Source of the DNA: a bacterium
GTDB taxonomy: Bacteria > Patescibacteriota > Minisyncoccia > Phycocordibacterales > Phycocordibacteraceae
DNA: 55,949 bases
Assembly: GCA_023264495.1 (NCBI GenBank)
Contig: JAHFMM010000001.1
Span: 1 to 55,949 of the forward strand
Direction: 5' to 3'
Shown here: positions 1 through 55,949 of the stretch, piece after piece
How the letters are laid out: each line of letters opens with the position of its first letter
Numbering within the stretch: position 1 is the stretch's first letter
Notes under the pieces: model-generated
Told to the model about the DNA's origin: nothing
The model's database searches: none
What the model saw: the letters and a program-made list of their open reading frames with translations, nothing else
Translations under genes and position numbers: made by a program

Positions 1-2
1 AG

Positions 3-200
3 AATGATGTGAACGAGCTCAAAGATACTACAGGACGTATTGAAGAAACGATGCAAAAGGTCCTGACGATTGTTACAAACTTTGCTGGCAATGTTGATAC
101 GCTCCAACAAGAGAACATTATGGGTGCCGAGACACTCCGGCGGCACGATGTCCAGATTCACGAGCTAGCCGTCGCTACGGGGACGACACTCTCTGAATAG
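3..200 (+). CDS. hypothetical protein, C-terminal fragment (frame open to window edge)
   Basis: Frame is open from position 3 and stops at TAG 198-200. Coiled-coil-like sequence with no family recognised. Confidence 0.3.
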   Translation, partial: NDVNELKDTTGRIEETMQKVLTIVTNFAGNVDTLQQENIMGAETLRRHDVQIHELAVATGTTLSE

Positions 201-229
201 TTGCGTTTCTGACAGCGTTCCTTTATATT
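201..229 (+). promoter_or_regulatory. putative sigma70-type promoter of rpsL
   Basis: TTGCGT (201-206), 17-nt spacer, TATATT (224-229). Confidence 0.4.
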
Positions 230-261
230 AAGCAGTGACCCGCTCGGGTCTTCTTTTTCTA

Positions 262-669
262 ATGTCAACAATCAATCAGCTCTCCCGCAAGGGACGCAAG
301 ACACGATCGAGCAAGGACCGCACCGCGGCTCTTTCGCGCGGTTTTAATACGCTCAAGAATCGCCCAACCTTCTATGCTTCGCCCTTCAAACGCGGCGTTT
401 GCACCAAGGTGACCACCAAGACCCCCCGCAAGCCGAACTCAGCTATCCGCAAGATCGCCCGCGTTCGTCTCACCAACGGTATGGAGGTTACCGCCTACAT
501 CCCCGGCGAGACGCATAATCTCCAAGAGCACTCAGTCGTGATGCTGCGCGGCGGCCGTGTGAAGGATATCGGCGTGCAGTACACGATCGTACGCGGGAAG
601 CTTGACGCTTCAGGCCTCGAGAAGCGCCGCACCGCGCGCTCGCGTTATGGCGCCAAGCGGCCTAAATAA
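262..669 (+). CDS. rpsL: 30S ribosomal protein S12
   Basis: MSTINQL...[10 protein letters not shown]...GGRVKD is a typical S12 sequence. The ATG at 262 was chosen inside the 235..669 ORF. Confidence 0.95.
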
Positions 670-677
670 TTTTAATC

Positions 678-1142
678 ATGAGACGACCACTTAAAAAGCA
701 GCGAACCTGGCGACCAGATCTCAAGTACGGATCGACGACGCTCACGCGTTTTATCAACGCCGTGATGTGGGATGGGAAGAAGGATACCGCACGCGCGGTT
801 GTCTATGGCGCCCTTGATAAGATCAAGACGGATGGCGCAGACCCGATTGAGACATTCGAGACAGCGCTTCGCAATGCTTCGCCGCTTATGGAGGTGCGCT
901 CGCGCCGTGTCGGCGGAGCGAACTATCAGGTTCCGCGCGAGGTACCCCAGAACCGCCGTCTTGCGCTCTCGTTCAGGTGGATTATCAATGCGGCTCGCAA
1001 TAAAAAAGGGAAGCCGATGGCCGAGAAGCTCGCCGCCGAGCTCCTTCTTGCCGCTAAGAACGAGGGTGATGCTATCAAGAAGAAGGACGATATGCACCGC
1101 ATGGCAGACTCCAACAAGGCCTTCGCCCACTTCGCGTGGTAA
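678..1142 (+). CDS. rpsG: 30S ribosomal protein S7
   Basis: S7-like sequence (FINAVMWDGKK, EVRSRRVGGANYQVP), directly after rpsL. Confidence 0.95.
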   Translation: MRRPLKKQRTWRPDLKYGSTTLTRFINAVMWDGKKDTARAVVYGALDKIKTDGADPIETFETALRNASPLMEVRSRRVGGANYQVPREVPQNRRLALSFRWIINAARNKKGKPMAEKLAAELLLAAKNEGDAIKKKDDMHRMADSNKAFAHFAW

Positions 1143-1207
1143 GCTCGCAAAGCCGAGCTTGCTCCCTGCGCTCGTTCGGGAGTCGAGGGATTGCGCATTG
1201 AAAATCA

Positions 1208-1240
1208 AAACCCGCCTGTCTGGCGGGTTTGTGCGTTTCT
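1208..1240. terminator. hairpin terminator shared by rpsG (+) and the antisense small ORF (-)
   Basis: AAACCCGCC-TGTCT-GGCGGGTTT followed by a T-rich stretch. Confidence 0.5.
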
Positions 1241-1250
1241 CCCTGGATAG

Positions 1251-1460
1251 TCAATTCGTTTTGTGATGGGCGCTTTCAGCCATTGCGACCGCAGTCGCAT
1301 AGCGGCGCGGCTCAAGAGCAAAAGCTCTTCGCAATATCAGCAGCGCTTCCCTGACTTTTGCGGGATCCCATCCTACAGGATCGCTTGTTTTGGTAACGAG
1401 GCCCTGATAATAATCTGCTCGTGCCAGGACATGTTCTCGAGAATCAATCTTTAGACCCAT
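1251..1460 (-). CDS. hypothetical small protein (69 aa), antisense to the str operon
   Basis: AGGGGTG SD-like motif about 7 nt before the ATG, and a terminator hairpin downstream. No family recognised. Confidence 0.35.
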   Translation of the reverse strand: MGLKIDSREHVLARADYYQGLVTKTSDPVGWDPAKVREALLILRRAFALEPRRYATAVAMAESAHHKTN

Positions 1461-1524
1461 AGCATCACCCCTTTGTTTGTGTTGGCGGACTTCCGATAGG
1501 GATAGTACATCGTACCTGTCGACT

Positions 1525-1552
1525 TTGCAATTTACCTCATCTGGGCTATTCT
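1525..1552 (+). promoter_or_regulatory. putative promoter of fusA
   Basis: TTGCAA (1525-1530), 16-nt spacer, TATTCT (1547-1552). Confidence 0.35.
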
Positions 1553-1630
1553 ATGAATAACGCTGTTTCCCTTCGGAAGTCCCGCTGCGGGAGGCGCTTT
1601 TTATTTTAGCTTTTATCCATTTAGGCCTTT

Positions 1631-3778
1631 ATGAACAGAGACTACCCGCTTGAGAAGGTGCGCAACTTCGGTATCATCGCCCACATCGACGCTGGCAAAA
1701 CGACGACCAGCGAGCGCGTGCTTTTCTACACCGGCTCGCAGCACAAGATCGGCGAAGTGCATGAAGGCGGGACTACGACCGACTGGATGGAGCAAGAGCG
1801 CGAGCGCGGCATCACGATCACCGCCGCCGCCATCACCTGTTTCTGGACGCGCACCAACGAGAAGGATAAGAAAGATGCGTCGAAGAAGTTTCGTTTCAAT
1901 ATCATCGACACTCCCGGGCACATCGACTTCACCGCTGAGGTGAAGCGCTCGATGCGCGTGCTCGATGGCGCGATCGTCGTCTTTGACGGTGTTGCTGGCG
2001 TCGAGCCGCAGTCTGAGACCAATTGGCGCTATGCCGACGAAGCGAGTGTCCCCCGCGTTTGTTTCATTAACAAGCTCGATCGCACCGGCGCTTCGTTTGA
2101 GAAGTCATACGCAAGCATTCTCGATCGGCTCTCACCAAAGGCGATTCGCATGCAGATCCCGATCGGGGAAGAAGCTGCTCATGAAGGCTCGATCGACCTT
2201 CTCTCGATGAAGGCATACGCCTTCAGCGGGAACATGGGCGAAGAGGTTATCGAGGGCGAGATACCGGCGAATCTCCTCGAAGACGCCAAGAAGTATCGTT
2301 CGGCTCTTGTCGAGCGCATCGTCGAGCAGGATGATGCGGCGATGAGCGCATATCTCGATGGCGTCGAGCCGAGCGTCGAAGAACTGAAGAAGCTCTTGCG
2401 CACAGCGGTCATTCATAACGAGATCTTTCCCGTTTATTGCGGGAGCGCGTTGAAGAACAAGGGCGTACAGCTCGTGCTCGATGCGGTTGTCGACTATCTC
2501 CCATCCCCGCTCGACCTCCCGCCAGCAACAGGTACGAACCCGAAGACGGGTGAGCCAGTCGAGCGGCATGCTAACGATGACGAGCCGTTCTGCGCGCTCG
2601 CTTTCAAGCTGCAGACCGATCCGTTCGTCGGTGCTCTGACCTTCTTCCGTGTCTATTCGGGTACCGTTACCGCCGGATCATACATTTACAACTCGACGAC
2701 CGGGTCTAAAGAGCGTCTTGGCCGCATCGTCCGTCTCCAAGCCGACAAGCGTGAAGAAGTCGAGAAAGTCTTCTCAGGAGAGATTGCTGCCGCAGTGGGA
2801 CTTAAGGATACCAAGACCTCGCACACGCTCTGCGATGAGGCGAACCCGATTGTTCTTGAAGAGATCAAGTTCCCTGAGCCGGTGGTATCGCTCCGCATCG
2901 AACCGAAGACGAAGGCCGATCAGGAGAAGATGGGTATCGCGCTACGCAAGCTCTCTGATGAGGACCCGACCTTCCGTGTCACGACTGACGAAGAGACGAA
3001 CGAGACGATCATCTCGGGCATGGGCGAGCTCCACCTTGAGATCCTTGTCGATCGCATGAAGCGCGAATTCGGTGTTGTCGCAGATGTTGGTAAGCCGCAA
3101 GTTGCCTATCGTGAGACCATTCTTGGCGCAGCTGACGCTGAAGGGAAGTATATTAAGCAGACCGGCGGTCGCGGACAGTACGGCCATGTGAAGATCAAGA
3201 TGAAGAAGATGGAGCCGGTTGATCCTGAAGCGAAGGTTGCGAAGAATGTTACGCGCGATGACCATTTCGAGTTTGTGAACAGCATCAAGGGCGGTGTGAT
3301 CCCGCAGGAGTTTATCTCGCCGGTTGAGAAGGGGCTTCGCGAGGCGATGGGTCGCGGTCTCCTCGCCGGCTTCCCGATGGTGGATGTGTCGGTTGATCTC
3401 TATGACGGCTCGTACCACGATGTCGACTCGTCCGAGATCGCCTTCAAGATCGCGGCATCGATGGCATTCCAAGAAGCTGCGCAGCGTGCAAAGCCCGTCA
3501 TCCTCGAGCCGATTATGCGTGTCGAGGTTGTCGTGCCTGAGCAGTTCATGGGCGACATCACCGGCTCCCTCTCGGGGAAGCGCGGGCAGATCGAGGGCAT
3601 GGAAGATCGCGGCATGAACAAAGCAGTGCATGCCAAGGTCCCGCTCTCGGAGATGTTCGGCTATACCACCACGCTCCGCTCGATGACCGAAGGCCGCGGC
3701 AATATGACGATGGAGTTCGACCACTACGACGTCGTGCCAACAAACGTCGCGACTGACATCATCGCCTCGCGGAAATAA
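1631..3778 (+). CDS. fusA: elongation factor G
   Basis: 715 aa with the GTPase motifs AHIDAGKTT and DTPGH. EF-G domain order is present throughout. Confidence 0.97.
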
Positions 3779-3789
3779 GCCACCAGCTA

Positions 3790-3891
3790 GAATACATAGG
3801 GTAGTCCTATGTATTCGACAAGATACAACCGCCACCCCGAAGGGGCGGCGGTTGTTCTGTTCACGGAGTAGCAAGGGTAGCCCTTGCTACT
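3790..3891 (+). terminator. three consecutive hairpins downstream of fusA
   Basis: Three stems: GAATACATAGG/CCTATGTATTC (3790-3816), ACAACCGCCACCCC/GGGGCGGCGGTTGT (3825-3855) and AGTAGCAAGGG/CCCTTGCTACT (3867-3891). Confidence 0.5.
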
Positions 3892-3903
3892 TGATTCGGC
3901 AAG

Positions 3904-3932
3904 TTGCAATTATTTCGGCGCTCTCGTATAGT
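3904..3932 (+). promoter_or_regulatory. putative promoter of tuf
   Basis: TTGCAA (3904-3909), 17-nt spacer, TATAGT (3927-3932). Confidence 0.45.
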
Positions 3933-4055
3933 TACCTATAACGCATCTTGGCGTCGCTCTTTGGCTTGTCTGCTTTTTGTGAGTCGGCAAGCTTTAGGGT
4001 TTGTTCCGACTCCGGTCGGAGTATTCGTGAATTATTAATTTAAACTATCCGAACT

Positions 4056-5255
4056 ATGGCAGAATTTGATCGCAGCAAGCCACACATGAACGTCGGGACC
4101 ATCGGTCACGTTGACCACGGCAAGACGACGCTCACGGCAGGTATCCTCAATGTTCTCTCGATGCTTACTGGCGAGGGCTACTCGGCTCGCGTTGAAGGCG
4201 TCGACAATATCGACAGCGCTCCTGAAGAGAAGGCGCGCGGTATCACTATCGCGCTCCACCACTCGGAGTATGAGTCACCGAATCGTCACTACGCGCACAT
4301 CGATGCGCCAGGACACGCTGACTATATTAAGAACATGATCACCGGTGCGGCGCAGATGGACGGCGCCGTCCTCGTGGTCGCAGCGACTGACGGCGTGATG
4401 CCGCAGACGCGCGAGCACATCCTTCTCGCGAAGCAGGTCGGCCTTAAGAAGCTCATCGTCTTCCTCAACAAGGTAGACATGGTTTCCGAGGCAGACCTCA
4501 TCGATCTCGTCGAAGAAGAGATCCGCGAGCTCCTTACCAAGCAGGGCTACGATGGTGTCAACACGCCAATTGTCCGCGGCTCGGGCTTGAAGGCGCTTGA
4601 AGCCAAGGACGCTTCTGACGAGTGGGCGCAGAAGGTGAAGATCCTTGTCGACACTATGGACACTTACTTCGACCTCCCAGAGCGCGAAGTGAATAAACCG
4701 TTCCTCATGCCGATCGAGGACATCTTCTCGATTGAAGGCCGTGGCACCGTCGTGACCGGCCGCATCGAGCGTGGTACCGTCAAGGTTGGCGAGGAAGTCG
4801 AGATCGTCGGTATAAAACCGACGGCCAAGACGACCGTTACCGGCATCGAGATGTTCAATAAGCAGCTCTCTGAAGGGCAGGCAGGCGATAATGCCGGCAT
4901 TCTCCTCCGCGGCACGAAGAAGGAAGATGTGCATCGCGGCCAGGTCCTCTCGAAGACGGGCGCGGTCACGCCGCACACCGACTTCGATGCAGAGGTCTAC
5001 ATCCTCGGTAAGGATGAGGGTGGCCGTCATACGCCATTCTTCTCTGGCTACAAGCCGCAGTTCTACATCCGCACAACAGACGTGACGGGTGAAGTTACTC
5101 TCCCTGATGGTAAGGAGATGGTCATGCCTGGCGATACTGTTACCTTCAAGGTGAAGCTTACCGCACCGGTTGCGCTCGAGGAGCAGCAGCGCTTCGCTAT
5201 TCGCGAAGGCGGCAAGACGGTCGGTGCCGGTGTGGTCACCAAGATCACTGCCTAA
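4056..5255 (+). CDS. tuf: elongation factor Tu
   Basis: 399 aa with the [14 protein letters not shown] and NKVD motifs. Confidence 0.97.
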
Positions 5256-5275
5256 GCGCCTGATTGAAGACTCAT

Positions 5276-5650
5276 ATGGAACCAACAACGGAAGAGAAAC
5301 CGAAAACGAAGCGTGTCTCGAAGAAGGCAGTTGCTCCCATAGCGGAGCACAAGCTCCGGATCCGTGTTCGCGCCTATGAGCACAAGATTCTCGATGTCTC
5401 AGTGAAGCAGATTATGGACACCGCCGCTCGCTTTGATGCGGTCGTGGTCGGCCCCGTGCCGCTCCCGACTGAGATCAAGCGCTGGACCGTGAATCGTTCG
5501 ACCTTCGTCCACAAGGACGCGCGCGAACAGTTCGAGATGCGCATCCATAAACGCCTTATCGACATTCAAAACCCGTCGCAGAAGGTGGTCGAGGCCCTCA
5601 CGAACCTCAATCTCCCCTCCGGCGTTACGATCGACGTCAAGATGGTCTAA
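5276..5650 (+). CDS. rpsJ: 30S ribosomal protein S10 with a basic N-terminal extension
   Basis: S10 core (LRIRVRAYEHKILD...MRIHKRLIDI). The ATG at 5276 was chosen; the ORF track start at 5264 is TTG. Confidence 0.93.
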   Translation: MEPTTEEKPKTKRVSKKAVAPIAEHKLRIRVRAYEHKILDVSVKQIMDTAARFDAVVVGPVPLPTEIKRWTVNRSTFVHKDAREQFEMRIHKRLIDIQNPSQKVVEALTNLNLPSGVTIDVKMV

Positions 5651-5654
5651 AGAA

Positions 5655-5694
5655 ACAAAACAACCGCCGCCCTTCGGGCGGCGGTTGTTTTGTG
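5655..5694 (+). terminator. strong hairpin after rpsJ
   Basis: 18-bp stem ACAAAACAACCGCCGCCC-TTCG-GGGCGGCGGTTGTTTTGT. Confidence 0.6.
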
Positions 5695-5701
5695 CTATAA
5701 T
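5693..5701 (+). promoter_or_regulatory. extended -10 promoter of the TA pair (leaderless)
   Basis: TGCTATAAT lies 6 nt upstream of ATG 5708. Confidence 0.45.
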
Positions 5702-5707
5702 CTGCAT

Positions 5708-5896
5708 ATGACCACGACGCAGATGAAGAGAATTGAAAAACTTGCAGAAGCAAGCAGACGATACGCTAAAAAGTCGCTCGAAAAGAGCCGCGAGCTCGAA
5801 ATATATCTCAGCATCCTCGACTACAAAGCCGGTCGAGTGAAGGAATATTCGTCTGTGGACGCGATGTTTCGCGCCGCAAAACGCCTCCACATGTAG
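5708..5896 (+). CDS. putative antitoxin (62 aa) of the adjacent RelE-family toxin
   Basis: Small ORF whose stop overlaps the toxin start (TAGTG). Family not recognised; the call rests on position. Confidence 0.5.
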   Translation: MTTTQMKRIEKLAEASRRYAKKSLEKSRELEIYLSILDYKAGRVKEYSSVDAMFRAAKRLHM

Positions 5897-6159
5897 TGAT
5901 GAAACGGAACGTCCCGACTCAAAGTTTTCTCAGAAGTCTCGCGCTCTTTTTGCATCGTCACCCTGATCTTGAGGAAAAAACACACGTACTGATAGAGCGT
6001 CTCGTCACTGGCAGTTCAGAAGTGCGAATACATCCGCTTCACGGTCCGCTTAAAGGATTTTATTCGGCGCGCATCTCGCAATCTTATCGTCTCGTCTTCG
6101 CGCTCGAGCCGGACGCCGTCATCTTCATCGACATCGGCTCCCACGATGAGGTGTACTAA
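5896..6159 (+). CDS. RelE/ParE-superfamily (YafQ/RelE-like) mRNA interferase toxin
   Basis: HPLHGPLKGFYSARISQSYRLVFALEPDAVIFIDIGSHDEVY is a typical C-terminal signature of this family. Confidence 0.8.
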   Translation: MMKRNVPTQSFLRSLALFLHRHPDLEEKTHVLIERLVTGSSEVRIHPLHGPLKGFYSARISQSYRLVFALEPDAVIFIDIGSHDEVY

Positions 6160-6186
6160 AAACTAGGACATCGGATGTCCTAGTTT
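6160..6186 (+). terminator. hairpin after the toxin gene
   Basis: AAACTAGGACATC/GATGTCCTAGTTT inverted repeat. Confidence 0.5.
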
Positions 6187-6195
6187 GCATCATTT

Positions 6196-6226
6196 TGGCC
6201 AAAGCCTGGCATTGGCCATTGGCCAC
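6196..6226. repeat. TGGCCA-rich palindromic repeat, copy 1
   Basis: TGGCCAAAGCCTGGCATTGGCCATTGGCCAC. Near-identical copies lie at 39679-39712 and 33122-33144. Confidence 0.7.
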
Positions 6227-6436
6227 AACCGCCCTGGCGGGCGGTTGTGTGGTTCTTGTTTCGCATGTTAGTATGAAGGTATCCTTCTGGGTCGGACGTG
6301 TGGTTCAGGCGCCCCTTGGTCAAAAGCCAGTCGACAGGTCTAGACCAAGTTAGAACCATATTTTCGGCCCCGAGGGACTTCGGCCATAATGGTCAAGCCC
6401 TTTCGCAATCTCGCTTCGGCGGGATTTCCTATTTTC

Positions 6437-6465
6437 TTGCATATTTCCGCATGCTCGTGTAGAGT
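6437..6465 (+). promoter_or_regulatory. putative promoter of rplC and the downstream S10 operon
   Basis: TTGCAT (6437-6442), 17-nt spacer, TAGAGT (6460-6465). Confidence 0.45.
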
Positions 6466-6507
6466 ACTGGAATCGCTATGTCCCGAGTGTAATCACGAGG
6501 GACCTCC

Positions 6508-6546
6508 AGCAAATCGCGCCACGCGATTGCTGTGGCGCGATTTGCT
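6508..6546 (+). promoter_or_regulatory. 15-bp perfect leader hairpin ending 4 nt before the rplC ATG
   Basis: AGCAAATCGCGCCAC-GCGATTGCT-GTGGCGCGATTTGCT. The loop can pair alternatively with the 5' arm. Confidence 0.4.
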
Positions 6547-6550
6547 TTAC

Positions 6551-7165
6551 ATGAAATTCATTCTCGCGAAGAAAGAAGGCATGACCCGCTTGTTCGGGGA
6601 GGATGGTCGCGCCCGCGCAGGGACTATCCTCGTTGCCGGCCCGATGACCGTTACGCAAGTCAAGACCACTGAAACGAAAAGCGGCTACAATGCGGTGCAG
6701 GTCGGTATGGGTACGCGCAAGACGAAGAACATCAGTAAGGCCGTCCTTGGACACACGGGAGGCAAAGCCTATGAAGCAATTCGCGAGTTCCGAGACGCGA
6801 CCGGTGCCGAGGTCGGCGGGACGATTGATCTCTCGACATTTGCGGTTGGCGACACCGTGCAGGTCTCGGGCCTCTCAAAGGGTAAAGGCTTCTCGGGTGT
6901 GGTGAAGCGTCACGGCTTCCACGGCGGCCCGCGCTCGCACGGTCAGAAGCACACTGAACGCTCGCCGGGATCGATCGGCGGTTCTGGTGGCCGCGCCGGC
7001 GGGCGCGTGGTGAAGGGCAAGAAGATGGCAGGCCGCATGGGTACTGATCGCATCACCGTCACCAATCTCAAAGTCCTCGCGGTCGATGCGAAGGAAGGGA
7101 AGATCATCATCTCAGGTGCTGTTCCGGGCCGCCGAGGCACGCTCCTTGAGGTCATCGCAAAGTAA
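6551..7165 (+). CDS. rplC: 50S ribosomal protein L3
   Basis: MKFILAKKEGMTRLF...FKGHGFHGG-type L3 sequence. The ATG at 6551 was chosen inside the 6389..7165 ORF. Confidence 0.93.
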   Translation: MKFILAKKEGMTRLFGEDGRARAGTILVAGPMTVTQVKTTETKSGYNAVQVGMGTRKTKNISKAVLGHTGGKAYEAIREFRDATGAEVGGTIDLSTFAVGDTVQVSGLSKGKGFSGVVKRHGFHGGPRSHGQKHTERSPGSIGGSGGRAGGRVVKGKKMAGRMGTDRITVTNLKVLAVDAKEGKIIISGAVPGRRGTLLEVIAK

Positions 7166-7176
7166 TTTTGAATACT

Positions 7177-7905
7177 ATGACCACCACTACTGAAACGAAG
7201 AAGGCCTCTCGACAAAGCTCGAGGCAAGCCGCATCGCTCGAGATGCCGGTGTATTCGATGGACGGCAAGCAGGTCTCGACCACGACGCTTCCCGAGACCG
7301 TCTTTGGCCTCCCATGGCGCGCAGACCTCGTACATCAGGTGACGACTGCGATGCAGGCGAACCTCCGCCAGAACCGTGCGCACACCAAGGACCGTTCTGA
7401 AGTGTCGGGCGGCGGCAAGAAGCCGTGGAAGCAGAAAGGCACTGGCCAGGCGCGCCATAGCTCGACACGCTCACCGATCTGGCGGCACGGCGGGATAACC
7501 TTCGGTCCGAGGAATGATCGCGACTACAGCGAGAAGATCAACAAGAAAATGCGTGTCGGCGCGCTCCTCTCGGTCCTCTCGAAGAAGGCGAAGGACGGAG
7601 AGATAATCCTCATCGACAAGCTTTCTTTCACTGAGCCGAAGTCGGCTATTGCGAAGTCGGCACTCTCGAAGCTGGCTGCCGGGGCTGATGCCGCAACGCT
7701 CGTTTCGAAGAAGAAAAATGCGGCGCTTTTCGCGCTCGCAACGTACGATGCGAATGCGATCAAGAGCTTCAGCAACTTTGGCAACGTGACGACCGAGGAG
7801 GTGCGCAACCTGAACCCGCTCAATGTGATGACACACAAGTATCTCATCATCGAAAAGCCGGAGGAGACGTTTGCGGCACTCATGGCCCGTGCCGCGACTA
7901 AATAA
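7177..7905 (+). CDS. rplD: 50S ribosomal protein L4
   Basis: SGGGKKPWKQKGTGQARHSSTRSPIWRHGG motif. ATG at 7177; the track start at 7168 is TTG. Confidence 0.93.
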   Translation: MTTTTETKKASRQSSRQAASLEMPVYSMDGKQVSTTTLPETVFGLPWRADLVHQVTTAMQANLRQNRAHTKDRSEVSGGGKKPWKQKGTGQARHSSTRSPIWRHGGITFGPRNDRDYSEKINKKMRVGALLSVLSKKAKDGEIILIDKLSFTEPKSAIAKSALSKLAAGADAATLVSKKKNAALFALATYDANAIKSFSNFGNVTTEEVRNLNPLNVMTHKYLIIEKPEETFAALMARAATK

Positions 7906-7911
7906 ATCACT

Positions 7912-8277
7912 ATGGCACTCTTTAGCAATAAAAAGAAAGGAAAGAAAGAAGGAGCGACCGTGAAGCGGGTTGCACGTGCGGTGGCAACTGCAAACGGCGG
8001 CGCACATGACATCATTCGCGCCCCGTGGTTCTCTGAGAAGGCGCTCATCGCGACCGACAAGGGCGTGTACGCGTTTGCCGTGGCACCGCGCGCGACCAAG
8101 GCGGAGATCGCCGGAGCGATCAAGGAGATCTATCAGGTCACACCGCGTGCCGTGAACATCGTGAATCTCCCCGCGAAGACAAAAGCGATGCGCACGCGCC
8201 GCGGTGTCGGCACGCGTGCCGCACGGGCCAAGGCATATGTCTATCTGAACGCAGGTGATACCATCAAATTTGCATAA
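7912..8277 (+). CDS. rplW: 50S ribosomal protein L23
   Basis: L23-like core at the conserved position between rplD and rplB. Confidence 0.9.
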   Translation: MALFSNKKKGKKEGATVKRVARAVATANGGAHDIIRAPWFSEKALIATDKGVYAFAVAPRATKAEIAGAIKEIYQVTPRAVNIVNLPAKTKAMRTRRGVGTRAARAKAYVYLNAGDTIKFA

Positions 8278-8279
8278 CC

Positions 8280-9128
8280 ATGAAAACGTACCGACCCACC
8301 ACTGATAGTCGTCGCTCAATGACAACCTTGCCTTATAAGGAGCTTTTGTCAGGCGACGAGCCGCACAAGCCACTCCTTGGCATCAAGAGTCGTCGCGGAG
8401 GGCGAAATAATGCTGGGCGCATCACCATGCGTCATCAAGGCGGTGGCCACAAGCGCCGATTGCGCGATGTCGACTTCTCATACAGTAAAAAGAATATCCC
8501 CGCAATCATCGAGACAGTCGAGTATGATCCGTTCCGCTCAGCATTCATCGGTCTTGCGCTCTATAAGGACGGCGAACGCCGCTATGTCGTCCTCCCGAAG
8601 GAAGTGAAGGTGGGGAGTACCTTTATCGTCTCAGAAGATGCTCCGCTCACCGCAGGCAATCGTCTCCCTCTCGGGAAGATACCGGTCGGCACCGCGGTCT
8701 ATAATATCGAGATCGCTCCAGGCACCGGCGCAAGTCTTGTGCGATCGGCAGGTACGTATGCTGAGGTTGTTGCGCATGACGCGGGCTATGCGCAGATCAA
8801 GCTCCCTTCGACTGAAGTCCGAAAAGTCTCTGACCTCGCATGGGCCTCGATCGGCACAGTCGGCAATGAAGAGTACAATCTCGTCGTTATCGGCAAGGCA
8901 GGCCGCAGCCGCTGGCTCGGCATCCGCCCGACTGTGCGCGGTACGGCGATGAACCCGGTTGACCATCCGCACGGCGGCGGCGAAGGGCGTCAGGGCCGCG
9001 GTCTGCGCCGCGCGAAGAGCAAGTGGGGCAAGCCGACCGGCAAGGGGCAGAAGACCCGCACACCGAAGAAGTACTCAAACGTCTTTATCGTTTCGCGCCG
9101 CAAGGTCGGCAAGAAGCGGAAAGGCTAA
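8280..9128 (+). CDS. rplB: 50S ribosomal protein L2
   Basis: [19 protein letters not shown] and [12 protein letters not shown] motifs. Confidence 0.96.
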
Positions 9129-9138
9129 TCTTAATGTT

Positions 9139-9181
9139 AAATGCACACCCCCGCGGCCGAGAGGCCGCGGGCTTTGCATTT
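9139..9181 (+). terminator. GC-rich hairpin terminator after rplB
   Basis: CCCGCGGCC-GAGA-GGCCGCGGG, flanked by AAATGCA/TGCATTT. Confidence 0.6.
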
Positions 9182-9280
9182 AACAGTTTGTGTGATTATA
9201 TGCGCGAGGGAAGCAGTACATCCTATCGCAGCAAATCAATCAACCTGCCGCATCTGCGGCTCAACAAGAGGAGAAACATC

Positions 9281-10414
9281 ATGAGCACACCCGCTCGGCA
9301 GTACCCGAAGTTATTGGCGAATATTGCCGCTATCAACGCTATTTACAGCGTGCCGCCACAGGTCTTTGCAGTTGGCGATCAGGAAAACAGATCAGGGGAA
9401 AGTAAAGGATCGCTCGCAATCCTCGGATTCGCAAGAGCGAACGGGTTGTCGAACATTTTTGAAATCCTGCCGATGTTCGGCGAAGCATACGATGAGGTTC
9501 TCGCTGATCCAAATGGTACCAGTCATGCCAACATCCGTGCGCTCACGAAACATGGTATGGATGGGGTGGTGCTTGAACAAGGAGTCGAACTCCGTCCCGA
9601 GCTCAAGCTCATCCGCGATGCATTCCCGCACCGGGCTGAATTCAAGCCAGACAGTCATCCGAAAGATGTACGCGAAGCGGTCGAATTTGTCATCAGCGAA
9701 CTCGATTGCGGGCGTATGCGCGTTGCCATGAAGCTCGGTTATCGTTGGTGGACGAATCAGGCGGTGAAAGAAGCGATACTTCTATCGTTCAGGCTCAGGG
9801 ATAATCGCGTGATGAATGGCGGTGACATGCAGTATTTCGACAAGGTGGAGCCGAAATTCTCTGGCGCATTGCCAGCGGATTATTTCACGAATGCCGGCAT
9901 ACGTGTCGTGCCTCCCGCAGTTGCGCGCAAGGGTGCCTACATCGCTAAGAATGTGGTGCTGATGCCCTCCTATGTGAATATCGGCGCGTATGTAGACGAA
10001 GGCACGATGGTGGACACTTGGGCTACCGTCGGCTCCTGCGCACAGATCGGCAAGAACGTGCATTTGAGCGGCGGTGTCGGTATCGGCGGCGTGATCGAGC
10101 CCGTGCAGGCCAACCCGACTATCATCGAGGACAACTGTTTTATCGGCGCGCGCTCAGAGATTGTCGAGGGCGTGATCGTAGAAGAGGGCTCGGTGATCTC
10201 GATGGGCGTATTCATCGGCCAGAGCACCAAAATCCTCGATCGCGAGACCGGTGAAATAAGTTATGGCCGCATACCGGCAGGCTCGGTGGTGGTCAGCGGC
10301 AATTTGCCCGCCAAGGACGGCAGTCACAGCCTGTACTGCGCCGTAATCGTGAAGAAGGTGGATGCCCAGACACGCGGCAAAGTCGGTATCAACGAGTTGC
10401 TGCGGGGGATCTGA
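9281..10414 (+). CDS. dapD: tetrahydrodipicolinate N-succinyltransferase-like (DapD-type hexapeptide acyltransferase) with about 100 aa of N-terminal extension
   Basis: The C-terminal two thirds match my recollection of proteobacterial DapD ([62 protein letters not shown]). AAGAGGAG SD lies 7 nt before ATG 9281. Confidence 0.85.
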
Positions 10415-10473
10415 ACGACAACGTTCTTCGTGCGACATTGTGGCCTAGGGGGAACCCTGGGCCATCGTTTTAT

Positions 10474-11271
10474 CTAACGATACGCAGGTTTCAGGATGTC
10501 TGAGAGGTCAGTAAGCGGGATGCGGAGGGTTTGCGGCCCAGCAGAGTAGGGAGCGACTGCGTAAGGCGCAAAGAGGATGACGAGATCGTTATTGTCGAAG
10601 AAAAAATTATCGAAATTCTTTTCCTCGGGCGTCGTGCCGGGCAGAATGAAGTTCTTGATAAAATCAGCGTCAGCTAGCTTTGTGCCAATGACCGCAGGGA
10701 GCTTCGTGCGAGCTATGCGCGAGAGTGCCGCAAGATACTCAGACCCAGGGACAAAGAGGTCGGTAAGAGCGAGCGGCGCGCCAGCTTGCCCTGAGTGAGT
10801 CGAAGGGTCAGTATCGAAGGAGAAGGTTTTGAAGAATAGGTTCGGATGCGCTCCAAGCGTATCTTCAGTGATAGTAAAGATGTATGAAAGCGTATGTGCT
10901 GATGAGCCGATGAGATACGTGATCTGGAGAGACTCCTTGCGACCCTTGTCGAAGCCCATCATGACGATGTCATGGGAGGTAAGATTAGCAAAGTTCCCAT
11001 TGGTTTTAAATTTGGTAATCGTACTACTCACAAATTCCTTCATTAAAGCAACGGCTGCTGTATTTGCCACAGCGCTGACGGTTACTATGTCGGTACTGGA
11101 GGCGTAATTAGCAGCGATATCATAATAGGGCGCATGTTCTGTATATTTTGAGCCAGAAAGTATCGTTACCGGCATTTCTGGAGGCGAGGATGGGCGTATC
11201 GCCAAATAAGAAATAAGCCCGATACCGATAATAAGAAGGGCGAGACTGCCGATAAGAGTATCTCTACGCAT
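10474..11271 (-). CDS. membrane-anchored DUF3298/DUF4163-like (RsiV/PdaC C-terminal-like) protein
   Basis: N-terminal transmembrane segment, then an extracytoplasmic domain resembling DUF3298 proteins. TATACT lies 6 nt before ATG 11271. Confidence 0.5.
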   Translation of the reverse strand: MRRDTLIGSLALLIIGIGLISYLAIRPSSPPEMPVTILSGSKYTEHAPYYDIAANYASSTDIVTVSAVANTAAVALMKEFVSSTITKFKTNGNFANLTSHDIVMMGFDKGRKESLQITYLIGSSAHTLSYIFTITEDTLGAHPNLFFKTFSFDTDPSTHSGQAGAPLALTDLFVPGSEYLAALSRIARTKLPAVIGTKLADADFIKNFILPGTTPEEKNFDNFFFDNNDLVILFAPYAVAPYSAGPQTLRIPLTDLSDILKPAYR

Positions 11272-11358
11272 TCGGGTAGTATAGCAACACATGAGTCGTT
11301 AGAATCAGGCCACACTATAGCAGATGCGGTAATGGAGTGGAATGAGGGAGGCGATTTG

Positions 11359-11387
11359 TTGACGTTTCGAAGCAGGTACGGTATCTT
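11359..11387 (+). promoter_or_regulatory. putative promoter restarting the S10/spc operon at rpsS
   Basis: TTGACG (11359-11364), 17-nt spacer, TATCTT (11382-11387). Confidence 0.45.
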
Positions 11388-11425
11388 TCTTATATCCCGC
11401 AGCGCGGGCTTTTCATTACTTTCTT

Positions 11426-11776
11426 ATGGCACGGTCACTCAAGAAGGGTCCCTTCGTGGATGCAAAACTCCTGAAGAAGCTCGTCGATAAGAAACCAGCA
11501 ACGGCTGGCGTTATTAAGACATGGGCGCGCCGCAGCCAGATCAGTCCGGAGATGGTCGGATTCACCTTTGGCGTCCATAACGGCAAGAGCCACCTCGAAG
11601 TCTTGGTGTCTGAGGAGATGGTGGGGCATCGTCTCGGCGAATTCTCCCCGACAAAGAAATTCGTCCGGCACGGCGGTAAGATGCAGAAGGAGCTTGAGCA
11701 GAAGAAGCAGCAAGCTGAGATTACTGCCGCAAAGGCTGCAAAGGCTTCTCCGGCGCCTGCCGCGAAGAAGAAATAA
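11426..11776 (+). CDS. rpsS: 30S ribosomal protein S19 with a Lys/Ala-rich C-terminal tail
   Basis: S19 core ([10 protein letters not shown]...[10 protein letters not shown]) plus a tail of about 25 aa. Confidence 0.93.
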
Positions 11777-11784
11777 ATATATCT

Positions 11785-12105
11785 ATGGCAAACGCAACTC
11801 TTAAAAGCCACAACCAACCTCCGCGCAAAGTTCGGCTTGTAACGGATTTGGTGAAGGGTAAGAAGGTACCGGCTGCGCTTCTCGCACTTGAACACCTTCC
11901 TCGCCGCGCATCAGAGCCGGTACAGAAGCTTATCGAGAGCGCCGCCGCGAATGCAAAGTCCGCAGGCAAGAACGTCGATGAACTCACGGTGAAATCGATT
12001 CTCGTTGAGAATGCCGGCATGACGAAGAAGTATATGCCACGCGCCTTTGGACGCGCTTCAGCAATCCGCCGCCGCAAGAGCCGCGTCATCGTGACACTCG
12101 CATAA
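11785..12105 (+). CDS. rplV: 50S ribosomal protein L22
   Basis: L22-like sequence in the conserved position. Confidence 0.92.
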   Translation: MANATLKSHNQPPRKVRLVTDLVKGKKVPAALLALEHLPRRASEPVQKLIESAAANAKSAGKNVDELTVKSILVENAGMTKKYMPRAFGRASAIRRRKSRVIVTLA

Positions 12106-12115
12106 TTTACCTACT

Positions 12116-12814
12116 ATGACGCACATCGTACATCCCTACGCACATCGCCTCGGCATCATCCGAGATTGGAAGAGCCGCTGGTTTGCCGCTGATGCAAAGA
12201 GCTACCGCACTAATATCAAAGTCGATGAGACAATCCGCCGTTTCCTCACCAAGCGCTTGCGCGGGACCTACACGAGCGGTATCGAGATCGAACGCTCGGC
12301 AAACGAGCTCCGTGTAACGCTCTCGACTGCCCGCCCCGGGCTCGTCATTGGGCGCTCTGGCGAGAATGCCGCGAAGCTCCGCACCGAGCTTGCCGCGGTC
12401 GTACGCACGGCCGCGCCGAACGACACGCGTACTCTGAAGCTTGATGTCAATGAGATTCACCAACCCGAGACCGATGCGGCTGTGGTGGCATACATGATTG
12501 CCGAGGGTCTTGAGAAGCGCATGCCGTTCCGCCGGGTGATGAAGCAGACGATCGAGAAGGTGATTGCCGTGCGCGAGGTCGAAGGGGTGCGCATCATGAT
12601 CTCAGGTCGTCTTGGCGGCGCTGAGATGAGCCGCAAGGAGCAGCTTAAGAAGGGACGCATTCCATTGCAGACCTTCCGTGCTGATATTGATTTCGCACAC
12701 GAACAGGCCTACCTGCCGTATGGCGTCATCGGTATCAAGGTGTGGATCTATCGCGGTAATGTATACCAGGACAAGAAGGCTCCGGCACGCATCCCTGTCT
12801 CGGTCGCGGCATAA
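12116..12814 (+). CDS. rpsC: 30S ribosomal protein S3
   Basis: KH-domain S3 sequence (GIIRDWKSRWFA, RPGLVIGRSG). Confidence 0.95.
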   Translation: MTHIVHPYAHRLGIIRDWKSRWFAADAKSYRTNIKVDETIRRFLTKRLRGTYTSGIEIERSANELRVTLSTARPGLVIGRSGENAAKLRTELAAVVRTAAPNDTRTLKLDVNEIHQPETDAAVVAYMIAEGLEKRMPFRRVMKQTIEKVIAVREVEGVRIMISGRLGGAEMSRKEQLKKGRIPLQTFRADIDFAHEQAYLPYGVIGIKVWIYRGNVYQDKKAPARIPVSVAA

Positions 12815-12825
12815 TTGATTGACTT

Positions 12826-13248
12826 ATGTTATTCCCTAAAAAAGTAAAACACCGCAAGTGGCAGACGCAGCGCATGAGCGAGAAGCGTTTGAATCGTCCT
12901 GACACGCGCGGGGTCGAGGTTGTGTTCGGCTCGTTTGCGCTCAAGGCGCTCACGCCGGCGCGCATGACGAGCAACCAGATCGAGGCTGCGCGTAAAGTGC
13001 TTACCCGTGCGACTGCAAAGACAGGGAAGCTCTGGATCCGCATCTTTCCTGACCGACCGGTCACAGCAAAGCCGGCTGAGGTCGGTATGGGAAGCGGTAA
13101 GGGCGATCCGAAGCACTACGTCTTTCAGGTGCGCCCAGGCCGTGTCCTCTTCGAGATGGACGGCGTGCCTGAAGATATTGCGCGCGCGCATCTGCGACAA
13201 GCGGGGATGAAGCTCCCGATGAAGACGGCTGTGGTTGCGCGCCATTAA
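12826..13248 (+). CDS. rplP: 50S ribosomal protein L16
   Basis: MLFPKKVKHRK...GKGDPKHYV, typical L16. Confidence 0.95.
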   Translation: MLFPKKVKHRKWQTQRMSEKRLNRPDTRGVEVVFGSFALKALTPARMTSNQIEAARKVLTRATAKTGKLWIRIFPDRPVTAKPAEVGMGSGKGDPKHYVFQVRPGRVLFEMDGVPEDIARAHLRQAGMKLPMKTAVVARH

Positions 13249-13267
13249 TTGCTTTTTATACTCAGAT

Positions 13268-13489
13268 ATGACAAAAAGAGAAGTAATGACGACTAAGACC
13301 GATCAAGAGCTCGCAAAGCTCCTTGCCGATACACGCGCCGCTTTTCGTGAAGTGCGGTTTGCCGCTGCAGGCGCACGTGCGAAGGATCCGAATGCAGCGA
13401 AGAAGTCTCGGGCAACGATCGCGCGCATACGAAGCGAACAACACGCCCGTTCGGTGAGCTCGAGCCAAACTGCCGCTCCGGCCAAATAA
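13268..13489 (+). CDS. rpmC: 50S ribosomal protein L29
   Basis: Small helical protein at the L29 position. The ATG at 13268 was chosen. Confidence 0.85.
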   Translation: MTKREVMTTKTDQELAKLLADTRAAFREVRFAAAGARAKDPNAAKKSRATIARIRSEQHARSVSSSQTAAPAK

Positions 13490-13492
13490 CAT

Positions 13493-13768
13493 ATGGAACA
13501 AAAAACAACCAATCCCCAATCATTTGTCGGAACCGTCGTGAAGACGGCGATGAAAGACACGGCTACGGTGCGAGTCGACCGCTACGTGAAAGATGCGAAG
13601 TACAAGAAGTATTCGGTACGCTCGAAGAAGTTCCTCGCCCATAATCCGGGAGACGCGGCGCAAGTCGGCGACACGGTAACGATTGTCGCGACACGCCCGA
13701 TCTCGAAGATGAAGAGCTTCGCAATCGATTCGACCAAGACGGTGTCGGCGGCAAAAGAGAGCGAATAA
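13493..13768 (+). CDS. rpsQ: 30S ribosomal protein S17
   Basis: GTVVKTAMKDTATVRVDR...YKKY, S17-like. Confidence 0.9.
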   Translation: MEQKTTNPQSFVGTVVKTAMKDTATVRVDRYVKDAKYKKYSVRSKKFLAHNPGDAAQVGDTVTIVATRPISKMKSFAIDSTKTVSAAKESE

Positions 13769-13774
13769 ACATAT

Positions 13775-14152
13775 ATGTTGCAACCTCAATCAATCGTACG
13801 TGTGGCGGATAATTCGGGCGGGCAGGTTGCCCGCATCTTCAAGGTGCTCGGCGGGAGCAAGCGCCGCTATGCCGAGATCGGCGACACGGTGGTCGTCTCC
13901 ATCCAGACCGCGCAGCCGCGCAAGGCGGTAAAGAAGAAAGATATTTACCGCGCGATTGTCGTCCGCCAGACGAAGCCGTTTGGCCGCAAGGACGGTTCGC
14001 ACGTCCGTTTTGACGAGAATGCGGTCGTGCTCATCGAGAAGCAGGGTAAGGAGATGGCCCCGAAAGGGAATCGCATCTTCGGTCCGGTACCGCGCGAGCT
14101 CTCCGAGCTCGGCTGGCATTCTATCGTCTCGCTCGCCCCTGAAGTCGTATAA
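13775..14152 (+). CDS. rplN: 50S ribosomal protein L14
   Basis: MLQPQSIVRVADNSGG, typical L14. Confidence 0.95.
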   Translation: MLQPQSIVRVADNSGGQVARIFKVLGGSKRRYAEIGDTVVVSIQTAQPRKAVKKKDIYRAIVVRQTKPFGRKDGSHVRFDENAVVLIEKQGKEMAPKGNRIFGPVPRELSELGWHSIVSLAPEVV

Positions 14153-14157
14153 CGAAT

Positions 14158-14400
14158 ATGTCTATGCATGTCAAAAAAGGAGATACCGTGCGAGTGATTA
14201 CCGGAAAAGACAAGGGGAAGTCCGGGGTTATTGTGCGCGCGTTGCCGAAGGAAAATAAAGTCGTTATTGAAGGAGTTGCTCTCGTGAAGCGCCATGTCAA
14301 GGGGAAGGCGGGTCAGGTAGGGCATATCGCCGAGCGCCCACGTCCGATTAACGCATCAAACGTCCAGCTCACGAAGCAAGGTAGCGCCGCGAAGAAATAA
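14158..14400 (+). CDS. rplX: 50S ribosomal protein L24 (short form)
   Basis: KOW motif KKGDTVRVITGKDKGKSG. Confidence 0.9.
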   Translation: MSMHVKKGDTVRVITGKDKGKSGVIVRALPKENKVVIEGVALVKRHVKGKAGQVGHIAERPRPINASNVQLTKQGSAAKK

Positions 14401-14404
14401 ATCT

Positions 14405-14956
14405 ATGTCTACCACCAAACAAAAACAAGTATCAGCATATAAGGAATTGTCAGGTGCGTTCGGGTATACGAGCGTGATGCAGAGTCCGCGCATTACAAAA
14501 GTCATCGTCTCAACAGGCGTTGGTAAGAAGCGAGACAAGAAGGTCATCGAGGTTATCGAAAACCGTCTCGCGAAGATTACGGGACAGAAGCCGGCGCCGC
14601 GCGCCGCGCGCCTCTCGATCGCTTCGTTCAAGTTGCGCGAGGGCGACACGGTTGGCCTCCAAGTGACGCTCCGCGGCGCACGGATGTATGACTTCATCGA
14701 TAAGCTCATTCATATCGCGCTTCCTCGCACGCGCGACTTCCGCGGCCTCTCGGCCAAGGCGATCGATGCTATGGGGAACATGACCATCGGTATCAAAGAG
14801 AACTCGATTTTCCCTGAAACCTCCGATGAAGACTTGAAGGACGTCTTCGGGCTTGCTATCACCATCGTTACCACCGCTTCTTCGAAGGCAGAAGCAGAGG
14901 CATTCTTCCGTCATCTCGGACTCCCGCTCATCGTTGACGGAGAGAAGAAACGCTGA
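14405..14956 (+). CDS. rplE: 50S ribosomal protein L5
   Basis: L5-like sequence in the conserved position. Confidence 0.95.
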
Positions 14957-14991
14957 TAAGCTGTGCACACGCTCCTCGGGGCTTATTTTTT

Positions 14992-15261
14992 ATGGCAAAA
15001 AAGTCACAACTCGCACGATACGCCAAGAAGGCGAAACTCGTCATGAAGTACGCAGAGAAGCGTGCATCCTTGAAGGCGGCTGGCGATTCGGCCGGGCTCC
15101 AGGCGCTTCCGCGGAATTCGTCCCCTATCAGACTCAAGAATCGTTGCGCGATTACCGGTCGTTCGCGCGGCTATATGCGTACCTTCGGTATCTCGCGCAT
15201 CCTCTTCCGCGAGCTAGCACGCGAAGGCAAGATCCCGGGCGTTAAGAAAGCATCATGGTAA
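14992..15261 (+). CDS. rpsN: 30S ribosomal protein S14 (long form without the zinc-binding cysteines)
   Basis: [27 protein letters not shown]...W C-terminus. Confidence 0.9.
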
Positions 15262-15659
15262 CCGACCGCGTTGGCGATTTCATCATACGTCTCCAGAATG
15301 CCGCAATGGCCGGCAAGGCAGATGTGGTTGCGCCGCACTCTTCGCACCTCGCCGCTATCGCAGCGAAGCTTAAGGATCTCGGTTTTATCGCATCGGTCGA
15401 GACGCGCGTTCGCGATGAGGCCGGAGTCAAGAAAGATCTTGCCATACAGCTCGCCTATGATGATCGCGGACAGGCGCGGTTGCGAGGAGTAAAGCGAATC
15501 AGCTCTCCTGGCCGCCGACTGTATTCGTCGAGTACTGAGGCACACACAGTGAAGGGCGGTACCGGCGCGCGCATCATCTCATCGCCGCAGGGCATTGTGA
15601 CTGACCGTGAGGCGCGCAAGAACCATGTTGGCGGTGAGAACATGTTTGAAATCTGGTAA
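15255..15659 (+). CDS. rpsH: 30S ribosomal protein S8
   Basis: [13 protein letters not shown]...[10 protein letters not shown]8-like. Confidence 0.93.
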
Positions 15660-15664
15660 ATAGT

Positions 15665-16195
15665 ATGAGCCGTCTCGCGCGAAAACCAATAGCAGCAGGC
15701 AAGGCGACCGTCTCGGTCAATGATGGTGTCCTTACAGTGAAAGGGTCAAAAGGGACGCTCACGAAACGCGTGCATCCTACCGTTGCAGTCTCGGTTGCAG
15801 GGTCAGAAGTGACGGTTGCGCCGAAGAATCACTCACGCCTCGCGAAGGCGCTTACAGGAACCTTCGCCTCGCACGTGAAGAATATGACGCAGGGCGTCGA
15901 GACGCCATTCTTGAAGAAACTCATTCTCGAAGGAGTTGGATACCGTGTCGAGATCAAAGGCAAGGATGTTGTCCTCACAGTCGGGTTCTCGCACACCGTA
16001 CCGCTTACGATACCTGATGACATTACGGCAACGGTCGAGAAGAATGCCATCAAGCTCGAGAGTATCAACAAGGAGTCGCTCGGGCAGTTCGCGGCAAATA
16101 TTCGCCGCGTGAAGCCGCCAGAGCCGTACCTCGGGAAGGGTATTCGCTACGAAGGCGAAATAATCCGCCGCAAGCAGGGCAAAAAAGCCGTCTAA
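15665..16195 (+). CDS. rplF: 50S ribosomal protein L6
   Basis: SRLARKPI...GVGYRV...PEPYLGKGIRY. Confidence 0.93.
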   Translation: MSRLARKPIAAGKATVSVNDGVLTVKGSKGTLTKRVHPTVAVSVAGSEVTVAPKNHSRLAKALTGTFASHVKNMTQGVETPFLKKLILEGVGYRVEIKGKDVVLTVGFSHTVPLTIPDDITATVEKNAIKLESINKESLGQFAANIRRVKPPEPYLGKGIRYEGEIIRRKQGKKAV

Positions 16196-16202
16196 TCATC
16201 AT

Positions 16203-16553
16203 ATGCAAAACGCACCAACAACTAAAAGTGAACTCCGGAAGCGCCGCCACGCGCGCGTACGAGCGATTATCAAAGGAACGGCAACCCGTCCGCGCTTGGC
16301 GGTGTATCGCAGCAATCGTTTCGTCTCGGCACAGCTTATCGATGATGAGGCAGGGAAGACGATTGCGGCAGCGCATGGCCGCGAGTTTAAGGGTCCGCAA
16401 TCGATGCAGGCGAAATCGGTCGGCGAAGCTATTGCGACAAAAGCGAAGGATGCGAACATTACGACAATTGTTTTTGATCGCGCCGGATACCGCTATGGTG
16501 GGCAGGTAAAGACGCTTGCCGATGCGGCACGAGCAGGAGGACTTATTTTCTAA
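16203..16553 (+). CDS. rplR: 50S ribosomal protein L18
   Basis: RLAVYRSNRFVSAQLIDD...FDRAGYRYGGQVKTLADAARAGGL. Confidence 0.92.
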   Translation: MQNAPTTKSELRKRRHARVRAIIKGTATRPRLAVYRSNRFVSAQLIDDEAGKTIAAAHGREFKGPQSMQAKSVGEAIATKAKDANITTIVFDRAGYRYGGQVKTLADAARAGGLIF

Positions 16554-16557
16554 TAGT

Positions 16558-17178
16558 ATGACCACGACGATACCTATGGAGACAGAGCAAGAAACACTAC
16601 AGACCGTTGCGCCTGTCGAAACAGTCGTTGAGAATACCGACATGGCGGAGGTTGCGGCTGCTCCGGCTCAAGAGGGCCGAGGCCGTGGGGCTATTCGCGG
16701 CCGCGGGCAGCGTACTGGCGGCCGCACCCGTCCGCCGCGCGAGCGAGGAGAATTTGATCAGGTGACGATTGATGCCCGCCGCGTGGCGCGCGTGATGGCC
16801 GGCGGCCGCCGTTTCAATTTCAGTCTCGTGGTGGTGATTGGCGACCGCAAAGGTCGAGTCGGTGTCGGTCTCGGCAAGGGAGTCGATACGGCGCTTGCAA
16901 TAGATAAAGCGACTCGCGATGCGAAGAAACATCTCTTCACCGTCCCGCGCACCGACACCGGATCAATACCGCACCAGGTGTCGGCGAAATACGCTTCATC
17001 GGTAATTGAGATCATCCCATCGACCGGTCGCGGTCTCGTGGCCGGCTCGGCGATGCGCACAGTGCTCGATCTCGCCGGAGTGACCGATGTGGTGACCAAG
17101 ATCCACTCGCGCTCAAAGAACAAGCTCACGATCGCTCGCGCAACAGTCGCTGCGCTTAAGGAGCTCCGCGCCAAATAA
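16558..17178 (+). CDS. rpsE: 30S ribosomal protein S5 with an acidic then RG-rich N-terminal extension
   Basis: S5 core (RVARVMAGGRRFNFS...GDRKGRVGVGLGK). The ATG at 16558 was chosen. Confidence 0.93.
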   Translation: MTTTIPMETEQETLQTVAPVETVVENTDMAEVAAAPAQEGRGRGAIRGRGQRTGGRTRPPRERGEFDQVTIDARRVARVMAGGRRFNFSLVVVIGDRKGRVGVGLGKGVDTALAIDKATRDAKKHLFTVPRTDTGSIPHQVSAKYASSVIEIIPSTGRGLVAGSAMRTVLDLAGVTDVVTKIHSRSKNKLTIARATVAALKELRAK

Positions 17179-17189
17179 TTTCCTATACT

Positions 17190-17642
17190 ATGCAACTCAA
17201 CACCATCGCTCCCCGTGTGAAGAATAAGAAACCGCCCCATGTCGGTCGCGGCGGCAAGCGCGGCAAGACGAGCGGTCGCGGCGGAAAGGGGCAGACAGCG
17301 CGCGCCGGGCACAAAGTGCGCCCGGAGGTGCGTGATTTCATCAAGAAGTTCCCGAAGCTTCGCGGGCATGGCAAGAATCGTTCTCGCACGGTCCGAACGA
17401 ACCGTACGGTTGCGGCAGCAGTGAATCTTGCTGTGCTCGATGCCGCGTATCAAGCAGGAGAGACGGTCTCGCCGGCAACGCTTCTCGCAAAAGGCCTGGT
17501 GCGGCGAGTAAAAGGCCGTGTCCCGGAGGTTAAGATTCTTGGTATGGGAACGCTTACGAAAGCACTGATAGTGAGCGGCTGTGCTCTGTCTGCGACAGCG
17601 CGCGCTGCGGTCACGGCAGCGGGCGGCACTATCCATGACTAG
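17190..17642 (+). CDS. rplO: 50S ribosomal protein L15
   Basis: GRGGKRGKTSGRGGKGQTARAG motif. It starts 11 nt after rpsE, so there is no L30 gene. Confidence 0.9.
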   Translation: MQLNTIAPRVKNKKPPHVGRGGKRGKTSGRGGKGQTARAGHKVRPEVRDFIKKFPKLRGHGKNRSRTVRTNRTVAAAVNLAVLDAAYQAGETVSPATLLAKGLVRRVKGRVPEVKILGMGTLTKALIVSGCALSATARAAVTAAGGTIHD

Positions 17643-18909
17643 CGCTTTCTTGCATAAAGTAAAGATTGCCTTCAGCGACCCTGAGATACGCGCCCGCATC
17701 CTCTTCATCCTTGGAGCGCTTGCCGTCTTCCGTCTGCTCGCCGTCATCCCGATACCGGGAGTTGATAAGACAGCACTCGCTGCTTTCTTTGCCAACAATC
17801 AGTTTTTCGGACTTTTGAATATCTTCTCGGGCGGCGGGCTCTCGCAGCTCTCGATTGCTATGCTCGGAGTCGGGCCGTATATCACGGCTTCAATCGTCAT
17901 GCAGCTCGCGACTATCATCTTCCCGCAAGTGAAGCAGGCCTACTTTGAAGAAGGAGAGGCCGGGCGCGCGAAGTTTATCAACTGGAGCCGCTTGCTCACG
18001 ATCCCGGTAGCGTGTATATCGGGCATCGGTTTTCTCTTCCTCCTCCAGGGGCAGCATGTCATCGGTCAGTTGGGTGCCGTTGCGCTCATCGCGAATATCG
18101 CGCTCATCGCCGCCGGCTCGATGCTCCTCATGTGGATCGGCGAGCTGGTGACGGAGTTCGGTATCGGTAACGGCGTCTCGCTCATCATCCTCGCCGGCAT
18201 TCTCTCGAGCGTCCCTACAAATATCTCGCACAGTTTGTTTGCGGCGACAGCAGCAGACGTCCCGTCATATCTCGCCTTCACGCTCCTCGGGCTCGCGATG
18301 GTGTATGCGGTCGTAGTGGTGTCGGATGCCGAGCGTTCGATACCGATCGCCTATGCACGCGCGATCCGCGGCGCGGCGCTCGCACAAGGAGCGGCGACCT
18401 ATCTCCCGATTCGCCTCCTTCAGGCGGGGGTGATCCCGATCATTTTCGCACTCTCGCTCCTCCTTGTGCCGCAGATGGCACTCTCGGTACTCTCGACACT
18501 TCATGTTTCATTTGCTACCCCTGCCGACCTCTGGTACACCGCTTTCCTCTCGAATCCGTGGAAGTACGGCACCGTCTATTTCTTGCTCGTTATCCTTTTC
18601 ACCTACTTCTACACTGCCGTCACCTTTGAGCCGAAGCGTGTCGCTGAGAATCTCCAGAAGACCGGCGCCTTCGTCCCTGGCGTGCGTCCTGGCCGCGAGA
18701 CAGAAGAATATATCGCGCACGTGGTGAATCGCATCACTCTTCCGGGTGCCTGCTTCCTCGGCTTTCTCGCAGTCTCGCCATCGGTTATCCAGGGTCTTAC
18801 GGGCATCACCACCATCGTCCTCGGTGGCACCGCACTCCTCATCGCGGTGCAAGTCACTCTCGATCTCGCACACAAGATCGACGCACAAGTTTCTCTCCGC
18901 GAGTACTAG
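17635..18909 (+). CDS. secY: preprotein translocase subunit SecY
   Basis: Multi-pass membrane protein with SecY motifs (FRLLAVIPIPG, SIFALGVGPYITASI-like). ATG 17635 overlaps the rplO stop. Confidence 0.95.
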   Translation: MTSAFLHKVKIAFSDPEIRARILFILGALAVFRLLAVIPIPGVDKTALAAFFANNQFFGLLNIFSGGGLSQLSIAMLGVGPYITASIVMQLATIIFPQVKQAYFEEGEAGRAKFINWSRLLTIPVACISGIGFLFLLQGQHVIGQLGAVALIANIALIAAGSMLLMWIGELVTEFGIGNGVSLIILAGILSSVPTNISHSLFAATAADVPSYLAFTLLGLAMVYAVVVVSDAERSIPIAYARAIRGAALAQGAATYLPIRLLQAGVIPIIFALSLLLVPQMALSVLSTLHVSFATPADLWYTAFLSNPWKYGTVYFLLVILFTYFYTAVTFEPKRVAENLQKTGAFVPGVRPGRETEEYIAHVVNRITLPGACFLGFLAVSPSVIQGLTGITTIVLGGTALLIAVQVTLDLAHKIDAQVSLREY

Positions 18910-19043
18910 GGATTTAGAGAACTGTGGATAACGTTGCAGCGCGTGGAATTTAGGTGTAATCTATGACGCATGGGGCAAATCCGTTTTAAACGGGCTTGCC
19001 CCCTTGCCTATTAACTAGAGATAGAGAATGAAGGAGGTGTGCC

Positions 19044-19247
19044 ATGAATAACAAACAGTTAACGGCGATGATTGATGCGACTGGAGTAACTGTCGCATGT
19101 TTCTTCCAAGAAGTCGCCTATGAACTTGGGGGAAGCAGTAGCGCTATGCTGGATGAGTTTGAAATGGGACGCGTCCCTCAGGTAGCGCAAGAATACATTG
19201 AGCGTCATGAAAATGCGCAAAATAGAGGAGTTCGTGTGTGGTACTAA
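19044..19247 (+). CDS. hypothetical small protein (67 aa), possibly HTH-like
   Basis: Strong SD AAGGAGGTG 4 nt before the ATG, with an intrinsic terminator right after the stop. Family not recognised. Confidence 0.45.
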   Translation: MNNKQLTAMIDATGVTVACFFQEVAYELGGSSSAMLDEFEMGRVPQVAQEYIERHENAQNRGVRVWY

Positions 19248-19258
19248 ACCACACACAT

Positions 19259-19287
19259 AAAAAGGCCGAGCAATCGGCCTTTTTTTA
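19259..19287 (+). terminator. intrinsic terminator
   Basis: AAAAAGGCCGAGCAATCGGCCTTTTTTT. Confidence 0.65.
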
Positions 19288-19293
19288 TTGATA

Positions 19294-19321
19294 TTGCACA
19301 TTCTTGCACATCCCGTAGACT
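19294..19321 (+). promoter_or_regulatory. putative promoter of adk (leaderless)
   Basis: TTGCAC, 16-nt spacer, TAGACT (19316-19321). The ATG follows 6 nt downstream. Confidence 0.4.
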
Positions 19322-19327
19322 CAGAGC

Positions 19328-19894
19328 ATGAACGACACACGAACTATCTTTTTTATCGGCAAACCAGGATGCGGGAAGGGGACTCAGGCATCATTTCTTT
19401 CTGAAGTTACAGGGTGGGAAGTTATATCAGCGGGGAAACAGTTCCGCTCAATCGCAAGCGAGGAGACCCCAGTCGGACATAAAGTGAAATCGGAAATCGA
19501 TGTCGGCATTCTCGCGCCGCATTGGTTCGCAATGTATCTCTATTTGAAGTCTCTCTTCGGGGTTAAGGAGGGTGCGAGTATTATCTTTGATGGATTCAAC
19601 CGTAAGGTTCCCGAAGCAGAATTGGTGATCAGTTCGCTCACATGGCTTAATCGTCCATTTATCGTTATCGAGATTAAAGTTTCTGATGAAGAAGTCGAGC
19701 GCCGTCTCGCGAAGCGTAAAGGGATCGAAGGTCGTGCGGATGATTCGGCAATCGATGAACGCTTGAAGGAATACAAAGAATATACCGAGCCGGCGATTGA
19801 AGTCTTCCGTATGGCGGGTACGTTGGTAGAGATAGATGGGGAGCGAACACCAGAAGAGATTGCCGCATCGATTCGCGAAGCACTCGCGCTCTAA
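19328..19894 (+). CDS. adk: adenylate kinase
   Basis: P-loop GKPGCGKGTQ in the conserved position after secY. Confidence 0.9.
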   Translation: MNDTRTIFFIGKPGCGKGTQASFLSEVTGWEVISAGKQFRSIASEETPVGHKVKSEIDVGILAPHWFAMYLYLKSLFGVKEGASIIFDGFNRKVPEAELVISSLTWLNRPFIVIEIKVSDEEVERRLAKRKGIEGRADDSAIDERLKEYKEYTEPAIEVFRMAGTLVEIDGERTPEEIAASIREALAL

Positions 19895-19895
19895 G

Positions 19896-20660
19896 ATGAT
19901 TGTTACCACTGGAGCGGAGAAAGAAATCCTTATCGAGGGCGGGCGCCACCTCGCGGCGATACTCGCGGCGCTTCGGGCGCGAGTCGCTCCGGGCGTGACC
20001 ACTGAAGAGCTCAATGCTCTTGCTGAAGAGATGATTCTTGCGGAGGGCGATGAGCCAGCCTTCCTCGCCTACACTCCCGAAGGCGGTGGACGCCCCTACC
20101 CAGCAACACTCTGTGTGTCTATCAATGATGATGTGGTGCATGGTATCCCAAACGAGCCGATTAAGACGCTTCGCGAGGGCGACATCGTCAGTCTCGACCT
20201 CGGGCTTAGACACAACGGCATTATTGTTGACTCGGCTGTCACGGTCGCAGTCGGTGCAGTAAGCGAGGAAACGAAGAAACTCTTGCGCGCGACCGAGGCG
20301 GCACTTGCGGCGGGGATTGCCGCCGCCATCCCTGGGAAACATGTCGGCGATATCTCCCATGCGATTCAAAAAGAAATCGAGGGAGCAGGATTCACGGTGA
20401 TTAAAGAGCTTGGCGGGCACGGGGTTGGCGAGCTTGTACACGAAGAGCCGTTTATCCCGAACTTCGGCAAGCCTGGCGAGGGTGAGCCGCTTATCGAGGG
20501 TATGGTGCTCGCGCTCGAACCGATCTCAAGCGCGGGCAAGGCGGCAGTCACCATTGCGCCAGACGGGTACACCTTCCGCACGAAAGACGGTTCTCGCTCC
20601 GCCCACTTCGAGCACACCATCTTGCTCGAACGCGCCGGAGCGCGTATCATAACAGCATAG
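19896..20660 (+). CDS. map: type I methionine aminopeptidase
   Basis: Metal-ligand context (VVHGIPN, DIVSLDLG, GHGVG, LALEP, HFEHT). The ATG at 19896 was chosen. Confidence 0.93.
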   Translation: MIVTTGAEKEILIEGGRHLAAILAALRARVAPGVTTEELNALAEEMILAEGDEPAFLAYTPEGGGRPYPATLCVSINDDVVHGIPNEPIKTLREGDIVSLDLGLRHNGIIVDSAVTVAVGAVSEETKKLLRATEAALAAGIAAAIPGKHVGDISHAIQKEIEGAGFTVIKELGGHGVGELVHEEPFIPNFGKPGEGEPLIEGMVLALEPISSAGKAAVTIAPDGYTFRTKDGSRSAHFEHTILLERAGARIITA

Positions 20661-20692
20661 CCCTAGCGGGGATTTTATTTTTAAAAAACTGT

Positions 20693-21301
20693 ATGGCACA
20701 TCCGAAAGAAGAACAGTCACTCGTTATTGTGAAGCCTGATGGCGTACAGCGTACGCTCATTGGCGAGATTATTAAGCGGTATGAACAGCCGGGCTTCAAG
20801 CTTGTTGCGATGAAGCTTCTTGTTCCTACCTCCGAGCAGGCGAAGGCGCACTATATGACTGGTGGCGAAGAATGGCTTGAGATGGTCGGCACCAAGGCCG
20901 CTGCGGCCTATGAGAAGAAGGGTCTCAAGTCTCCCTATGCAACTCCGCGCGAGAATGGTATGGCTATCCTTGAGGCAAATGCGAAGTATCTCTCATCGGG
21001 TCCTGTTGTCGCGATGATCTGGCAAGGGGCTCATGTTGTCGAGATCGCACGCAAGATTACCGGAGCGACCGAACCGCGCTCTTCTGAGATGGGTACTATT
21101 CGTGGCGACTTTGTCATCGACTCATATATGATGGCAGACACCGATAATCGTTCGATTCGGAACCTTATCCACGCTTCTGGTGCGCCCGAAGAGGCAGCAC
21201 AAGAGATCCCGATCTGGTTCGATGAGAAAGAGATCTACAACTACCGACTCGTAAACGAGGAGATTCTCTATGGAGATATGGACGGTATCTTGTCGGTATA
21301 G
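20693..21301 (+). CDS. ndk: nucleoside diphosphate kinase (long form, 202 aa)
   Basis: SLVIVKPDGVQRTLIGEIIKR...NLIHASG, with an internal insertion and a C-terminal extension. Confidence 0.85.
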   Translation: MAHPKEEQSLVIVKPDGVQRTLIGEIIKRYEQPGFKLVAMKLLVPTSEQAKAHYMTGGEEWLEMVGTKAAAAYEKKGLKSPYATPRENGMAILEANAKYLSSGPVVAMIWQGAHVVEIARKITGATEPRSSEMGTIRGDFVIDSYMMADTDNRSIRNLIHASGAPEEAAQEIPIWFDEKEIYNYRLVNEEILYGDMDGILSV

Positions 21302-21483
21302 TTGTCCACAACCGTCCCTTGGAGGAGGAGTATACTGATAGATGGAGCTGTTCTTGAAAACGCAACTTGCTTCTCCCAAGGGAAAATGAGCATTAAGGTG
21401 CCTTGGTGAATCCCGCAAGGGAATCCGATAGACGCCGTTACTCTTCCCACCTGGCATATTAAGTTGCCAGAGAGGACAGTTCC

Positions 21484-21520
21484 GCACAAACCCGCCATAG
21501 TGGCGGGTTTGTGCGTCTTG
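21484..21520 (+). terminator. hairpin terminator closing the ndk-downstream structured spacer
   Basis: GCACAAACCCGCC-ATAGT-GGCGGGTTTGTGC, the same stem family as 1208-1230. Confidence 0.55.
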
Positions 21521-21536
21521 AGTATACTGTGGCTAT

Positions 21537-23156
21537 ATGCCACCGAAACGATTTGAAGGGAAGTTCGGGATACCTTCTTCGCATACGATTGACTCGCAGC
21601 TCACCTCAGCGCTGTACCGGCTCCCTGAGTCGATGGACTCGAAAGAAATAGGGGAACAAGTAGAAAAGATTTCTGCACTCGTCAATAAGCAGATTGAGAC
21701 GAATCATCTCGAAGATAGTGAGAAGCGAGGCGAACTGCTTTCTCAAACAGAAAAACAGACGCTCTATCTCAAGCTTGCCCGTCACTATGAGGATAACGGC
21801 GAGTCGGCGCATATCGACATCTCCACGATGGTAGACGCTCTCGTCGAATCGCGGCGCTTCTTGCAGAGCGATCGAGGAAGTATCGGGAAACTCTTCGAGT
21901 TGCATGAGATGAAGACGCTCCAACGCATCGCTGAACTGCGAAGAGAGCGGGCTGAAATGACTGGCACAGAATCCCTCAACCCCTATGAGAATCTCCTCGA
22001 GACCAATGATGGGAAATATTATCTCGCACGGCTCCTCAATATGCCTCACCTCGAAACAGAGTCCAAGTATCTCGGGCATTGCGTCGGCACCAGCACGAGC
22101 TATATCAACAAGATGAAGAAGGGCGATGTCGAGATATTCTCCTTCAGAGATACACAGACGCATGAGCCGCTCATAACTATAGAGTACGACACGAAGTCGC
22201 ACCGCTTGTTGCAAGTGAAGGGAGTCGATGATTATATACCAAAGCTTTTCGATTCGTATTCGAGCGACCTCATCGAGACCATCGAGCGCTTGCCCGAGAC
22301 CGTGAATGACGAAGGCGAGCCGCGACTCGTCTCAAGCACTGAGGCGCGAGACATGAAGCAACTCGCTGGTATCAGAGACAAGACGGCAGACAAAACATCT
22401 CTTGATAGAACAGAACTTCGTTTTCTCTATGAAGTCGACGCACCGATACAGCGTTTTGATACAGAACCAGATCCTCTCATCAAGACACTCCTTGATGCAC
22501 GGGATACCACTACCGACCTACCCATCATCTTCGACTGCACACCCGAACAGATCGCCCACTCCATTTCAGAAATAACTCCCGACACAAAGGCCTATGTCGG
22601 CCCGCTTGAGAAGGGTATCTTCGACGCTCTCTCGCCCGCTCTCGAGCACGTGTATACGAAGTTCCCTGAAGGTCGCGTCAAGTTCCACTCCATCGAGCTC
22701 GGCACCGGCATCGAGAGCGGCCCGGCATTTGAGCAAGCGATACGTGATAAGGACATGGAGGTAGGTGGTTACGCAAAGCATCTCCTGGAGAGTCCCGACT
22801 TCAAAGTTGTAGGCGAACACACCAACGCTGATCTTGTTGAAATGTCAGTCGCCGCACTCGGATTCGACAGATCAACACGCTACGACGCTATCTGTGCACG
22901 CGCCCTCGAGCTCGGCCTCGAGCTCTGCCCGGCTGAAGTCGGCCCGCAACTCCGCCTCCAATACACCGATCAACCAATGAACAGTTATCTGCGAATCGCA
23001 ATGAAAGCTATTAGCGACCGCGACGGCGACCCGCGCTTCTTCCGCGTGGATCGCGATGACGTCGGCCTCTGGCTCTACACGGACTACGGGAAGCCCTTCT
23101 ACGTTTGGGGTACTGACTTTCGCTTTGTGTTCCTCCGTCCCCGCAAGGCGCTTTGA
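21537..23156 (+). CDS. large hypothetical protein with a PcfJ-like central motif
   Basis: ESKYLGHCVGTSTSYINKMKKGDVEIFSFRD resembles the PcfJ-like (PF14284) HC motif. The C-terminal approximately 300 aa are unrecognised. Confidence 0.6.
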   Translation: MPPKRFEGKFGIPSSHTIDSQLTSALYRLPESMDSKEIGEQVEKISALVNKQIETNHLEDSEKRGELLSQTEKQTLYLKLARHYEDNGESAHIDISTMVDALVESRRFLQSDRGSIGKLFELHEMKTLQRIAELRRERAEMTGTESLNPYENLLETNDGKYYLARLLNMPHLETESKYLGHCVGTSTSYINKMKKGDVEIFSFRDTQTHEPLITIEYDTKSHRLLQVKGVDDYIPKLFDSYSSDLIETIERLPETVNDEGEPRLVSSTEARDMKQLAGIRDKTADKTSLDRTELRFLYEVDAPIQRFDTEPDPLIKTLLDARDTTTDLPIIFDCTPEQIAHSISEITPDTKAYVGPLEKGIFDALSPALEHVYTKFPEGRVKFHSIELGTGIESGPAFEQAIRDKDMEVGGYAKHLLESPDFKVVGEHTNADLVEMSVAALGFDRSTRYDAICARALELGLELCPAEVGPQLRLQYTDQPMNSYLRIAMKAISDRDGDPRFFRVDRDDVGLWLYTDYGKPFYVWGTDFRFVFLRPRKAL

Positions 23157-23214
23157 CCTTCTGACACTTAGGACTTTTGCATTTGGCACTGAGACACTTT
23201 TGACCTTTGACCTT

Positions 23215-23247
23215 GCCTGCCGATAGGCAGGCTCCGCGATTTTTTTG
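23215..23247 (+). terminator. possible terminator after the PcfJ-like gene
   Basis: GCCTGCC-GATA-GGCAGGC, with a T7 run 8 nt downstream. Confidence 0.4.
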
Positions 23248-23379
23248 CTACCATAGTGTGAGTCGGTGAATAGCCACCGGCGACGATTGGAATGTTTAAC
23301 TCTTCCTACGTTGCCGGCTACCGACTAAGTATCCGTACATCGAGAGCGCGACCGACCACGGTTTGTCGCGGAGTGGTGT

Positions 23380-23670
23380 ACGAAACTCAAAAAGTTGGTG
23401 ATACTTGGTACAGCGTGCTCGTGGACTAGAGCCTCTTGTGGCCCGAGGTCCCGCAGACTAGCTACGCCTACAGCTCCAAGATCGGCACAAGCCTTCAAGG
23501 GGTGGAGACATGGATGGCATGCTGTACATAGCGACCGCGACGGCAACCCGCACGTCTTCAACGTGAATCGCGATGACGACGACCTCTGGCTCAACACGAA
23601 CAACGGGAAGCCCGACAACGAGTGGGGTACTGACTATCGCTTTGTGTTCCTCCGTCCCCGCAACTCTCAC
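23380..23670 (+). pseudogene. decayed duplicate of the 3' end of the PcfJ-like gene
   Basis: 23528-23665 aligns with 23013-23150 with mostly identical bases by eye (DRDGNPHVFNVNRDDDDLWL..WGTDYRFVFLRPR versus DRDGDPRFFRVDRDDVGLWL..WGTDFRFVFLRPR). Upstream homology is broken by indels and a TAG. Confidence 0.55.
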
Positions 23671-23727
23671 CAGCTTGTAAAAGCGAAACTGCCCTTACGG
23701 GCGGTTTCGCTATGGTACATTGCATGT

Positions 23728-25149
23728 ATGGCACTACGACTAACCTCATACGGCGGAGCAGGGAAGGTGACGGGCTCTAATTTTTTAATCGAAGGCACCA
23801 AGGGAAGGGTACTGGTCGACTGCGGCATCGAGCAGGGTGCCGATGTTGCTGAAGCAGAAGCATATGGGCCTTTCCCTTACGAAGCAGCCAGCATCGATGC
23901 TCTTGTTATTACTCATGCGCACCTCGATCATATAGGGCGTATCCCCAAGCTCGTGAAGGACGGCTTCCGTGGGAAGATCTACATGACACCCCCGACGAAA
24001 GATCTCGCCGAACTTATCTTGAACGATTCGGTTACGATCCTTGGGCAAGACGCAGCACGCCGTGGCGAGAATCCGCTGTATGAGAGCAAGGATGTCGCAC
24101 ACACCTTCGCGCTTATTGAGACACTTGAGTATCATGTTGAGAAAGAAGTTGCGCCGGGTATTTCGATCTATCTGCGCAACACAGGCCACATCCTCGGTTC
24201 GGCGAGCGTGCGCATGACGGATGAGGATGGCACGACACTTGCGCTCACGGGCGACATTGGCAACTCACCATCGCCGCTTCTCCCTAATTGGGAGCCGATC
24301 ACTGATGCCGATGCGCTTCTTATGGAGAGTGTGTATGGCAATCGACTTCATCCGGCGCATACTGAGCGGGTTGCGAGGTTGCGTGACGTATTCAAGCATG
24401 CCATCGAGCGAGGCGGCACCATTCTTGTCCCTGCCTTCTCGCTTGAGAGAACGCAGCTTATGCTCTATGAGCTATCCAATTTCTTTGAAGCAGGAGAACT
24501 TCCACGCATCCCAGTCTATCTCGACTCCCCGCTCGCAATCCATGTGACTGCGGTCTATGAGAAATGGGGGCCGACTTATTTCAAGCCAGAGGCTGAAGAA
24601 GAGATGAAACGCGAAACAAGCCTCTTCGACTTCCCATTTCTCACCAAGACGCTCTCGCATGAAGAATCGGCAAAGATTGAAGAAGTGAAAGGAACGAAGA
24701 TTATCATCGCCGGCGCCGGCATGAGCCACGGCGGCCGCATCGGACGATGGGAGGCTGAGTATCTCCCAGACGCTTCGACCACTCTCATAATCGTAGGCTA
24801 CCAGGCACCGGGGAGCCCGGGGCGGCGGATGGCCGAAGGCGCTCCCTCAGTGCGGCTCAATGGCCGCGATGTCATCAACAAGGCGCACGTAGAGATTCTT
24901 GAGGGATGGTCAGCGCACGCCGATCGAGACCAACTTCTCTCGTTTGCCGAGAAGGCGCTTGCCGGGAAGCGTACCAAGGCGATCTTTGTCGGCCTCGGCG
25001 AGCCAGCCGCAGAACGATTCCTCGCACAGCGCATCCACGACTATCTCCTGCCGCAGGACTCCCGAAGGGGAGTAAGGCGCCGCGTCATTATCCCCGCACT
25101 CGGTGAGACGTGGGAAATCACGAAGGAAGGAGTAAAGAATTTGTCATAA
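23728..25149 (+). CDS. MBL-fold beta-CASP hydrolase (RNA-metabolising type)
   Basis: VITHAHLDHIGRIP and GWSAHADRDQLL motifs. The ATG at 23728 was chosen inside the 23395..25149 ORF. Confidence 0.8.
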   Translation: MALRLTSYGGAGKVTGSNFLIEGTKGRVLVDCGIEQGADVAEAEAYGPFPYEAASIDALVITHAHLDHIGRIPKLVKDGFRGKIYMTPPTKDLAELILNDSVTILGQDAARRGENPLYESKDVAHTFALIETLEYHVEKEVAPGISIYLRNTGHILGSASVRMTDEDGTTLALTGDIGNSPSPLLPNWEPITDADALLMESVYGNRLHPAHTERVARLRDVFKHAIERGGTILVPAFSLERTQLMLYELSNFFEAGELPRIPVYLDSPLAIHVTAVYEKWGPTYFKPEAEEEMKRETSLFDFPFLTKTLSHEESAKIEEVKGTKIIIAGAGMSHGGRIGRWEAEYLPDASTTLIIVGYQAPGSPGRRMAEGAPSVRLNGRDVINKAHVEILEGWSAHADRDQLLSFAEKALAGKRTKAIFVGLGEPAAERFLAQRIHDYLLPQDSRRGVRRRVIIPALGETWEITKEGVKNLS

Positions 25150-25152
25150 CCC

Positions 25153-25380
25153 ATGAATCCGAAACCAGGCGTTTACGAGCATTATAAAAACAGTAATCAC
25201 AAATATCGCGTAGTCGGCGTTGCGAAGCATAGCGAGACGCTCGAAGATCTGGTCGTCTACGAGGCGTTGTATGAGAATGAATCCGCGAAACTTTGGGTAA
25301 GACCCATCGAACTGTTCCTTGGAGAAGTTGAAGTCAACGGCACAATGGTTCCCCGGTTCAAGTATCTTGATGGAAAATGA
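25153..25380 (+). CDS. DUF1653 family protein
   Basis: GVYEHYKN..YRVVGVAKHSETLEDLVVYEALY...WVRP pattern. Confidence 0.7.
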   Translation: MNPKPGVYEHYKNSNHKYRVVGVAKHSETLEDLVVYEALYENESAKLWVRPIELFLGEVEVNGTMVPRFKYLDGK

Positions 25381-25391
25381 GGCAATGAAAG

Positions 25392-25841
25392 TTAAGGAAC
25401 AAGACCAAGCTTCTCAGGCACCAATTTCTCATTGTGCTCGATGATTCTTTTTAGATAGATACGATTCTTTGATATAAAGTTGCCGAGATAGGGTGAAAAG
25501 GGTAGTCGCAACAGATCGTCAAATGCAAAGAATCTCATCTCTTGCCCTTCGTCGCCGAACTTGAGTTTCTCGACCTCCTCTTCTTCCAAACGAACGAGAT
25601 AGCGTACCACAGTTCTCTTGTCATCGAAGGATTCAATGCCCATGCGGAGTATCGTCTTAGGAATCATGCCGATCTCTTCTGTCAACTCTCTCTTCAGCGC
25701 AGTATCAAAATCTTCTCCTTTCTCGACACCGCCACCAGGCAAGTTCCAGGTATTGGGGTAGGGGATTGTCGGGACGTCATCTCTTAAGATAAGAAGCATT
25801 CTACCCTCATATATGACGAACGCTTTGACACCAATATTCAT
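25392..25841 (-). CDS. NUDIX hydrolase
   Basis: Nudix box GGGVEKGEDFDTALKRELTEEIG. TGATAAACT lies 8 nt before ATG 25841. Confidence 0.85.
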   Translation of the reverse strand: MNIGVKAFVIYEGRMLLILRDDVPTIPYPNTWNLPGGGVEKGEDFDTALKRELTEEIGMIPKTILRMGIESFDDKRTVVRYLVRLEEEEVEKLKFGDEGQEMRFFAFDDLLRLPFSPYLGNFISKNRIYLKRIIEHNEKLVPEKLGLVP

Positions 25842-25894
25842 TGTATACCAGTTTATCAAAAACGAACCCTCAATTTGGAGGGTTCGTTTTGAGT

Positions 25895-26242
25895 TTACAC
25901 GACCTGCTTGCTGATGCGCTCGAAGACTTCGGGGTGTTCGGAGGCGAACTCGGCAAGGACCTTGCGATCGAGAGCGAAGTTATTTTTCTTGAGCTTCGCG
26001 ATGAAGGTGCTGTATGACTTGTGGCCGGTAGCGCGGACCGCAGCATTCAAGCGGACGATCCAGAGCTGGCGAAAGGCCGTCTTCTTATCCTTGCGGTGAG
26101 CGAAGGCGTAGCGGCCAGCGCGCATGAGCGCCTCATGAGCAAAGTTCTTCTTCTTCGAACGTACGCCGCGATAGCCCTTCGCGCGCTCGAGCATGTTGTT
26201 GCGCTTCTTGAGTGCCATTACGCCGCCTTTGATTCTTGTCAT
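25895..26242 (-). CDS. rplT: 50S ribosomal protein L20
   Basis: MTRIKGGVMALKKRNN...L20 sequence. Confidence 0.95.
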   Translation of the reverse strand: MTRIKGGVMALKKRNNMLERAKGYRGVRSKKKNFAHEALMRAGRYAFAHRKDKKTAFRQLWIVRLNAAVRATGHKSYSTFIAKLKKNNFALDRKVLAEFASEHPEVFERISKQVV

Positions 26243-26253
26243 ACGAAAATTAA

Positions 26254-26454
26254 TTACGCAGTTGTTCTAGTAGTGCTTGGCAGGAAGCGGCGTTGCACCT
26301 TCGCGGTGAGCGAGAGTGTTACCGAGCGTCGCTTGCCCGAGCGTTTTGAGCCGCTCTGCTTTGCATTGAAATGGTTCTGGCCCGGCTTGCGCGCGACAAT
26401 CTTGCCATTACGCGTAACGCGGACTCTCTTGGTGTATGATTTGTTGGTTTTCAT
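26254..26454 (-). CDS. rpmI: 50S ribosomal protein L35
   Basis: MKTNKSYTKRVRVTRNGKI...typical L35. Confidence 0.9.
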   Translation of the reverse strand: MKTNKSYTKRVRVTRNGKIVARKPGQNHFNAKQSGSKRSGKRRSVTLSLTAKVQRRFLPSTTRTTA

Positions 26455-27065
26455 TTTTTGATTTCTTGACTCCCTGTCTCGAGCTTGTCGAGAGATTTCT
26501 CGCGTTTCGCTTGAGCGATAAGGTCTCGTTCGATAACGCCAGCAAAACCCTTTGGACTCTTCGCGATCGGTTCAGCGATCTTGTAGGCGTAGGGGATACG
26601 GGTAACGAACTTCTCGAGGCGTGTCTTGAGGAACTCCTCATCCATACTCTTGTAGCGACCTTTGAGGAAGAGTTCGGCACGGACCCGGTGCCCTTCGGCG
26701 AGCCATTCGGCGGCCTTTTTGGCCTTGAGCATCATATCGTTGTCGCCGGTGCCAACCTTAATCTGGACCTCCTTTGTTTCGGATACTTTTACCTTCGCCT
26801 TAGCGATTTTCTCCTTCTTGCTTCGCTCATACTCGAATTTACCATAATCCATGATCTTCGCAACGGGCGGGGTCGCCGAGGGCGAAATCTCGATAAGGTC
26901 CTGTTCGGCTGCCTTTGCAGCCGTGAGAGCGTCAGCGAGCGAAATAACCCCCAGATTCTCGCCGTTTGCACCAATAACGCGCAACTCCTGCGCGCGTATC
27001 TCTGTATTGATGCGAAGTCGGTCGGTAGCCACTGGAAGTAGCTTGAATATAGCAGAAAAGGTCAT
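26451..27065 (-). CDS. infC: translation initiation factor IF-3
   Basis: RINTEIRAQELRVIGANGENLGV, in the infC-rpmI-rplT order. The start codon is uncertain (ATG 27065 or TTG 27074). Confidence 0.9.
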   Translation of the reverse strand: MTFSAIFKLLPVATDRLRINTEIRAQELRVIGANGENLGVISLADALTAAKAAEQDLIEISPSATPPVAKIMDYGKFEYERSKKEKIAKAKVKVSETKEVQIKVGTGDNDMMLKAKKAAEWLAEGHRVRAELFLKGRYKSMDEEFLKTRLEKFVTRIPYAYKIAEPIAKSPKGFAGVIERDLIAQAKREKSLDKLETGSQEIKK

Positions 27066-27164
27066 CGGGCGCAAACTTCAGTCTTCTCCAGACATGTCAC
27101 AGACGTATTCTTTGACAAAAGATGTCGGGGGTACCATAACGTCATTAATAATAAGTCATTATTT

Positions 27165-27551
27165 ATGTCTGAAGGAACACCGCAACTCACCCCAGAGGGA
27201 ATAGCTAATCCTCGTGAGAAATTCAGAGATCCAGGAAGTGAGCAGCTTAAAGACCCAGAATTTATAAAGGCACTAGAGGAATTAAAGACTGTTTATTCAC
27301 GGAGGTTACACGAAATAAGAGAAAAGATTTCTGTAATGGAAGCAGACAAAGAAGTCCTGCATTCTGTACAAGAGTTCATGCTATCCAAGAATATTCGTTT
27401 GCATGTGCGTATTCCACGAGAGCTTGAAAAAGGTAATCCAGGCAGTGGACAACTGTACGCTGGGAATGATTTTGAGTTGCTTACGCGACAAGAGAAATGG
27501 CATATGGCGCGTCTATCTGAAGTTAAGAAGATGCTATTGGGTGACTTTTGA
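27165..27551 (+). CDS. hypothetical protein (128 aa)
   Basis: ORF in a stretch that looks AT-rich by eye. No family recognised and no SD. Confidence 0.4.
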   Translation: MSEGTPQLTPEGIANPREKFRDPGSEQLKDPEFIKALEELKTVYSRRLHEIREKISVMEADKEVLHSVQEFMLSKNIRLHVRIPRELEKGNPGSGQLYAGNDFELLTRQEKWHMARLSEVKKMLLGDF

Positions 27552-27575
27552 AGACGCAATCAAATGTGGTACACT
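27548..27575 (+). promoter_or_regulatory. promoter of the second TA pair (leaderless)
   Basis: TTGAAG, 16-nt spacer, TGGTACACT. The ATG follows 7 nt downstream. Confidence 0.45.
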
Positions 27576-27582
27576 TCGACCT

Positions 27583-27777
27583 ATGACCACCGCCCAGCTC
27601 AACAAGCAGATAGGGAGTATCGTCGAGCAGAAACTCCTCGAGTTTTTGGGCGACCCTGATGAAGGGCTTGAACTCAAGAAATCATTTATCACTGAGCTCA
27701 AGAAGAGCATAAAGACGAAAGGGAAGACCGTACCGCTCTCGATAGTAATGAAGAAGTATGGCATCCGTCGAGTTTAG
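27583..27777 (+). CDS. putative antitoxin (64 aa)
   Basis: Overlaps the downstream RelE/ParE toxin by 20 nt. The ATG at 27583 was chosen inside the 27403..27777 ORF. Confidence 0.5.
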   Translation: MTTAQLNKQIGSIVEQKLLEFLGDPDEGLELKKSFITELKKSIKTKGKTVPLSIVMKKYGIRRV

Positions 27778-28009
27778 GGCGCATGCATTGAAGGAACTCG
27801 AAGAACTCGACCCCGTCATCGGAGAACGCATTGTCGAGAAGATATTTTGGCTTGAGAAGAATTTTGTTCTCGTCACGCCCGAGAGATTGCACTACAACTT
27901 TCGAGAACTGTATAAACTCCGCGTTGGTGATTATCGAGCGGTGTATTCCCTCAAGGGAGAGGTCATCACGATTGAAAAGGTGCGGCATCGACGAGAGGTC
28001 TACAAATAA
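27758..28009 (+). CDS. RelE/ParE-family toxin
   Basis: LYKLRVGDYRAVYSLKGEVITIEKVRHRREVY signature. Confidence 0.8.
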   Translation: MASVEFRAHALKELEELDPVIGERIVEKIFWLEKNFVLVTPERLHYNFRELYKLRVGDYRAVYSLKGEVITIEKVRHRREVYK

Positions 28010-28023
28010 CTCTGTCACCCAAT

Positions 28024-28938
28024 CTACTTCGCGAGCTGACTCGGAGAGGAGAGGACGATTTCGGCCTTGCCTTGGTAAGAAGAGATCTTGCCAGAGATTG
28101 TGACAGTTTTGCCAGTATAGCGGGAAAGGTCGCCGAATTTTTTCGCATCATCAGCGAAGATAACAGCCGAGAATGGGCAGGTCTTATAGTCCTTACAGAA
28201 ATCGAGAAAGACAGTTCCGCTCTTGCTTGTGTATGCACGCATGAGCGTGGCGTGCACATAGGCAACTTCACCGATGTGTTTTGGCGCCTCAGTGTAATCG
28301 ATAGTGCCGATAGAAACGTTCGCGGCCGCATTCGCGGCCGCGGTATTACCGGCATATGCGGTGAAGAGTTGTCGCAAGATATTCTCATAGGCCTGTCGAA
28401 GTCCGGAATCAGTTCCTATTTCGAGTATTTCATCATTTATCGTTGTTGCCGAGCTTGTCCAGTTGTAGCTCCCCGTCGCATATGCTTTCTCTGTTACGAG
28501 TGTTTTGATATGCATGATGCCGTTGCCCGTCAAATGTTTTTCAAAAACGATTGGAATACCGGCATCTTGGAGTTCTTTAAGAATTGGTGCGCCATAACTT
28601 CCTGTCGCTTGACTCATATCTAGTACGCCGCGCACATCGACTCCGCGCCCTTTTGCGGCAATAAGCGCATCAGCAACTGATGAGAGTGTGAAAGTATAGA
28701 TTGCAAAATAGATGCGATCATGAGCATCAGCAATGAGAGCTATAAGTTCTTTGTCGTTCTGTTTCTTATCGAGACTGTAGATGACACGCACCGTGCCGAG
28801 TGTTGGCGCAGTTACCGTTTGTGCTTGCACGCTCACGCATGCGCCACTTGGAGCACCCCCGCTCATGGTGTACCCGATCCCACCCGCCGCGAGCGCGATT
28901 ACCGCGACCGCTCCTACTCGCAACATCTTTTGTTTCAT
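28024..28938 (-). CDS. membrane-anchored/secreted PLD-family (HKD) nuclease with a C-terminal OB-fold-like domain
   Basis: N-terminal hydrophobic segment and a single HKD motif (MHIKTLVTEKAYATGSYNWT). The C-terminal approximately 90 aa look OB-like. Confidence 0.8.
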   Translation of the reverse strand: MKQKMLRVGAVAVIALAAGGIGYTMSGGAPSGACVSVQAQTVTAPTLGTVRVIYSLDKKQNDKELIALIADAHDRIYFAIYTFTLSSVADALIAAKGRGVDVRGVLDMSQATGSYGAPILKELQDAGIPIVFEKHLTGNGIMHIKTLVTEKAYATGSYNWTSSATTINDEILEIGTDSGLRQAYENILRQLFTAYAGNTAAANAAANVSIGTIDYTEAPKHIGEVAYVHATLMRAYTSKSGTVFLDFCKDYKTCPFSAVIFADDAKKFGDLSRYTGKTVTISGKISSYQGKAEIVLSSPSQLAK

Positions 28939-28958
28939 GCATCCAGTATACTGTGCGC

Positions 28959-29660
28959 ATGGCACTTGTATTTGATATAGAAACAGTCGGAGAAGCGTGG
29001 GATGCGCTCGATGAGACGACACAGCACAATCTCGCATGGTATCTCAAAGAATCGTCCCGCTCTGAAGAAGAATACGAATATGAAATGAAAGAGCTTCGCG
29101 AAGGAATGGGGCTCTCGCCCTTGACGGGATTCATCGTCGCGATTGGGGTCTATGACACCGAAACGAAAAAAGGTGCGGTGTACTATGATGCGCGCGATAC
29201 GCAGAGTGAGCCGTATGAAGAGGAGGGCATCAAGTATGAAGCGATGGGGGAGAAAGAGATGCTTGAACAGTTTTGGAAGGTTGCGGGTGTTTGCCACGAA
29301 TTCGTATCGTTTAATGGACGTGGTTTTGATGCGCCATTTCTCGCTATCCGTTCGATGGTGCACGGCGTGAAGCCGACAAGGGACCTGCTCTCCAACCGCT
29401 ATCTTTCGATGCAACGCGGGTGCACCCACATCGACCTTATGGATCAACTTACTTTCTACGGTGCGGCACGCTTCAGGAAGAGTCTGCACCTGTTTTGTCG
29501 TGCGCTCGGTATCGAGAGCCCTAAGGCAGGAGGCACGACCGGAGACGATGTCGCGGCGCTCTACGCTGCAGGAAAATATGCGGACATCGCGCACTATAAT
29601 GCTGGCGATCTATTTGCAACCGCAGCTCTTTACGAGCGTTGGCACAATACCTTGCGCTAA
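28959..29660 (+). CDS. RNase H-fold 3'-5' exonuclease (PolB-exonuclease-like, PF10108-type)
   Basis: MALVFDIET..., FNGRGFDAPFL, HIDLMD and YNAGDL motifs. Confidence 0.75.
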   Translation: MALVFDIETVGEAWDALDETTQHNLAWYLKESSRSEEEYEYEMKELREGMGLSPLTGFIVAIGVYDTETKKGAVYYDARDTQSEPYEEEGIKYEAMGEKEMLEQFWKVAGVCHEFVSFNGRGFDAPFLAIRSMVHGVKPTRDLLSNRYLSMQRGCTHIDLMDQLTFYGAARFRKSLHLFCRALGIESPKAGGTTGDDVAALYAAGKYADIAHYNAGDLFATAALYERWHNTLR

Positions 29661-29667
29661 AGAGGCG

Positions 29668-30261
29668 TTACTCTGTTACCTTGCGTGCGCGGATAGCGCG
29701 CAGATTGCGGCGGGCAATGAAAAAGAGTGCGATGATAAAGAGTGCGGCGATGGCCCAGCGCGCAGAGCCGAGCCAGCCGGAAGTCGTGTGGCCGAACCAG
29801 TATGAGATGCAGAAAAGGAGAGTTGTCCAGACGGCAGTTGCACCGGTCGCTGTAAGGATAAAGCGCGAGAGCTCTGAACGGAAGAAACCGCTTGCGGTAT
29901 AGGTCGGGAGACGTGCGCCGGGTATGAAGCGCGCGGCAAAGACAGTGAGCACGAAACGCGTCTCAAGCCATGCGCGGAATGGCGCTACTAAATCATGGTC
30001 GACATATTGCGCCAGTCGCGGATGATTGCTCGCGAGCCGACCGATGCTGTAGAGGATAAGATCGCCGAGAATAATCCCAAAGTAAATTGACCCCAGTGCG
30101 AGGTTGAAAGGGATAATCGCATCAGCAGCGAGAATACCGGCGATTATGACGGTGGTGTCCTCGAAGAAGAACACGCCGATTGCAAGGATTATCGGCAAGA
30201 GAAAGACATTCTCGCTCGCGAGACTCGTGAGATAGTGCAGTAGGGTATTGATGTCGGGCAT
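29668..30261 (-). CDS. DedA/VTT-family membrane protein
   Basis: Multi-pass membrane protein with a DedA-like core (FFEDTTVIIAG...ARFIPGARLPT). Confidence 0.85.
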   Translation of the reverse strand: MPDINTLLHYLTSLASENVFLLPIILAIGVFFFEDTTVIIAGILAADAIIPFNLALGSIYFGIILGDLILYSIGRLASNHPRLAQYVDHDLVAPFRAWLETRFVLTVFAARFIPGARLPTYTASGFFRSELSRFILTATGATAVWTTLLFCISYWFGHTTSGWLGSARWAIAALFIIALFFIARRNLRAIRARKVTE

Positions 30262-30332
30262 GCGGGTGCCTACAGTCTAACAGAGAATGTCATGGTTGCA
30301 GAGCGCCCCTAAGGCGCGTACCATAGGGAAAT

Positions 30333-30806
30333 ATGAAACGGCTTGGCGTCGTCGCAATCCTCCTCCTCTCCTTTTTCGGTCTGGCCGATTCGATGTATCT
30401 GGCCCAGCACGAGATGAACGGGACGCCGCTTATTTGCGATATTCAGAACCTTACCGGATGCAACATTGTCGCCTCGAGCGAATATTCAAACCTCTTCGGT
30501 ATTCCGCTCGCCGACTTCGGCATTCTCTTCTACAGCATCATTTTCGTACTCGCAATGCTTGAACTCGTCCTTTTCGATCAGCTCTTACGCCGCACGCTTC
30601 AGGGAGTGGCCTTCGTTGGCGTCCTCTCTTCGATATATTTCACTATCGTGCAAGTGTTCTTCATCGGTGCAATCTGTATCTATTGTTCCGCCTCGGCTGT
30701 CGCAGCACTCGGCATCCTTATTCTTGCAACACTCATCGAGCCGATACGCCGCCGTACCTTTTCTTCTGCTCCTCACTCGCATCTCCCGATGCCGCCGAGG
30801 GTATAG
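30333..30806 (+). CDS. vitamin K epoxide reductase (VKOR) family protein
   Basis: Four-transmembrane protein with loop cysteines (ICD...GCN) and a CIYC redox motif. Confidence 0.8.
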   Translation: MKRLGVVAILLLSFFGLADSMYLAQHEMNGTPLICDIQNLTGCNIVASSEYSNLFGIPLADFGILFYSIIFVLAMLELVLFDQLLRRTLQGVAFVGVLSSIYFTIVQVFFIGAICIYCSASAVAALGILILATLIEPIRRRTFSSAPHSHLPMPPRV

Positions 30807-30815
30807 CCCGCGCGT

Positions 30816-31979
30816 ATGCAACCGACACGCACTACACTCCTCCTCGCACTCATCATCGGAGTCTCGTTGTCTGCGCCGCACGTGCTTGCCGCACCCGCTT
30901 CATTCTCAGCGGCACAATCCCTGAACTCGACGACCTCAGCACCGGGGAATCTCTATGTCGGCGGGACGACCGTGGTGCTCACGGCACCAGTAGCGGGAGA
31001 TTTCACCGCTCTTGGCGGATCAATCGTAACGGCTGCGCCCATCTCGGGCGATGAGCTTCTTCTCGGCGGCTCCATAACCTCGCGTGCGCGCGTGAACGGA
31101 GATTTCCGCGCCATTGCAGGCAGCATCACTATCTCTGAACCGGTGAATGGCGATGTTGTCGCCTTCGGATTGTCGGTATATGACACCGCGCGCGCCGGAG
31201 GGAGTGTCTTTATCGTTGCAGCGAACACGACGCTTGCCGGCGGCGCCGCGGGGCCGGTTACGGTCTACGGCAATAACATCGCCCTCTCTGGTGATTTCGC
31301 TGGAGATGTGCAGGTTACTGCGGGGAGCCGCCTCTCAGTCGCTCCGAACACGACCATCCACGGGAAGCTTTCCTATGAAGCTCCGGAGATGACGAAGATT
31401 CCTGACTCGGCGGTTATTGACGGCGGCGTGGCGTATACGAACGCTTCGTATCTTCCTGACCCGGGCACCTCGCGCATTCTCTCGCTCATAAGCATCGGAT
31501 TCTTCCTCATTATCCGCATCATCGGCACGCTTATTCTCGCCGGCCTCCTCGCCGGCCTCTTCCCAAAGTTTGCAGAGATGCTCGTCGGGCGGATATTCGC
31601 AGAACGCCGCCGCGATCTTCTGCTTGCGCTGCTCCTTGGCTTTGCGGTCATTGTCGCCGCGCCGATTGTTATTGCGCTCCTTTTGCTCACCTTCGTGGGT
31701 ATCGGTCTCGGACTCCTTCTCGGTATCTTGTATGCGCTCCTCGCTCTGCTCGCGCTCCTCTATGCAGGCATCACGCTCGGCGGTCTCATCGTACGATACG
31801 GCATGAAACGCGAGAGTATCGTGTGGCATGATGGCGTGCTCGGCGTCCTTATCCTCTCCTTCGTCACCCTGATCCCGTTTGCGGGGATTCCAATCGTATT
31901 CCTCCTCTCCTGCCTTTCAGCAGGCATGCTTCTCCAGGCATTCTTCCGTTTCGCATTCCTTCGCGAAGAGAATATATAA
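30816..31979 (+). CDS. exported bactofilin-like beta-helix repeat protein with a C-terminal multi-pass membrane domain
   Basis: Signal-like N-terminus, repeated xGDxxxxGGSI motifs, then 4-5 hydrophobic helices. Confidence 0.5.
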   Translation: MQPTRTTLLLALIIGVSLSAPHVLAAPASFSAAQSLNSTTSAPGNLYVGGTTVVLTAPVAGDFTALGGSIVTAAPISGDELLLGGSITSRARVNGDFRAIAGSITISEPVNGDVVAFGLSVYDTARAGGSVFIVAANTTLAGGAAGPVTVYGNNIALSGDFAGDVQVTAGSRLSVAPNTTIHGKLSYEAPEMTKIPDSAVIDGGVAYTNASYLPDPGTSRILSLISIGFFLIIRIIGTLILAGLLAGLFPKFAEMLVGRIFAERRRDLLLALLLGFAVIVAAPIVIALLLLTFVGIGLGLLLGILYALLALLALLYAGITLGGLIVRYGMKRESIVWHDGVLGVLILSFVTLIPFAGIPIVFLLSCLSAGMLLQAFFRFAFLREENI

Positions 31980-31993
31980 CAGCGAGATCATCG

Positions 31994-32659
31994 ATGACTG
32001 TCGTATCTCATGAACGGAAGGCGCGAGCAGAGAAGCTGGTCGCCTATCTGAAGAAGGCATACCCCAAGCCGAAGAGCGAGCTCAATGCGCACACCCCATT
32101 TCAGTTTGTTGCCGCGGTGATTCTCTCGGCGCAATGCACCGACAATGCGGTGAACAAACTGACCGAAACACTTTTCAATAAATATATGACGCCTTGCGAT
32201 TTTGCCGATGCCGATCCTGATCTCTTCACCCGCGAGATCTCCTCGATCCCGTTCTTCCGCAACAAGGCAAGAGCGATCATTGGCGCCGCTAAGATGGTTC
32301 GCGATGATTTCGGCGGCAACGTCCCGAAGACGGCAGCCGAATTAATGCGCTTGCCGGGTGTTGGTTACAAGACCGCGCATGTCGTGCTTGGCGAGGCGCA
32401 TGACACCTGGGAGGGGATTGCGACCGATACGCATGTGAAGCGGTTCGCAAAGCGTTTCGATCTCACCGACCATGATGACCCTACCAAGATTTCAAAAGAT
32501 CTTGAGGCACTCATCCCAAAGAAAGACTGGAAATATGTAAACAACGGCCTTGTGCTCTACGGTCGCTATGTCTGCCCAGCGCGCAAACACGATTGCACTG
32601 ACCATCCTCTCACGAGACTTTGGCCGCCGGCCGGGCTCCGTTGGCCGAGCGCGAAATGA
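31994..32659 (+). CDS. nth: endonuclease III-like HhH-GPD glycosylase
   Basis: LPGVGYKTAHVVL HhH motif and the catalytic D context. The C-terminus retains only CX6C. Confidence 0.9.
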   Translation: MTVVSHERKARAEKLVAYLKKAYPKPKSELNAHTPFQFVAAVILSAQCTDNAVNKLTETLFNKYMTPCDFADADPDLFTREISSIPFFRNKARAIIGAAKMVRDDFGGNVPKTAAELMRLPGVGYKTAHVVLGEAHDTWEGIATDTHVKRFAKRFDLTDHDDPTKISKDLEALIPKKDWKYVNNGLVLYGRYVCPARKHDCTDHPLTRLWPPAGLRWPSAK

Positions 32660-32669
32660 TGCGAAGAAG

Positions 32670-33512
32670 ATGGACACGAACGCTTTTCGGAGACAGGTCT
32701 GGAGATTCTATAAGATGCACGGACGGCATGATCTGCCGTGGCGGAAGACGCATGATCTCTATAGGATTTTGGTATCAGAAGTGATGCTACAGCAAACACA
32801 AGTAGATCGGGTTATTCCATTCTATAAGAGTTTCATCAAGCAATTCCCAACGGCGCGGCGGCTTGCCACCGCGCCGCTTCGCGAGGTGCTTACCTCCTGG
32901 CAAGGACTCGGCTATAACCGCCGTGCAAAGATGCTGCACGAAGCGGCAAAGATAATCGTCAAGGTAGGTGTACCGAAAGATGTCGAAGCGCTTGAACAAT
33001 TGCCGGGTGTCGGCCCATATACGGCTCGTGCGGTTGCTGTGTTTGCGTACAATCAGGACGCTGTTGTTATCGAGACAAATATACGCACGGCTATCATTCA
33101 CCACTTTTCCGCCAATAAATCTGGCCAAAGCCTGGCTTTGGCCAAGGTAAGTGATGAGGATATTGAGAAAGTCCTTTTGCGGGTATTGCCGAAAGGCCTG
33201 CCCGCCAGCAGGCAGGGAAGGTCGAGAGAATGGTATAGCGCGCTCATGGACTATGGCGCACATTTGAAGCAGCAAGGCATCTCGCATAACGCGCGCACAA
33301 AGGCATATGCCAAGCAATCAAGATTCGCGGGCTCGCTGCGCGAAGCCCGCGGAGCGATTCTTCGTGCGCTCGCGCGTGGCCCGCGCAAGCGTGCAACGCT
33401 CGAAAATCTCCTCGGCGTGCCACGCCGATTTCAGGTACAAAAAGCGCTTACCGCGCTCCTTGCTGAAGGTCTCATCTGCTCGTACCGCGGTACATTCACA
33501 CTCGGGGCATAA
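32670..33512 (+). CDS. MutY/EndoIII-like HhH-GPD glycosylase with a C-terminal wHTH-like tail
   Basis: LPWRKTHDLYRILVSEVMLQQTQV and LPGVGPYTARAV motifs. The ATG at 32670 was chosen. Confidence 0.75.
   Translation: MDTNAFRRQVWRFYKMHGRHDLPWRKTHDLYRILVSEVMLQQTQVDRVIPFYKSFIKQFPTARRLATAPLREVLTSWQGLGYNRRAKMLHEAAKIIVKVGVPKDVEALEQLPGVGPYTARAVAVFAYNQDAVVIETNIRTAIIHHFSANKSGQSLALAKVSDEDIEKVLLRVLPKGLPASRQGRSREWYSALMDYGAHLKQQGISHNARTKAYAKQSRFAGSLREARGAILRALARGPRKRATLENLLGVPRRFQVQKALTALLAEGLICSYRGTFTLGA
33122..33144. repeat. TGGCCA-rich palindromic repeat, copy 3 (inside a CDS)
   Basis: TGGCCAAAG-CCTGG-CTTTGGCCA, a perfect 9-bp-stem palindrome translated as SGQSLALAK. Confidence 0.7.
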
Positions 33513-33530
33513 CTGAAAAGATATTTTTGG

Positions 33531-33983
33531 TTATTGTGAAGTAATAGATTTTATTTCTATCTCTTCTCGATTTTCTTCGCTGATGTACTCGACTGTCAAT
33601 ATTTGACCCTCCTTCAAAGAGTCGTACTCATCTCTACTCACCGCTAGTTCCCCTTCGGATTGACCGATTTTTATGTAGATAAGAAATTGATGGGTAGTTG
33701 GTCTTGAAACGTACCCGACCACACCACCAGGTTGTGTATGTATTTCTTTTCGTGAAATCGTTCCTGTTCCAATATGGGTGTGTTCTCTTTCCTCTTTTTT
33801 ATCTTTTTCAATTTTGTCTTTCAAAAGATTTCCTAGTAATCCTCCAGTAGCGAGGACCCCACCAGCTACGACAATTTTCTTTAAGAAGTTCCTTCGACTT
33901 ATCCTGGTATTCTCCTCCTCCTCCGCCTTCTTTTCCTCAGGTGATAGAGGATAATAAGGTTTTCGTTTTTCAGGACCCTCCAT
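33531..33983 (-). CDS. hypothetical membrane-anchored protein (150 aa) with a twin-arginine-like N-terminus
   Basis: SRRNFLKKIVVAGGVLATGG, followed by a small beta-rich domain. AT-rich by eye. Confidence 0.45.
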   Translation of the reverse strand: MEGPEKRKPYYPLSPEEKKAEEEENTRISRRNFLKKIVVAGGVLATGGLLGNLLKDKIEKDKKEEREHTHIGTGTISRKEIHTQPGGVVGYVSRPTTHQFLIYIKIGQSEGELAVSRDEYDSLKEGQILTVEYISEENREEIEIKSITSQ

Positions 33984-34020
33984 ATGTTTTTAATGATATC
34001 ACAGCTACTTGCTAAGTCCT

Positions 34021-34404
34021 CTATATGATTCTTAAAATCAGCTCCCTGAGCTTCTCATTGGTTGCCTCATCGATTTTGAGTTGCCGTGGTGAGATGCTAT
34101 CGGTTTCAATATTGTTACTCTGTGCTGGCAAGACATACACATTTCCGCTCCGCGGATTCTTTCCTGTGACTATCTTCATCCCTTCGGTTTCAAATCTCTT
34201 GATGAGATCATCTATTGAAGTACCGTATCCTGGGAACTCTTGCTCCGTTGTTTTAATCTTGGCATATGCTTCTGGAGCGATGCCGGGGAAAGGGAGACTC
34301 TCATGACTTTCAGCAATCTCCCTAATCAACGCGATGACGCTGTTGATTCTCTGCTCTCGTTCGGTGACAGGACTCTCAACTTTATTTGGTAAACCTTCTG
34401 ACAT
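34021..34404 (-). CDS. hypothetical protein (127 aa)
   Basis: TGATATGCT extended -10 lies 6 nt before the ATG. No family recognised. Confidence 0.45.
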   Translation of the reverse strand: MSEGLPNKVESPVTEREQRINSVIALIREIAESHESLPFPGIAPEAYAKIKTTEQEFPGYGTSIDDLIKRFETEGMKIVTGKNPRSGNVYVLPAQSNNIETDSISPRQLKIDEATNEKLRELILRII

Positions 34405-34433
34405 AAACAGAGCATATCACTTTTTCAAGGCGA

Positions 34434-35588
34434 CTACTTGAAATCTTTGATGCGTGCCGTTGCGCCGACTCCGGCGATAGCGACGATAGCGCCCGTAATG
34501 ACGAAGAAGAGCCGGTAGCCGTCAATAAAGAAGATGAGCGTGCCGAGGATTGGAGCAATGATGTTCGCGAGCGGCCACACGCCGCGGAAGACGCTCACCG
34601 AGACGATATTCCGTTCAGACACGCGGCGGAAGAAGTGCCCCTCAGTCATGCTCTCGATGAGCGCTGCGCCCGCACGCGTCCCGACAAGCGCCAGCACGAT
34701 GGTCGTGATTGATGACGTGCTCGAGAGGAAGCCGATGCTCATGAGCGATATACCCGCGAAGAGGAATCCGGCGAACATGAGTTCCTTGTCGCCAATGAGA
34801 CGATCGGCAATCCATCCGGCAGGATATTCGATGAGGATATAGGGAATCAGCATGATAGAGAACATCCAACCGAGCGTTGCCCACGGGAATCCGAGCGTAC
34901 CGTGCAGATAGAGAGGGACATACAGAGGAGCCCAGATATAGAAAAGGTAGAGCACGAAGTGGGCTACGGTTACCGCGGTAAGGTCGCGGTCATGCGAGAG
35001 ATGCTTGAATGTTTCTCTGAAATGAGAAAGTCTTGGTTGGACCCCTTTAGGGAGGCGCCGTTCGGTAAAGAGAACGATGAGGGGTACCATGAAGGCTCCA
35101 GCTGTGAAGAATACGTACGTATAATTGTCGGTATTCGCCAGCAGGGTTCCAATAAGAAGCGGAGCGACAAACGATCCAAGGTTCCCGCCCGTAAGGAAGA
35201 AGGTGTGCGCTCGTCCGGTAGTCCCTTCATTATCAATGGTTGCTTCAAGAAGGAGATCGAGGCCATAGTAGAGGAGCGGTTGGATCGATAAGACAAGCAG
35301 CACGAGTATGGCGCTTGCGATCGTGCTCGGCAGAGTCGCAATGGCAAAAAGCATAACCATAGCGACGAAAGAGAGGAAGAGCACCATCTTTTGCGCGCCG
35401 TAACGCCCCACAAGCGTGGGGAGGAAGAAGAAAGATGCGAGCGCAACGACAGCGCCCGCAGCGATGCCGAGCCCGATAGATGATTCGGAGATGAAAGGGG
35501 AGAGATAGGAGAGGAGCGTGTAGCTCACCAGCGTTGCTGAGATTGCAATAAAGAAATTACCAAGCGCTAAGAGTATGCGAGGATGCAT
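34434..35588 (-). CDS. MFS transporter
   Basis: About 12 hydrophobic segments with MFS-like loop motifs. Confidence 0.85.
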   Translation of the reverse strand: MHPRILLALGNFFIAISATLVSYTLLSYLSPFISESSIGLGIAAGAVVALASFFFLPTLVGRYGAQKMVLFLSFVAMVMLFAIATLPSTIASAILVLLVLSIQPLLYYGLDLLLEATIDNEGTTGRAHTFFLTGGNLGSFVAPLLIGTLLANTDNYTYVFFTAGAFMVPLIVLFTERRLPKGVQPRLSHFRETFKHLSHDRDLTAVTVAHFVLYLFYIWAPLYVPLYLHGTLGFPWATLGWMFSIMLIPYILIEYPAGWIADRLIGDKELMFAGFLFAGISLMSIGFLSSTSSITTIVLALVGTRAGAALIESMTEGHFFRRVSERNIVSVSVFRGVWPLANIIAPILGTLIFFIDGYRLFFVITGAIVAIAGVGATARIKDFK

Positions 35589-35666
35589 TGCGCTTAAAAC
35601 TATATCACAGCGCGCCCGAAGGGCGCGCTGTGGTACGTGTGAAGGTTAAACCTTCACACGTCTTGA

Positions 35667-37577
35667 TTACAGCCCGATAAGGACGGGAATCACCATCGGA
35701 GCCTTGTTGGTTCGTGCGAAGAGGAATCCGGCGAGGACATCCGTGAGATTATCTTTCACATAATCGAGATCGATCGGATTCATGTTATGAGTCGAATCCT
35801 CAATCGTCTTTTTTATGAGGATGCGCGCCTCGTTCAAGAGCGATTGTGACTCGCGCAGGTAGACAAAGCCGCGGCTGATGATGTCGGGCGACTTGCGGAG
35901 CTTGCCCGTCTTTAAGTTCACGCTCGCAATGATGACGAACATGCCGTCCTTAGCGAGCGACTGTCGGTCGCGAATGACTACTTCCTGCATGTCGCCGATC
36001 GTGAAGCCGTCAACGACGAGCGGAGCAGACGGGACCTTCTGTTTGTGCACGACCATCTCCTTGCCATCAACGATGTCGACGACGGTGCCATTGTCAGCGA
36101 GGACGACATTCTGCTTGGGGAATCCTGATTGCTCGACCGCCTTGGCGTGGCAGGCTGTCATCGAGCGGTAGCCGTAGCCTGGCATGAAGAACTTCGGATG
36201 CACTTGTTGGTTGATCCACACGAGTTCGCCCGAATTGCCGTGCCCGGTCGAGTGCACGTCAGAGGAGCGGTAGTGGATGATGGTTACGTTGTTGCGATAG
36301 AGGTTGTCCTTGAGCTTCTGCACCGAGATCTCGTTGCCCGGGATCACCGATGATGAGAGGACGACCGTATCGCGCTCGTTAAAGGTGATGTACTTGTGCT
36401 GCTTGGTGGCGATGCGCATCAGCGCGGCAAATTCTTCGCCCTGCGCGCCCGTGGCAAGCACGATTATCTTATTTGGCGGATAGTCGGCGATCTCTTGTGC
36501 CTGGATCAGAGTTCCTGGATTAATCTTCAGGAGTTCGGCTCGCTCGGCAATCTCGATGTTGGTTTTGATCGAGCGCCCTTCGGTAACGATTTTCTTCCCA
36601 TACTTCTCAGCAAACTGGATGATATTAATCATGCGTTCGAATTGCGAAGCGAAAGTGCCGATGATGAGGCGGCTCTGTACCGTCTTGATGATTTCCTCGA
36701 GCGTCAGAAGCACGCGCGCCTCAGGAATCGAGAAGCCGTCACGTTCGGCGTTGGTCGAGTCAGCAATCAAGAAGAGATTGTCCTCTTTGCCGATAGCACC
36801 CCAGGTCTTCTGCTCGCGCTCGGTCGGGACGCCGTCGACGTGATCGAGCTTCAAGTCGCCTGAGATGACGACGTTGCCATACGGCGTGCGGATGGAGACG
36901 CCCATCGAATCAGGGATCGAGTGCGTAACGGGGAAGAAGCGTACCTTCGTGTTCCCGATAGTGCGCTCGGTGTCGATTTCGATCTCATTAATCTCGAGCT
37001 TCGGGACATCAGGATATTCTTCTTGGCGGCGCTGGATCATGATGCTCGTTGCACGGCGCGTGTAGATCGGCGGATTGCCGAAGCGCGGGAGCGTGAAGGG
37101 GATACCTCCGATATGGTCGAGATGTCCGTGCGTGATAATGACGCCCTTCACGCGGTCAGCATTCTGTTCGAGGAACTTCGTGTTCGGGAGCGTGTAGTCG
37201 ACTCCTGGCGCATCATCTTCGGCTTTGAAATGGAAGCCGGCGTCCATGACGATAATGTCGCCGTTCACGTCGATAGCGACCATGTTGCGTCCGACCTCTT
37301 CGACACCGCCCAAGGGGACGATGCGGACGACATTTTCAGCCGGCTTCTCAGGATAGTAATCGGCGGCGCGCGGCGCGCGCGGTCCGCCGATGCCCGGTCG
37401 GCGCAGGATACGCTGGATGCGCCGCGTGGCGCTTCCTGGGCGTACGCCTCCGCTTCGCGGCGGGCGCGATCCGACTCGCCGGGGACCCTTCCGGGTGTGT
37501 GGCGTTGGTCGGGCAGGACGTGTGTGGCCAGATCGGTCCGGTGTCGGAGCGGGTGCTGGTGCTGGTGCGTAGTTCAT
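35667..37577 (-). CDS. rnj: ribonuclease J with an Arg/Pro-rich N-terminal extension
   Basis: RIVPLGGVEEVGRNM and ITHGHLDHIGGIP motifs plus the beta-CASP and C-terminal domains. Confidence 0.9.
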   Translation of the reverse strand: MNYAPAPAPAPTPDRSGHTRPARPTPHTRKGPRRVGSRPPRSGGVRPGSATRRIQRILRRPGIGGPRAPRAADYYPEKPAENVVRIVPLGGVEEVGRNMVAIDVNGDIIVMDAGFHFKAEDDAPGVDYTLPNTKFLEQNADRVKGVIITHGHLDHIGGIPFTLPRFGNPPIYTRRATSIMIQRRQEEYPDVPKLEINEIEIDTERTIGNTKVRFFPVTHSIPDSMGVSIRTPYGNVVISGDLKLDHVDGVPTEREQKTWGAIGKEDNLFLIADSTNAERDGFSIPEARVLLTLEEIIKTVQSRLIIGTFASQFERMINIIQFAEKYGKKIVTEGRSIKTNIEIAERAELLKINPGTLIQAQEIADYPPNKIIVLATGAQGEEFAALMRIATKQHKYITFNERDTVVLSSSVIPGNEISVQKLKDNLYRNNVTIIHYRSSDVHSTGHGNSGELVWINQQVHPKFFMPGYGYRSMTACHAKAVEQSGFPKQNVVLADNGTVVDIVDGKEMVVHKQKVPSAPLVVDGFTIGDMQEVVIRDRQSLAKDGMFVIIASVNLKTGKLRKSPDIISRGFVYLRESQSLLNEARILIKKTIEDSTHNMNPIDLDYVKDNLTDVLAGFLFARTNKAPMVIPVLIGL

Positions 37578-37652
37578 AGTGATGAGTAATTATTCGGGCT
37601 TGTAATTTGTAAAATGACTATCGTTAAAGACCCGTACGAAAATAGATGCGAC

Positions 37653-39392
37653 CTATCGTGTGAAGATCGGCCACACCGCGTCAGTCGAGCGATACCACGA
37701 GGCAACAGTCGCGAAGCGGTCGGCAGGAACGATGATCTGCGGGAGATCGATGCCGGAGAGGTCAGTAGGCACCGCATAGCTGAACTTGGGTGCGTAGAGG
37801 AATGCTGCCGGATAATCTGCCGCGATAATATCCTCGATCTTCTGCAAGTCGCCCATGCGCGCTTCCTTGCCAGGGTTCCCTCGGGCGTCCTCAAGAAGAG
37901 CGTCAATCGTCTTGTTTGCATAGAGGGCGATATTCAGCCCCGGATCTTTCAATTCCTGAGAGTCCCAGAAGGCATAGAGATCCTGATCGCGGCCGATGAC
38001 CATGCCGTAGAGAAGCGCTCCATACTTCCGCGGCCGAATGACATTTTGCGAGAGATCTCCCGGTTCGTAGAGCTCAATATCAACTCCGATGCCGAGTTTT
38101 TCCCAATCGGTCTTGACCGCAAGAGCGACATCTTTCATCTCGGCGACATTCGAGGTGCGGATGGTGATGGTGTCGAGCGACTGTTTTGCGGCAGCATTCT
38201 TCCATACTCGTGCGTCCCCGTCGTATGTCCATCCTGCCGCTTCGAGTACGTGCGCCGCAGTGGCAATCGGATCGCTTGAGGCAGGAACGGGCGTTTGTTT
38301 GATACTGCTGCTGCCTGGAGGAACAGGCCCCATAATCGGGATTGCTGATCCGCCGAGTACCGTTTCAACGATTGCAGGACGATCGAGCGCGAGAGAGAGC
38401 GCCTTACGCACCTCCGGTCGGGCGTAGATGTGGGTATCGCCTGGATTGAAGAAGACGCCAAAGACGCGCGCATAGGGTGCCGTGAGGGTGTTCGCCGCTG
38501 CGACACCATACGCGCTCTCGACCGAGCCATTCTTCAGTGCGGTCGTCAGCAAGTCAGTATTCGCATAGAAGTTGAAATGGATACTGTCGAGATACGGCCG
38601 CCCAAGCACATAGCGTTGATTCACAACGAGCGACACGCTCTCTATGAGCCCTGACGCATCGCGCGAGATGCTCTTGATCTTGAATGGGCCGGAGCCGACC
38701 GGATTCGTCTCAAGGGTAGAGAAGGGGAATTCAGTATCAGAGATGTTTCGCCACAGGTGCGCCGGGAGAATGCCGAGCGTCGTGAGCTCGAGGAACGGGG
38801 CATAGGGCTTTGCCAGCGTGAAGCGGACAGTGCGTGCGTCAAGCGCGACCACGGTGACGCCAGACCAGTTTGCGTATTCGGGGCTCTTGAGGGCGACATC
38901 TTTCGCTTTCCCGATGGTAAAGACAACATCGTCTGCGGTGAGCGGCGTTCCATCGGTGAAGGTCGTGTCATCTCGCAGAGTAAACGTATACGTCTTGCCG
39001 TCACCGCTCATCACATACTTTTCTGCGAGTATCGGCACAAGAGCCCCGTCCTTGGAGAGACCCATGAGCCCGGCATAGGTGAGTACCGACAGATCGCGGT
39101 CGGCATCGCTGATCGCGAGAAGCGGATTGATGAATTGCGGACTCCCAACGGTACCTTCAGCGAGCGAGCCACCGTACGCCGGGACTTGCACGAGAATCGA
39201 TTGCTCAAGCGCAAGAAGGCTCAGGAGGGAAGCGATACCCACAAGTCCCGAGAGAACGTAGACGATGAAGCGGTCGCCCTGAGAGAGCGATTGCATGTGC
39301 GCGCTCAAGCGGTTCAAGAGCGAGACGGTTCGCAAGCGCGTCAGTGTCTCCTGTGAGCGAGTGCGTACAGAAGACCAGTCTAGGTTGTTCAT
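37653..39392 (-). CDS. family-5 (peptide/nickel type) ABC substrate-binding protein with an N-terminal membrane anchor
   Basis: SBP_bac_5-like sequence throughout. No cognate permease or ATPase is adjacent. Confidence 0.85.
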   Translation of the reverse strand: MNNLDWSSVRTRSQETLTRLRTVSLLNRLSAHMQSLSQGDRFIVYVLSGLVGIASLLSLLALEQSILVQVPAYGGSLAEGTVGSPQFINPLLAISDADRDLSVLTYAGLMGLSKDGALVPILAEKYVMSGDGKTYTFTLRDDTTFTDGTPLTADDVVFTIGKAKDVALKSPEYANWSGVTVVALDARTVRFTLAKPYAPFLELTTLGILPAHLWRNISDTEFPFSTLETNPVGSGPFKIKSISRDASGLIESVSLVVNQRYVLGRPYLDSIHFNFYANTDLLTTALKNGSVESAYGVAAANTLTAPYARVFGVFFNPGDTHIYARPEVRKALSLALDRPAIVETVLGGSAIPIMGPVPPGSSSIKQTPVPASSDPIATAAHVLEAAGWTYDGDARVWKNAAAKQSLDTITIRTSNVAEMKDVALAVKTDWEKLGIGVDIELYEPGDLSQNVIRPRKYGALLYGMVIGRDQDLYAFWDSQELKDPGLNIALYANKTIDALLEDARGNPGKEARMGDLQKIEDIIAADYPAAFLYAPKFSYAVPTDLSGIDLPQIIVPADRFATVASWYRSTDAVWPIFTR

Positions 39393-39628
39393 GCTCCCGC
39401 CAGAAGGAAGTTCGTTACCGCGGTCAGCACGAGGAGCAGCGCGATAACGATCGTCGCGTTGAAAAGGAATTTCTCGGCGCCTCTGCGCTTATAGAATGTC
39501 GACGCGAAGTTGTCGCCTCCGAAGGCTCCTCCGAGAGTCGCGCCGCGCTGCTGGAGCACGATGCCGACTACGAGGAGTATTGAGAGGGTGATTTCCGCGT
39601 ACGGCAGTGCCGATACGAGTGCCTCCAT
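39389..39628 (-). CDS. secG: preprotein translocase subunit SecG
   Basis: 79 aa with two transmembrane segments and LQQRGATLGGAFGG. The ATG at 39628 was chosen inside the 39389..40000 ORF. Confidence 0.8.
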   Translation of the reverse strand: MEALVSALPYAEITLSILLVVGIVLQQRGATLGGAFGGDNFASTFYKRRGAEKFLFNATIVIALLLVLTAVTNFLLAGA

Positions 39629-39678
39629 CTGTGCCCGTAGGATACCATAGATGCTGCTTTTGCCGCAACTGTCGCACA

Positions 39679-39712
39679 TTGGCCAAAGCCTGGCATTGGC
39701 CACATTGGCCAT
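39679..39712. repeat. TGGCCA-rich palindromic repeat, copy 2
   Basis: TTGGCCAAAGCCTGGCATTGGCCACATTGGCCAT, in the divergent secG/HD intergenic region. Confidence 0.7.
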
Positions 39713-39751
39713 GCACACTATGTGATATAGTCTTCTTACCATAAATAATGT

Positions 39752-40870
39752 ATGCATTCTGAAGAATCCTACAAGCCCCACGCTGAGCGGAGAGAAACAC
39801 CTAATGAACAGGCGGTCGAGATAGCTGGACGCGGGGAGTATACAGAGATAGTGCAAGTATTGCGCGAGAACGGTCTTCTTGACGATGAGGTTGCCAGAGT
39901 GCGGCAGGAGTATGGGCTCGATGATATCCAGTGTATGACAGATGATGATCGACAAGAGTTTACCGTGCTTGATCTCTATGATCCAGAAACCGCACGGCAT
40001 TGTCTCGAGACCTACCGTCTCGCCCGGGAAAAGATGGAGAAGGAAATCTCTCCCGGGATATCATTTGCGCAACTCATCGAACGGCAAGACGGTGTATCGC
40101 TCGATCAATTCTATCGCGCCTGCCTGCTGCACGATATAGGGAAAGTCGAGGTGCCGCGCGCAATCATACACCATCCTATGGGTGATGCTGCCATGCTTGA
40201 GTGCGTTCACCACTTCTTTCATGAGCTGTACACGGCTGGAAAAGTACCTGCGGTGCTTGGGTTGGGAGAGAATGCGACAGATGTCGATATCGACCAGGCC
40301 TTTAAGGATCATCGTATGGTTCGTCCGATACAGGTAGTGCCGGCGTATGACGTGCTTACGCGAGAGGAACTAGCAGAAATCTATCGTCGTGGGTTTACCG
40401 GAGAAGAAACTTTGCTCGATATCATTAAGCCGCACGAAGCCGCCTCAGGCCGTATTCTCTCCGAGCGAGGACTGTCGGTCGAAGCATATCTCGTCGCACA
40501 CCATCATAATTATGGCGGAGAATCATTGCGTTACCCGATTGCTATCGGGGCAATGGACATCAGTATCGACCTTGTCGACGTGTTGCATCTCGCTGATGTG
40601 TCGCAAGCGCTACGCTCGCCTGCACGCCGCTACAAAGAAATATTCGGCGATTTGCATAATATGGCGATCATCGTTAAACATGCTGAAGAAGGGAAAGTGT
40701 CGCCGATTGCGGCATACTTCTGGCTTGAGGACGATTTAAAGACCTACGAAAGACAAAACAAAGAAAAAACTTCGAATCAAGAGAAATCAAAAGAAGAGGA
40801 AGAGCATCTTGTTGCCGTGCGTTCCTTCCTGACTAAGACCGAGAGCGCCATCGGGCAAGCATTGCACTGA
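39752..40870 (+). CDS. HD-domain phosphohydrolase, HD-GYP-like with a degenerate GYP motif
   Basis: LLHDIGK, HHHNYGGESLRYP and LADVSQALRSPARRYKE motifs. Confidence 0.7.
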   Translation: MHSEESYKPHAERRETPNEQAVEIAGRGEYTEIVQVLRENGLLDDEVARVRQEYGLDDIQCMTDDDRQEFTVLDLYDPETARHCLETYRLAREKMEKEISPGISFAQLIERQDGVSLDQFYRACLLHDIGKVEVPRAIIHHPMGDAAMLECVHHFFHELYTAGKVPAVLGLGENATDVDIDQAFKDHRMVRPIQVVPAYDVLTREELAEIYRRGFTGEETLLDIIKPHEAASGRILSERGLSVEAYLVAHHHNYGGESLRYPIAIGAMDISIDLVDVLHLADVSQALRSPARRYKEIFGDLHNMAIIVKHAEEGKVSPIAAYFWLEDDLKTYERQNKEKTSNQEKSKEEEEHLVAVRSFLTKTESAIGQALH

Positions 40871-40950
40871 CGAGCCGCCTTTCGTATACTCAACGAACAC
40901 GGGCAGTACGGGCGCTGCCTGCCGGGATTATACATAATTATAGAACACCT

Positions 40951-42892
<1,942 letters not shown>

Positions 42893-42907
42893 AAGAGGTA
42901 TTAGGAG

Positions 42908-42938
42908 AAAAAGCCCCAGCATCCTGCGGGGGCTTTTT
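42908..42938 (+). terminator. intrinsic terminator after groEL
   Basis: AAAAAGCCCCAGC-ATCCT-GCGGGGGCTTTTT. Confidence 0.7.
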
Positions 42939-42946
42939 AACAAGCA

Positions 42947-42975
42947 TTGACAGCTGTAATACAGCTTGTTACACT
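42947..42975 (+). promoter_or_regulatory. consensus-like promoter with an operator-like inverted repeat for the third TA pair
   Basis: TTGACA, 17-nt spacer, TGTTACACT. The ATG follows 8 nt downstream. AACAAGC (42939-45) and GCTTGTT (42964-70) bracket the -35/spacer. Confidence 0.55.
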
Positions 42976-42983
42976 CTATATAT

Positions 42984-43199
42984 ATGAGAAGCGTCATAAA
43001 TATCTCCGTTCCTGATCTAGTAAGGAAAGAGGTCGATCGCGAAGTGCGTGCCGGCGGCTACGCCTCAGTGAGCGAATTCTTCCGTGCTGTGTTGCGCGAA
43101 CGAAAGGAGCAGATGCTCCTGCGCGATGTCGAAGAAAGCCGTCGAGAAGTTCAAGCCGGGCACGCGCGAGTATTGCGATCGCTGAAGGATCTCCGCTAG
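42984..43199 (+). CDS. ribbon-helix-helix (ParD/CopG-like) antitoxin
   Basis: MRSVINISVPDLVRKEVDREVRAGGYASVSEFFRAVL, upstream of a RelE-family toxin. Confidence 0.65.
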   Translation: MRSVINISVPDLVRKEVDREVRAGGYASVSEFFRAVLRERKEQMLLRDVEESRREVQAGHARVLRSLKDLR

Positions 43200-43205
43200 C
43201 CGCGC

Positions 43206-43463
43206 ATGCAGATACTGTACTCCGCGCGATTTGTGAGGCGCTACAAGAAGCTCACTGCATCAGTGAAGTCTTCTGCCGAACATCGCGAAAAGCTTTTCCG
43301 CAAAGATCGCAACAATCCGCTTCTCGGAACGCATAAGCTGAAAGGGAAGATGGCGGGACTCTGGGCATTCTCAATCAGCGATCGATTCAGAATTATATTC
43401 GAACAAGTAGATGAAGAGACGACTATCTTCCATACTGTCGGAGATCATAACGTGTACGAATAA
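43206..43463 (+). CDS. RelE/StbE (YafQ-like) mRNA interferase toxin
   Basis: LLGTHKLKGKMAGLWAFSISDRFRIIFEQVDEETTIFHTVGDHNVY. Confidence 0.8.
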   Translation: MQILYSARFVRRYKKLTASVKSSAEHREKLFRKDRNNPLLGTHKLKGKMAGLWAFSISDRFRIIFEQVDEETTIFHTVGDHNVYE

Positions 43464-43488
43464 AAATCGCGGGTGCCGCGGTTGTACA

Positions 43489-44223
43489 TTACGAGAGGGT
43501 GAGATGCTCGTTGAAGCTTATGACACGCCATCCGCGAGCTGGTGAGAATAGTTGCCACGGATGGAATTCGATTATCGTAATGCCGGCATTGTCAGAAATA
43601 TTGAAGAAAGAAAGTTTTACGAAATCGCTCGCGTGGAGCCGTTCTCGGTAGAGGAGATACGCGACAATCATCTTGAGGATGTGGTGGTGAGTAATAATGA
43701 TCGTGCCATCTCGGCCTTGCTGTGCGAGAAGCGCGAGGCAAGTTCGCGCACGCTTCTTCAGTTCTGAGAATGTTTCTTCGTCAGAGAAAAGATAGTCGTC
43801 ATCGTGGTAGGCAAGATCCATCTGATCGACGATGCGGATGACTTCGGGATCCCGCGTGTTCTTGCCGATGATCTCGCTCGGGTTTCTTCTCTCGGTGAAA
43901 AGAAGAGAAGGGATGATAGGGACATGAAGATTGGCATTGATGATCGCCGCAGTCTCAAGCGCTCTCGGATAGGCGCTTGAGACGATGCGTGCTATGCGGA
44001 GGGGGCGCAAATACTTTCCGATCATGACCGCCTGTTCTCGCCCGCGTTCTGACAGTTCTCCAGTCTCCCCTTGCCGAATGTGTTGCGCATTAAGCAGGGT
44101 TTCGCCATGACGAATAAGATAGAATCGCCGCGGTCGCATGAACAAGAGCAGTATGAGGATACCGGAAACGCATGCGATTGTGGCGAGGACAGGGTCTATC
44201 TCAAGAGAGGCGGGCATGTGCAT
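43489..44223 (-). CDS. histidine phosphatase (phosphoglycerate mutase-like) family protein with an N-terminal transmembrane segment
   Basis: LIRHGETLLN catalytic motif. The start may be ATG 44217, which has TATACT 8 nt upstream. Confidence 0.8.
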   Translation of the reverse strand: MHMPASLEIDPVLATIACVSGILILLLFMRPRRFYLIRHGETLLNAQHIRQGETGELSERGREQAVMIGKYLRPLRIARIVSSAYPRALETAAIINANLHVPIIPSLLFTERRNPSEIIGKNTRDPEVIRIVDQMDLAYHDDDYLFSDEETFSELKKRARTCLALLAQQGRDGTIIITHHHILKMIVAYLLYRERLHASDFVKLSFFNISDNAGITIIEFHPWQLFSPARGWRVISFNEHLTLS

Positions 44224-44252
44224 CTAGTATACCCGAATGATACACTTCACCC

Positions 44253-45740
44253 ATGAAGTTACATAAGTATCTCGCTTCTCATGGATGGATGTACAGCATC
44301 GTCGCTCTCGTTGTCATTGTGAGCGGCTATATATTCTTTGCGAGACACACCGGCTCACCCTATCAATTCATCACCGTCACGCGGGGTTCTATCGAGCAGA
44401 CGGTCTCGGTGACGGGTAATACGACGCCCACAAAGAGCGTCTCGCTCGGCTTTCAGAATACCGGCACGATCGCGCATCTCTATTATTCTTTGGGAGATCG
44501 GGTAGCGGCAGGCGCGATCATTGCCGAGCTTAACACGGCAAGTCTCTCGGCTGCATTCGCACAGGCACAGGCGAATCTGGCGGTTGCACAGGCGAATCTG
44601 GCAGGACTCACTGCGGGCACGCGGCCCGAACAGCTCGCCATCGATCAAAACGCTGTCATGCAAGACCAGATTGCGCTCAGGAATGTGATCATGAGCGCAT
44701 ATGCCGCTGCCGACACAGCCGTTCATAACACTGCCGATCAGCTCTTTATCAATCCACGCACCACAAATGCCGCGCTTACGGTTGTCGTCCCTGATGCGAA
44801 CCTTGTCAATCAGATAGTGCAAGAACGTAGCGCTCTCGAGCCAGTGCTCGCCAATTGGAATGCCGAGAACATTACTGCCGTACAGGCATCAGAGAATCTC
44901 ACGCAAATCACCGTCTTCCTTAATGATCTTGCTGCTGCTCTCGCTAAGACACAACCCTCGGCAAACATCTCAGCCACAACCTTGAGTTCGTACGCATCGG
45001 CAATAGCGGCCGCACGCACAAGCGTCACTGCTGCAGCGAGCGCATTGACCGCGGCACAGTCGGTGCTCACGGCCGCAGATGGCGCACTCGCACTCGCGCA
45101 GGCGGGTCCGACGCCACAGGCAGTAGCGGCGGGGGAGGCGCAGGTCGCGGTGGCGCGCGCAAGTGTCGCAAGCGCTCGAGCTGCTCTTGAGAACGCAGAG
45201 ATTGTCGCGCCTATAGGCGGCACCATCATCGGACTCGACGCGAAGGTCGGCCAGCTCGCGACGCCCGGCACGCCGCTTGTCGCTATCATCGGTACCGGCG
45301 GTTTTGAGGTCGATGTTGGCGTCTCGGAGACGGATATCGGCAAGCTCACGGTCGCAGACGCGGCGTCGATGACGCTCGACGCCCTCCCGAACGAGACCTT
45401 CACTGGCAAGGTATTCTATATCGCTCCCGCGCAGACCAACACGCAAGGTGTGATCACGTATCTGATCAAAATATCCTTCGACAAGCCGGACGCGCGCTTC
45501 AAGAGCGGGCTCACGACGAATGTAACTATCGAATCGAAGCGCGACGACAATGTCCTCATACTCCCGCAGTATGCGATCTTGCAGAACGATAGCGGCACCT
45601 TCGTTGAGATCTTGTCTAGGGGCGGAGCGACGACGAGCCCCGTCACGCTCGGCATACAAGACCAAAAAGGAAACGTCGAAGTGCTCCGTGGTGTGAGCGA
45701 GGGGGAGCAGGTGATTAATATCGGGCTCAAGCCACAATGA
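44253..45740 (+). CDS. HlyD/MacA-like periplasmic adaptor (membrane fusion) protein
   Basis: N-terminal transmembrane segment, long Ala-rich coiled coil and barrel domains. Translationally coupled to the ABC genes. Confidence 0.8.
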   Translation: MKLHKYLASHGWMYSIVALVVIVSGYIFFARHTGSPYQFITVTRGSIEQTVSVTGNTTPTKSVSLGFQNTGTIAHLYYSLGDRVAAGAIIAELNTASLSAAFAQAQANLAVAQANLAGLTAGTRPEQLAIDQNAVMQDQIALRNVIMSAYAAADTAVHNTADQLFINPRTTNAALTVVVPDANLVNQIVQERSALEPVLANWNAENITAVQASENLTQITVFLNDLAAALAKTQPSANISATTLSSYASAIAAARTSVTAAASALTAAQSVLTAADGALALAQAGPTPQAVAAGEAQVAVARASVASARAALENAEIVAPIGGTIIGLDAKVGQLATPGTPLVAIIGTGGFEVDVGVSETDIGKLTVADAASMTLDALPNETFTGKVFYIAPAQTNTQGVITYLIKISFDKPDARFKSGLTTNVTIESKRDDNVLILPQYAILQNDSGTFVEILSRGGATTSPVTLGIQDQKGNVEVLRGVSEGEQVINIGLKPQ

Positions 45741-46441
45741 TCGAGGTGCATAACCTGCAGAAGGAATATCTCGATGAAGAGACATCGACCTTGGCGCTTC
45801 GCGACGTAAGTTTCTCTATAAAGAAAGGCGAGTTCGTCTCGATCATGGGCCCGTCCGGGAGCGGGAAGTCGACCCTGCTTCAGATACTGAGCTTCCTGGA
45901 TCGGCCGACTGGCGGCACCTACACCTTCGATGGCCGGAGCATCGACGAGATGACCGACCGCGAGCTCGCGCAGGTTCGCAATAGAGACATGGGCTTCGTC
46001 TTTCAATCATTCAATCTGCTCTCACGCCTGACGGTATATGACAATGTCGAGATTCCGCTCCTCTATTCAAACATCCCGCCCGCGAGCCGCCCTGCGCTCG
46101 TCGAGGCGGCCGTCAACTCGGTCGGTCTCGAAGAGAAGCTTAACACCGAGGCTGGCAAGCTCTCGGGCGGGCAGAAGCAGCGCGTCGCCATCGCCCGTGC
46201 GCTCGTTACCGGTCCCGCAGTCATTTTCGCGGACGAGCCGACCGGCAATCTCGACTCGCAGTCTGGTTTGCAGATCATGGATATCCTCGATTCGCTCAAC
46301 AAGAAAGGTCGCACCGTGATACTCGTTACGCATGAGACGCAGACTGCCGAGTTTGCCAATCGCATCGTGAGGATCAGGGACGGTAAGGTAGAGAGCGACG
46401 AGCCGATAGCCGCACACCGCGCGAGCGGCAGTCTCAAGTAA
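45737..46441 (+). CDS. ABC transporter ATP-binding protein (MacB/LolD type)
   Basis: Walker [10 protein letters not shown], signature LSGGQKQR, Walker [12 protein letters not shown]. Confidence 0.93.
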
Positions 46442-46442
46442 T

Positions 46443-47693
46443 ATGCTCATCCGCGACGCATTCAAGACCGCTCTGCGCAGCCTCATGCACGGCATGATGC
46501 GTTCCGTCCTCACGATGCTTGGTGTCGTCATTGGCATCGCCTCGGTGATTATTCTTATGTCGATCGGACAGTCGGCGCAAGACCTCATCCTCAATCAGGT
46601 GCAGAGCATCGGGAGCGATCTTATCATCATCACGCCCGGCGCACCGGCAAACGGCAAGTTCTCGCCGCCAGCCTCGGCACAGGGCATCATTGTTACGAGC
46701 TTGAAACAAAACGATGTCGATGCACTCCAGAGGGAGCCGGCGATTCTCTATGCTGTGCCGGAGGTCCGCGGACAGGCCGATGTGGTTTATGGGAACAACA
46801 TTGTGACCGAGGGCTACACAGGGAGCACGCAGGACTTCTTCTTAGTCAGCAATCTTGCCGCGACCGCGAAGGGTCAGCCCTTCGCTAAGAGCGATGTCGA
46901 TTCTGGCAATCATGTCGTCGTCATCGGGCCGGATCTCGCGACGACCTTGTTTGGCGCGAATGTCGACCCCATCAATAAGACGATACGGGTCAAAAACATC
47001 TCCTTCCGCGTTGTTGGGGTCTTAGGCAAGAGCGGGATGGGAGCGTTCGGCGTCGATATTGGCAATCTCGTCGTGATGCCGATTACGGTCGCGCAGACAC
47101 AACTCCTCGGCACCAACTTTTTCAACGTCATCGTCACGCAGGCGAATGCGAGCTACACGATCGACTTCGTGAAGTCGCGGATAGCCTTCACCTTAGAACA
47201 GAATCATGGTATCCATGACTCGAACAAAGACGATTTCAATATAGAGACGCAAGCCGATATCTTGTCTCTGCTCGGCAACATCACCTCGATCCTCACGCTC
47301 TTCTTGGCGGCCATCGCTTCAATCTCGCTTATCGTCGGCGGTATTGGGATCATGAACATCATGCTTGTCTCGGTGACCGAACGCACGCGCGAAATCGGGC
47401 TGCGTAAGGCGGTCGGTGCGACCGATAGCGATATCCTCAAGCAATTCTTAATAGAATCGATTCTACTCACCTCGGCAGGGGGCGTGATCGGTATCGCGCT
47501 TGGCGCTGCAGTCGTCGGTATCGTCTACGAAGCGCTCACGACTTTCGCCTCGATCGGATGGGTATTCGCCTTCCCAATCTCGTCAGTAGCGCTCAGTCTC
47601 GCCGTCTCCGGCGTGGCAGGTATCGCTTTCGGCATCTATCCGGCGCGCCAAGCGAGCAAGAAGAATCCGATTGACGCCTTACGCTACGAGTAA
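46443..47693 (+). CDS. ABC transporter permease (MacB/FtsX type)
   Basis: MacB_PCD-like periplasmic domain plus FtsX-like C-terminal helices. Confidence 0.9.
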
Positions 47694-47793
47694 TTCTCAA
47701 CGCCTGTTGTACACAGGCCGTCTCCCAAGTAAGAAAAGAACAGTCATACTATAAGAAGCGGATTACTGCCGCTTTAATCATCTCCTACACTAC

Positions 47794-48033
47794 ATGAAGG
47801 CATTGCACGGTATCTCATTTGTGCTTCTCGTTATCGGCGGTCTCAACTGGGGCCTTATCGCTATCGGGTATTGGATGGGCAGCGACTGGAATGTCGTGAA
47901 GGCAATTCTCGGTTCGGTGCCGGCAGTCGAAAATATCGTCTATCTGCTCGTCGGTCTCTCAGCGCTCTCGCTCGCGTTCTCACACAAGAGCGACTGCCGC
48001 GCGTGCGGCGCCTCGATGGGGCAGTCGATGTAA
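47794..48033 (+). CDS. DUF378 family membrane protein
   Basis: VIGGLNWGLIAI...YLLVGLSAL pattern. Confidence 0.75.
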   Translation: MKALHGISFVLLVIGGLNWGLIAIGYWMGSDWNVVKAILGSVPAVENIVYLLVGLSALSLAFSHKSDCRACGASMGQSM

Positions 48034-48073
48034 TTCTGAAATTACATACGGCGCGGCATAGCCGCATCAATAC

Positions 48074-48096
48074 AGCGCCGGCCCTTGGCCGGCGCT
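48074..48096. repeat. variant of hairpin 1 of the 80-nt double-hairpin repeat (partial copy C)
   Basis: AGCGCCGGCC-CTT-GGCCGGCGCT. Confidence 0.55.
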
Positions 48097-48148
48097 GTTC
48101 GCAAACTGAGGGTTGCGACAGGCTGTTCTTGGTAGGTGAACAATCCAT

Positions 48149-48189
48149 TATCCCCACACCAGGCTTGCACGCCCGCGCGAAGCGCGGGC
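48149..48189. repeat. hairpin-2 half of the 80-nt double-hairpin repeat (partial copy C)
   Basis: TATCCCCACACCAGGCTTGCACGCCCGCGCGAAGCGCGGGC, identical to the corresponding part of copy A. Confidence 0.75.
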
Positions 48190-48194
48190 TATTT

Positions 48195-48557
48195 TCAGCT
48201 GACGACCCCTTCTGGGAAGGGCGGATAGGTTGTGTCGACATAGGTGCGAATGGTCTCCTCGTCTTTCGGTGCGTCGACCGATGCTGTTTCCCACACGAGC
48301 GGCAATTCGAGACTGAAATAATCATGTGCGGCCCAATCGCGCATACCAGCCATTTCTCTCCAGGGGACATCAACGCGCGCACGCGTCTCTTCTGACACTT
48401 TCTTGGCGAGCTGACCGATAACTTCAAGTTGCATGATGACCGCGCTTTGAGTCTTCTGGTCAGAAAGAAAAGCGGTTTCATTCATGCCGGCGATAAATGC
48501 GCTGATCTTCCCGAATGAGTCCAGCATTAGTCGGAGATATGCTGAGTCATCCTTCAT
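48195..48557 (-). CDS. hepT: HepT-like (DUF86) ribonuclease toxin
   Basis: RX4HXY-type motif (MRDWAAHDY). Overlaps the upstream MNT gene. Confidence 0.85.
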   Translation of the reverse strand: MKDDSAYLRLMLDSFGKISAFIAGMNETAFLSDQKTQSAVIMQLEVIGQLAKKVSEETRARVDVPWREMAGMRDWAAHDYFSLELPLVWETASVDAPKDEETIRTYVDTTYPPFPEGVVS

Positions 48558-48840
48558 ACAGCGGTCGAAGGTCGCGGTAGATCGAATCGCGGAAGTATGG
48601 GATAATCGATCCCTCAGAAACCACGTCCACAGGGCGGTTTAGTCGTTCAGTAAGCATCTCGCGTAGCCCAACGTAATCACGCAATGACGCATGATCGCGA
48701 TACACAACGAGTACGTCTATATCGCTGTCCGGCCGCGCCGCGCCGCGCGCGAAGGAACCAAAGATATGCGCACGCTTCACGCCATATTTCTCGAATACGG
48801 GTCTCGCTTTTCTTGCAATATCTTCTATTGTTGGCTGCAT
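48547..48840 (-). CDS. mntA: MNT-type nucleotidyltransferase antitoxin
   Basis: FGSFARGAARPDSDIDVLV motif. The ATG at 48840 was chosen, with TGGTATAAT 6 nt upstream. Confidence 0.85.
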   Translation of the reverse strand: MQPTIEDIARKARPVFEKYGVKRAHIFGSFARGAARPDSDIDVLVVYRDHASLRDYVGLREMLTERLNRPVDVVSEGSIIPYFRDSIYRDLRPLYEG

Positions 48841-48868
48841 GCGCGCATTATACCATATGCTACAACAT

Positions 48869-48948
48869 AGCGCCGGCCGCTTTGCGGCCGGCGCTACGCT
48901 TGCGCTATCCCCACACCAGGCTTGCACGCCCGCGCGAAGCGCGGGCGT
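48869..48948. repeat. 80-nt double-hairpin repeat, copy A
   Basis: AGCGCCGGCCGCTTTGCGGCCGGCGCT...GCCCGCGCGAAGCGCGGGC. Identical to copy B except for the inverted loop of hairpin 2. Confidence 0.8.
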
Positions 48949-49012
48949 TATTCTACACGTATCCAATATTCTCCCTGCTACAATGGTCGACAAATATGGT
49001 ATGCTGAAGATA

Positions 49013-49243
49013 ATGAAAAATATCATTCAGTACCGCATCTTTAAGGGTGACAAATACTATGTCGCCGAGGGTTTGGATTTGCCGGTAGTTACGCAGGGCA
49101 AGACGCTCGATGAGCTTGCGAAGAATATCCAAGAAGCCACAGAGCTCTGTCTCGAAGGTGAGAATCCCGCCGACTTCGGTCTTGCACCGGCCTCTCCACT
49201 GTTCGTCAACTTCGAGTTGCCCCGCAGTTTCTCGCATGCCTAA
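49013..49243 (+). CDS. hicB: HicB-family antitoxin
   Basis: YRIFKGDKYYVAEGLDLPVVTQGKTLDELAKNIQEA. ATG 49013 is preferred because TGGTATGCT lies 7 nt upstream; ATG 49001 is also possible. Confidence 0.75.
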   Translation: MKNIIQYRIFKGDKYYVAEGLDLPVVTQGKTLDELAKNIQEATELCLEGENPADFGLAPASPLFVNFELPRSFSHA

Positions 49244-49484
49244 GCCGAAGATTCTCGCCGGGCAAGATATCGTACATATTTTCGAGAGCTTTGGATTCTC
49301 TGTAGTCGATCAACGGGGAAGCCATATCAAACTTCGTCGCGTTGTTGTAGACGGCTTGCGCGAAACGTTTACCGTGCCTAATCACAAAGAACTCGATCGC
49401 GGAACTATTGTCTCGCTGTACAGGCAAGCCTCGCGCTACATTCCAGAGTCCGAACTTCGGCCACATTTCTATAACCACAAATGA
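49236..49484 (+). CDS. hicA: HicA-family mRNA interferase toxin
   Basis: ESFGFSVVDQRGSHIKL...TVPNHKELDRGTI. Its start overlaps the hicB stop. Confidence 0.85.
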   Translation: MPKPKILAGQDIVHIFESFGFSVVDQRGSHIKLRRVVVDGLRETFTVPNHKELDRGTIVSLYRQASRYIPESELRPHFYNHK

Positions 49485-49502
49485 AAAGGGTTTCTTAGAC
49501 AG

Positions 49503-49582
49503 AGCGCCGGCCGCTTTGCGGCCGGCGCTACGCTTGCGCTATCCCCACACCAGGCTTGCACGCCCGCGCTTCGCGCGGGCGT
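49503..49582. repeat. 80-nt double-hairpin repeat, copy B
   Basis: Same 80 nt as copy A, with hairpin-2 loop TTC instead of GAA. Confidence 0.8.
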
Positions 49583-49603
49583 ACATAGTATACTGAGCCT
49601 ATC

Positions 49604-52600
49604 TTGAAGCAGTATTACACTCATCCTGTTACGGTCGCTTGTCTCGCTCTTATTGCGAGCGTTGGGAGCTTCTTCATCTATCAGAGTCTCGTCTCCGCAG
49701 CATCGTTTAACTTTATACAAGAGGGTTGGACAGGCGGTGTAACCAGCACTACCGCATATCACGGTACGAGCCCTCAACCAAACAATCAAACAGGGTGGAC
49801 CAAATTCTCTGCCACATCAACTCTGATGACCGTCGGTTCCACCGTGGCACTCACTCCTGTTGCGATGTCGTTCACCGATGATGGCACAGTCTCGACCACA
49901 TCGGCGAACTCGTCGCTCCCCAACTCAGCAAGTGGCGGAACCTTTGGATCGGGTACAAACTCATCAACAGCGATAACCGGTTCTGGAAGCGGAGCGAGTA
50001 TTACATTAACACCAGCAGGCACGCAAGCAGAATGCAACGCTCTCGCTACAAGTACGGGATCGGTCGTTGCATCCCTCTCGAGCGGTTATTGTTATATTCA
50101 ATTTAATTCATCGGGCACCTTTATCCCAACTGTTCCACTCAGCGTTGACTATCTTGTGGTGGGTGGCGGTGGTACTGGCGGGACATATGGCGGTGCCTTC
50201 GGGCCTGGTGGCGGTGGTGGCGCGGGAGGCTTTCTTTCTGGAGCAACAAGTACAACAGCGGTAACCTATACGGTAGTCGTCGGCGCACCAGCAGCGACAT
50301 CATCTATTTCCTTCAATCAAGGAACAATACAAGCTTATGCAGGCGGTGCCGGAGGCAGTGACAGAGGCGGTGCCGGAGGATCGGGTGGTGGTGCTGGAGG
50401 TGGCAAAACTAATCATACTGGTGGGGCAGGCACTTCAGGTCAAGGGAATAATGGTGGGGCAACCACTAACTGTCATTCCGGGGGTAATGGTTACTCTGCC
50501 GGAGCGGGCGGTGGCGGCGCGAATGCAGTGGGTGGTGATTCTAAGACTGACGCTCAAGGCGGTGGCGGTGGCGCTGGAGGAGCAGGAAAGGAGTGGCCAA
50601 CAGGGTCAGGAAATTATTATGCCGGTGGTGGCGGTGGTGGTGGCTATCCAAACACAACTTACTGCAGTGTCGCCGGGCCGGTAGGGTTAGGCGGTATAGG
50701 TGGAGGAGGGGGTGGTAGTAGTTCAACTACACCGTCCACCATAGGCACTCCAAATACTGGAGGTGGCGGAGGAAGCGGGTCAAGGCTTGGTGGTTCTGGC
50801 GTCGTTATCATTAGATATGCAGATGCACCAGTTTCTGGCACGTTCACTTCTGCTGTCATAAATCTTGGCAGTAAGACGGACTTCACCAGCAAAACATTTA
50901 CTTGGACAGATAACGCACAAGGGACTATCACGATGCGCGTGCGTGCGGCGGACAATAGCGGTATGAACTCCGGTTTGGTTGATTGGCAGACCATTGCTAA
51001 AGACGGCAGACTCGACTTGCTGACAAACTCTATTCAGGGAAAGCAATACATTCAATATGAAGCAACCTTGATTTCGGGGGCCGTTCTCAATAATGTTACC
51101 GTCAACTACAATCAATACCCCGCAACAGGGAGTCTGACGTCCTCGGTGTACGACACGCAGGACTCGACCAATGTGCCATCGAGCGTTGCATGGGCGACAA
51201 GCGGTACAGGGAGCGACGAGACAATCAAGCTTCAGGTGCGTACCTCTGCTGACGGAAATACATGGACCTCGTGGTGCGGAGCGTCCGCATGCAACGACAC
51301 CGATACTTTTACCTCTTCTCCGGGTACTATTAGCTCAAGCCACCCCCTCATCACTGATAGTATTGCCGACCGCTATATCCAATACAAAGCACTCTTCACC
51401 TCGAGCGGGGATGCGACGCTTACGCTCACCTCGGTCTCCCTTTCTTATGTGATCAACGTTGCTCCTGACGTAACGAATGTTACAGCGGTGCAGGGGAGTA
51501 CTAGCCTGGTAACGGTCGGCTATAATGTCGCCGACACCGACACTTCTACGGGAGTTGTTGATGTGACGCTCCAATACTGTCCAACAGGATTAACGTGTAC
51601 TCAGAACAGCGATACTAATTGGGTAAATGCAACGGCTGTTACCGGGCATGTTGGCACAGGAGTCGCGCTTGGCACCAGCAAGACCATAACGTGGACACCC
51701 GCGACTGATTACAGCAATCAATACAATTCCGGAGAGAAGATACGCGTCAAAGCGAGCGATCGCGAACTCGCTAATGCCTATGGGTACGGCATATCATCAT
51801 CTTTCACGCTCGACACGGCGGTACCCGTTATCACGGTCGCTACGCTCGATTCCTCAGCAACACCTGATAGGGTGAACATCACCGCCACGGATAATTCAAC
51901 AATCACCTACAGTCTCTGCAACGCATCCAACTTCACCGGGTGCGACACATGGCTCACGATCGATTCAGGTGTCGCGACCTCTTCTGCGTGGTCGGCAACT
52001 GGCTCTCCCAACGCTGAGACGGTATACATCAAAGTCCGCGATGCATACGGCAATGTGTCTACCAATATCACGAGTGTGACGGCTCCCGCAACCCCAGCAA
52101 GCTTCCTTAATGCCGACATCTCGAACCCGGCGGCGCAGTCATATGGCGAGGCCTTGAGCTGGTTGGTTGTTACAAATGCAGCTTCATACAAGGTGTACTA
52201 TGCGACGACGACAGCGGCCAGTACGGTGCCATCGGCGTCGGCGTACACATTGCTCGCAAGCCCGACGTCGAACATTTATTCACACAACATAACTACTGCG
52301 ACCTCATCTGCGTATTGGTATAAGGTTGCCGCAATAAATACGAATGGCGATATTTCAAACTTCACCACTATGGCGACAGGAGACGTGCCCGACAGCTACG
52401 GCACCCAGCTTCCTGACTCTGCGGCGCCGGTCATTACCGCAAGCTCCGTCGCTATCTCAAGCAACACACTCAAGAGTACCTCGGCAACCATCACTTTCAC
52501 CACTGATGAGATCGCGAGTTCCACCATTCGTTACTCATCAGCTATAGAGCACTCCCCGACCCCAGACGATACCTGTGCGTATGATCATTTTGCGTACTCT

Positions 52601-54796
52601 GGTAGCACCTACGTTACATCTCATAGTGTCTCCCTCACCAGTCTTACACCAAACACCGACTATTACTTCTGCATCTCTGCTGCTGATGCAGTGGGGAATA
52701 CGACAAGTCCAACACAAAACGCTTCTTATGGTACTTTCACATTCCACACCACAAGCGGACCAATCGTCTCAGGTGTTACTGATCAGAATACGGCCGGCAA
52801 TTCGACCACTATCTTCTGGAATACCTCTGTCGCGGCGGACTCGCATGCGTATTACTCGATGAGCAACACGCTCGCGAACCCTACCGTGAAGGGTACTGCC
52901 GATCTCGTTACGACTGCCGCTTCGCCCGGCGTCTATCAGCATCAAGTCGGCCTCTCGGGCCTCACGTCAGGTGTGAAATATTACTACTACGTTACCTCGA
53001 CCGATACTGATGGCAACACGACGACCGACAACAATAATGGCGCCTATTATAACTTCACAACCACGACCGATACGACCGCTCCTGCCATTTCGAATATCAC
53101 CACCCCCGTTCTTTCCGCTACAGCAGCTGTGATCACATGGCAGACCGACGAGCCGGCGACGAGCCAGATTACTTGGGGTACGGCGAGCGGCGCGCTCACT
53201 CGCACGACCGTCCTCGACTCAACAGCCTCGATTTACCACATCGTAACGCTCTCAAGCGCGACAAATGATACAACGAGCGCTATGCAAGTACTCACTGCTT
53301 CGACCCCGTATTACTACAAGGTCTTCTCAGCTGATACTACGGGCAATCAAGCATCTTCGACTGAAAAAACCCTCACGACTCCCTCGTCAGGTGACGTTAC
53401 TATCGTTGCAGGCGGCGGCGGCTCGGGCGGAGCGGGTTCAGGCTCGACCTCAGATGCAAATGCAGCGAAGATTATCAGTGCAACGGTCGACAATATCACC
53501 GCTTTCGGCGCTGATGTGAAGGTTACGACCGATAAAGATACGGTTACGACGATTAGTTATGGACCGACAGCTGTATACGGATCGAGCGTAGGGACGACGC
53601 TCTTCTCCGCATCAAAGACCATTTCGCTCTCGAATCTTACTGAGGGTACCACCTACCATTACCAAGTCATCGTATTCGATAAGGCCGGACACACGACCTC
53701 GTCTGGCGACCAGACATTTGATACCACGTTCGCTTCTGAAGCGCTCGACAACCTCATGACGCTTAGTAATGCCGCCGCCATCCAGAATAAACTCCAAGAC
53801 CTCATCCAGTCGGCACTCCCATCGCTCGCGCCGCCATTCATTACATCGCCCGTCGTGAGCTCGACAACCGAGAGTTCCGCAACCATTACCTGGAATACCA
53901 ACGTGAAAACGATGGGAACGCTCCGCTATGCGACCGCCGCTGACTACGCGGCGAATAAAGATTACACGACTGAAGTCTCGGCTGATCCGGTTGACTCGAT
54001 GGCGGTCGCACATGCGGTGGGTCTCGCCGCACTCACCCCGAACACGCTCTACCACTTCCAGGCGCGCTCCTATGTCTTCCCGCAAGTAGTTGGTTCAAGC
54101 CCAGACATAACCTTCTCGACGAGAGCCGCCGCTATCAGTCCGAATATCGTTGCAGTAAAGAATAACGGATTCACGGTCGTTTGGCAGTCTGCTGATCCGA
54201 CCTCCTCTATCGTGAATTACAAGAACGTGACAACCGGCCAAAGCGCAGTCCTCACCGACGAGACCAAGACCTCCTATCACAGTGTCGAGATCAAGGACCT
54301 TCCTTCAGGGGCCACCTATACCGTCTTTGTCTCCGGTAAGAACGCAAACGGCAATACTGCCGGTTCCGATCAGCCGATCAGCGTTACGACGAGTGTCGAC
54401 CTCACTCCGCCGGTCATCAGTAACTTCAAGGTTGATAATGCGCTTATCCCTGGCCGCGCCGACTTGATCCAGACCGTTGTCGGGTGGCAGACCGACAAGC
54501 TCGCGAACTCGACGGTCTATTATGAAGAAGGGGCGGGTAGCCAGAATGCGACCTCGACCGAGCTTAAGAACAAGACCGAATCGCTCGATGTCTACTCCAC
54601 GTCGCACGTCATGATCCTCGCCAGCCTCAAGCCAGGTACGGTCTACCGCATCAAGATCGTCTCGACTGATCAGAGCGGTAACACCAAGACCTTCGGCCCT
54701 ACCAGTATCATCACGCCGCAACAGACTCAGTCAGTCCTCGATATCATCGTCAAGAACTTCGCCGACACCTTCAGCTTCCTTGGGGCAGGGCAGTAA
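49604..54796 (+). CDS. giant (1730 aa) N-terminally anchored surface protein with a glycine-rich domain, Ig-like region and seven FN3/PAP-N-like repeats
   Basis: Single uninterrupted ORF with a hydrophobic N-terminus and a VDYLVVGGGG...GGSGVVIIRY Gly-rich block. Repeated units resemble xTITWxT...Y.Y.V...D..GN. The apparent start is TTG. Confidence 0.85.
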   Translation: MKQYYTHPVTVACLALIASVGSFFIYQSLVSAASFNFIQEGWTGGVTSTTAYHGTSPQPNNQTGWTKFSATSTLMTVGSTVALTPVAMSFTDDGTVSTTSANSSLPNSASGGTFGSGTNSSTAITGSGSGASITLTPAGTQAECNALATSTGSVVASLSSGYCYIQFNSSGTFIPTVPLSVDYLVVGGGGTGGTYGGAFGPGGGGGAGGFLSGATSTTAVTYTVVVGAPAATSSISFNQGTIQAYAGGAGGSDRGGAGGSGGGAGGGKTNHTGGAGTSGQGNNGGATTNCHSGGNGYSAGAGGGGANAVGGDSKTDAQGGGGGAGGAGKEWPTGSGNYYAGGGGGGGYPNTTYCSVAGPVGLGGIGGGGGGSSSTTPSTIGTPNTGGGGGSGSRLGGSGVVIIRYADAPVSGTFTSAVINLGSKTDFTSKTFTWTDNAQGTITMRVRAADNSGMNSGLVDWQTIAKDGRLDLLTNSIQGKQYIQYEATLISGAVLNNVTVNYNQYPATGSLTSSVYDTQDSTNVPSSVAWATSGTGSDETIKLQVRTSADGNTWTSWCGASACNDTDTFTSSPGTISSSHPLITDSIADRYIQYKALFTSSGDATLTLTSVSLSYVINVAPDVTNVTAVQGSTSLVTVGYNVADTDTSTGVVDVTLQYCPTGLTCTQNSDTNWVNATAVTGHVGTGVALGTSKTITWTPATDYSNQYNSGEKIRVKASDRELANAYGYGISSSFTLDTAVPVITVATLDSSATPDRVNITATDNSTITYSLCNASNFTGCDTWLTIDSGVATSSAWSATGSPNAETVYIKVRDAYGNVSTNITSVTAPATPASFLNADISNPAAQSYGEALSWLVVTNAASYKVYYATTTAASTVPSASAYTLLASPTSNIYSHNITTATSSAYWYKVAAINTNGDISNFTTMATGDVPDSYGTQLPDSAAPVITASSVAISSNTLKSTSATITFTTDEIASSTIRYSSAIEHSPTPDDTCAYDHFAYSGSTYVTSHSVSLTSLTPNTDYYFCISAADAVGNTTSPTQNASYGTFTFHTTSGPIVSGVTDQNTAGNSTTIFWNTSVAADSHAYYSMSNTLANPTVKGTADLVTTAASPGVYQHQVGLSGLTSGVKYYYYVTSTDTDGNTTTDNNNGAYYNFTTTTDTTAPAISNITTPVLSATAAVITWQTDEPATSQITWGTASGALTRTTVLDSTASIYHIVTLSSATNDTTSAMQVLTASTPYYYKVFSADTTGNQASSTEKTLTTPSSGDVTIVAGGGGSGGAGSGSTSDANAAKIISATVDNITAFGADVKVTTDKDTVTTISYGPTAVYGSSVGTTLFSASKTISLSNLTEGTTYHYQVIVFDKAGHTTSSGDQTFDTTFASEALDNLMTLSNAAAIQNKLQDLIQSALPSLAPPFITSPVVSSTTESSATITWNTNVKTMGTLRYATAADYAANKDYTTEVSADPVDSMAVAHAVGLAALTPNTLYHFQARSYVFPQVVGSSPDITFSTRAAAISPNIVAVKNNGFTVVWQSADPTSSIVNYKNVTTGQSAVLTDETKTSYHSVEIKDLPSGATYTVFVSGKNANGNTAGSDQPISVTTSVDLTPPVISNFKVDNALIPGRADLIQTVVGWQTDKLANSTVYYEEGAGSQNATSTELKNKTESLDVYSTSHVMILASLKPGTVYRIKIVSTDQSGNTKTFGPTSIITPQQTQSVLDIIVKNFADTFSFLGAGQ

Positions 54797-54808
54797 CAGA
54801 TGAAACAG

Positions 54809-54838
54809 AAAACCCGTCCGCGCATGCGGACGGGTTTT
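54809..54838. terminator. bidirectional terminator between the giant gene and tRNA-Ser
   Basis: AAAACCCGTCCGC-GCAT-GCGGACGGGTTTT. Confidence 0.7.
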
Positions 54839-54843
54839 CTCTT

Positions 54844-54933
54844 TGGCGGAGACGGTGGGATTCGAACCCACGGGGGCATTTCTGCCCCGCCTCGTTAGCA
54901 GTGAGGTACTTTCGACCACTCAGCCACGTCTCC
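54844..54933 (-). tRNA. tRNA-Ser(GCU): tRNA-Ser (anticodon GCU) with a long variable arm and encoded CCA
   Basis: Hand fold: acceptor GGAGACG/CGTCTCC, anticodon loop CTGCTAA, variable arm GGGGC-AGAAAT-GCCCC, T arm GTGGG-TTCGAAT-CCCAC, 3' GCCA. Confidence 0.9.
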
Positions 54934-54986
54934 GTGGAGATAGAATATCACAAGACTTACTAACGTGCCTGCTTCTCAGGCGTTTT

Positions 54987-55613
54987 TCAATGCGAAAGAG
55001 CGATAGGGATGATATGTTTTGCGCCCGCGGCAGTCAGCGCATCGATACCTGCTTGGAGCGTGGCGCCGGTCGTGAGGACGTCATCAATGATGATATACGT
55101 CGTTTCCGGATAGAGGACATGCGCGGCGCCGAAGGCGCCGCGCATGTTCGCTTCTCGCTCCGCACGCGGGAGTGAGACTTGCGACACGGTCTCACGGACG
55201 CGAGAAAGAATATTTGCGTGCAGGACAATGCGAGACATGCCTTCTGCGCCAAGCACACCAAGAGCGCATCGTGCCACTTCTTCGGTCTGATTAAATCCGC
55301 GCGTCTTACGCCGGAGCTTCCCGAGCGGTATGGGTATGAGCGTTCCTGCCTGCACGTCCTCGTCAAGATCGCGCAGGTATTCGGCGAGAACGCCGCCAAG
55401 AAGAGTGATGGCGCGGCGATTCCCATGATATTTTGCTTCATGCATGAGAGATGCCACCATCGGATCAGAGAATGAGAGAAGCGTTACCGTCCCCGGCCGT
55501 GTTGCCGGAGAGAGTTGCGGCGAGACACGGCTCGATACGTCATCTTCGGTCGCCTGGCGGACCGCAAGCTCGTCCACACGAGGAGGGAAGAGAAGGTCAA
55601 GGAAGCGCTTCAT
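54987..55613 (-). CDS. comF: ComF-family phosphoribosyltransferase-fold protein
   Basis: PRTase motif IIIDDVLTTGATL. The ATG at 55613 was chosen. The N-terminus lacks the usual Cys pairs. Confidence 0.8.
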   Translation of the reverse strand: MKRFLDLLFPPRVDELAVRQATEDDVSSRVSPQLSPATRPGTVTLLSFSDPMVASLMHEAKYHGNRRAITLLGGVLAEYLRDLDEDVQAGTLIPIPLGKLRRKTRGFNQTEEVARCALGVLGAEGMSRIVLHANILSRVRETVSQVSLPRAEREANMRGAFGAAHVLYPETTYIIIDDVLTTGATLQAGIDALTAAGAKHIIPIALSH

Positions 55614-55630
55614 GGTAGTATTATTCTCAC

Positions 55631-55949
55631 ATGGCGTTCCTCGATTTCCTATTTCAGAAGAAGGCGCAAAGCGTTCTGGGCGTTGACATCGGCTCATCGT
55701 CTCTCAAGGTCGTGCAGCTCCGCCGCGAGCGCGGGCAGGCAGTGCTTGAGACGTATGGCGAGCTCGCGCTCGGCCCTTATGGCGGATCGGAGGTTGGCCA
55801 GGCGACCAATCTCTCGGCTGAGCAGGTAACCGAGACGCTCACTGACCTCCTGCGCGAGGCGAAGGTGACGACAACGCAGTGCGGTGTCTCGATACCGTTT
55901 GCCCGATCGCTGCTTGCTCTCGTGAAGCTTCCCTATCGCAAGGACACGA
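55631..55949 (+). CDS. pilM: type IV pilus assembly protein PilM, N-terminal part (runs off the window)
   Basis: My own translation from ATG 55631: MAFLDFLFQKKAQSVLGVDIGSSSLKVVQLRRERGQAVLETYGE... Not in the ORF track because there is no stop in the window. Confidence 0.8.
   Translation, partial: MAFLDFLFQKKAQSVLGVDIGSSSLKVVQLRRERGQAVLETYGELALGPYGGSEVGQATNLSAEQVTETLTDLLREAKVTTTQCGVSIPFARSLLALVKLPYRKDT

Follow-up and report, generated by a model that had tools for sequence, protein, structure and literature searches.

In the genome studied here, a candidate toxin–antitoxin (TA) pair of the RelE family lies between rpsJ and rplC, two ribosomal protein genes whose adjacency is among the most conserved in bacteria. 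We asked how the pair came to lie there, whether it is intact, and whether it has any tie to the translation genes that flank it. The genome (GCA_023264495.1, family Phycocordibacteraceae of the Patescibacteriota) measures 0.56 Mb in 31 contigs and is 91.5% complete; the window, that is, the whole stretch of DNA analyzed, is the 55,949-nt contig JAHFMM010000001.1 (C11 in our numbering). Every element named in an initial annotation of this DNA was found in its place (Table 1), save a detail of the toxin start. Because only 8–21 nt separate the end of tuf from the start of rpsJ, the tuf transcription unit probably ends with rpsJ, which is followed, as that annotation had claimed, by a terminator with an 18-bp stem. 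In most of the congeners listed, the gap likewise opens with a terminator hairpin. The core of the one in L024, a close relative, is 93% identical over 30 nt to the hairpin found here, which is probably an orthologue of this native rpsJ terminator. At the other end, rplD starts 2 nt past the end of rplC.

Table 1. Features of the rpsJ–rplC junction and its flanking genes (positions in the window)
Feature	Position	Strand	Basis and remarks
tuf (EF-Tu)	4056–5255	+	ORF list; tblastn identity to congeners 85–95%
rpsJ (ribosomal protein S10)	5264–5650 (alternative start 5277)	+	Pfam Ribosomal_S10, 1.1e-33
Predicted rpsJ intrinsic terminator	5655–5693	+	Perfect 18-bp stem, −34.5 kcal/mol, z = −7.9; terminator scan
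Predicted extended −10 element TGCTATAAT	5693–5701	+	Sequence; six nt before antitoxin ATG (5708)
Antitoxin gene, 62 aa	5708–5896	+	ORF; homologues always beside toxin where DNA was read
Toxin gene, YafQ/RelE superfamily, 86 aa	5899–6159	+	ATG 5899; 87 aa if GTG 5896
REP-type palindrome, 12-bp hairpin	6160–6186		z = −5.9; directly after toxin stop
TGGCCA-rich palindromic repeat, second repeat family	6195–6218		Six copies in the genome
Terminator-like 11-bp hairpin with T-rich tail	6224–6249	+	Terminator scan
Orphan structured unit	6266–6434	+	TGTTAGTAT box, ~150 nt of folded RNA, terminator hairpin 6407–6426 with T-run
rplC promoter and structured leader	6437–6550	+	Conserved in 45 congeners
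rplC (ribosomal protein L3)	6551–7165	+	Pfam Ribosomal_L3; translation

For comparison, we mapped rpsJ and rplC in 48 further congeneric species. The junction was empty in 13 of them, spanning 144–243 nt (measured from tblastn ends, and possibly off by tens of nt) and holding no ORF, only the rpsJ terminator hairpin, a promoter, and a leader. The junction in the window carries approximately 725 nt of extra DNA (5694 to ~6418). The cassette family occurred in only 6 of the 222 species representatives of the genus, and at rpsJ–rplC in this genome alone; since these genomes, like the metagenomic contigs used below, are a sampled set, such counts are samples rather than absences. Because relatives have empty junctions and the family was found in so few species, the cassette is an insertion relative to the empty sites, which bears out the insertion proposed in the initial annotation. 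A blastn search of a plasmid collection with the insert found nothing.

The sequence next to rplC has a different history from the cassette. The rplC promoter (TTGCAT-N17-TGTAGAGT, 6437–6465) is followed by a leader ending in a hairpin at 6508–6546, four nt before the ATG (−31 kcal/mol, z = −6.4). In the congeners, the leader measures approximately 85–100 nt and its first stem shows compensatory changes, and the last 130 nt of the gap (~6419–6550) are homologous to the promoter and leader of these relatives. Judging from this homology, the promoter and leader are ancestral and predate the insertion, because they are common to all congeners. It had been suggested that rplC was re-promoted about 390 nt downstream of the toxin: the promoter is present, and 391 nt separate the toxin stop from the rplC ATG, but this promoter is not a consequence of the insertion.

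The second ORF of the pair encodes a YafQ/YoeB-like member of the RelE superfamily. It scored 33.6–34.6 bits against the NCBIfam model RelE_StbE (TIGR02385), above the cut-off of 27.9, and fell just under the gathering cut-offs of the Pfam models YafQ_toxin (28.2 vs. 30 bits), ParE_toxin (22.6 vs. 23 bits), and YoeB; the precomputed Pfam column of the sequence collection gives PF15738. An AF2 model built from the homologue alignment (pLDDT 93.5) had the order E-H-H-E-E-E-E-H, with the two N-terminal helices packed on an antiparallel β-sheet that characterize the RelE fold. The closest Foldseek match was Escherichia coli YafQ (TM 0.86–0.89, rmsd 1.8–2.1 Å), followed by YoeB, RelK, and RelE. A phmmer search of PDB sequences found YoeB and YafQ, aligning the HPLHG and GSHD motifs of the toxin with HPLQG and GTHA of YafQ, and a profile of 36 toxin homologues reached the YafQ-like HP0892/HP0894 (5e-6). 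Close homologues of the window's proteins are of metagenomic origin, and the source given for one close relative of the toxin is a Minisyncoccota bacterium, which places the organism among the CPR/Patescibacteria.

Nine positions were invariant in the 36 homologues (H21, P22, H45, L47, G49, R64, G80, H82, and Y86), and the alignment pairs the segments holding H45 and H82 with the YafQ motifs HPLQG and GTHA. The toxin has neither His63 nor Asp67 of YafQ, with Arg at the first of these positions. H45, R64, H82, and Y86 appear to be residues of the catalytic type and may take part in catalysis, and by analogy with its family the toxin would cleave mRNA in a ribosome-dependent manner. The RelE/YafQ-like toxin named in the initial annotation was thus recovered by model score, fold, and the invariant His/Arg/His/Tyr set; the possibility raised there, that the ORF might fail to hit RelE or ParE models, did not materialize, as TIGR02385 was matched above its cut-off. 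We regard it as extremely unlikely that the protein poisons gyrase in the manner of ParE instead of cleaving RNA. Such a reading could draw on the near-threshold ParE_toxin score, on PaaA2–ParE2 (PDB 5cw7) among the weaker Foldseek matches, and on the small helical antitoxin, which recalls PaaA2; however, the best sequence and fold matches (YafQ, HP0892/HP0894, YoeB, and RelK) are all RNases, and the C-terminal GSHDEVY and the HPLHG motifs have aligned counterparts in the catalytic regions of YafQ and YoeB.

The toxin gene was described as an 87-aa ORF overlapped by a 62-aa antitoxin ORF. Both ORFs exist, but the overlap probably does not: the homologues begin with MRRK or MKRR, so ATG 5899, which leaves a 2-nt gap, is more likely to be the toxin start than GTG 5896, which gives a 1-nt overlap. 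In most homologous pairs, the gene coordinates imply a 4-nt overlap.

The 62-aa protein matched nothing in Pfam, NCBIfam, or the PDB by sequence or profile search. Its AF2 model (pLDDT 84.5) consists of a long helix (residues 3–40) and a short one (50–59), for which Foldseek found no fold match, and only 19 relatives, all 66–82% identical, were present among 5.8 billion clusters. The antitoxin gene lay directly upstream of the toxin gene wherever the DNA was readable; a small antitoxin gene immediately upstream and kept with its toxin at every locus read is the gene order of type II systems. From this pattern, the 62-aa protein seems to behave as a cognate antitoxin of an unclassified helical family and, by analogy with type II modules, would neutralize the toxin. 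No DNA-binding domain (RHH, HTH, AbrB, or Phd) was recognized in it with Pfam, NCBIfam, the PDB, the AF2 model, or Foldseek. Because the antitoxin has no recognizable DNA-binding fold, the autoregulation usual in type II systems is unsupported here. Such a domain is usual in type II antitoxins, not universal, and PaaA2 is a precedent without one.

Both genes are under purifying selection because ω was approximately 0.2 (antitoxin, 0.18; toxin, 0.22) between L098 and L106, the sole pair of cassettes unsaturated at synonymous sites and therefore the only source of a usable ratio; most pairs were saturated, and outside this pair dN was far below dS. This bears on the possibility of decay, in which a toxin that has lost its activity and a stray small ORF would lie passively in a junk-filled spacer. 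In the relative L099, the toxin core is deleted in frame and the antitoxin is intact, the Pfam YafQ, ParE, and YoeB scores are all slightly too low, and the spacer also holds repeats and an unexplained 170-nt segment. Nevertheless, we consider decay highly unlikely in the window: both ORFs are intact, the nine toxin positions are invariant in the homologues, the structure model is confident, ω between L098 and L106 is low, and the NCBIfam score lies above the cut-off.

The nearest known systems share parts of this module, and none shares all of it. DinJ–YafQ of E. coli and HP0892/HP0894 of Helicobacter pylori, both type II TA systems, have the same toxin fold (TM 0.86–0.89, rmsd 1.8–2.3 Å); HPLxG and G(S/T)H motifs recur in the alignments, and here too the gene for a toxin of ~90 aa immediately follows that for a small antitoxin. 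Conversely, the sequence identity is only 20–24%, the helical antitoxin lacks a ribbon-helix-helix and is not DinJ/RelB-like, and the present mRNA is predicted to be leaderless. YoeB was the best single-sequence match in the PDB, through the strand core (GFYSARISQSYRLVFA vs. GFWSRRITEEHRLVYA), and a C-terminal His and Tyr are likewise found in the present toxin; however, there is no Phd/YefM antitoxin here, and the residue aligned with the Glu of the YoeB PEPLK motif, presumably Glu46, is His. PaaA2–ParE2 is part of the three-component paaR2-paaA2-parE2 system of E. coli O157:H7. PaaA2 is a protein of ~63 aa that is all-helical, lacks a DNA-binding domain, and is paired with a RelE/ParE-fold toxin, and in these respects the present antitoxin is alike. 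The two antitoxins nevertheless show no sequence or fold match to each other, the present locus has no third regulator gene, and its toxin looks RNase-like rather than ParE-like.

The cassette was said to be a self-contained unit with its own extended −10 promoter, and this agrees with what is retained at other loci: at 6 of 8 distinct homologous loci, a TGnTAnnnT box ends 6–7 nt before the antitoxin ATG, with no Shine–Dalgarno sequence. Because TGCTATAAT sits six nt before the antitoxin ATG, the promoter spacing implies a leaderless cassette mRNA; the promoter, this start, and the terminators of the cassette are all predictions. Leaderless mRNAs seem to be a normal mode in this organism, as far as motif counts can tell. 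Genome-wide, TANNNT occurred 77, 38, 49, and 50 times at 6–9 nt before first ATGs, against a background of approximately 12, and Shine–Dalgarno-like motifs hardly peaked upstream of ATGs. A simple sigma-70 scan found no two-hexamer promoter, which fits extended −10 promoters without a −35 element. A published report describes TA transcripts of Mycobacterium tuberculosis as predominantly leaderless (PMC8485053); that organism belongs to a different phylum, and the leaderless start here is deduced from promoter spacing.

Downstream of the toxin, the spacer holds several elements of different origin. The 28-nt palindrome of 6160–6186 has 100% matches, on opposite strands, to two inverted copies on contig C5 (482–509 and 1186–1213), which flank a RAYT-like gene (G000:C5:510-1185; Pfam Y1_Tnp, 29.2 bits, cut-off 23), and a fourth, degenerate copy lies on C16. 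A Y1 (HUH) transposase gene between inverted palindrome copies is the arrangement of REP/RAYT elements, although four copies in the genome is a low number for REPs. By this arrangement, the hairpin is one copy of a REP with an associated RAYT-like transposase gene and not the cassette terminator, so that the "own hairpin" attributed to the cassette exists as a 12-bp structure but is a repeated palindrome rather than a cassette-specific one. The likeness to REP/RAYT elements lies in the identity of the copy at the cassette edge with those flanking the transposase gene, and the difference in the small size of this family.

The hairpin at 6224–6249 resembles those that L088, L089, and L097 carry immediately past their toxin stops, and shows a ~90% match to terminators of congeners; it is probably the original terminator of the cassette, which the two palindromes would have displaced from the toxin stop. 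Beyond it, the segment 6266–6434 folds well (z = −3.7), and the spacer 6250–6436 had no match in 221 congeners. An Rfam scan of 5200–6700 (E ≤ 1) returned chance-level matches on hairpins only (psRNA14, MIR1508, istR, and RNAI), none of them credible. We regard the unit at 6266–6434 as a candidate small RNA or the remnant of an older insertion.

The site itself is highly variable. Among the 48 congeners, the gap between rpsJ and rplC ranged from 144 to 4570 nt (median: 726) and exceeded 250 nt in 35, with 251–1000 nt in 14 and more than 1 kb in 21; in four further congeners, the contig ends directly after rpsJ. Few of the ORFs in these gaps were related to each other (76 of 90 were singletons), an apparent diversity that is inflated insofar as many gap ORFs in relatives may be spurious. 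Cargo that could be named with Pfam and PADLOC included an IS1595 transposase, Fic/DOC (SoFic), NYN, P63C, PaaX, DUF2339, and peptidoglycan-binding domains. As a control, rplC and rplD lay approximately 100 nt or less apart in 47 of the same genomes, and the tuf–rpsJ interval was short in 35 of 37. Thus, differing accessory genes occupy one core-gene interval while the neighbouring rplC–rplD interval is stable, which is the pattern of an integration hotspot. We also considered the junction as a defence island; PADLOC matched only a few of 87 cargo ORFs (SoFic, PDC-S04, PDC-S24, and NYN), and the idea was dropped.

Of 29 junctions from the order's other families, 18 measured 37–197 nt and 11 were expanded or unresolved, four of these at 468–1307 nt and seven without rplC within 1.5 kb. 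Variability of the junction is therefore order-wide and strongest in this genus, where rpsJ–rplC marks the border between two operons and varies recurrently. The placement of a TA pair inside the ribosomal protein cluster, which had been called unusual, remains so for bacteria generally, but not in this lineage. Integration hotspots between core genes have reportedly been described (Oliveira et al. 2017, Nat Commun), and the present interval resembles them in being core-flanked and in holding different accessory genes in each genome; it differs in lying inside the normally invariant str–S10 cluster, with no integrase or tRNA at the site. None of the papers listed by our literature search describes this site. 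A published survey reports that translation genes are over-represented in predicted genomic islands of Patescibacteria (PMC12455944), and the picture at this junction agrees with that survey.

The cassette family recurs at a small number of loci. At least four further lineages known from metagenomes carry it at rpsJ–rplC (L088, from GCA_054641655.1; L089/L090/L095; L093/L094; and L096), in all of which the cassette is the last element before rplC, and in two of which it lies behind other cargo. It also occurs between rpmE and prfA-rpsB-tsf (G054, G153, L098–L102, and L106, and L091 by identical sequence) and after rplJ-rplL-x-mscS (G009, L085/L092, and L103–105). The G015 cassette adjoins an IS110 transposase near typA, and that of G066 has one unrelated context. 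The presence of the family beside translation genes at rpsJ–rplC and rpmE–prfA, near rplL, and near typA is not what one would expect if the gap were simply permissive and neutral.

In a phylogeny combining antitoxin and toxin, the junction cassettes took three separate positions: L088 grouped with an rplL–mscS cassette (support 100/100), and L089 and L096 grouped with rplL–mscS and rpmE–prfA cassettes (support 97/92). A single clade was rejected for the junction cassettes (AU test, p = 2e-7) and for the rplL–mscS cassettes (p = 4e-10); the locus groups had been set by context, but we ran the test with the tree already in view. Repeated colonization of the same few sites would account for this pattern, as would allele exchange between resident cassettes. 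By eye, neither target-site duplications nor common end sequences defined a transposition signature; besides the promoter motif TTTGTGCTATA(A/C)T, the cassette ends have only generic terminator hairpins in common, and no recombinase, target-site duplication, or inverted ends were found that would define how the cassette moves.

These observations bear on a second explanation, in which the cassette has a functional tie to the translation machinery and is selected at, or targeted to, the boundaries of translation-gene operons. Its promoter and its ribosome-dependent toxin would then make the output of the ribosomal protein and release factor genes respond to stress or to attack by phages. The family occupies rpsJ–rplC in five lineages, this one included, as well as the rpmE, rplL, and typA neighbourhoods, and at neither the junction nor the rplL–mscS sites do its members form one clade. 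Read-through into essential translation genes is also likely at some loci, judging from stop-to-start and stop-to-promoter distances, because the toxin stop lies 2–20 nt from the prfA start without a terminator at rpmE–prfA, or abuts the rplC promoter in L093. However, the cassette in the window is insulated by hairpins on both sides, only five or six distinct site types are known, and adjacency to translation genes by chance has a p of approximately 0.05 (a rough estimate for a genome of ~700 genes). Moreover, many unrelated cargoes at the junction suggest that the site, not the cargo, is special, and the non-monophyly could stem from allele exchange via conserved cassette ends. We therefore consider functional coupling rather unlikely, while giving it some weight. 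A similarly modest chance attaches to a more specific version, in which a leaderless cassette family is drawn to or kept at translation-operon boundaries in CPR bacteria, its promoter is co-opted at some loci, and it is moved by an unrecognized hairpin-directed mechanism.

The explanation we prefer, and hold to be likely, is that the locus is an intact, mobile type II TA cassette, probably functional, that sits in a permissive terminator-to-promoter gap and has no functional tie to ribosomal protein synthesis. The extended −10 promoter would start a leaderless bicistronic mRNA whose first product is the 62-aa helical antitoxin and whose second, translationally coupled product is the 86-aa YafQ/RelE-type toxin; once freed from the antitoxin, the toxin would cut mRNA on the ribosome, as inferred from its family. 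As a small mobile element, the cassette would have landed between two transcription units, one ending in tuf-rpsJ and the other beginning with rplC-rplD, in a gap that appears to tolerate foreign DNA and to receive it repeatedly, above all in the present CPR genus and more rarely in the order as a whole. The very conserved flanking genes could act as recombination arms. Two palindromic repeats, one of them the RAYT-linked REP, may have been inserted later after the toxin stop, and the structured segment between the cassette and the rplC promoter would be a separate non-coding unit.

The rpsJ–rplC adjacency, invariant in textbooks, is in this CPR genus an operon boundary that is empty in about a quarter of the sampled species. 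Up to 4.5 kb of mostly unique genes at this boundary indicates that tiny, streamlined genomes still acquire accessory DNA, and the variable junction may be the reason that ribosomal genes of Patescibacteria show up in island predictions. The cassette also brings to light a new-looking antitoxin, a short helical protein with no detectable relatives beyond approximately 20 metagenomic sequences. Finally, the recurrence of the same family beside translation genes poses a testable question of targeting or selection; if coupling to translation were true, the cassette would be a translation-linked addiction or regulatory element instead of a random passenger.

The promoter of rplC, TTGCAT-N17-TGTAGAGT or TGTATAGT, was conserved in window 6437-6550 and in the equivalent region of 45 congeners, the other species of the genus (alignment A4). 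In the same alignment, the leader that follows it is arranged, from 5′ to 3′, as the motif GCTA(C/T)GT(A/C)C, a variable hairpin, GGACC(T/A)ATGGC, and a GC-rich hairpin with a T-run that ends 4-10 nt upstream of the ATG. Among the compensatory substitutions in the variable hairpin are U-A to A-U, seen in 9 sequences, and C-G to G-C, seen in 18 (A4). No Rfam family matched the leader, which looks like an r-protein autoregulatory attenuator, sited 5′ of rplC rather than 5′ of rpsJ. Separately, window 6266-6434 holds a candidate orphan small RNA: a search of 221 genomes from the genus returned no match to it, and its sole Rfam match was at chance level (istR, E 0.1).

Coordinates of features in the window and on contigs (C) of its genome, G000
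Feature	Location	Strand	Evidence
TGTTAGTAT box and ~150-nt folded segment	window 6266-6434		fold, z -3.7
Terminator hairpin with T-run, in candidate small-RNA unit	window 6407-6426		
Structured leader, 3′ of rplC promoter	within window 6437-6550		45-congener alignment A4
RelE/ParE-superfamily toxin gene	window 27767-28003	+	
RelE/ParE-superfamily toxin gene	window 43209-43448	+	
RelE/ParE-superfamily toxin gene	C2:2148-2381	-	
RelE/ParE-superfamily toxin gene	C4:10248-10475	+	
TGGCCAAAGCCTGGC(A/T)TTGGCCA	window 6195-6218, 33121-33144, 39679-39702		
TGGCCAAAGCCTGGC(A/T)TTGGCCA	C12:25049, C13:12720, C24:8965		
RAYT-like Y1 transposase gene and flanking palindromes (locus L003)	C5:482-1213		Pfam Y1_Tnp, 29.2 bits
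AAAACTAGGACATCGGATGTCCTAGTTTT, further copy	C16:9617-9637		

Immediately 3′ of the toxin stop, at window 6160-6186, lies a copy (27-28-nt match) of the 28-nt palindrome AAAACTAGGACATCGGATGTCCTAGTTTT, which flanks the RAYT-like Y1 transposase gene on both sides as inverted copies. With four copies in the 0.56-Mb genome, these palindromes form a very small REP family. The second palindromic repeat, TGGCCAAAGCCTGGC(A/T)TTGGCCA, has six copies across the genome, all apparently intergenic.

Among other species, cargo of the rpsJ-rplC gap (e.g., at loci L051, L054, L056, and L053/L077) included an IS1595 transposase and a Fic/DOC (SoFic-like) protein, as well as NYN, P63C, PaaX, DUF2339, and peptidoglycan-binding proteins, together with many ORFs without any family. 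The two largest gaps measured 3856 and 4570 nt, and in four congeners the contig ended directly 3′ of rpsJ. Additionally, the tuf-rpsJ spacing was 596 and 1334 nt in 2 of 37 congeners; this junction is therefore likewise interrupted occasionally.

The cassette family was also found as an insertion between rpmE (L31) and prfA (loci L098-L102, L106, L137 in genome G054, and L139 in genome G153). Since only 2-20 nt, without a terminator, separate the toxin stop from the start of prfA, which encodes a release factor, prfA and the toxin-antitoxin pair probably share a transcript. At L099, an internal in-frame deletion leaves 41 aa of the toxin, and the antitoxin is intact.

Genome G000 (0.56 Mb) encodes four RelE/ParE-superfamily toxins beyond that of the cassette, two of them within the same 56-kb window. 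Across the whole genome, TANNNT hexamers showed a peak at 6-9 nt 5′ of the first ATG (counts of 77, 38, 49, and 50 versus a background of ~12), whereas SD-like motifs hardly peaked. The pattern suggests that leaderless mRNAs serve a large share of its genes.

Follow-up and report, generated by a model that had tools for sequence, protein, structure and literature searches.

Sigma-70-type -10 boxes set 6-9 nt before start codons point to leaderless mRNAs in a Parcubacteria-like bacterium without an anti-Shine-Dalgarno sequence

In the bacterium analysed here, hexamers of the form TANNNT stand 6-9 nt before the ATG of a large share of genes, and we consider it likely, at a probability of roughly 0.85, that these boxes are sigma-70-type -10 elements giving leaderless mRNAs, with the genes further down each transcription unit probably translated by coupling. 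In the mechanism that this arrangement suggests, RNA polymerase with the primary sigma factor would recognise a -10 or extended -10 element (TGnTATACT/TATAAT), often with TGn and accompanied by a weak -35, and would start transcription on the A of the AUG or no more than about 3 nt away from it. The ribosome and initiator tRNA would bind such a 5'-AUG mRNA directly, without Shine-Dalgarno (SD) pairing. This leaderless mode would serve some 37-44% of genes, which would be most first genes of transcription units, and would include five toxin-antitoxin operons, adk and several divergent pairs that share one promoter region of about 20 nt. Operon-internal genes without a box, most ribosomal protein genes included, would probably be reached by termination-reinitiation or coupling.

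The stretch of DNA under study (the window, 55,949 nt) corresponds to contig C11:1-55949. The draft genome that it belongs to measures 560 kb in 31 contigs, has a G+C content of 54% and is an estimated 91.5% complete. Its SecY shares 76-84% identity with the SecY of MAGs that carry the label Candidatus Kaiserbacteria, Parcubacteria or Paceibacterota, and judged by this identity the source is therefore a CPR/Patescibacteria bacterium, of the Parcubacteria and Kaiserbacteria-like. The window spans the str-S10-spc ribosomal protein region and also carries adk, map, infC and five toxin-antitoxin pairs, besides a variety of other genes; IF3 is encoded at 26451-27077 on the minus strand. Genome-wide counts were made on 519 ORFs called with a self-trained codon-usage model, TANNNT being scored against the first in-frame ATG of 482 of them. 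This home-made caller misses small genes (toxin-antitoxin genes, L29, S14, NUDIX and the exonuclease gene at 28959), and for that reason the classes of intergenic gaps above 100 nt and the count of genes left unexplained are unreliable.

TANNNT starts at -12, -13, -14 and -15, corresponding to spacers of 6, 7, 8 and 9 nt, in 71, 35, 40 and 43 of the 482 genes, while all other offsets form a flat background of about 5 genes each. Taken together, spacers of 6-9 nt were found at 177 of the 482 first ATGs, a count in which 4-5 hexamers are TAATTT stop-codon contexts and not promoters, against 37.8 +/- 5.9 (maximum 56 in 300 shuffles) when the 40 nt upstream of each start were shuffled with dinucleotides preserved. 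The original prediction had proposed spacers of 6-8 nt and comparison with shuffled upstream regions, and the enrichment it expected was found for that range as well (140 observed, 28.5 +/- 5.1 shuffled). The excess thus amounts to a factor of 4-5 relative to the shuffled sequences and of more than 10 relative to internal ATGs, since a box precedes 37% of first ATGs but 2.1% of 2,677 internal in-frame and 2.8% of 4,673 out-of-frame ATGs. When any ATG in the first 60 codons was allowed as the start, the share with a box was 44%, compared with 2.7% for a decoy region. Starting from the motif instead of from gene calls, we counted 628 TGNTANNNT sites genome-wide, of which 167 have an ATG 6-10 nt downstream, on a background of about 9 per position; no peak of GTG, TTG, CTG or ATC was seen after these 628 sites, and four scrambled control motifs gave no downstream ATG peak in the same genome-wide test. 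Leaderless initiation prefers AUG, and the restriction of the peak to ATG is consistent with that preference.

These counts leave almost no credence for a compositional artefact, in which AT-rich intergenic DNA, upstream stop codons (TAA, TAG) and the choice of start codon would between them create the TANNNT peak. A few matches are indeed TAATTT or TAATCT formed by an upstream stop codon, and the gene caller is home-made; however, the dinucleotide shuffles yield 38 matches where 177 are observed, the motif placed 20 nt further upstream occurs in 3%, the test that uses no gene calls gives the same peak with ATG only, and the same pipeline returns a much weaker signal in two other CPR genomes.

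The box is distributed according to position in the operon. It was found in 55-70% of genes that follow a same-strand gap of 16-100 nt, in 45% of divergent genes and in 16% of genes lying 15 nt or less from the upstream stop; the value of 26% after same-strand gaps above 100 nt refers to a class inflated by missed small genes. The description of the boxes as pervasive therefore stands for the first genes of transcription units and does not extend to operon-internal positions, where for example most ribosomal protein genes have no box. Box-less genes near an upstream gene include 24 ATGA overlaps, and most of the others lie at 0-14 nt; because so many stop-to-start distances fall between -4 and +14 nt, the internal genes are probably coupled. 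About 30% of called genes show neither a box nor tight coupling, a figure partly produced by the crude gene caller, and a minority of first genes look leadered (fusA, rpsL and rplC, for example).

No SD signal is present in this genome. Most core genes had been described as having no SD motif, ribosomal protein genes among them, and GGAGG or AGGAG does precede only 2-4% of genes, which is background: GGAGG 3-18 nt upstream occurs in 3.2% of genes without a box, in 0% of those with one and in 2.2% for a control region. As a control, the pipeline was run on two other Patescibacteria (CPR) genomes in which the anti-SD is retained, 200 kb being taken from each; the SD 5-mers GGAGG/AGGAG reached 13% and 16% there versus 2% here, and TANNNT at N6-9 reached 16% and 22% versus 38% here. 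The 16S gene lies on contig C7 and is split by two insertions, a group I intron and a group II-like element. After the intron it reads AACAAGG-CACGGGUAGCGGAAGCUGUUCGU-GGAACAUAUCCAAUUU, the tail GGAACAUAUCCAAUUU following helix 45. Inspection of this 3' end for an anti-SD, which the original prediction had called for, showed that CCUCC is absent and that the gene ends in the tail GGAACAUAUCCAAUU instead of ...CACCUCCUU; since the tail has no CCUCC, SD pairing is impossible here. Intron-free members of the genus have an identical junction (AAGUCGU joined to AACAAGG) and an identical tail. CCUCC is absent from all recovered 16S 3' ends of the genus (about 9 genomes, this one included) and from those of eight other families of the order, in which the tails are still more degenerate; within the order we read AUAUCC, AUUUCC, AUUCAA, UUUCAA and UCUUCC. 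In seven other Patescibacteria families the tail contains ACCUCCUU, and five of these families have the complete GGAUCACCUCCUU.

The loss of the anti-SD is itself already published: it is kept in only 48% of Parcubacteria, the losses overlap the group without uL1, and SD helices are presumably not formed, how initiation proceeds being left unsaid (Tsurumaki et al. 2022, RNA 28:1041, PMC9297842). The present genome fits that subgroup, with its 16S tail without CCUCCU, with uL1 not found (no PF00687 match in the 91.5%-complete genome; the control search matched 14 of 14 genomes) and with an encoded bS1 of four S1 domains. What goes beyond that study is the promoter-at-ATG layout, which offers an answer to the initiation question for about 40% of genes, and this answer to a question open in print, how translation starts in Parcubacteria without a 16S anti-SD, is a testable one.

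Several properties identify the box with a promoter element. Unbiased k-mers upstream of starts are led by TATACT (40 vs 1), TATAGT, GGTATA and TGGTAT, and the aligned logo holds information only at T-A-n-n-n-T and at T and G in -3/-2, which is the extended -10. A strong -35 was sought genome-wide and a modest signal was found at 17 bp only, TTGACA-like hexamers being about 3-fold enriched at exactly that spacing. Furthermore, the motif is present before genes that are not translated: in 13 of 25 tRNAs (expected 1.0) the mature 5' end is preceded by TANNNT at a distance of 8-12 nt, and for RNase P RNA TGCTATAAT-N7 stands ahead of model position 1. The window provides one such non-coding control on the minus strand, where TGATATTCT (54934..54950) stands 8 nt before the mature 5' end of tRNA-Ser (54844-54933). 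Read together at the sequence level, the motif favours a promoter and not a ribosome-binding site. As to the factor that would recognise it, the 91.5%-complete draft has no match to region 3 of a primary sigma and encodes an ECF-type sigma (218 aa) only; because a 420-630-aa ORF with a region-3 match is present in 19 of 20 genomes of the genus, the primary sigma gene is probably in the unassembled part of the genome.

Position 7 nt after the -10 box is the modal start position of bacterial RNA polymerase. A spacer of 6 nt places the A of the ATG exactly there, and spacers of 7-9 nt remain within the known range of start-site choice; we infer that transcription starts at the A of the ATG. Genes with spacers of 8-9 nt are hardly rarer than those with 7 nt, and an A is present 7 nt after the box in 43-48% of the genes that have them, so that some mRNAs may carry leaders of 2-3 nt. 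Base -1 is a pyrimidine in 81% of box genes (74-86% across spacer classes), G being avoided, which agrees with a Y(-1)R(+1) start at the A but only weakly so, because 70% of genes without a box have a pyrimidine there too.

The same motif might instead act on the mRNA as a replacement ribosome-binding site, by pairing with the 16S tail or as an AU-rich enhancer that binds S1, in transcripts starting further upstream. Its distance from the ATG is roughly that of an SD, the tail 5'-AUAUCC-3' is complementary to GGAUAU or GAUAU, a sequence similar to TGATAT, GATAT is present before 8.8% of box genes versus 2.5%, and the four S1 domains of the encoded bS1 would suit such a role. However, the conserved T-A-n-n-n-T and the TG two bases upstream of it are sigma contacts and do not make up an unbroken complement of the tail, GGAT and TGGAT show no enrichment, and neither the untranslated tRNA and RNase P RNA genes that follow the motif nor the -35 signal at 17 bp would be expected. 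The box is also missing from the operon-internal and highly expressed ribosomal protein genes, which would be most in need of a ribosome-binding site, and tails differ among families (they were read for four of the eight families of the order that show the excess described below and for four further ones), yet TGNTANNNT-N6-9-ATG is in excess in all eight. We therefore regard this explanation as very improbable. Its specific version, a new ribosome-binding site complementary to the altered 16S tail, was rejected on k-mers, non-coding RNA controls and tail variation.

Within the window, the original prediction had listed a -10 hexamer, a spacer and an ATG at 15 sites, and all 15 read as written. 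The consensus TAnnnT holds for them except on the minus strand at 55613, where AATAAT keeps A-11 and T-7 and not T-12. Five of these sites lead toxin-antitoxin operons, an assignment that agrees with Pfam matches for the toxin partner in five out of five (RelE/YafQ-like, ParE, YafQ-like, HepT and HicA) and for the antitoxin in two (RHH and MNT). The extended TGn attributed to all five antitoxin promoters is indeed there, as TGC at 5708, TGG at 27583, 48840 and 49013, and TGT at 42984; genome-wide it accompanies 35% of box sites. The first, TGCTATAAT-N6-ATG (5693..5710, plus strand), comes directly after a terminator hairpin and precedes a gene for a 62-aa antitoxin candidate, which is followed by the RelE/YafQ-like toxin gene (5896-6159). 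At 27567..27585 (plus) TGGTACACT-N7-ATG leads the gene of a 64-aa antitoxin candidate with the ParE toxin gene downstream (27758-28009). The RHH antitoxin gene has a full sigma-70-type promoter, TTGACA-N17-(TGT)TACACT-N8-ATG (42947..42986, plus), whose perfect -35 box and spacing were read directly off the sequence; a YafQ/RelE-like toxin gene follows (43206-43463). On the minus strand TGGTATAAT-N6-ATG (48838..48855) precedes the MNT nucleotidyltransferase antitoxin gene, and the HepT toxin gene follows (48195-48557). Finally, TGGTATGCT-N7-ATG (48997..49015, plus) leads the gene of a 76-aa protein with the HicA toxin gene downstream; the protein looks HicB-like, a label that is our judgement from the translation, there being no Pfam match. 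In toxin-antitoxin operons arranged in this manner, operator and promoter necessarily overlap with the start codon.

The remaining sites belong to genes of diverse functions. TAGACT-N6-ATG of adk (19313..19330, plus) has TTGCAC 16 nt upstream of the hexamer, and both box and spacing are kept in relatives. The gene of a PcfJ-like protein (21520..21539, plus) is preceded by a hairpin and by two overlapping hexamers, TATACT at N8 and TACTGT at N6, and a terminator hairpin likewise precedes TGATAAACT-N8-ATG of the NUDIX hydrolase gene (25839..25858, minus). Also on the minus strand, TGCTATACT-N6-ATG (11269..11286), at a second in-frame ATG, leads the gene of a DUF3298 membrane-anchored protein, and TGATATGCT-N6-ATG (34402..34419) that of a 127-aa protein without a family match. 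TGATACACT-N6-ATG (44238..44255, plus) belongs to a gene for a HlyD-like membrane-fusion protein; the gene divergent from it has GGGTATACT-N8-ATG (44215..44234, minus) at its second ATG, 44217, a site additional to those first listed.

The ATG next to the box is later than the first in-frame ATG at 11271, 27583, 28938, 48840, 49013 and 55613. The translations support these choices, since the upstream extensions look non-coding and the N-termini are typical of their families: MKQKMLRVGAVAV... is a membrane anchor, MQPTIEDIARKA... fits MNT, MKRFLDLLFP fits ComF, and MALVFDIETVG contains an exonuclease motif, FDIET being at residue 6 of the chosen start. PilM is matched by MAFLDFLFQKK...GVDIGSS. 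The distance from a chosen start to the Pfam domain is 5-17 residues (RHH at residue 5, ADK at 10, NUDIX at 5). Starts in such genomes will be mis-assigned by gene finders that rely on SD sites; several true starts in the window are the second or a later in-frame ATG.

Two divergent pairs each share one short intergenic region. At 28936..28961 a PLD-like gene (minus) and a PolB-exo-like gene (plus) are separated by 20 nt, and the single palindrome AGTATACT reads TATACT-N6-ATG on both strands, with the A's of the start codons 21 nt apart. At 55611..55633 the gap is 17 nt and the A's are 18 nt apart; TATTAT-N6-ATG leads the PilM-like gene at 55631 (plus), which has a second box, TAGTAT, at N9, and AATAAT-N6-ATG leads the gene of a ComF-like phosphoribosyltransferase at 55613 (minus). 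About 10 divergent pairs with overlapping opposite-strand -10 hexamers are found genome-wide, their ATGs lying 18-27 nt apart. Bidirectional promoters arising through -10 symmetry have reportedly been described by Warman, Forrest, Wade and Grainger. The pairs at 28938/28959 and 55613/55631 resemble them in sharing overlapping hexamers on opposite strands, but differ in that both divergent transcripts would also be leaderless, and the whole intergenic region, 17-20 nt long, would therefore be promoter. Such an organization illustrates how far intergenic DNA can shrink: about 45 nt suffice for a terminator, a -10 box and an ATG, two genes can be driven from a single palindromic box, and a stop codon can supply part of the promoter of the next gene.

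The short gaps also bear on whether the boxes, although real, are minor or internal promoters, most expression coming from longer, leadered or polycistronic transcripts that start upstream. Many boxes are placed within the gene before them or immediately behind it, in gaps of 12-40 nt, and some use its TGA as their TG extension; adk follows secY, as in the classical spc operon order, and terminators were examined at a minority of boxes. Nevertheless, we think this unlikely. A GC hairpin with a T-run directly precedes 5708, 21537, 25841, adk and the giant ORF, and the 17-27 nt between divergent ATGs leave no room for another promoter. The selection of an ATG at 6-9 nt, with the spacing kept in about 20 species, is hard to explain if the start is unimportant, and in a cell with neither SD nor anti-SD leadered versions would have no obvious advantage.

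Conservation is in line with the leaderless reading of the boxes. Upstream of adk, TANNNT is present at N5-7 in 20 of the 24 closest loci with an adk match, 17 of these 20 having it at N6 and mostly as TGNTAGAGT; the length of the spacer is fixed and its sequence varies among relatives. In all, 45 of 59 relatives have an adk box at N5-10. The excess of TGNTANNNT-N6-9-ATG over the reversed pattern was 1.6-7 fold in 12 of 12 genus genomes tested and 1.5-4.4 fold in eight other families of the order. In a set of 100 Patescibacteria genomes this ratio ranges from about 0.8 to 7.3, a crude measure that is compressed in AT-rich genomes. That anti-SD loss and the promoter-at-ATG layout go together one-to-one in the phylum was considered and rejected: three of seven other families (G048, G035, G021) have more than 100 excess sites although they retain CACCUCCUU, and four of the seven retain it without excess, in what is a small sample. 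The three families with an excess indicate that the layout is wider than the loss of the anti-SD.

Comparable layouts are known elsewhere. In 'TA-led' genes the criterion is an occurrence significantly above that in dinucleotide-preserving shuffles (Zheng et al. 2011, PMC3160421), 'group C' of GeneMarkS-2 is leaderless in 25-50% of operons (Lomsadze et al. 2018, PMC6028130), and in Deinococcus-Thermus a '-10 region adjacent to ORFs' is found at about 30% of ORFs, the highest of the phyla surveyed (PMC12340547, 2025). Our boxes resemble these three in that TANNNT stands about 6-8 nt ahead of the start codon of operon-leading genes and in a weak or optional -35, and the 37-44% found here is comparable to or above the Deinococcus-Thermus average of about 30% and the 25-50% of operons in group C. 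They differ from all three in the prominence of the extended -10 TG, and from group C in that its remaining genes have SD sites and its 16S keeps the anti-SD, neither of which holds here. Bacteroidota ('group B' of GeneMarkS-2) are similar in having few or no SD sites before genes. They keep the anti-SD, however, and show an A-rich, non-SD motif upstream of every gene, operon-internal genes among them, whereas here a -10 box is found that is absent operon-internally and the anti-SD is lost. We found no published account of a leaderless layout in Patescibacteria, CPR, Saccharibacteria or Parcubacteria. This appears to be a known mechanism in a lineage where it is apparently undescribed, the added point being its coexistence with total loss of the SD system.

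A broader proposal, to which we give somewhat less than even odds, is that the order may have abandoned SD-guided initiation, with leaderless 5'-AUG starts for nearly every transcription unit and termination-reinitiation downstream. Since Patescibacteria families that keep the anti-SD already show the promoter-at-ATG excess, the data suggest that widespread leaderless expression preceded the loss of the anti-SD and made it tolerable. If this is true, the group would be a natural bacterial model of translation without SD, and tRNA precursors would be almost leaderless as well.

Four further boxes were found in the window in addition to those discussed above. TAAACT-N9-ATG of tuf (4041..4058, plus) is a weaker candidate; the others are TACCAT-N8-ATG at 30333 (30319..30335, plus), TAGTTT-N8-ATG at 35588 (35586..35602, minus) and TACCAT-N9-ATG at 39752 (39737..39754, plus).

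On several contigs of this draft genome (e.g. C12, C6, C26 and C11, the last being the contig that holds the window), some neighbouring genes are separated by 12 nt, and there the upstream gene's TGA stop also provides the TG of the extended -10 box of the next gene, in the layout TGA-TAnnnT-N6-ATG. The whole promoter is contained within 15 nt. Across the genome, ten divergent gene pairs have start codons just 18-27 nt apart and -10 boxes that overlap on both strands; two of these pairs lie inside the window (28938/28959 and 55613/55631), and examples outside it are found at C12:13061-13083, C5:6560-6584 and C18:37366-37388. Just beyond the window, at C11 ~55950-56050, lies a run of Ns flanked on either side by one repeated piece of pilM coding sequence (TETLTDLLREAKVTT...); this looks like a scaffolding artefact splitting the PilM gene that starts at 55631.

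The box is also found close to stable RNA genes. In 13 of the 25 tRNA genes of the genome, among them one in the window (54844-54950, minus strand), a -10 box lies 8-12 nt upstream of the mature 5' end, a spacing that would leave just ~1-5 nt of 5' leader on the tRNA precursors. Despite such short predicted leaders, the gene for RNase P RNA is present (C15:6675-7023), and its own start is preceded, at a distance of 7 nt, by TGCTATAAT.

A RelE/YafQ-like TA cassette carrying its own terminator-promoter module (5651-6388) is inserted between rpsJ and rplC and splits the S10 operon, which leaves rplC in need of a new leader or promoter. A 67-aa ORF between secY and adk (19031-19247, plus strand) has a terminator of its own and a textbook SD, GAAGGAGGTG, 6 nt upstream of the ATG at 19044. 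The ribosome of this genome lacks an anti-SD; the ORF may be a recent import, or the SD may be a chance match. At 49560-49606 (plus strand) the 1730-aa surface-protein ORF shows the usual module, a terminator hairpin and then TAGTATACT, but with an N9 spacer, and the sole early candidate start is a TTG, a codon that shows no peak after the -10 box genome-wide.

No match to Sigma70 region 3, and hence no primary sigma gene, was found in the whole draft, the only sigma factor found being a 218-aa ECF-type protein (C18:14036-14692, minus strand). Because 19 of 20 genomes of the genus have an open reading frame of 420-630 aa with a region-3 match, the primary sigma gene probably sits in the unassembled 8%.

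Near its 3' end, at AAGUCGU|AACAAGG, the 16S rRNA gene (C7:16520-19615, loci L001 and L002), which is followed by tRNA-Ile, carries a group I intron (Rfam RF00028; ~780 nt) with a long insert in it. Further upstream the gene is interrupted by an element with a match to group II intron D1-D4.

Follow-up and report, generated by a model that had tools for sequence, protein, structure and literature searches.

A probable −10-only bidirectional promoter between two divergent nuclease genes of a Patescibacteria genome

How can two divergent genes be transcribed when their start codons are 20 bp apart? The question is raised by a pair of nuclease genes located in the window, the 55,949-nt stretch of DNA analysed here (54.5% G+C). 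We consider it likely that the 20 bp between them form a complete bidirectional promoter of the −10-only kind in a Patescibacteria (Paceibacteria/Kaiserbacteria-like) genome. A single palindromic box within this spacer very probably directs transcription of both genes to begin exactly at the start codons. Bidirectional promoters are so far known mainly from E. coli start-site maps, and the locus would be a natural minimal case in which start sites can be read from start codons.

The two nuclease genes and the spacer between them

The minus-strand gene (28,024..28,938) codes for a 304-aa PLD-family, Nuc-like nuclease (Pfam PLDc_2, 1.2e-21). The best match among solved relatives in the PDB was the Nuc endonuclease 1BYR (2e-10), followed by NucT (1.1e-4). 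The N-terminus of the protein, MKQKMLRVGAVAVIALAAGG, has positive charge and then a hydrophobic stretch, as signal peptides do. The plus-strand gene (28,959..29,660) codes for a 233-aa DnaQ/PolB-exo-like 3′-5′ exonuclease (MALVFDIE...) with matches to Pfam DNA_pol_B_exo2 (4.4e-23) and RNase_H_2 (5e-12). A PDB search with the exonuclease returned designed repeat proteins only, matched via a Glu/Tyr-rich segment, and these hits were discarded as spurious.

As judged from sequence comparison, both start codons are fixed by orthologues and by independent gene calls. There are 46 related exonuclease loci, of which the closest align from residue 1; these relatives come from metagenome-assembled genomes of Patescibacteria that carry the labels Paceibacterota, Kaiserbacteria or Minisyncoccia. 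On both sides of the spacer the alignment of orthologues starts at residue 1, with 72–85% identity for the exonuclease and 54–74% for the PLD protein, and ATG is kept on both sides in 18/18 genomes. In several orthologues the ATG is closely preceded by an in-frame stop, and no other start codon intervenes; this holds, for instance, for the exonuclease gene of L001 and L046 and for the PLD gene of L002, L003 and L010–L013. Of the 18 genomes, only 10 have a GTG two codons before the exonuclease ATG, and most orthologues of the PLD protein have Leu or Ile in place of its second Met (codon 5). Gene calls made independently on other contigs gave identical products of 304 and 233 aa whose genes are likewise separated by 20 bp; the samples ERZ27279563, SRR14366760 and SRR14366756 contain this locus in identical form. 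A longer, 337-aa PLD reading frame from an ATG at 29,037 was rejected: its additional part runs antisense to the exonuclease gene, and orthologues lack this part or have it interrupted. Orthologue alignment, upstream stops and independent gene calls therefore uphold the start codons at 28,938 (minus strand) and 28,959 (plus strand) on which the original prediction was built.

The locus reads tttCATgcatccAGTATACTgtgcgcATGgca. CAT (28,936–28,938) is the ATG of the PLD gene on the minus strand, and the ATG of the exonuclease gene is located at 28,959–28,961 (plus strand). The palindromic box, AGTATACT (28,945–28,952, both strands), holds two overlapping −10 hexamers. On the plus strand, TATACT of the exonuclease promoter occupies positions 28,947–28,952, with A−11 at 28,948 and T−7 at 28,952. 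On the minus strand, TATACT of the PLD promoter occupies positions 28,945–28,950, with A−11 paired to T28949 and T−7 paired to A28945. The hexamers overlap by 4 bp, and T−12/A−11 of one pair with A−9/T−10 of the other, which is a 21-bp register. Each is separated from its own ATG by a 6-nt discriminator: gcatcc on the plus strand (ggatgc on the minus strand, in which it is read) at 28,939–28,944 on the PLD side and gtgcgc (plus strand) at 28,953–28,958 on the exonuclease side. Position −1 is C in both directions, G28939 of the plus strand preceding the predicted start base A28938 on the PLD side and C28958 preceding the predicted start base A28959 on the exonuclease side. One TATACT per strand, 6 nt to each ATG, the 4-bp overlap and the 20-bp gap had all been described beforehand; each is exact and is backed by conservation (below). 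The locus had also been called perfectly symmetric. Symmetry does extend over 18 of the 26 positions (CATGC / AGTATACT / GCATG), but the four inner bases of each 6-nt spacer are asymmetric.

The geometry of the box and the two start codons is not a product of chance. AGTATACT occurs four times in the window compared to 0.17 copies expected, and none of 100 shuffled sequences reached four. The TATACT-N6-ATG arrangement was observed three times with 0.14 expected, while the relaxed two-sided pattern CAT-N6-ANTATANT-N6-ATG was observed once with 0.00 expected.

No Shine-Dalgarno site is present in either 6-nt spacer, which is too short for a leader. A consensus promoter scan made no call at the box, because such a scan requires a −35 element and none is present; for promoters of this type the scan is uninformative. 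At the PLD/exonuclease locus no operator or activator site is visible, and no regulator gene linked to it was found.

Conservation of the box in related genomes

In 16 related Paceibacteria/Kaiserbacteria-like genomes the PLD gene is divergent to the exonuclease gene. The spacer measures 20 bp in 8 distinct genomes (the window included), 21 bp in 2, 22 bp in 2, 23 and 25 bp in one genome each and 52–92 bp in 4. In the 8 genomes with a 20-bp spacer the box has an information content of 1.93 of 2 bits, compared to 1.12 and 1.06 bits for the spacers on the PLD and exonuclease sides and 1.14 and 1.66 bits for the 5′ coding sequences of the PLD and exonuclease genes, respectively. Of 19 related loci, 12 have AGTATACT at the PLD/exonuclease site, and the 95 kb of these loci contain no further copy. 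Conservation in more than 15 species points to selection on both readings of the box.

Orthologues that depart from the common arrangement reveal what is being kept. L015 carries AGTATATACT, a box two bases longer that gives a 23-bp geometry, with 6 nt retained on both sides. In L005 the sequence is AGTATAAT; the palindrome is broken, yet a good hexamer is present on each strand, with TATAAT on one strand only. In L006, L011, L012 and L016, the genomes with 52–92-bp spacers, two separate boxes are found, each 6–8 nt from its own ATG. These variants indicate that a −10 hexamer kept at a set distance from each ATG is under selection, rather than the palindrome as such. A survey of all short-spacer divergent pairs in 428 kb yielded too few genuine cases beyond PLD/exonuclease and the comF/pilM pair (see below) for a spacing distribution.

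The distances from hexamer to start codon bear on the strongest rival explanation, according to which the promoter is one-way. The box would then serve the exonuclease gene only, the PLD gene would be transcribed from a promoter inside the exonuclease gene or would have a leader, and TATACT on the minus strand would be a by-product of a preference for AG at positions −14/−13. This explanation is the strongest rival because spacing on the PLD side drifts. TATA[AC]T is located exactly 6 nt before the exonuclease ATG in 18/18 genomes, while on the PLD side the distance from TANNNT to ATG is 6 nt in 12 genomes, 7 nt in 2, 8 nt in 2, 9 nt in 1 and 11 nt in 1. The distances of 9 and 11 nt mean that short leaders must be allowed in those two genomes. 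A one-way reading is also in line with the general occurrence of purines at −14/−13 in this genome and with the presence of AGTATACT at three non-divergent promoters, and the latter implies that the symmetry may partly reflect a preference of the polymerase and not selection for two-way firing. Against it, the PLD gene has in every case retained or regained a hexamer: where the spacer is expanded (L006, L011, L012) it has gained a TANNNT of its own 6–8 nt from the ATG, and the longer box of L015 leaves its 6 nt intact. Of 36 cases, 35 have a pyrimidine at −1 (18/18 on the PLD side, 17/18 on the exonuclease side), and all have the A of ATG at +1. Finally, no promoter-like site was seen in the first part of the exonuclease gene. 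We therefore regard a one-way promoter as unlikely and a promoter shared by both genes as the preferred reading.

Other copies of the box and expression signals in the window

The three other copies of AGTATACT in the window are all at heads of transcription units, and none of these units is divergent. One copy (21,521..21,539, plus strand) precedes the ATG of a PcfJ-like gene by 8 nt and is immediately 3′ of a terminator hairpin. Another (49,587..49,606, plus strand) is located 9 nt before the TTG start of a gene for a 1,730-aa surface protein, also directly 3′ of a hairpin. The third (21,329..21,344, plus strand) heads a 179-nt structured stretch that may be a small RNA; an Rfam search with this stretch (21,342–21,520) matched no family. 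A further leaderless-type promoter, TGcTATACT-6-ATG, precedes a DUF3298 gene (11,269..11,283, minus strand). The box is thus not unique to the PLD/exonuclease locus, and the architecture of the locus belongs to a known class.

Signals of the same kind are common in the window. TANNNT peaks 6 and 8 nt upstream of candidate ATGs. Besides the DUF3298 gene (TGcTATACT-6), genes headed by this motif include adk (TAGACT-6), an HlyD-family gene (TACACT-6), the gene at 34,404 (TGaTATGCT-6) and a histidine phosphatase gene (TATACT-8). Alignment of 17 boxes gave TAtAcT with purines at −14/−13 and often T at −15. No −35 consensus was found across these 17 boxes. Signals of this sort make up the leaderless-rich, −10-only pattern that experiments have mapped in Deinococcus deserti (PMC4007540) and Mycobacterium tuberculosis (PMC3898074).

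Signals for translation raise a second alternative. GGAG/GAGG was absent upstream of all of the approximately 18 ribosomal protein genes checked; these genes are preceded by a TAA stop and then by a short A/T-rich spacer. The box could accordingly be no promoter but an A/T-rich, unstructured ribosome landing site of an organism that does without Shine-Dalgarno sequences, with each nuclease gene being read from a promoter inside the opposite gene. Operon-internal genes of the window, with A/T-rich stretches and no Shine-Dalgarno sequence before their ATGs, lend this idea some support. However, the operon-internal signals are loose A/T runs beside TAA stops, whereas the PLD/exonuclease site is an invariant TATA[AC]T at a fixed distance of 6 nt followed by a G/C-rich variable spacer. 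Its geometry fits the −12..−7/+1 rule, with a pyrimidine at −1 and A at +1. In addition, AGTATACT follows terminator hairpins at 21,521 and 49,587, where a new transcript must begin. A role in translation alone is therefore very improbable.

It is hardly credible that a dimeric regulator governing both nuclease genes has its operator in the palindrome: this is an exact, conserved 8-bp palindrome between two functionally related genes, but the dyad ends at 8 bp, start codons aside, short of an extended dyad of about 12 bp or more, its flanks are unconserved (~1.1 bits), the element is split in L006, L012 and L016 into two halves, each of which stays with its gene, the palindrome is lost in L005 (AGTATAAT) although a good hexamer remains on each strand, AGTATACT also heads unrelated genes, and a linked regulator gene is missing. 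A reading of GTATAC as a restriction site or an uptake sequence was likewise rejected, since the sequence holds one conserved position across species and is rare elsewhere.

Proposed mechanism and relation to known promoters

The start sites, leaderless translation, steric exclusion and expression outcome of the shared promoter are what we infer from the DNA itself. Primary-sigma RNA polymerase would read the plus-strand TATACT (28,947–52) and start at A28959 or, alternatively, would read the minus-strand TATACT (28,950–45) and start at A28938. In either direction the first transcribed base (+1) would be the A of the start codon, 7 nt past the hexamer and preceded by a pyrimidine (−1), so that both mRNAs would be leaderless and translated from a 5′-terminal AUG. 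A self-complementary TATA core is common to both hexamers, and the CT of each would supply the AG purine pair, favoured in this genome, at −14/−13 of the opposite promoter. The polymerase would open DNA from −11 to about +2. The upstream duplex of each promoter (from −12 outwards) is the region predicted to be melted by the other; therefore, simultaneous occupancy is not expected, and each open complex would melt or cover the recognition element of the other, leaving room for one polymerase at a time.

The last point agrees with published work on a class of promoters described by Warman, Forrest, Wade and Grainger, in which divergent start sites are 7–25 bp apart and the −10 element is symmetric (bioRxiv 10.1101/2020.01.31.928960). 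Two RNA polymerases cannot bind a bidirectional promoter at once (Warman, NAR 2026, PMC12825309), as the original prediction had held to be probable for the PLD/exonuclease pair. It had gone on to propose mutually exclusive or stochastically switched expression of the two nucleases, and this step does not follow from steric exclusion. All five E. coli bidirectional promoters tested had basal activity too low for polymerase competition (PMC12825309). Interference arose only if one direction was strongly activated, and cell-to-cell noise was then lower (Warman et al., PMC12825309). Reciprocal stimulation between divergent start sites was reported in the preprint (bioRxiv 10.1101/2020.01.31.928960). 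With no interference at basal activity in E. coli and with reciprocal stimulation, switched expression is therefore not the default expectation, and the PLD/exonuclease locus has no visible operator or activator site that would favour it. Since neither an operator nor a −35 element is seen, we think that the two genes are likely to be expressed jointly and constitutively, yielding a secreted Nuc-like nuclease along with a cytoplasmic 3′-5′ exonuclease, and not to form a switch.

The PLD/exonuclease locus resembles the E. coli promoters in that −10 hexamers of opposite strands overlap in one short A/T-rich element, and the predicted start sites flank this element 21 bp apart, inside the 7–25 bp range. 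A short element suffices for both directions in the class described by Warman and colleagues; at the PLD/exonuclease locus two-way transcription is predicted. The register is different. The commonest spacing in E. coli is 18 bp, with A−11 paired to T−7, and spacings of 29, 23, 12, 10 and 7 bp also occur (bioRxiv 10.1101/2020.01.31.928960). The 21-bp register of the PLD/exonuclease box, with its 4-bp overlap, is not among the spacings listed in the preprint, and the box lacks the A−11/T−7 pairing, which is the mark of the commonest (18-bp) subclass and not of the whole class. Further differences from the E. coli promoters are that the locus has neither a −35 element nor a regulator site, that it belongs to Patescibacteria, and that both start sites are predicted at start codons, so there would be no untranslated region on either side.

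The leaderless side of the arrangement has parallels in other bacteria. According to excerpts of the reports on Deinococcus deserti (PMC4007540) and Mycobacterium tuberculosis (PMC3898074), −10-only (TANNNT) promoters lie directly upstream of leaderless start codons in both species; these genes have no conserved −35 element and start at a purine flanked by a pyrimidine, pyrimidine/purine being the usual start-site rule (the latter in the excerpt of PMC3898074). Closely juxtaposed divergent promoters are described there as common (PMC4007540; PMC3898074), and in the divergent pair prpD/Rv1129c of M. tuberculosis the mRNAs of both genes lack a leader (excerpt of PMC3898074). As far as the excerpts go, start sites were mapped in these two species, whereas those of the PLD/exonuclease locus are predicted, and no single shared palindromic box filling a 20-bp spacer is described in the excerpted text (PMC4007540; PMC3898074). 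Restriction-modification (R-M) controller systems and the qseC/qseM switch are similar in having overlapping divergent promoters, mutual exclusion and some leaderless transcripts (PMC5333194; PMC8789080). In the R-M/qseC switches, however, a C-protein acts on paired operators and the overlap is in the −35 regions; the PLD/exonuclease locus shows neither an operator nor a regulator, and its promoters overlap in the −10 element. A search of the literature for gene pairs that share one −10 box and are leaderless on both sides returned only the prpD/Rv1129c note and the operator-based R-M/qseC switches, an absence that is not proof. A search for transcript-derived contigs beginning at ATG gave none; only metagenomic contigs with both genes were found.

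The PLD/exonuclease locus is a clean, conserved case of a known promoter type, with no new mechanism, and it stands out by its unusual register and by the unstudied phylum in which it occurs. It suggests that ultra-small CPR genomes pack their genes by means of −10-only, leaderless and shared promoters. For a phylum from which hardly any transcription data exist, such sites may help to annotate gene starts and to predict promoters, and the locus offers a compact 26-bp part for tests of polymerase competition versus reciprocal stimulation. More speculatively, the lineage may prefer an extended −10 element that is itself palindromic (AGTATACT), and its strong promoters could be intrinsically two-way; the 20-bp spacer, devoid of a −35 element, would then be the entire control region and would hard-wire the joint expression of a DNA-scavenging pair, an exported Nuc-like nuclease and a cytoplasmic exonuclease, and distances between the start codons of divergent genes (14, 17, 20 and 22 bp) would read out the polymerase registers allowed. 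We hold this broader scheme to be doubtful; if true, bidirectional promoters of uncultured bacteria could be studied from sequence alone.

A second pair of genes sharing a box, also pointed out in the original prediction, is located at 55,611..55,633 (both strands). A ComF-like gene on the minus strand and a PilM-like gene on the plus strand, names taken only from Pfam matches (Pribosyltran, PilM_2) just below threshold, are separated by a 17-bp spacer, GGTAGTATTATTCTCAC. The predicted overlap was confirmed: TATTAT on the plus strand and AATAAT on the minus strand share 5 bp and are each 6 nt from their own ATG. This is the canonical 18-bp geometry with A−11 paired to T−7 and, like the 23-bp geometry of the orthologue L015, it matches spacings of the E. 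coli class. The arrangement is kept in L048, L050 and L051, in which the spacer is 14 bp long (a 15-bp arrangement) and the hexamers are 6 nt from both ATGs.

Spacing of shared and split boxes at divergent gene pairs

The spacer between the divergent ComF-like and PilM-like genes is 17 bp long in the window (55611-55633), compared to 14 bp in three related loci (L048, L050 and L051). In the window and in all three relatives, each of the two ATGs has a hexamer 6 nt away whose second base is A and whose sixth base is T. Since this distance is kept at both spacer lengths, the overlap register moves and both the ComF-like and the PilM-like readings are retained.

At the PLD nuclease/exonuclease pair, the enlarged spacers of two other related loci, L012 (2941-3003) and L006 (2939-3003), are inverted repeats, both arms of which contain a -10 box (in L012, for instance, AGTATACCCAG ... 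CTGGGTATACT). Shared and split boxes may thus be interconverted when bases are inserted or deleted at the centre of the dyad.

A third divergent pair in the window (44215-44255) consists of genes for a histidine phosphatase (minus strand) and an HlyD-family protein (plus strand). Its 35-bp spacer contains two separate boxes: GGTATACT, 8 nt upstream of the histidine phosphatase ATG at 44217 on the minus strand, and TACACT, 6 nt upstream of the HlyD-family ATG at 44253 on the plus strand.

A gap of 15 bp separates the end of a gene for a ParE-family toxin (27758-28009; Pfam, 1.3e-08) from the PLD gene's 3' end. A small ORF located upstream of the toxin gene and overlapping it probably codes for the antitoxin; the two lie within 27403-28009.

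Translation start signals

No Shine-Dalgarno-like sequence was found upstream of any gene of the ribosomal protein cluster (232-19000). Ribosomal protein genes are preceded by a TAA stop codon followed by an A/T-rich spacer of 8-12 nt, often ending in ACT ATG. Together, these two features of the sequence suggest SD-independent initiation or re-initiation in this Patescibacteria lineage. Inside the cluster, flanked by rplB-like and rpsS-like genes, a DUF3298 gene is located on the opposite strand, with its own predicted promoter, TGcTATACT-6-ATG (gene and promoter, 10474-11283).

A 1,730-aa surface protein ORF, in which a purple acid phosphatase N-terminal domain is combined with fn3 and Big_3 domains, has its apparent start at a TTG (49604) located 9 nt past the box (box and TTG, 49587-49606). 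The mRNA would then have a leader of about 3 nt and a non-AUG start. The earliest in-frame ATG, at 49826, lies past a signal-peptide-like segment.

A structured stretch between two boxes

Two AGTATACT boxes separated by 192 bp (21329-21536) are located on either side of a 179-nt stretch, with an NDK-domain gene on one side and a PcfJ-like gene on the other. The stretch is predicted to fold into a single long irregular hairpin and a G/C-rich terminator hairpin of 14 bp, with an MFE of -78.9 kcal/mol (z = -7.5). A search of Rfam with the stretch matched no family. The stretch may correspond to a small RNA; alternatively, a 15-aa ORF (ATG at 21342) may lie within it. This ORF is preceded by GGAGGAGG, which is odd for a genome without Shine-Dalgarno sites.

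Follow-up and report, generated by a model that had tools for sequence, protein, structure and literature searches.

An intact accessory gene of a patescibacterium for a predicted exported, fiber-like modular protein with a TTG start codon

A single 5.2-kb reading frame that opens with TTG raises two questions: what kind of protein it specifies and whether that protein is made from so unusual a start. The frame lies in the 55,949-nucleotide stretch of contig JAHFMM010000001.1 (assembly GCA_023264495.1) that we analyzed in full and call the window, where it occupies positions 49604 to 54796 of the forward strand. A preliminary description of this DNA, made from the letters alone, had reported these coordinates and a translation of 1,730 aa, and both proved correct; the broken frame it had named as a possible refutation was not seen, all 1,730 codons being free of stops and frameshifts. 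We assign a probability of about 0.6 to the reading of this frame as an intact accessory gene of a Paceibacteria/Yonathbacteria-like patescibacterium for a Sec-exported, fiber-like modular protein, likely to act in recognition or attachment and translated from TTG 49604. From its N terminus, such a protein would comprise a signal peptide of ∼32 residues (probably cleaved), an N-domain, a glycine-rich domain, a stalk, and a C-terminal module.

The frame is closed upstream by an in-frame TAG (49586 to 49588, forward strand), and downstream a 15-bp GC-rich palindromic hairpin, a terminator, separates the gene from a convergent tRNA-Ser (54807 to 54840; on the forward strand the 3′ arm ends in TTTTCT and is followed by CTTT). 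Codon usage is native-like and G+C content is 0.537 against 0.541 for the genome, so that composition gives no sign of a recent foreign origin. The public annotation differs: call P0002 begins at an internal ATG (residue 444; 50933 to 50935, forward strand), predicts 1,287 aa, and omits the first 443 residues, which relatives retain as signal peptide, N-domain, and Gly_rich_2 domain. No −10 box lies upstream of ATG 50933, and we therefore judge it a mis-called start. It is very improbable that the public call is right and that a protein lacking a signal peptide is translated from this codon while the 443 codons upstream go untranslated; ATG is indeed the only well-supported start type of this genome and was chosen by the gene caller, but the neglected codons specify a signal peptide and an N-domain, both conserved, as well as a Gly_rich_2 domain that is significant in Pfam and folds confidently, and the boxless ATG falls inside a predicted beta-sandwich domain of the AF2 model.

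How the protein leaves the cytoplasm is indicated by its first 32 residues (49604 to 49699, forward strand; MKQYYTHP / VTVACLALIASVGSFFIY / QSLVSA|A), which the preliminary description had taken for a hydrophobic anchor. By rule-based assessment, their layout is n/h/c and they carry an A-x-A|A site that obeys the −3/−1 rule; every one of the 12 relatives whose 5′ end can be read shares with this protein a cleavage-type site of the form A-x-A|A(T/S)(Y/F)xF. Given this layout and the retention of the site among relatives, the segment is more probably a cleaved Sec signal peptide, with cleavage predicted at VSA|A, and the anchor is unsupported. Truncation of the 5′ end by an insertion can be dismissed, as the n-region of the closest relative is equally short and in register. 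Six closely spaced cysteine pairs and an acidic, Ser/Thr-rich composition are consistent with an extracytoplasmic protein. Two familiar classes of giant adhesin were considered and rejected. The 1,730-aa protein has neither an LPXTG motif nor a C-terminal transmembrane anchor (its C terminus is ...KNFADTFSFLGAGQ) and gave no NCBIfam sorting-signal match, which does not fit a sortase-anchored Gram-positive adhesin. The Sec-type signal peptide likewise does not fit a type I-secreted RTX/BIg adhesin of the LapA or SiiE type; Pfam and NCBIfam searches returned no RTX repeat family, the glycine-rich part being PF21722, and the neighboring ABC system is MacB-type with a separate ATPase, as opposed to the HlyB-type exporter found beside RTX adhesins.

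The mature protein would begin with a family-specific N-terminal domain (residues 33 to 165; 49700 to 50098, forward strand; ASFNFIQEGWTGG...FTDDG...) that has no Pfam model and is rare, occurring in only 24 clusters among 1.84 billion. The Ser/Thr-rich stalk described earlier for this part survives as a composition (Ser and Thr make up 28% of the whole protein) and not as a separate stalk, because the segment belongs to the conserved N-terminal domain. It is followed by a domain of phage-fiber type (residues 166 to 411; 50099 to 50836, forward strand) in which beta strands alternate with glycine-rich motifs and which closes with GSGVVIIRY. The Gly-rich domain first noticed by eye is thus a match to Pfam Gly_rich_2 (PF21722; residues 170 to 405, profile positions 3 to 225 of 226) above the gathering threshold (35.9 bits; cutoff, 24.3). 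An AF2 model built with 41 short Gly_rich_2 proteins reached a pLDDT of 89.7 and a pTM of 0.87; use of 19 full-length relatives instead gave pLDDT values of 40 to 56. The model resembles predicted "glycine-rich domain" proteins of phages and algal viruses (E down to 1e-18, TM 0.8; identity, 35 to 42%), and the domain matches PHROG 2295 (E = 9e-23).

Matches to solved structures are weaker, the best being the cyanophage Pam3 fiber gp24, the ALK glycine-rich domain, and the Bxb1 tail tip. Against the PDB, the profile found the Pam3 fiber at an E value of 0.02 with high compositional bias and Foldseek found 7ypx at an E value of 0.013 and TM 0.28, both below significance. Pam3 gp24 and gp38 of Salmonella phage S16 are tail-fiber tips that combine a TNF-like domain with a glycine-rich domain, and in Pam3 gp24 the latter has been described as the tip that recognizes the host receptor (PMC9608196). 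In common with Pam3 gp24 (PDB 7YPX/7YFW), S16 gp38, and ALK/LTK (PDB 7LIR), the domain described here carries GGGGxGG-type motifs on a beta-strand scaffold and a closing strand of the form G-(I/V)-(I/V)-I-x-(R/Q)-Y. It differs from the phage tips in that its matches to solved structures are nonsignificant (E about 0.01 to 0.02, TM 0.28) and in its position, near the N terminus of a Sec-exported cellular protein, whereas the phage domain caps a trimeric virion fiber at its distal, C-terminal end. We saw no chaperone gene adjoining the giant gene. The confident fold and the matches to phage and algal-virus fiber proteins suggest, by analogy, a receptor-recognition module of phage-fiber type, in which a beta-sandwich would support a lattice of glycine-rich motifs.

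Behind this domain, the stalk would be made of some twelve beta-sandwich domains that are Ig/FN3-like, including seven of purple-acid-phosphatase-N type. The first five (residues 412 to 930; 50837 to 52393, forward strand) have conserved cysteine pairs; AF2 models residues ∼406 to 930 as a string of beta-sandwiches (pLDDT about 75 to 90), and Foldseek matches the region to FN3/Ig arrays of PDB entries such as the GhpA grappling hook and the T5 tail tip, in agreement with the Ig-like middle region proposed earlier. The last of these middle domains is a weak extra (eighth) fn3 at residues 839 to 922. Sequence searches were less informative here: phmmer with residues 1 to 939 matched no PDB sequence, Pfam returned nothing above noise for the isolated middle segments (406 to 948), the N-domain, or the tail, and neither did NCBIfam for the whole 1,730-aa protein. 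In the Pfam search of the protein, Pur_ac_phosph_N (PF16656) matched seven stretches (E = 1e-25; 90.5 bits; cutoff, 30) and fn3 (PF00041) also scored above its cutoff (E = 2.5e-9; 37.7 bits; cutoff, 25). Domain models and structure prediction applied segment by segment, as the preliminary description had proposed, thus recovered Pur_ac_phosph_N/FN3, Gly_rich_2, and beta-sandwiches.

Seven FN3/PAP-N-like repeats had been placed from about 52.4 kb, and a self-built HMM, which we used to set the boundaries, finds exactly seven, all on the forward strand: repeat 1, PAP_N-like, at residues 948 to 1038 (52445 to 52717); repeat 2 at 1055 to 1144 (52766 to 53035); repeat 3 at 1161 to 1254 (53084 to 53365); repeat 4, preceded by a Gly-rich linker, at 1279 to 1369 (53438 to 53710); repeat 5 at 1413 to 1499 (53840 to 54100); repeat 6 at 1510 to 1590 (54131 to 54373); and repeat 7 at 1619 to 1701 (54458 to 54706). 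They follow one another as first described but are not strictly tandem, being interrupted by the Gly-rich linker (residues ∼1269 to 1284) and by a predicted helical linker (∼1374 to 1410). The latter stretch is conserved and helix-favoring (53723 to 53857, forward strand; FASEALDNL...IQSALPSLAPPF); its helix is predicted from sequence. It opens a conserved C-terminal module made up of the helix, three FN3 domains, and a tail of the form ...D-I-I-x-K-N-F-x-D-x-F-x-F-L, all present here, with the amphipathic tail (ITPQQTQSVLDIIVKNFADTFSFLGAGQ) and stop codon at 54707 to 54796 (forward strand). Comparison of repeat number, which the preliminary description had called for, shows seven to be the modal number among relatives; the repeats are therefore ancient and not a recent tandem expansion.

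The conserved N-domain and C-terminal module mark a small Paceibacteria/Yonathbacteria family of which the protein is a member. With an alignment of five C-terminal sequences as query, we found the module at 27 loci in GTDB species genomes (28 to 74% identity, at least 40% in 25 of the 27); coverage was full length at 24, and 23 of these reached at least 40% identity. The cargo carried between the conserved ends differs among relatives and may be Gly-rich or an NHL/SGL or RCC1 propeller. Closer to home, the C-terminal module was absent from all 40 congeners searched (0/40) and the N-terminal part from all 40 relatives searched (24 congeners and 16 genomes of the same order). The gene is a sporadic accessory gene.

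Its setting is that of a variable slot. Relative to congener G007, ∼6.8 kb has been inserted between DUF378 and tRNA-Ser(GCT) (54844 to 54933, reverse strand), which forms the right border, and this insertion holds the giant gene and two toxin-antitoxin cassettes. An 84-nt double-hairpin repeat bounds the cassettes; its third copy (49499 to 49582, forward strand) stops some 20 nt short of the start codon. The −10 box lies outside the repeat and the 21 nt between repeat and TTG are unique in the genome, so the cassette repeat can be rejected as the carrier of the promoter. An HlyD-associated MacB system about 1.9 kb from the giant gene was likewise rejected as its partner: it is genus backbone, kept by congeners that have no giant gene, and the true orthologues of the family's transporter are on other contigs. 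A prophage or otherwise phage-derived tail-fiber gene, in place of a gene for a cellular surface protein, would account for a glycine-rich domain that is common in phage fiber proteins, but we consider this origin extremely unlikely because the genes flanking the frame include none for phage structure, integrase, or lysis, the product has a Sec signal peptide, and its relatives lie in cellular contexts beside an ABC transporter.

If the gene is cellular and intact, its start becomes the main anomaly. TTG 49604 (49604 to 49606, forward strand) is the sole in-frame ATG, GTG, or TTG before the hydrophobic segment, and TATACT lies exactly 9 nt upstream (49589 to 49594, forward strand), both as noted at the outset. 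TATACT is the top −10 hexamer of this genome and the commonest before ATG starts of leaderless type; of its 218 copies, 77 are followed by an ATG at a distance of 6 to 9 nt, and the gap is 9 nt in 28 of the 113 ATG genes with such a box. No Shine-Dalgarno enrichment was detected across the genome, and the 3′ end of the 16S rRNA is not in the assembly. Leaderless genes with a −10 box directly before the start codon are known from Mycobacterium, Caulobacter, and Deinococcus-type bacteria (PMC4633059, PMC8459731), and the present gene resembles them in its TATACT-9-start spacing, in the lack of Shine-Dalgarno enrichment, and in sharing the layout of the 113 ATG genes. It departs from them at the codon itself, which is TTG where leaderless genes have a 5′-terminal AUG (or GUG in some phyla). 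The suspicion that TTG is odd for leaderless transcripts holds genome-wide: boxes 6 to 9 nt upstream precede 35% of ATG starts, whereas frequencies before TTG (3.6%) and GTG (1.4%) show no enrichment over a background of 2.6%. A TTG-initiated leaderless gene would thus be unique in this genome and might be translated poorly or not at all.

An ungapped alignment with the closest relative (L021) pairs TATACT-9-TTG with TATGCT-9-ATG in the same register, so that the TTG is the positional homologue of an ATG, and 11 of 12 relatives with a readable 5′ end start with ATG. An exact pattern of the start region in which the first codon base was left as N matched no sequence in a scan of metagenome contigs. 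The shared position suggests an ATG-to-TTG change, as read from an unpolarized comparison with L021 alone. Leaderless mRNAs show a strong preference for AUG, and reporters with near-cognate starts were expressed at drastically lower levels, as in Caulobacter, where changing AUG to UUG in a leaderless reporter lowers expression drastically (PMC8459731); by analogy with such data from other bacteria, the change should sharply reduce expression here. One can therefore ask whether the gene is a start-codon null allele or nascent pseudogene, effectively silenced by ATG-to-TTG in a leaderless context, its 5.2-kb frame still open either because the change is recent or because the population carries TTG as a minority or consensus variant. 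The restriction of leaderless-type boxes to ATG in this genome, the ATG of the closest relative, the reporter results, and a recombinationally active locus with repeat-bounded toxin-antitoxin cassettes all favor silencing. We nevertheless consider it unlikely: the frame is unbroken over its whole length, domain signatures, cysteine pairs, and cleavage site are intact, codon usage is native-like, and initiation at UUG could occur at a low level, which may suit a protein that is costly to make. In the preferred reading, translation would begin at TTG 49604, behind a genome-typical TATACT at the spacing of leaderless genes.

Such a protein would most likely recognize a surface ligand on another cell and attach to it, by analogy with phage fibers and with giant surface proteins of CPR bacteria. 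The glycine-rich domain would serve as exchangeable recognition cargo, and the C-terminal module, with its helix, last three FN3 domains, and amphipathic tail, would be the part that contacts the cell's own machinery. An adhesin for host attachment is plausible for a protein that has a glycine-rich domain of phage-fiber type and paired cysteines and whose gene is accessory and sporadically distributed. In Vampirococcus lugosii, the ten longest membrane proteins measure 1,392 to 4,163 aa and contain fibronectin-, Ig-, and lectin-type modules, from which host recognition and attachment were inferred but not shown (PMC8080830). The present protein is like them a large exported modular protein of the kind found in ultra-small episymbiotic or predatory bacteria; unlike them, it has its own small family defined by the N-domain and the C-terminal module, and the likeness is one of architecture. 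The same domains are generic binding and spacer modules, and in Patescibacteria related glycine-rich domains occur together with LamG, SPRY, and lectin-like modules, as might be expected of a secreted or envelope protein with a structural or nutrient-capture function (associated with an S-layer, or binding polysaccharides or particles) and no part in host attachment. We think this function decidedly unlikely, given that a sporadic gene (0/40 congeners) with swappable cargo domains looks more like a specificity determinant than like a component of the core envelope, and that a weak start speaks against an abundant S-layer protein.

The family offers one clue to the machinery that the C-terminal module might contact. 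At 15 of the 27 related loci, the family gene directly adjoins genes for an ABC ATPase with a C-terminal extension (about 446 to 476 aa where its full length is readable) and a MacB/FtsX permease. This genome has orthologues of both (ABC, 72 to 77% identity; MacB, 61 to 72%), which lie at contig ends (C12:55461-55973 and C30:27597-26656) and are unlinked to the giant gene. The arrangement thus resembles the patescibacterial tailed-MacB ABC cassette (cf. MacB/MacAB-TolC) in the C-terminal module of its giant protein and differs from it in that the giant gene sits in an insertion beside tRNA-Ser while the transporter genes are on C12 and C30. Modeled on FtsEX-type complexes that hold and activate extracellular partners, a tentative and on balance doubtful proposal is that the C-terminal module is a docking tag for a dedicated tailed MacB-type ABC machine that holds, releases, or mechanically drives surface fibers, with the weak TTG acting as a throttle on a recently relocated fiber gene. 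Because the two are unlinked in this genome, such a fiber-machine pair would act in trans.

Rather than a new kind of system, the protein is an ordinary representative of a known one, its one oddity being the weak TTG in a genome whose other promoter-proximal starts are all ATG. To our knowledge, no giant surface protein of ultra-small Patescibacteria has been characterized, and yet such proteins are the main candidates for how these cells find and hold their hosts. The gene described here is a clean and complete example in which a phage-fiber-type recognition domain is mounted on an FN3 stalk, and it shows such genes as sporadic accessories in a tRNA-adjacent variable slot. The automatic gene call had removed what is functionally the most interesting third of the protein. 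Its TTG start provides a natural test of whether patescibacterial ribosomes accept a near-cognate codon for initiation when it lies at the 5′ end of a transcript or close to it, and the answer bears on gene calling across the whole phylum.

The giant FN3-repeat gene is real, intact, and mis-called, and its product is an exported modular fibre protein. It occupies one open frame on the forward strand (49604-54796, 1,730 codons), which is closed upstream by an in-frame TAG on the same strand (49586-49588). As in the preliminary description, TTG 49604 is the single start, being the sole ATG, GTG, or TTG from this stop to the hydrophobic segment, and a TATACT box (49589-49594, forward strand) stands exactly 9 nt ahead of it. 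The protein collection's entry for the gene, P0002, is a 1,287-aa product that starts at ATG 50933, residue 444 of the long form. This public call is too short because the 443 omitted residues, which include a Pfam-significant domain, are common to relatives at 36 to 50% identity, because no -10 box precedes ATG 50933, and because that codon sits within a modelled beta-sandwich domain. All three points speak against ATG 50933 as the start, and the form beginning at TTG 49604 is the gene. The shorter call loses the signal peptide, the N-domain, and the entire glycine-rich domain. Gene callers have probably shortened other non-ATG genes without Shine-Dalgarno sequences in such genomes in a similar way.

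The survey of start codons covered 480 non-overlapping ORFs in a genome of 560 kb. A TANNNT box lies 6 to 9 nt upstream of 113 of 326 first-ATG starts (35%), 1 of 70 GTG starts, and 3 of 84 TTG starts, the last two rates being those of the in-gene background (2.6%); no Shine-Dalgarno signal is visible. The commonest box, TATACT, has 218 copies, 77 of them with ATG 6 to 9 nt downstream, while TTG (15) and GTG (7) occur there at chance; only two of the non-ATG cases, the giant gene included, open a frame of at least 80 codons. Because boxes are enriched genome-wide ahead of ATG, not of TTG or GTG, the initial unease over a TTG at a leaderless-type start was justified, and the giant gene is the genome's one conspicuous TTG behind such a promoter. 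The distance from box to ATG is bimodal (6 nt in 44 genes, 9 nt in 28, fewer at 7 and 8), in a count slightly biased by taking the shortest gap first, and G predominates two positions ahead of the box, at -2 (68/113), like the TGn of an extended -10.

An almost ungapped alignment places TATACT-9 nt-TTG in register with TATGCT-9 nt-ATG of the closest relative, locus L021, and the signal peptides after the aligned starts have 32 residues in the giant protein and 31 in L021. The start is ATG in 11 of 12 relatives. The simplest reading of this comparison would be an ATG-to-TTG substitution in the lineage of the window, its direction unpolarised by an outgroup. In Caulobacter reporters, UUG in place of AUG on leaderless mRNA drastically lowers expression, and only 4.4% of the natural leaderless mRNAs of Caulobacter have a non-AUG start (PMC8459731). 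By analogy, the TTG may either throttle or silence the giant gene. Transcription from the purine 7 nt past the box (A49601) would yield an mRNA starting AUC-UUG, whose two codons would both be near-cognate and in frame. An exact-pattern scan of metagenome contigs found no second assembly of the start region. A Yonathbacteria homologue (L029:2904-3100) lacks an ATG ahead of its signal peptide and has GTG alone there. Its upstream frame resembles the usual MKNIFHHS... N-terminus after a frameshift, so that the case is one of sequencing error or of a second family allele with a defective start.

Residues 1 to 32 consist of a short basic n-region (MKQYYTHP), an 18-residue h-region (VTVACLALIASVGSFFIY), and a polar c-region (QSLVSA) closing in V-S-A, after which the chain continues ASFNF. 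The n- and c-regions vary freely across the 12 relatives with a readable 5′ end, and all 12 have retained Ala at -1 and a small residue at -3, with A-(T/S/I)-(Y/F)-x-F following the site. This pattern points, on rule-based grounds, to a signal peptide cut by signal peptidase; the n/h/c layout and the conserved A-x-A-type site make that more probable than the hydrophobic N-terminal anchor first proposed. The protein has no LPXTG motif or C-terminal transmembrane segment. It is acidic, with six closely spaced cysteine pairs and 28% Ser+Thr, features that would fit an extracytoplasmic protein.

Pfam assigns Pur_ac_phosph_N (E = 1e-25, seven stretches), fn3, and Gly_rich_2 (residues 170 to 405), all above curated cut-offs. 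An HMM grown from one repeat locates seven units (residues 948-1038, 1055-1144, 1161-1254, 1279-1369, 1413-1499, 1510-1590, and 1619-1701) and a marginal eighth fn3 at 839-922. The seven FN3/PAP-N-like repeats originally described therefore stand, but they are not strictly tandem, since the array is broken twice, once by a Gly-rich linker and once by a conserved one of helix-favouring sequence. The small N-domain (residues 33-165) has no Pfam model; when 1.84 billion representative proteins were searched exhaustively, just 24 clusters contained it, in every case close to an N-terminus. For residues 412-930 the model shows five beta-sandwich domains (pLDDT about 75 to 90) that align with FN3/Ig arrays such as those of contactins, fibronectin, titin, the Aureispira grappling hook GhpA, and the T5 tail tip.

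The glycine-rich domain (residues 166-411) was modelled at pLDDT 89.7 and pTM 0.87 from an alignment of 41 short homologues, with beta strands at both ends and a long confident stretch without DSSP class that would fit extended glycine motifs. The model matches structures predicted for proteins named "glycine-rich domain" from cyanophages, a pelagiphage, a haloarchaeal phage, and prasinoviruses (E as low as 1e-18, TM up to 0.8, identity 35 to 42%), and the sequence matches PHROG 2295 at 9e-23. The top-ranked solved structures, none a significant match, are the cyanophage Pam3 fibre gp24, the ALK glycine-rich domain, and the Bxb1 tail tip. The distal tip of Pam3 gp24, which has been proposed as the site of host-receptor recognition, combines a TNF-like sandwich with glycine-rich motifs arranged in a lattice (PMC9608196).

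A pattern scan with the C-terminal 335 residues over one genome per GTDB species returned 27 family loci at 28 to 74% identity (at least 40% in 25). Their genomes are labelled Yonathbacteria, Paceibacteria/Paceibacterota, Minisyncoccia, and Nomurabacteria, with some Saccharibacteria records and a few unrelated labels; three loci labelled Burkholderiales (L036), Thermoplasmata archaeon (L037), and beta proteobacterium (L047) look like mis-binned contigs, because the family is otherwise strictly patescibacterial. Members keep the signal peptide, the N-domain, and a C-terminal module (helix, three FN3 domains, and the tail ...ITPxQTxSxxDxIxKNFxDxFxFL), and vary in the middle, where some carry glycine-rich domains and relatives P0003 and P0004 carry NHL/SGL propellers. 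L021 (UBA6033; L021:3302-5440; 712 aa from its ATG), a much shorter protein, combines RCC1 repeats with just three FN3 domains and shares 74% identity with the giant protein in the C-terminal module, a clear case of cargo swapping inside the family. Its RCC1-type propeller repeats are fused directly to the helix and last three FN3 domains. FN3 repeat number ranges from 3 to 8, and since seven is the mode (14 of 24 relatives), the seven repeats are old and not the product of a recent tandem expansion. Within the genus of the window, 40 species genomes gave only generic FN3 matches and no C-terminal module, and neither 24 congeners nor 16 same-order genomes yielded a match to the N-terminal 432 residues.

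Two transporter genes directly adjoin the family gene at 15 of the 27 related loci. They encode an ABC ATPase with a C-terminal extension of roughly 200 residues (446 to 476 aa where the full length is readable) and a MacB_PCD/FtsX permease, and the pair is either divergent and upstream of the family gene or co-directional and downstream of it. In the window's own genome, by contrast, the orthologues (72 to 77% identity for ABC, 61 to 72% for MacB) are unlinked from the giant gene and lie at the ends of two other contigs. The N-terminal 171 aa of the tailed ATPase run off one (C12:55461-55973) and the C-terminal 314 aa of MacB off the other (C30:26656-27597); because the pieces break at contig ends, C12 and C30 almost certainly adjoin each other, with about 1.1 kb missing between them. 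By likeness to the congener G054, the flanking genes look like ATP synthase genes. Family-type MacB occurs in the genus sample only in the window's own genome and in G054, and no giant gene stands beside that of G054. The HlyD-ABC-MacB set that lies 1.9 kb upstream of the giant gene belongs to another system, present throughout the genus, and was rejected as the family's transporter, the orthologues proper being at the C12 and C30 ends. The link between fibre and transporter, drawn from the neighbourhood of the genes in relatives and from their partial co-occurrence, is only suggestive.

Congeners share a backbone of GroEL - HlyD - MacB/ABC - DUF378 - ... - tRNA-Ser(GCT) - ComF, and the slot around the tRNA, which differs from genome to genome, is a genus-wide variable hot spot. 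DUF378 and the tRNA are about 260 nt apart in G007 and separated by enolase and phosphatase genes in G005, and in G024 a serine-recombinase/methylase island occupies the opposite side of the tRNA. In the window, about 6.8 kb (48034-54843) fill the slot. Besides two toxin-antitoxin cassettes with an 84-nt double-hairpin repeat at their bounds, this insertion carries the giant gene, whose GC content and codon usage are native-like and which a palindromic hairpin (54807-54840) closes against the convergent tRNA. The insertion lies about 1 kb from the divergent pair of comF and a putative pilM (55631 onward and 54987-55697), which places the giant gene near presumed type IV pilus genes. Synteny suggests that this nearness is a by-product of the insertion site, with no conserved linkage.

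Giant modular surface proteins are already on record in Patescibacteria (PMC8080830), and this one is a further example of a well-known kind. By analogy with phage fibres, its role would most likely be to recognise and attach to the surface of another cell through its phage-fibre-type glycine-rich domain. The gene is of interest for its TTG behind a leaderless-type promoter, for its place in a tRNA-adjacent insertion with toxin-antitoxin cassettes, and for its separation from the usual ABC partner of the family.
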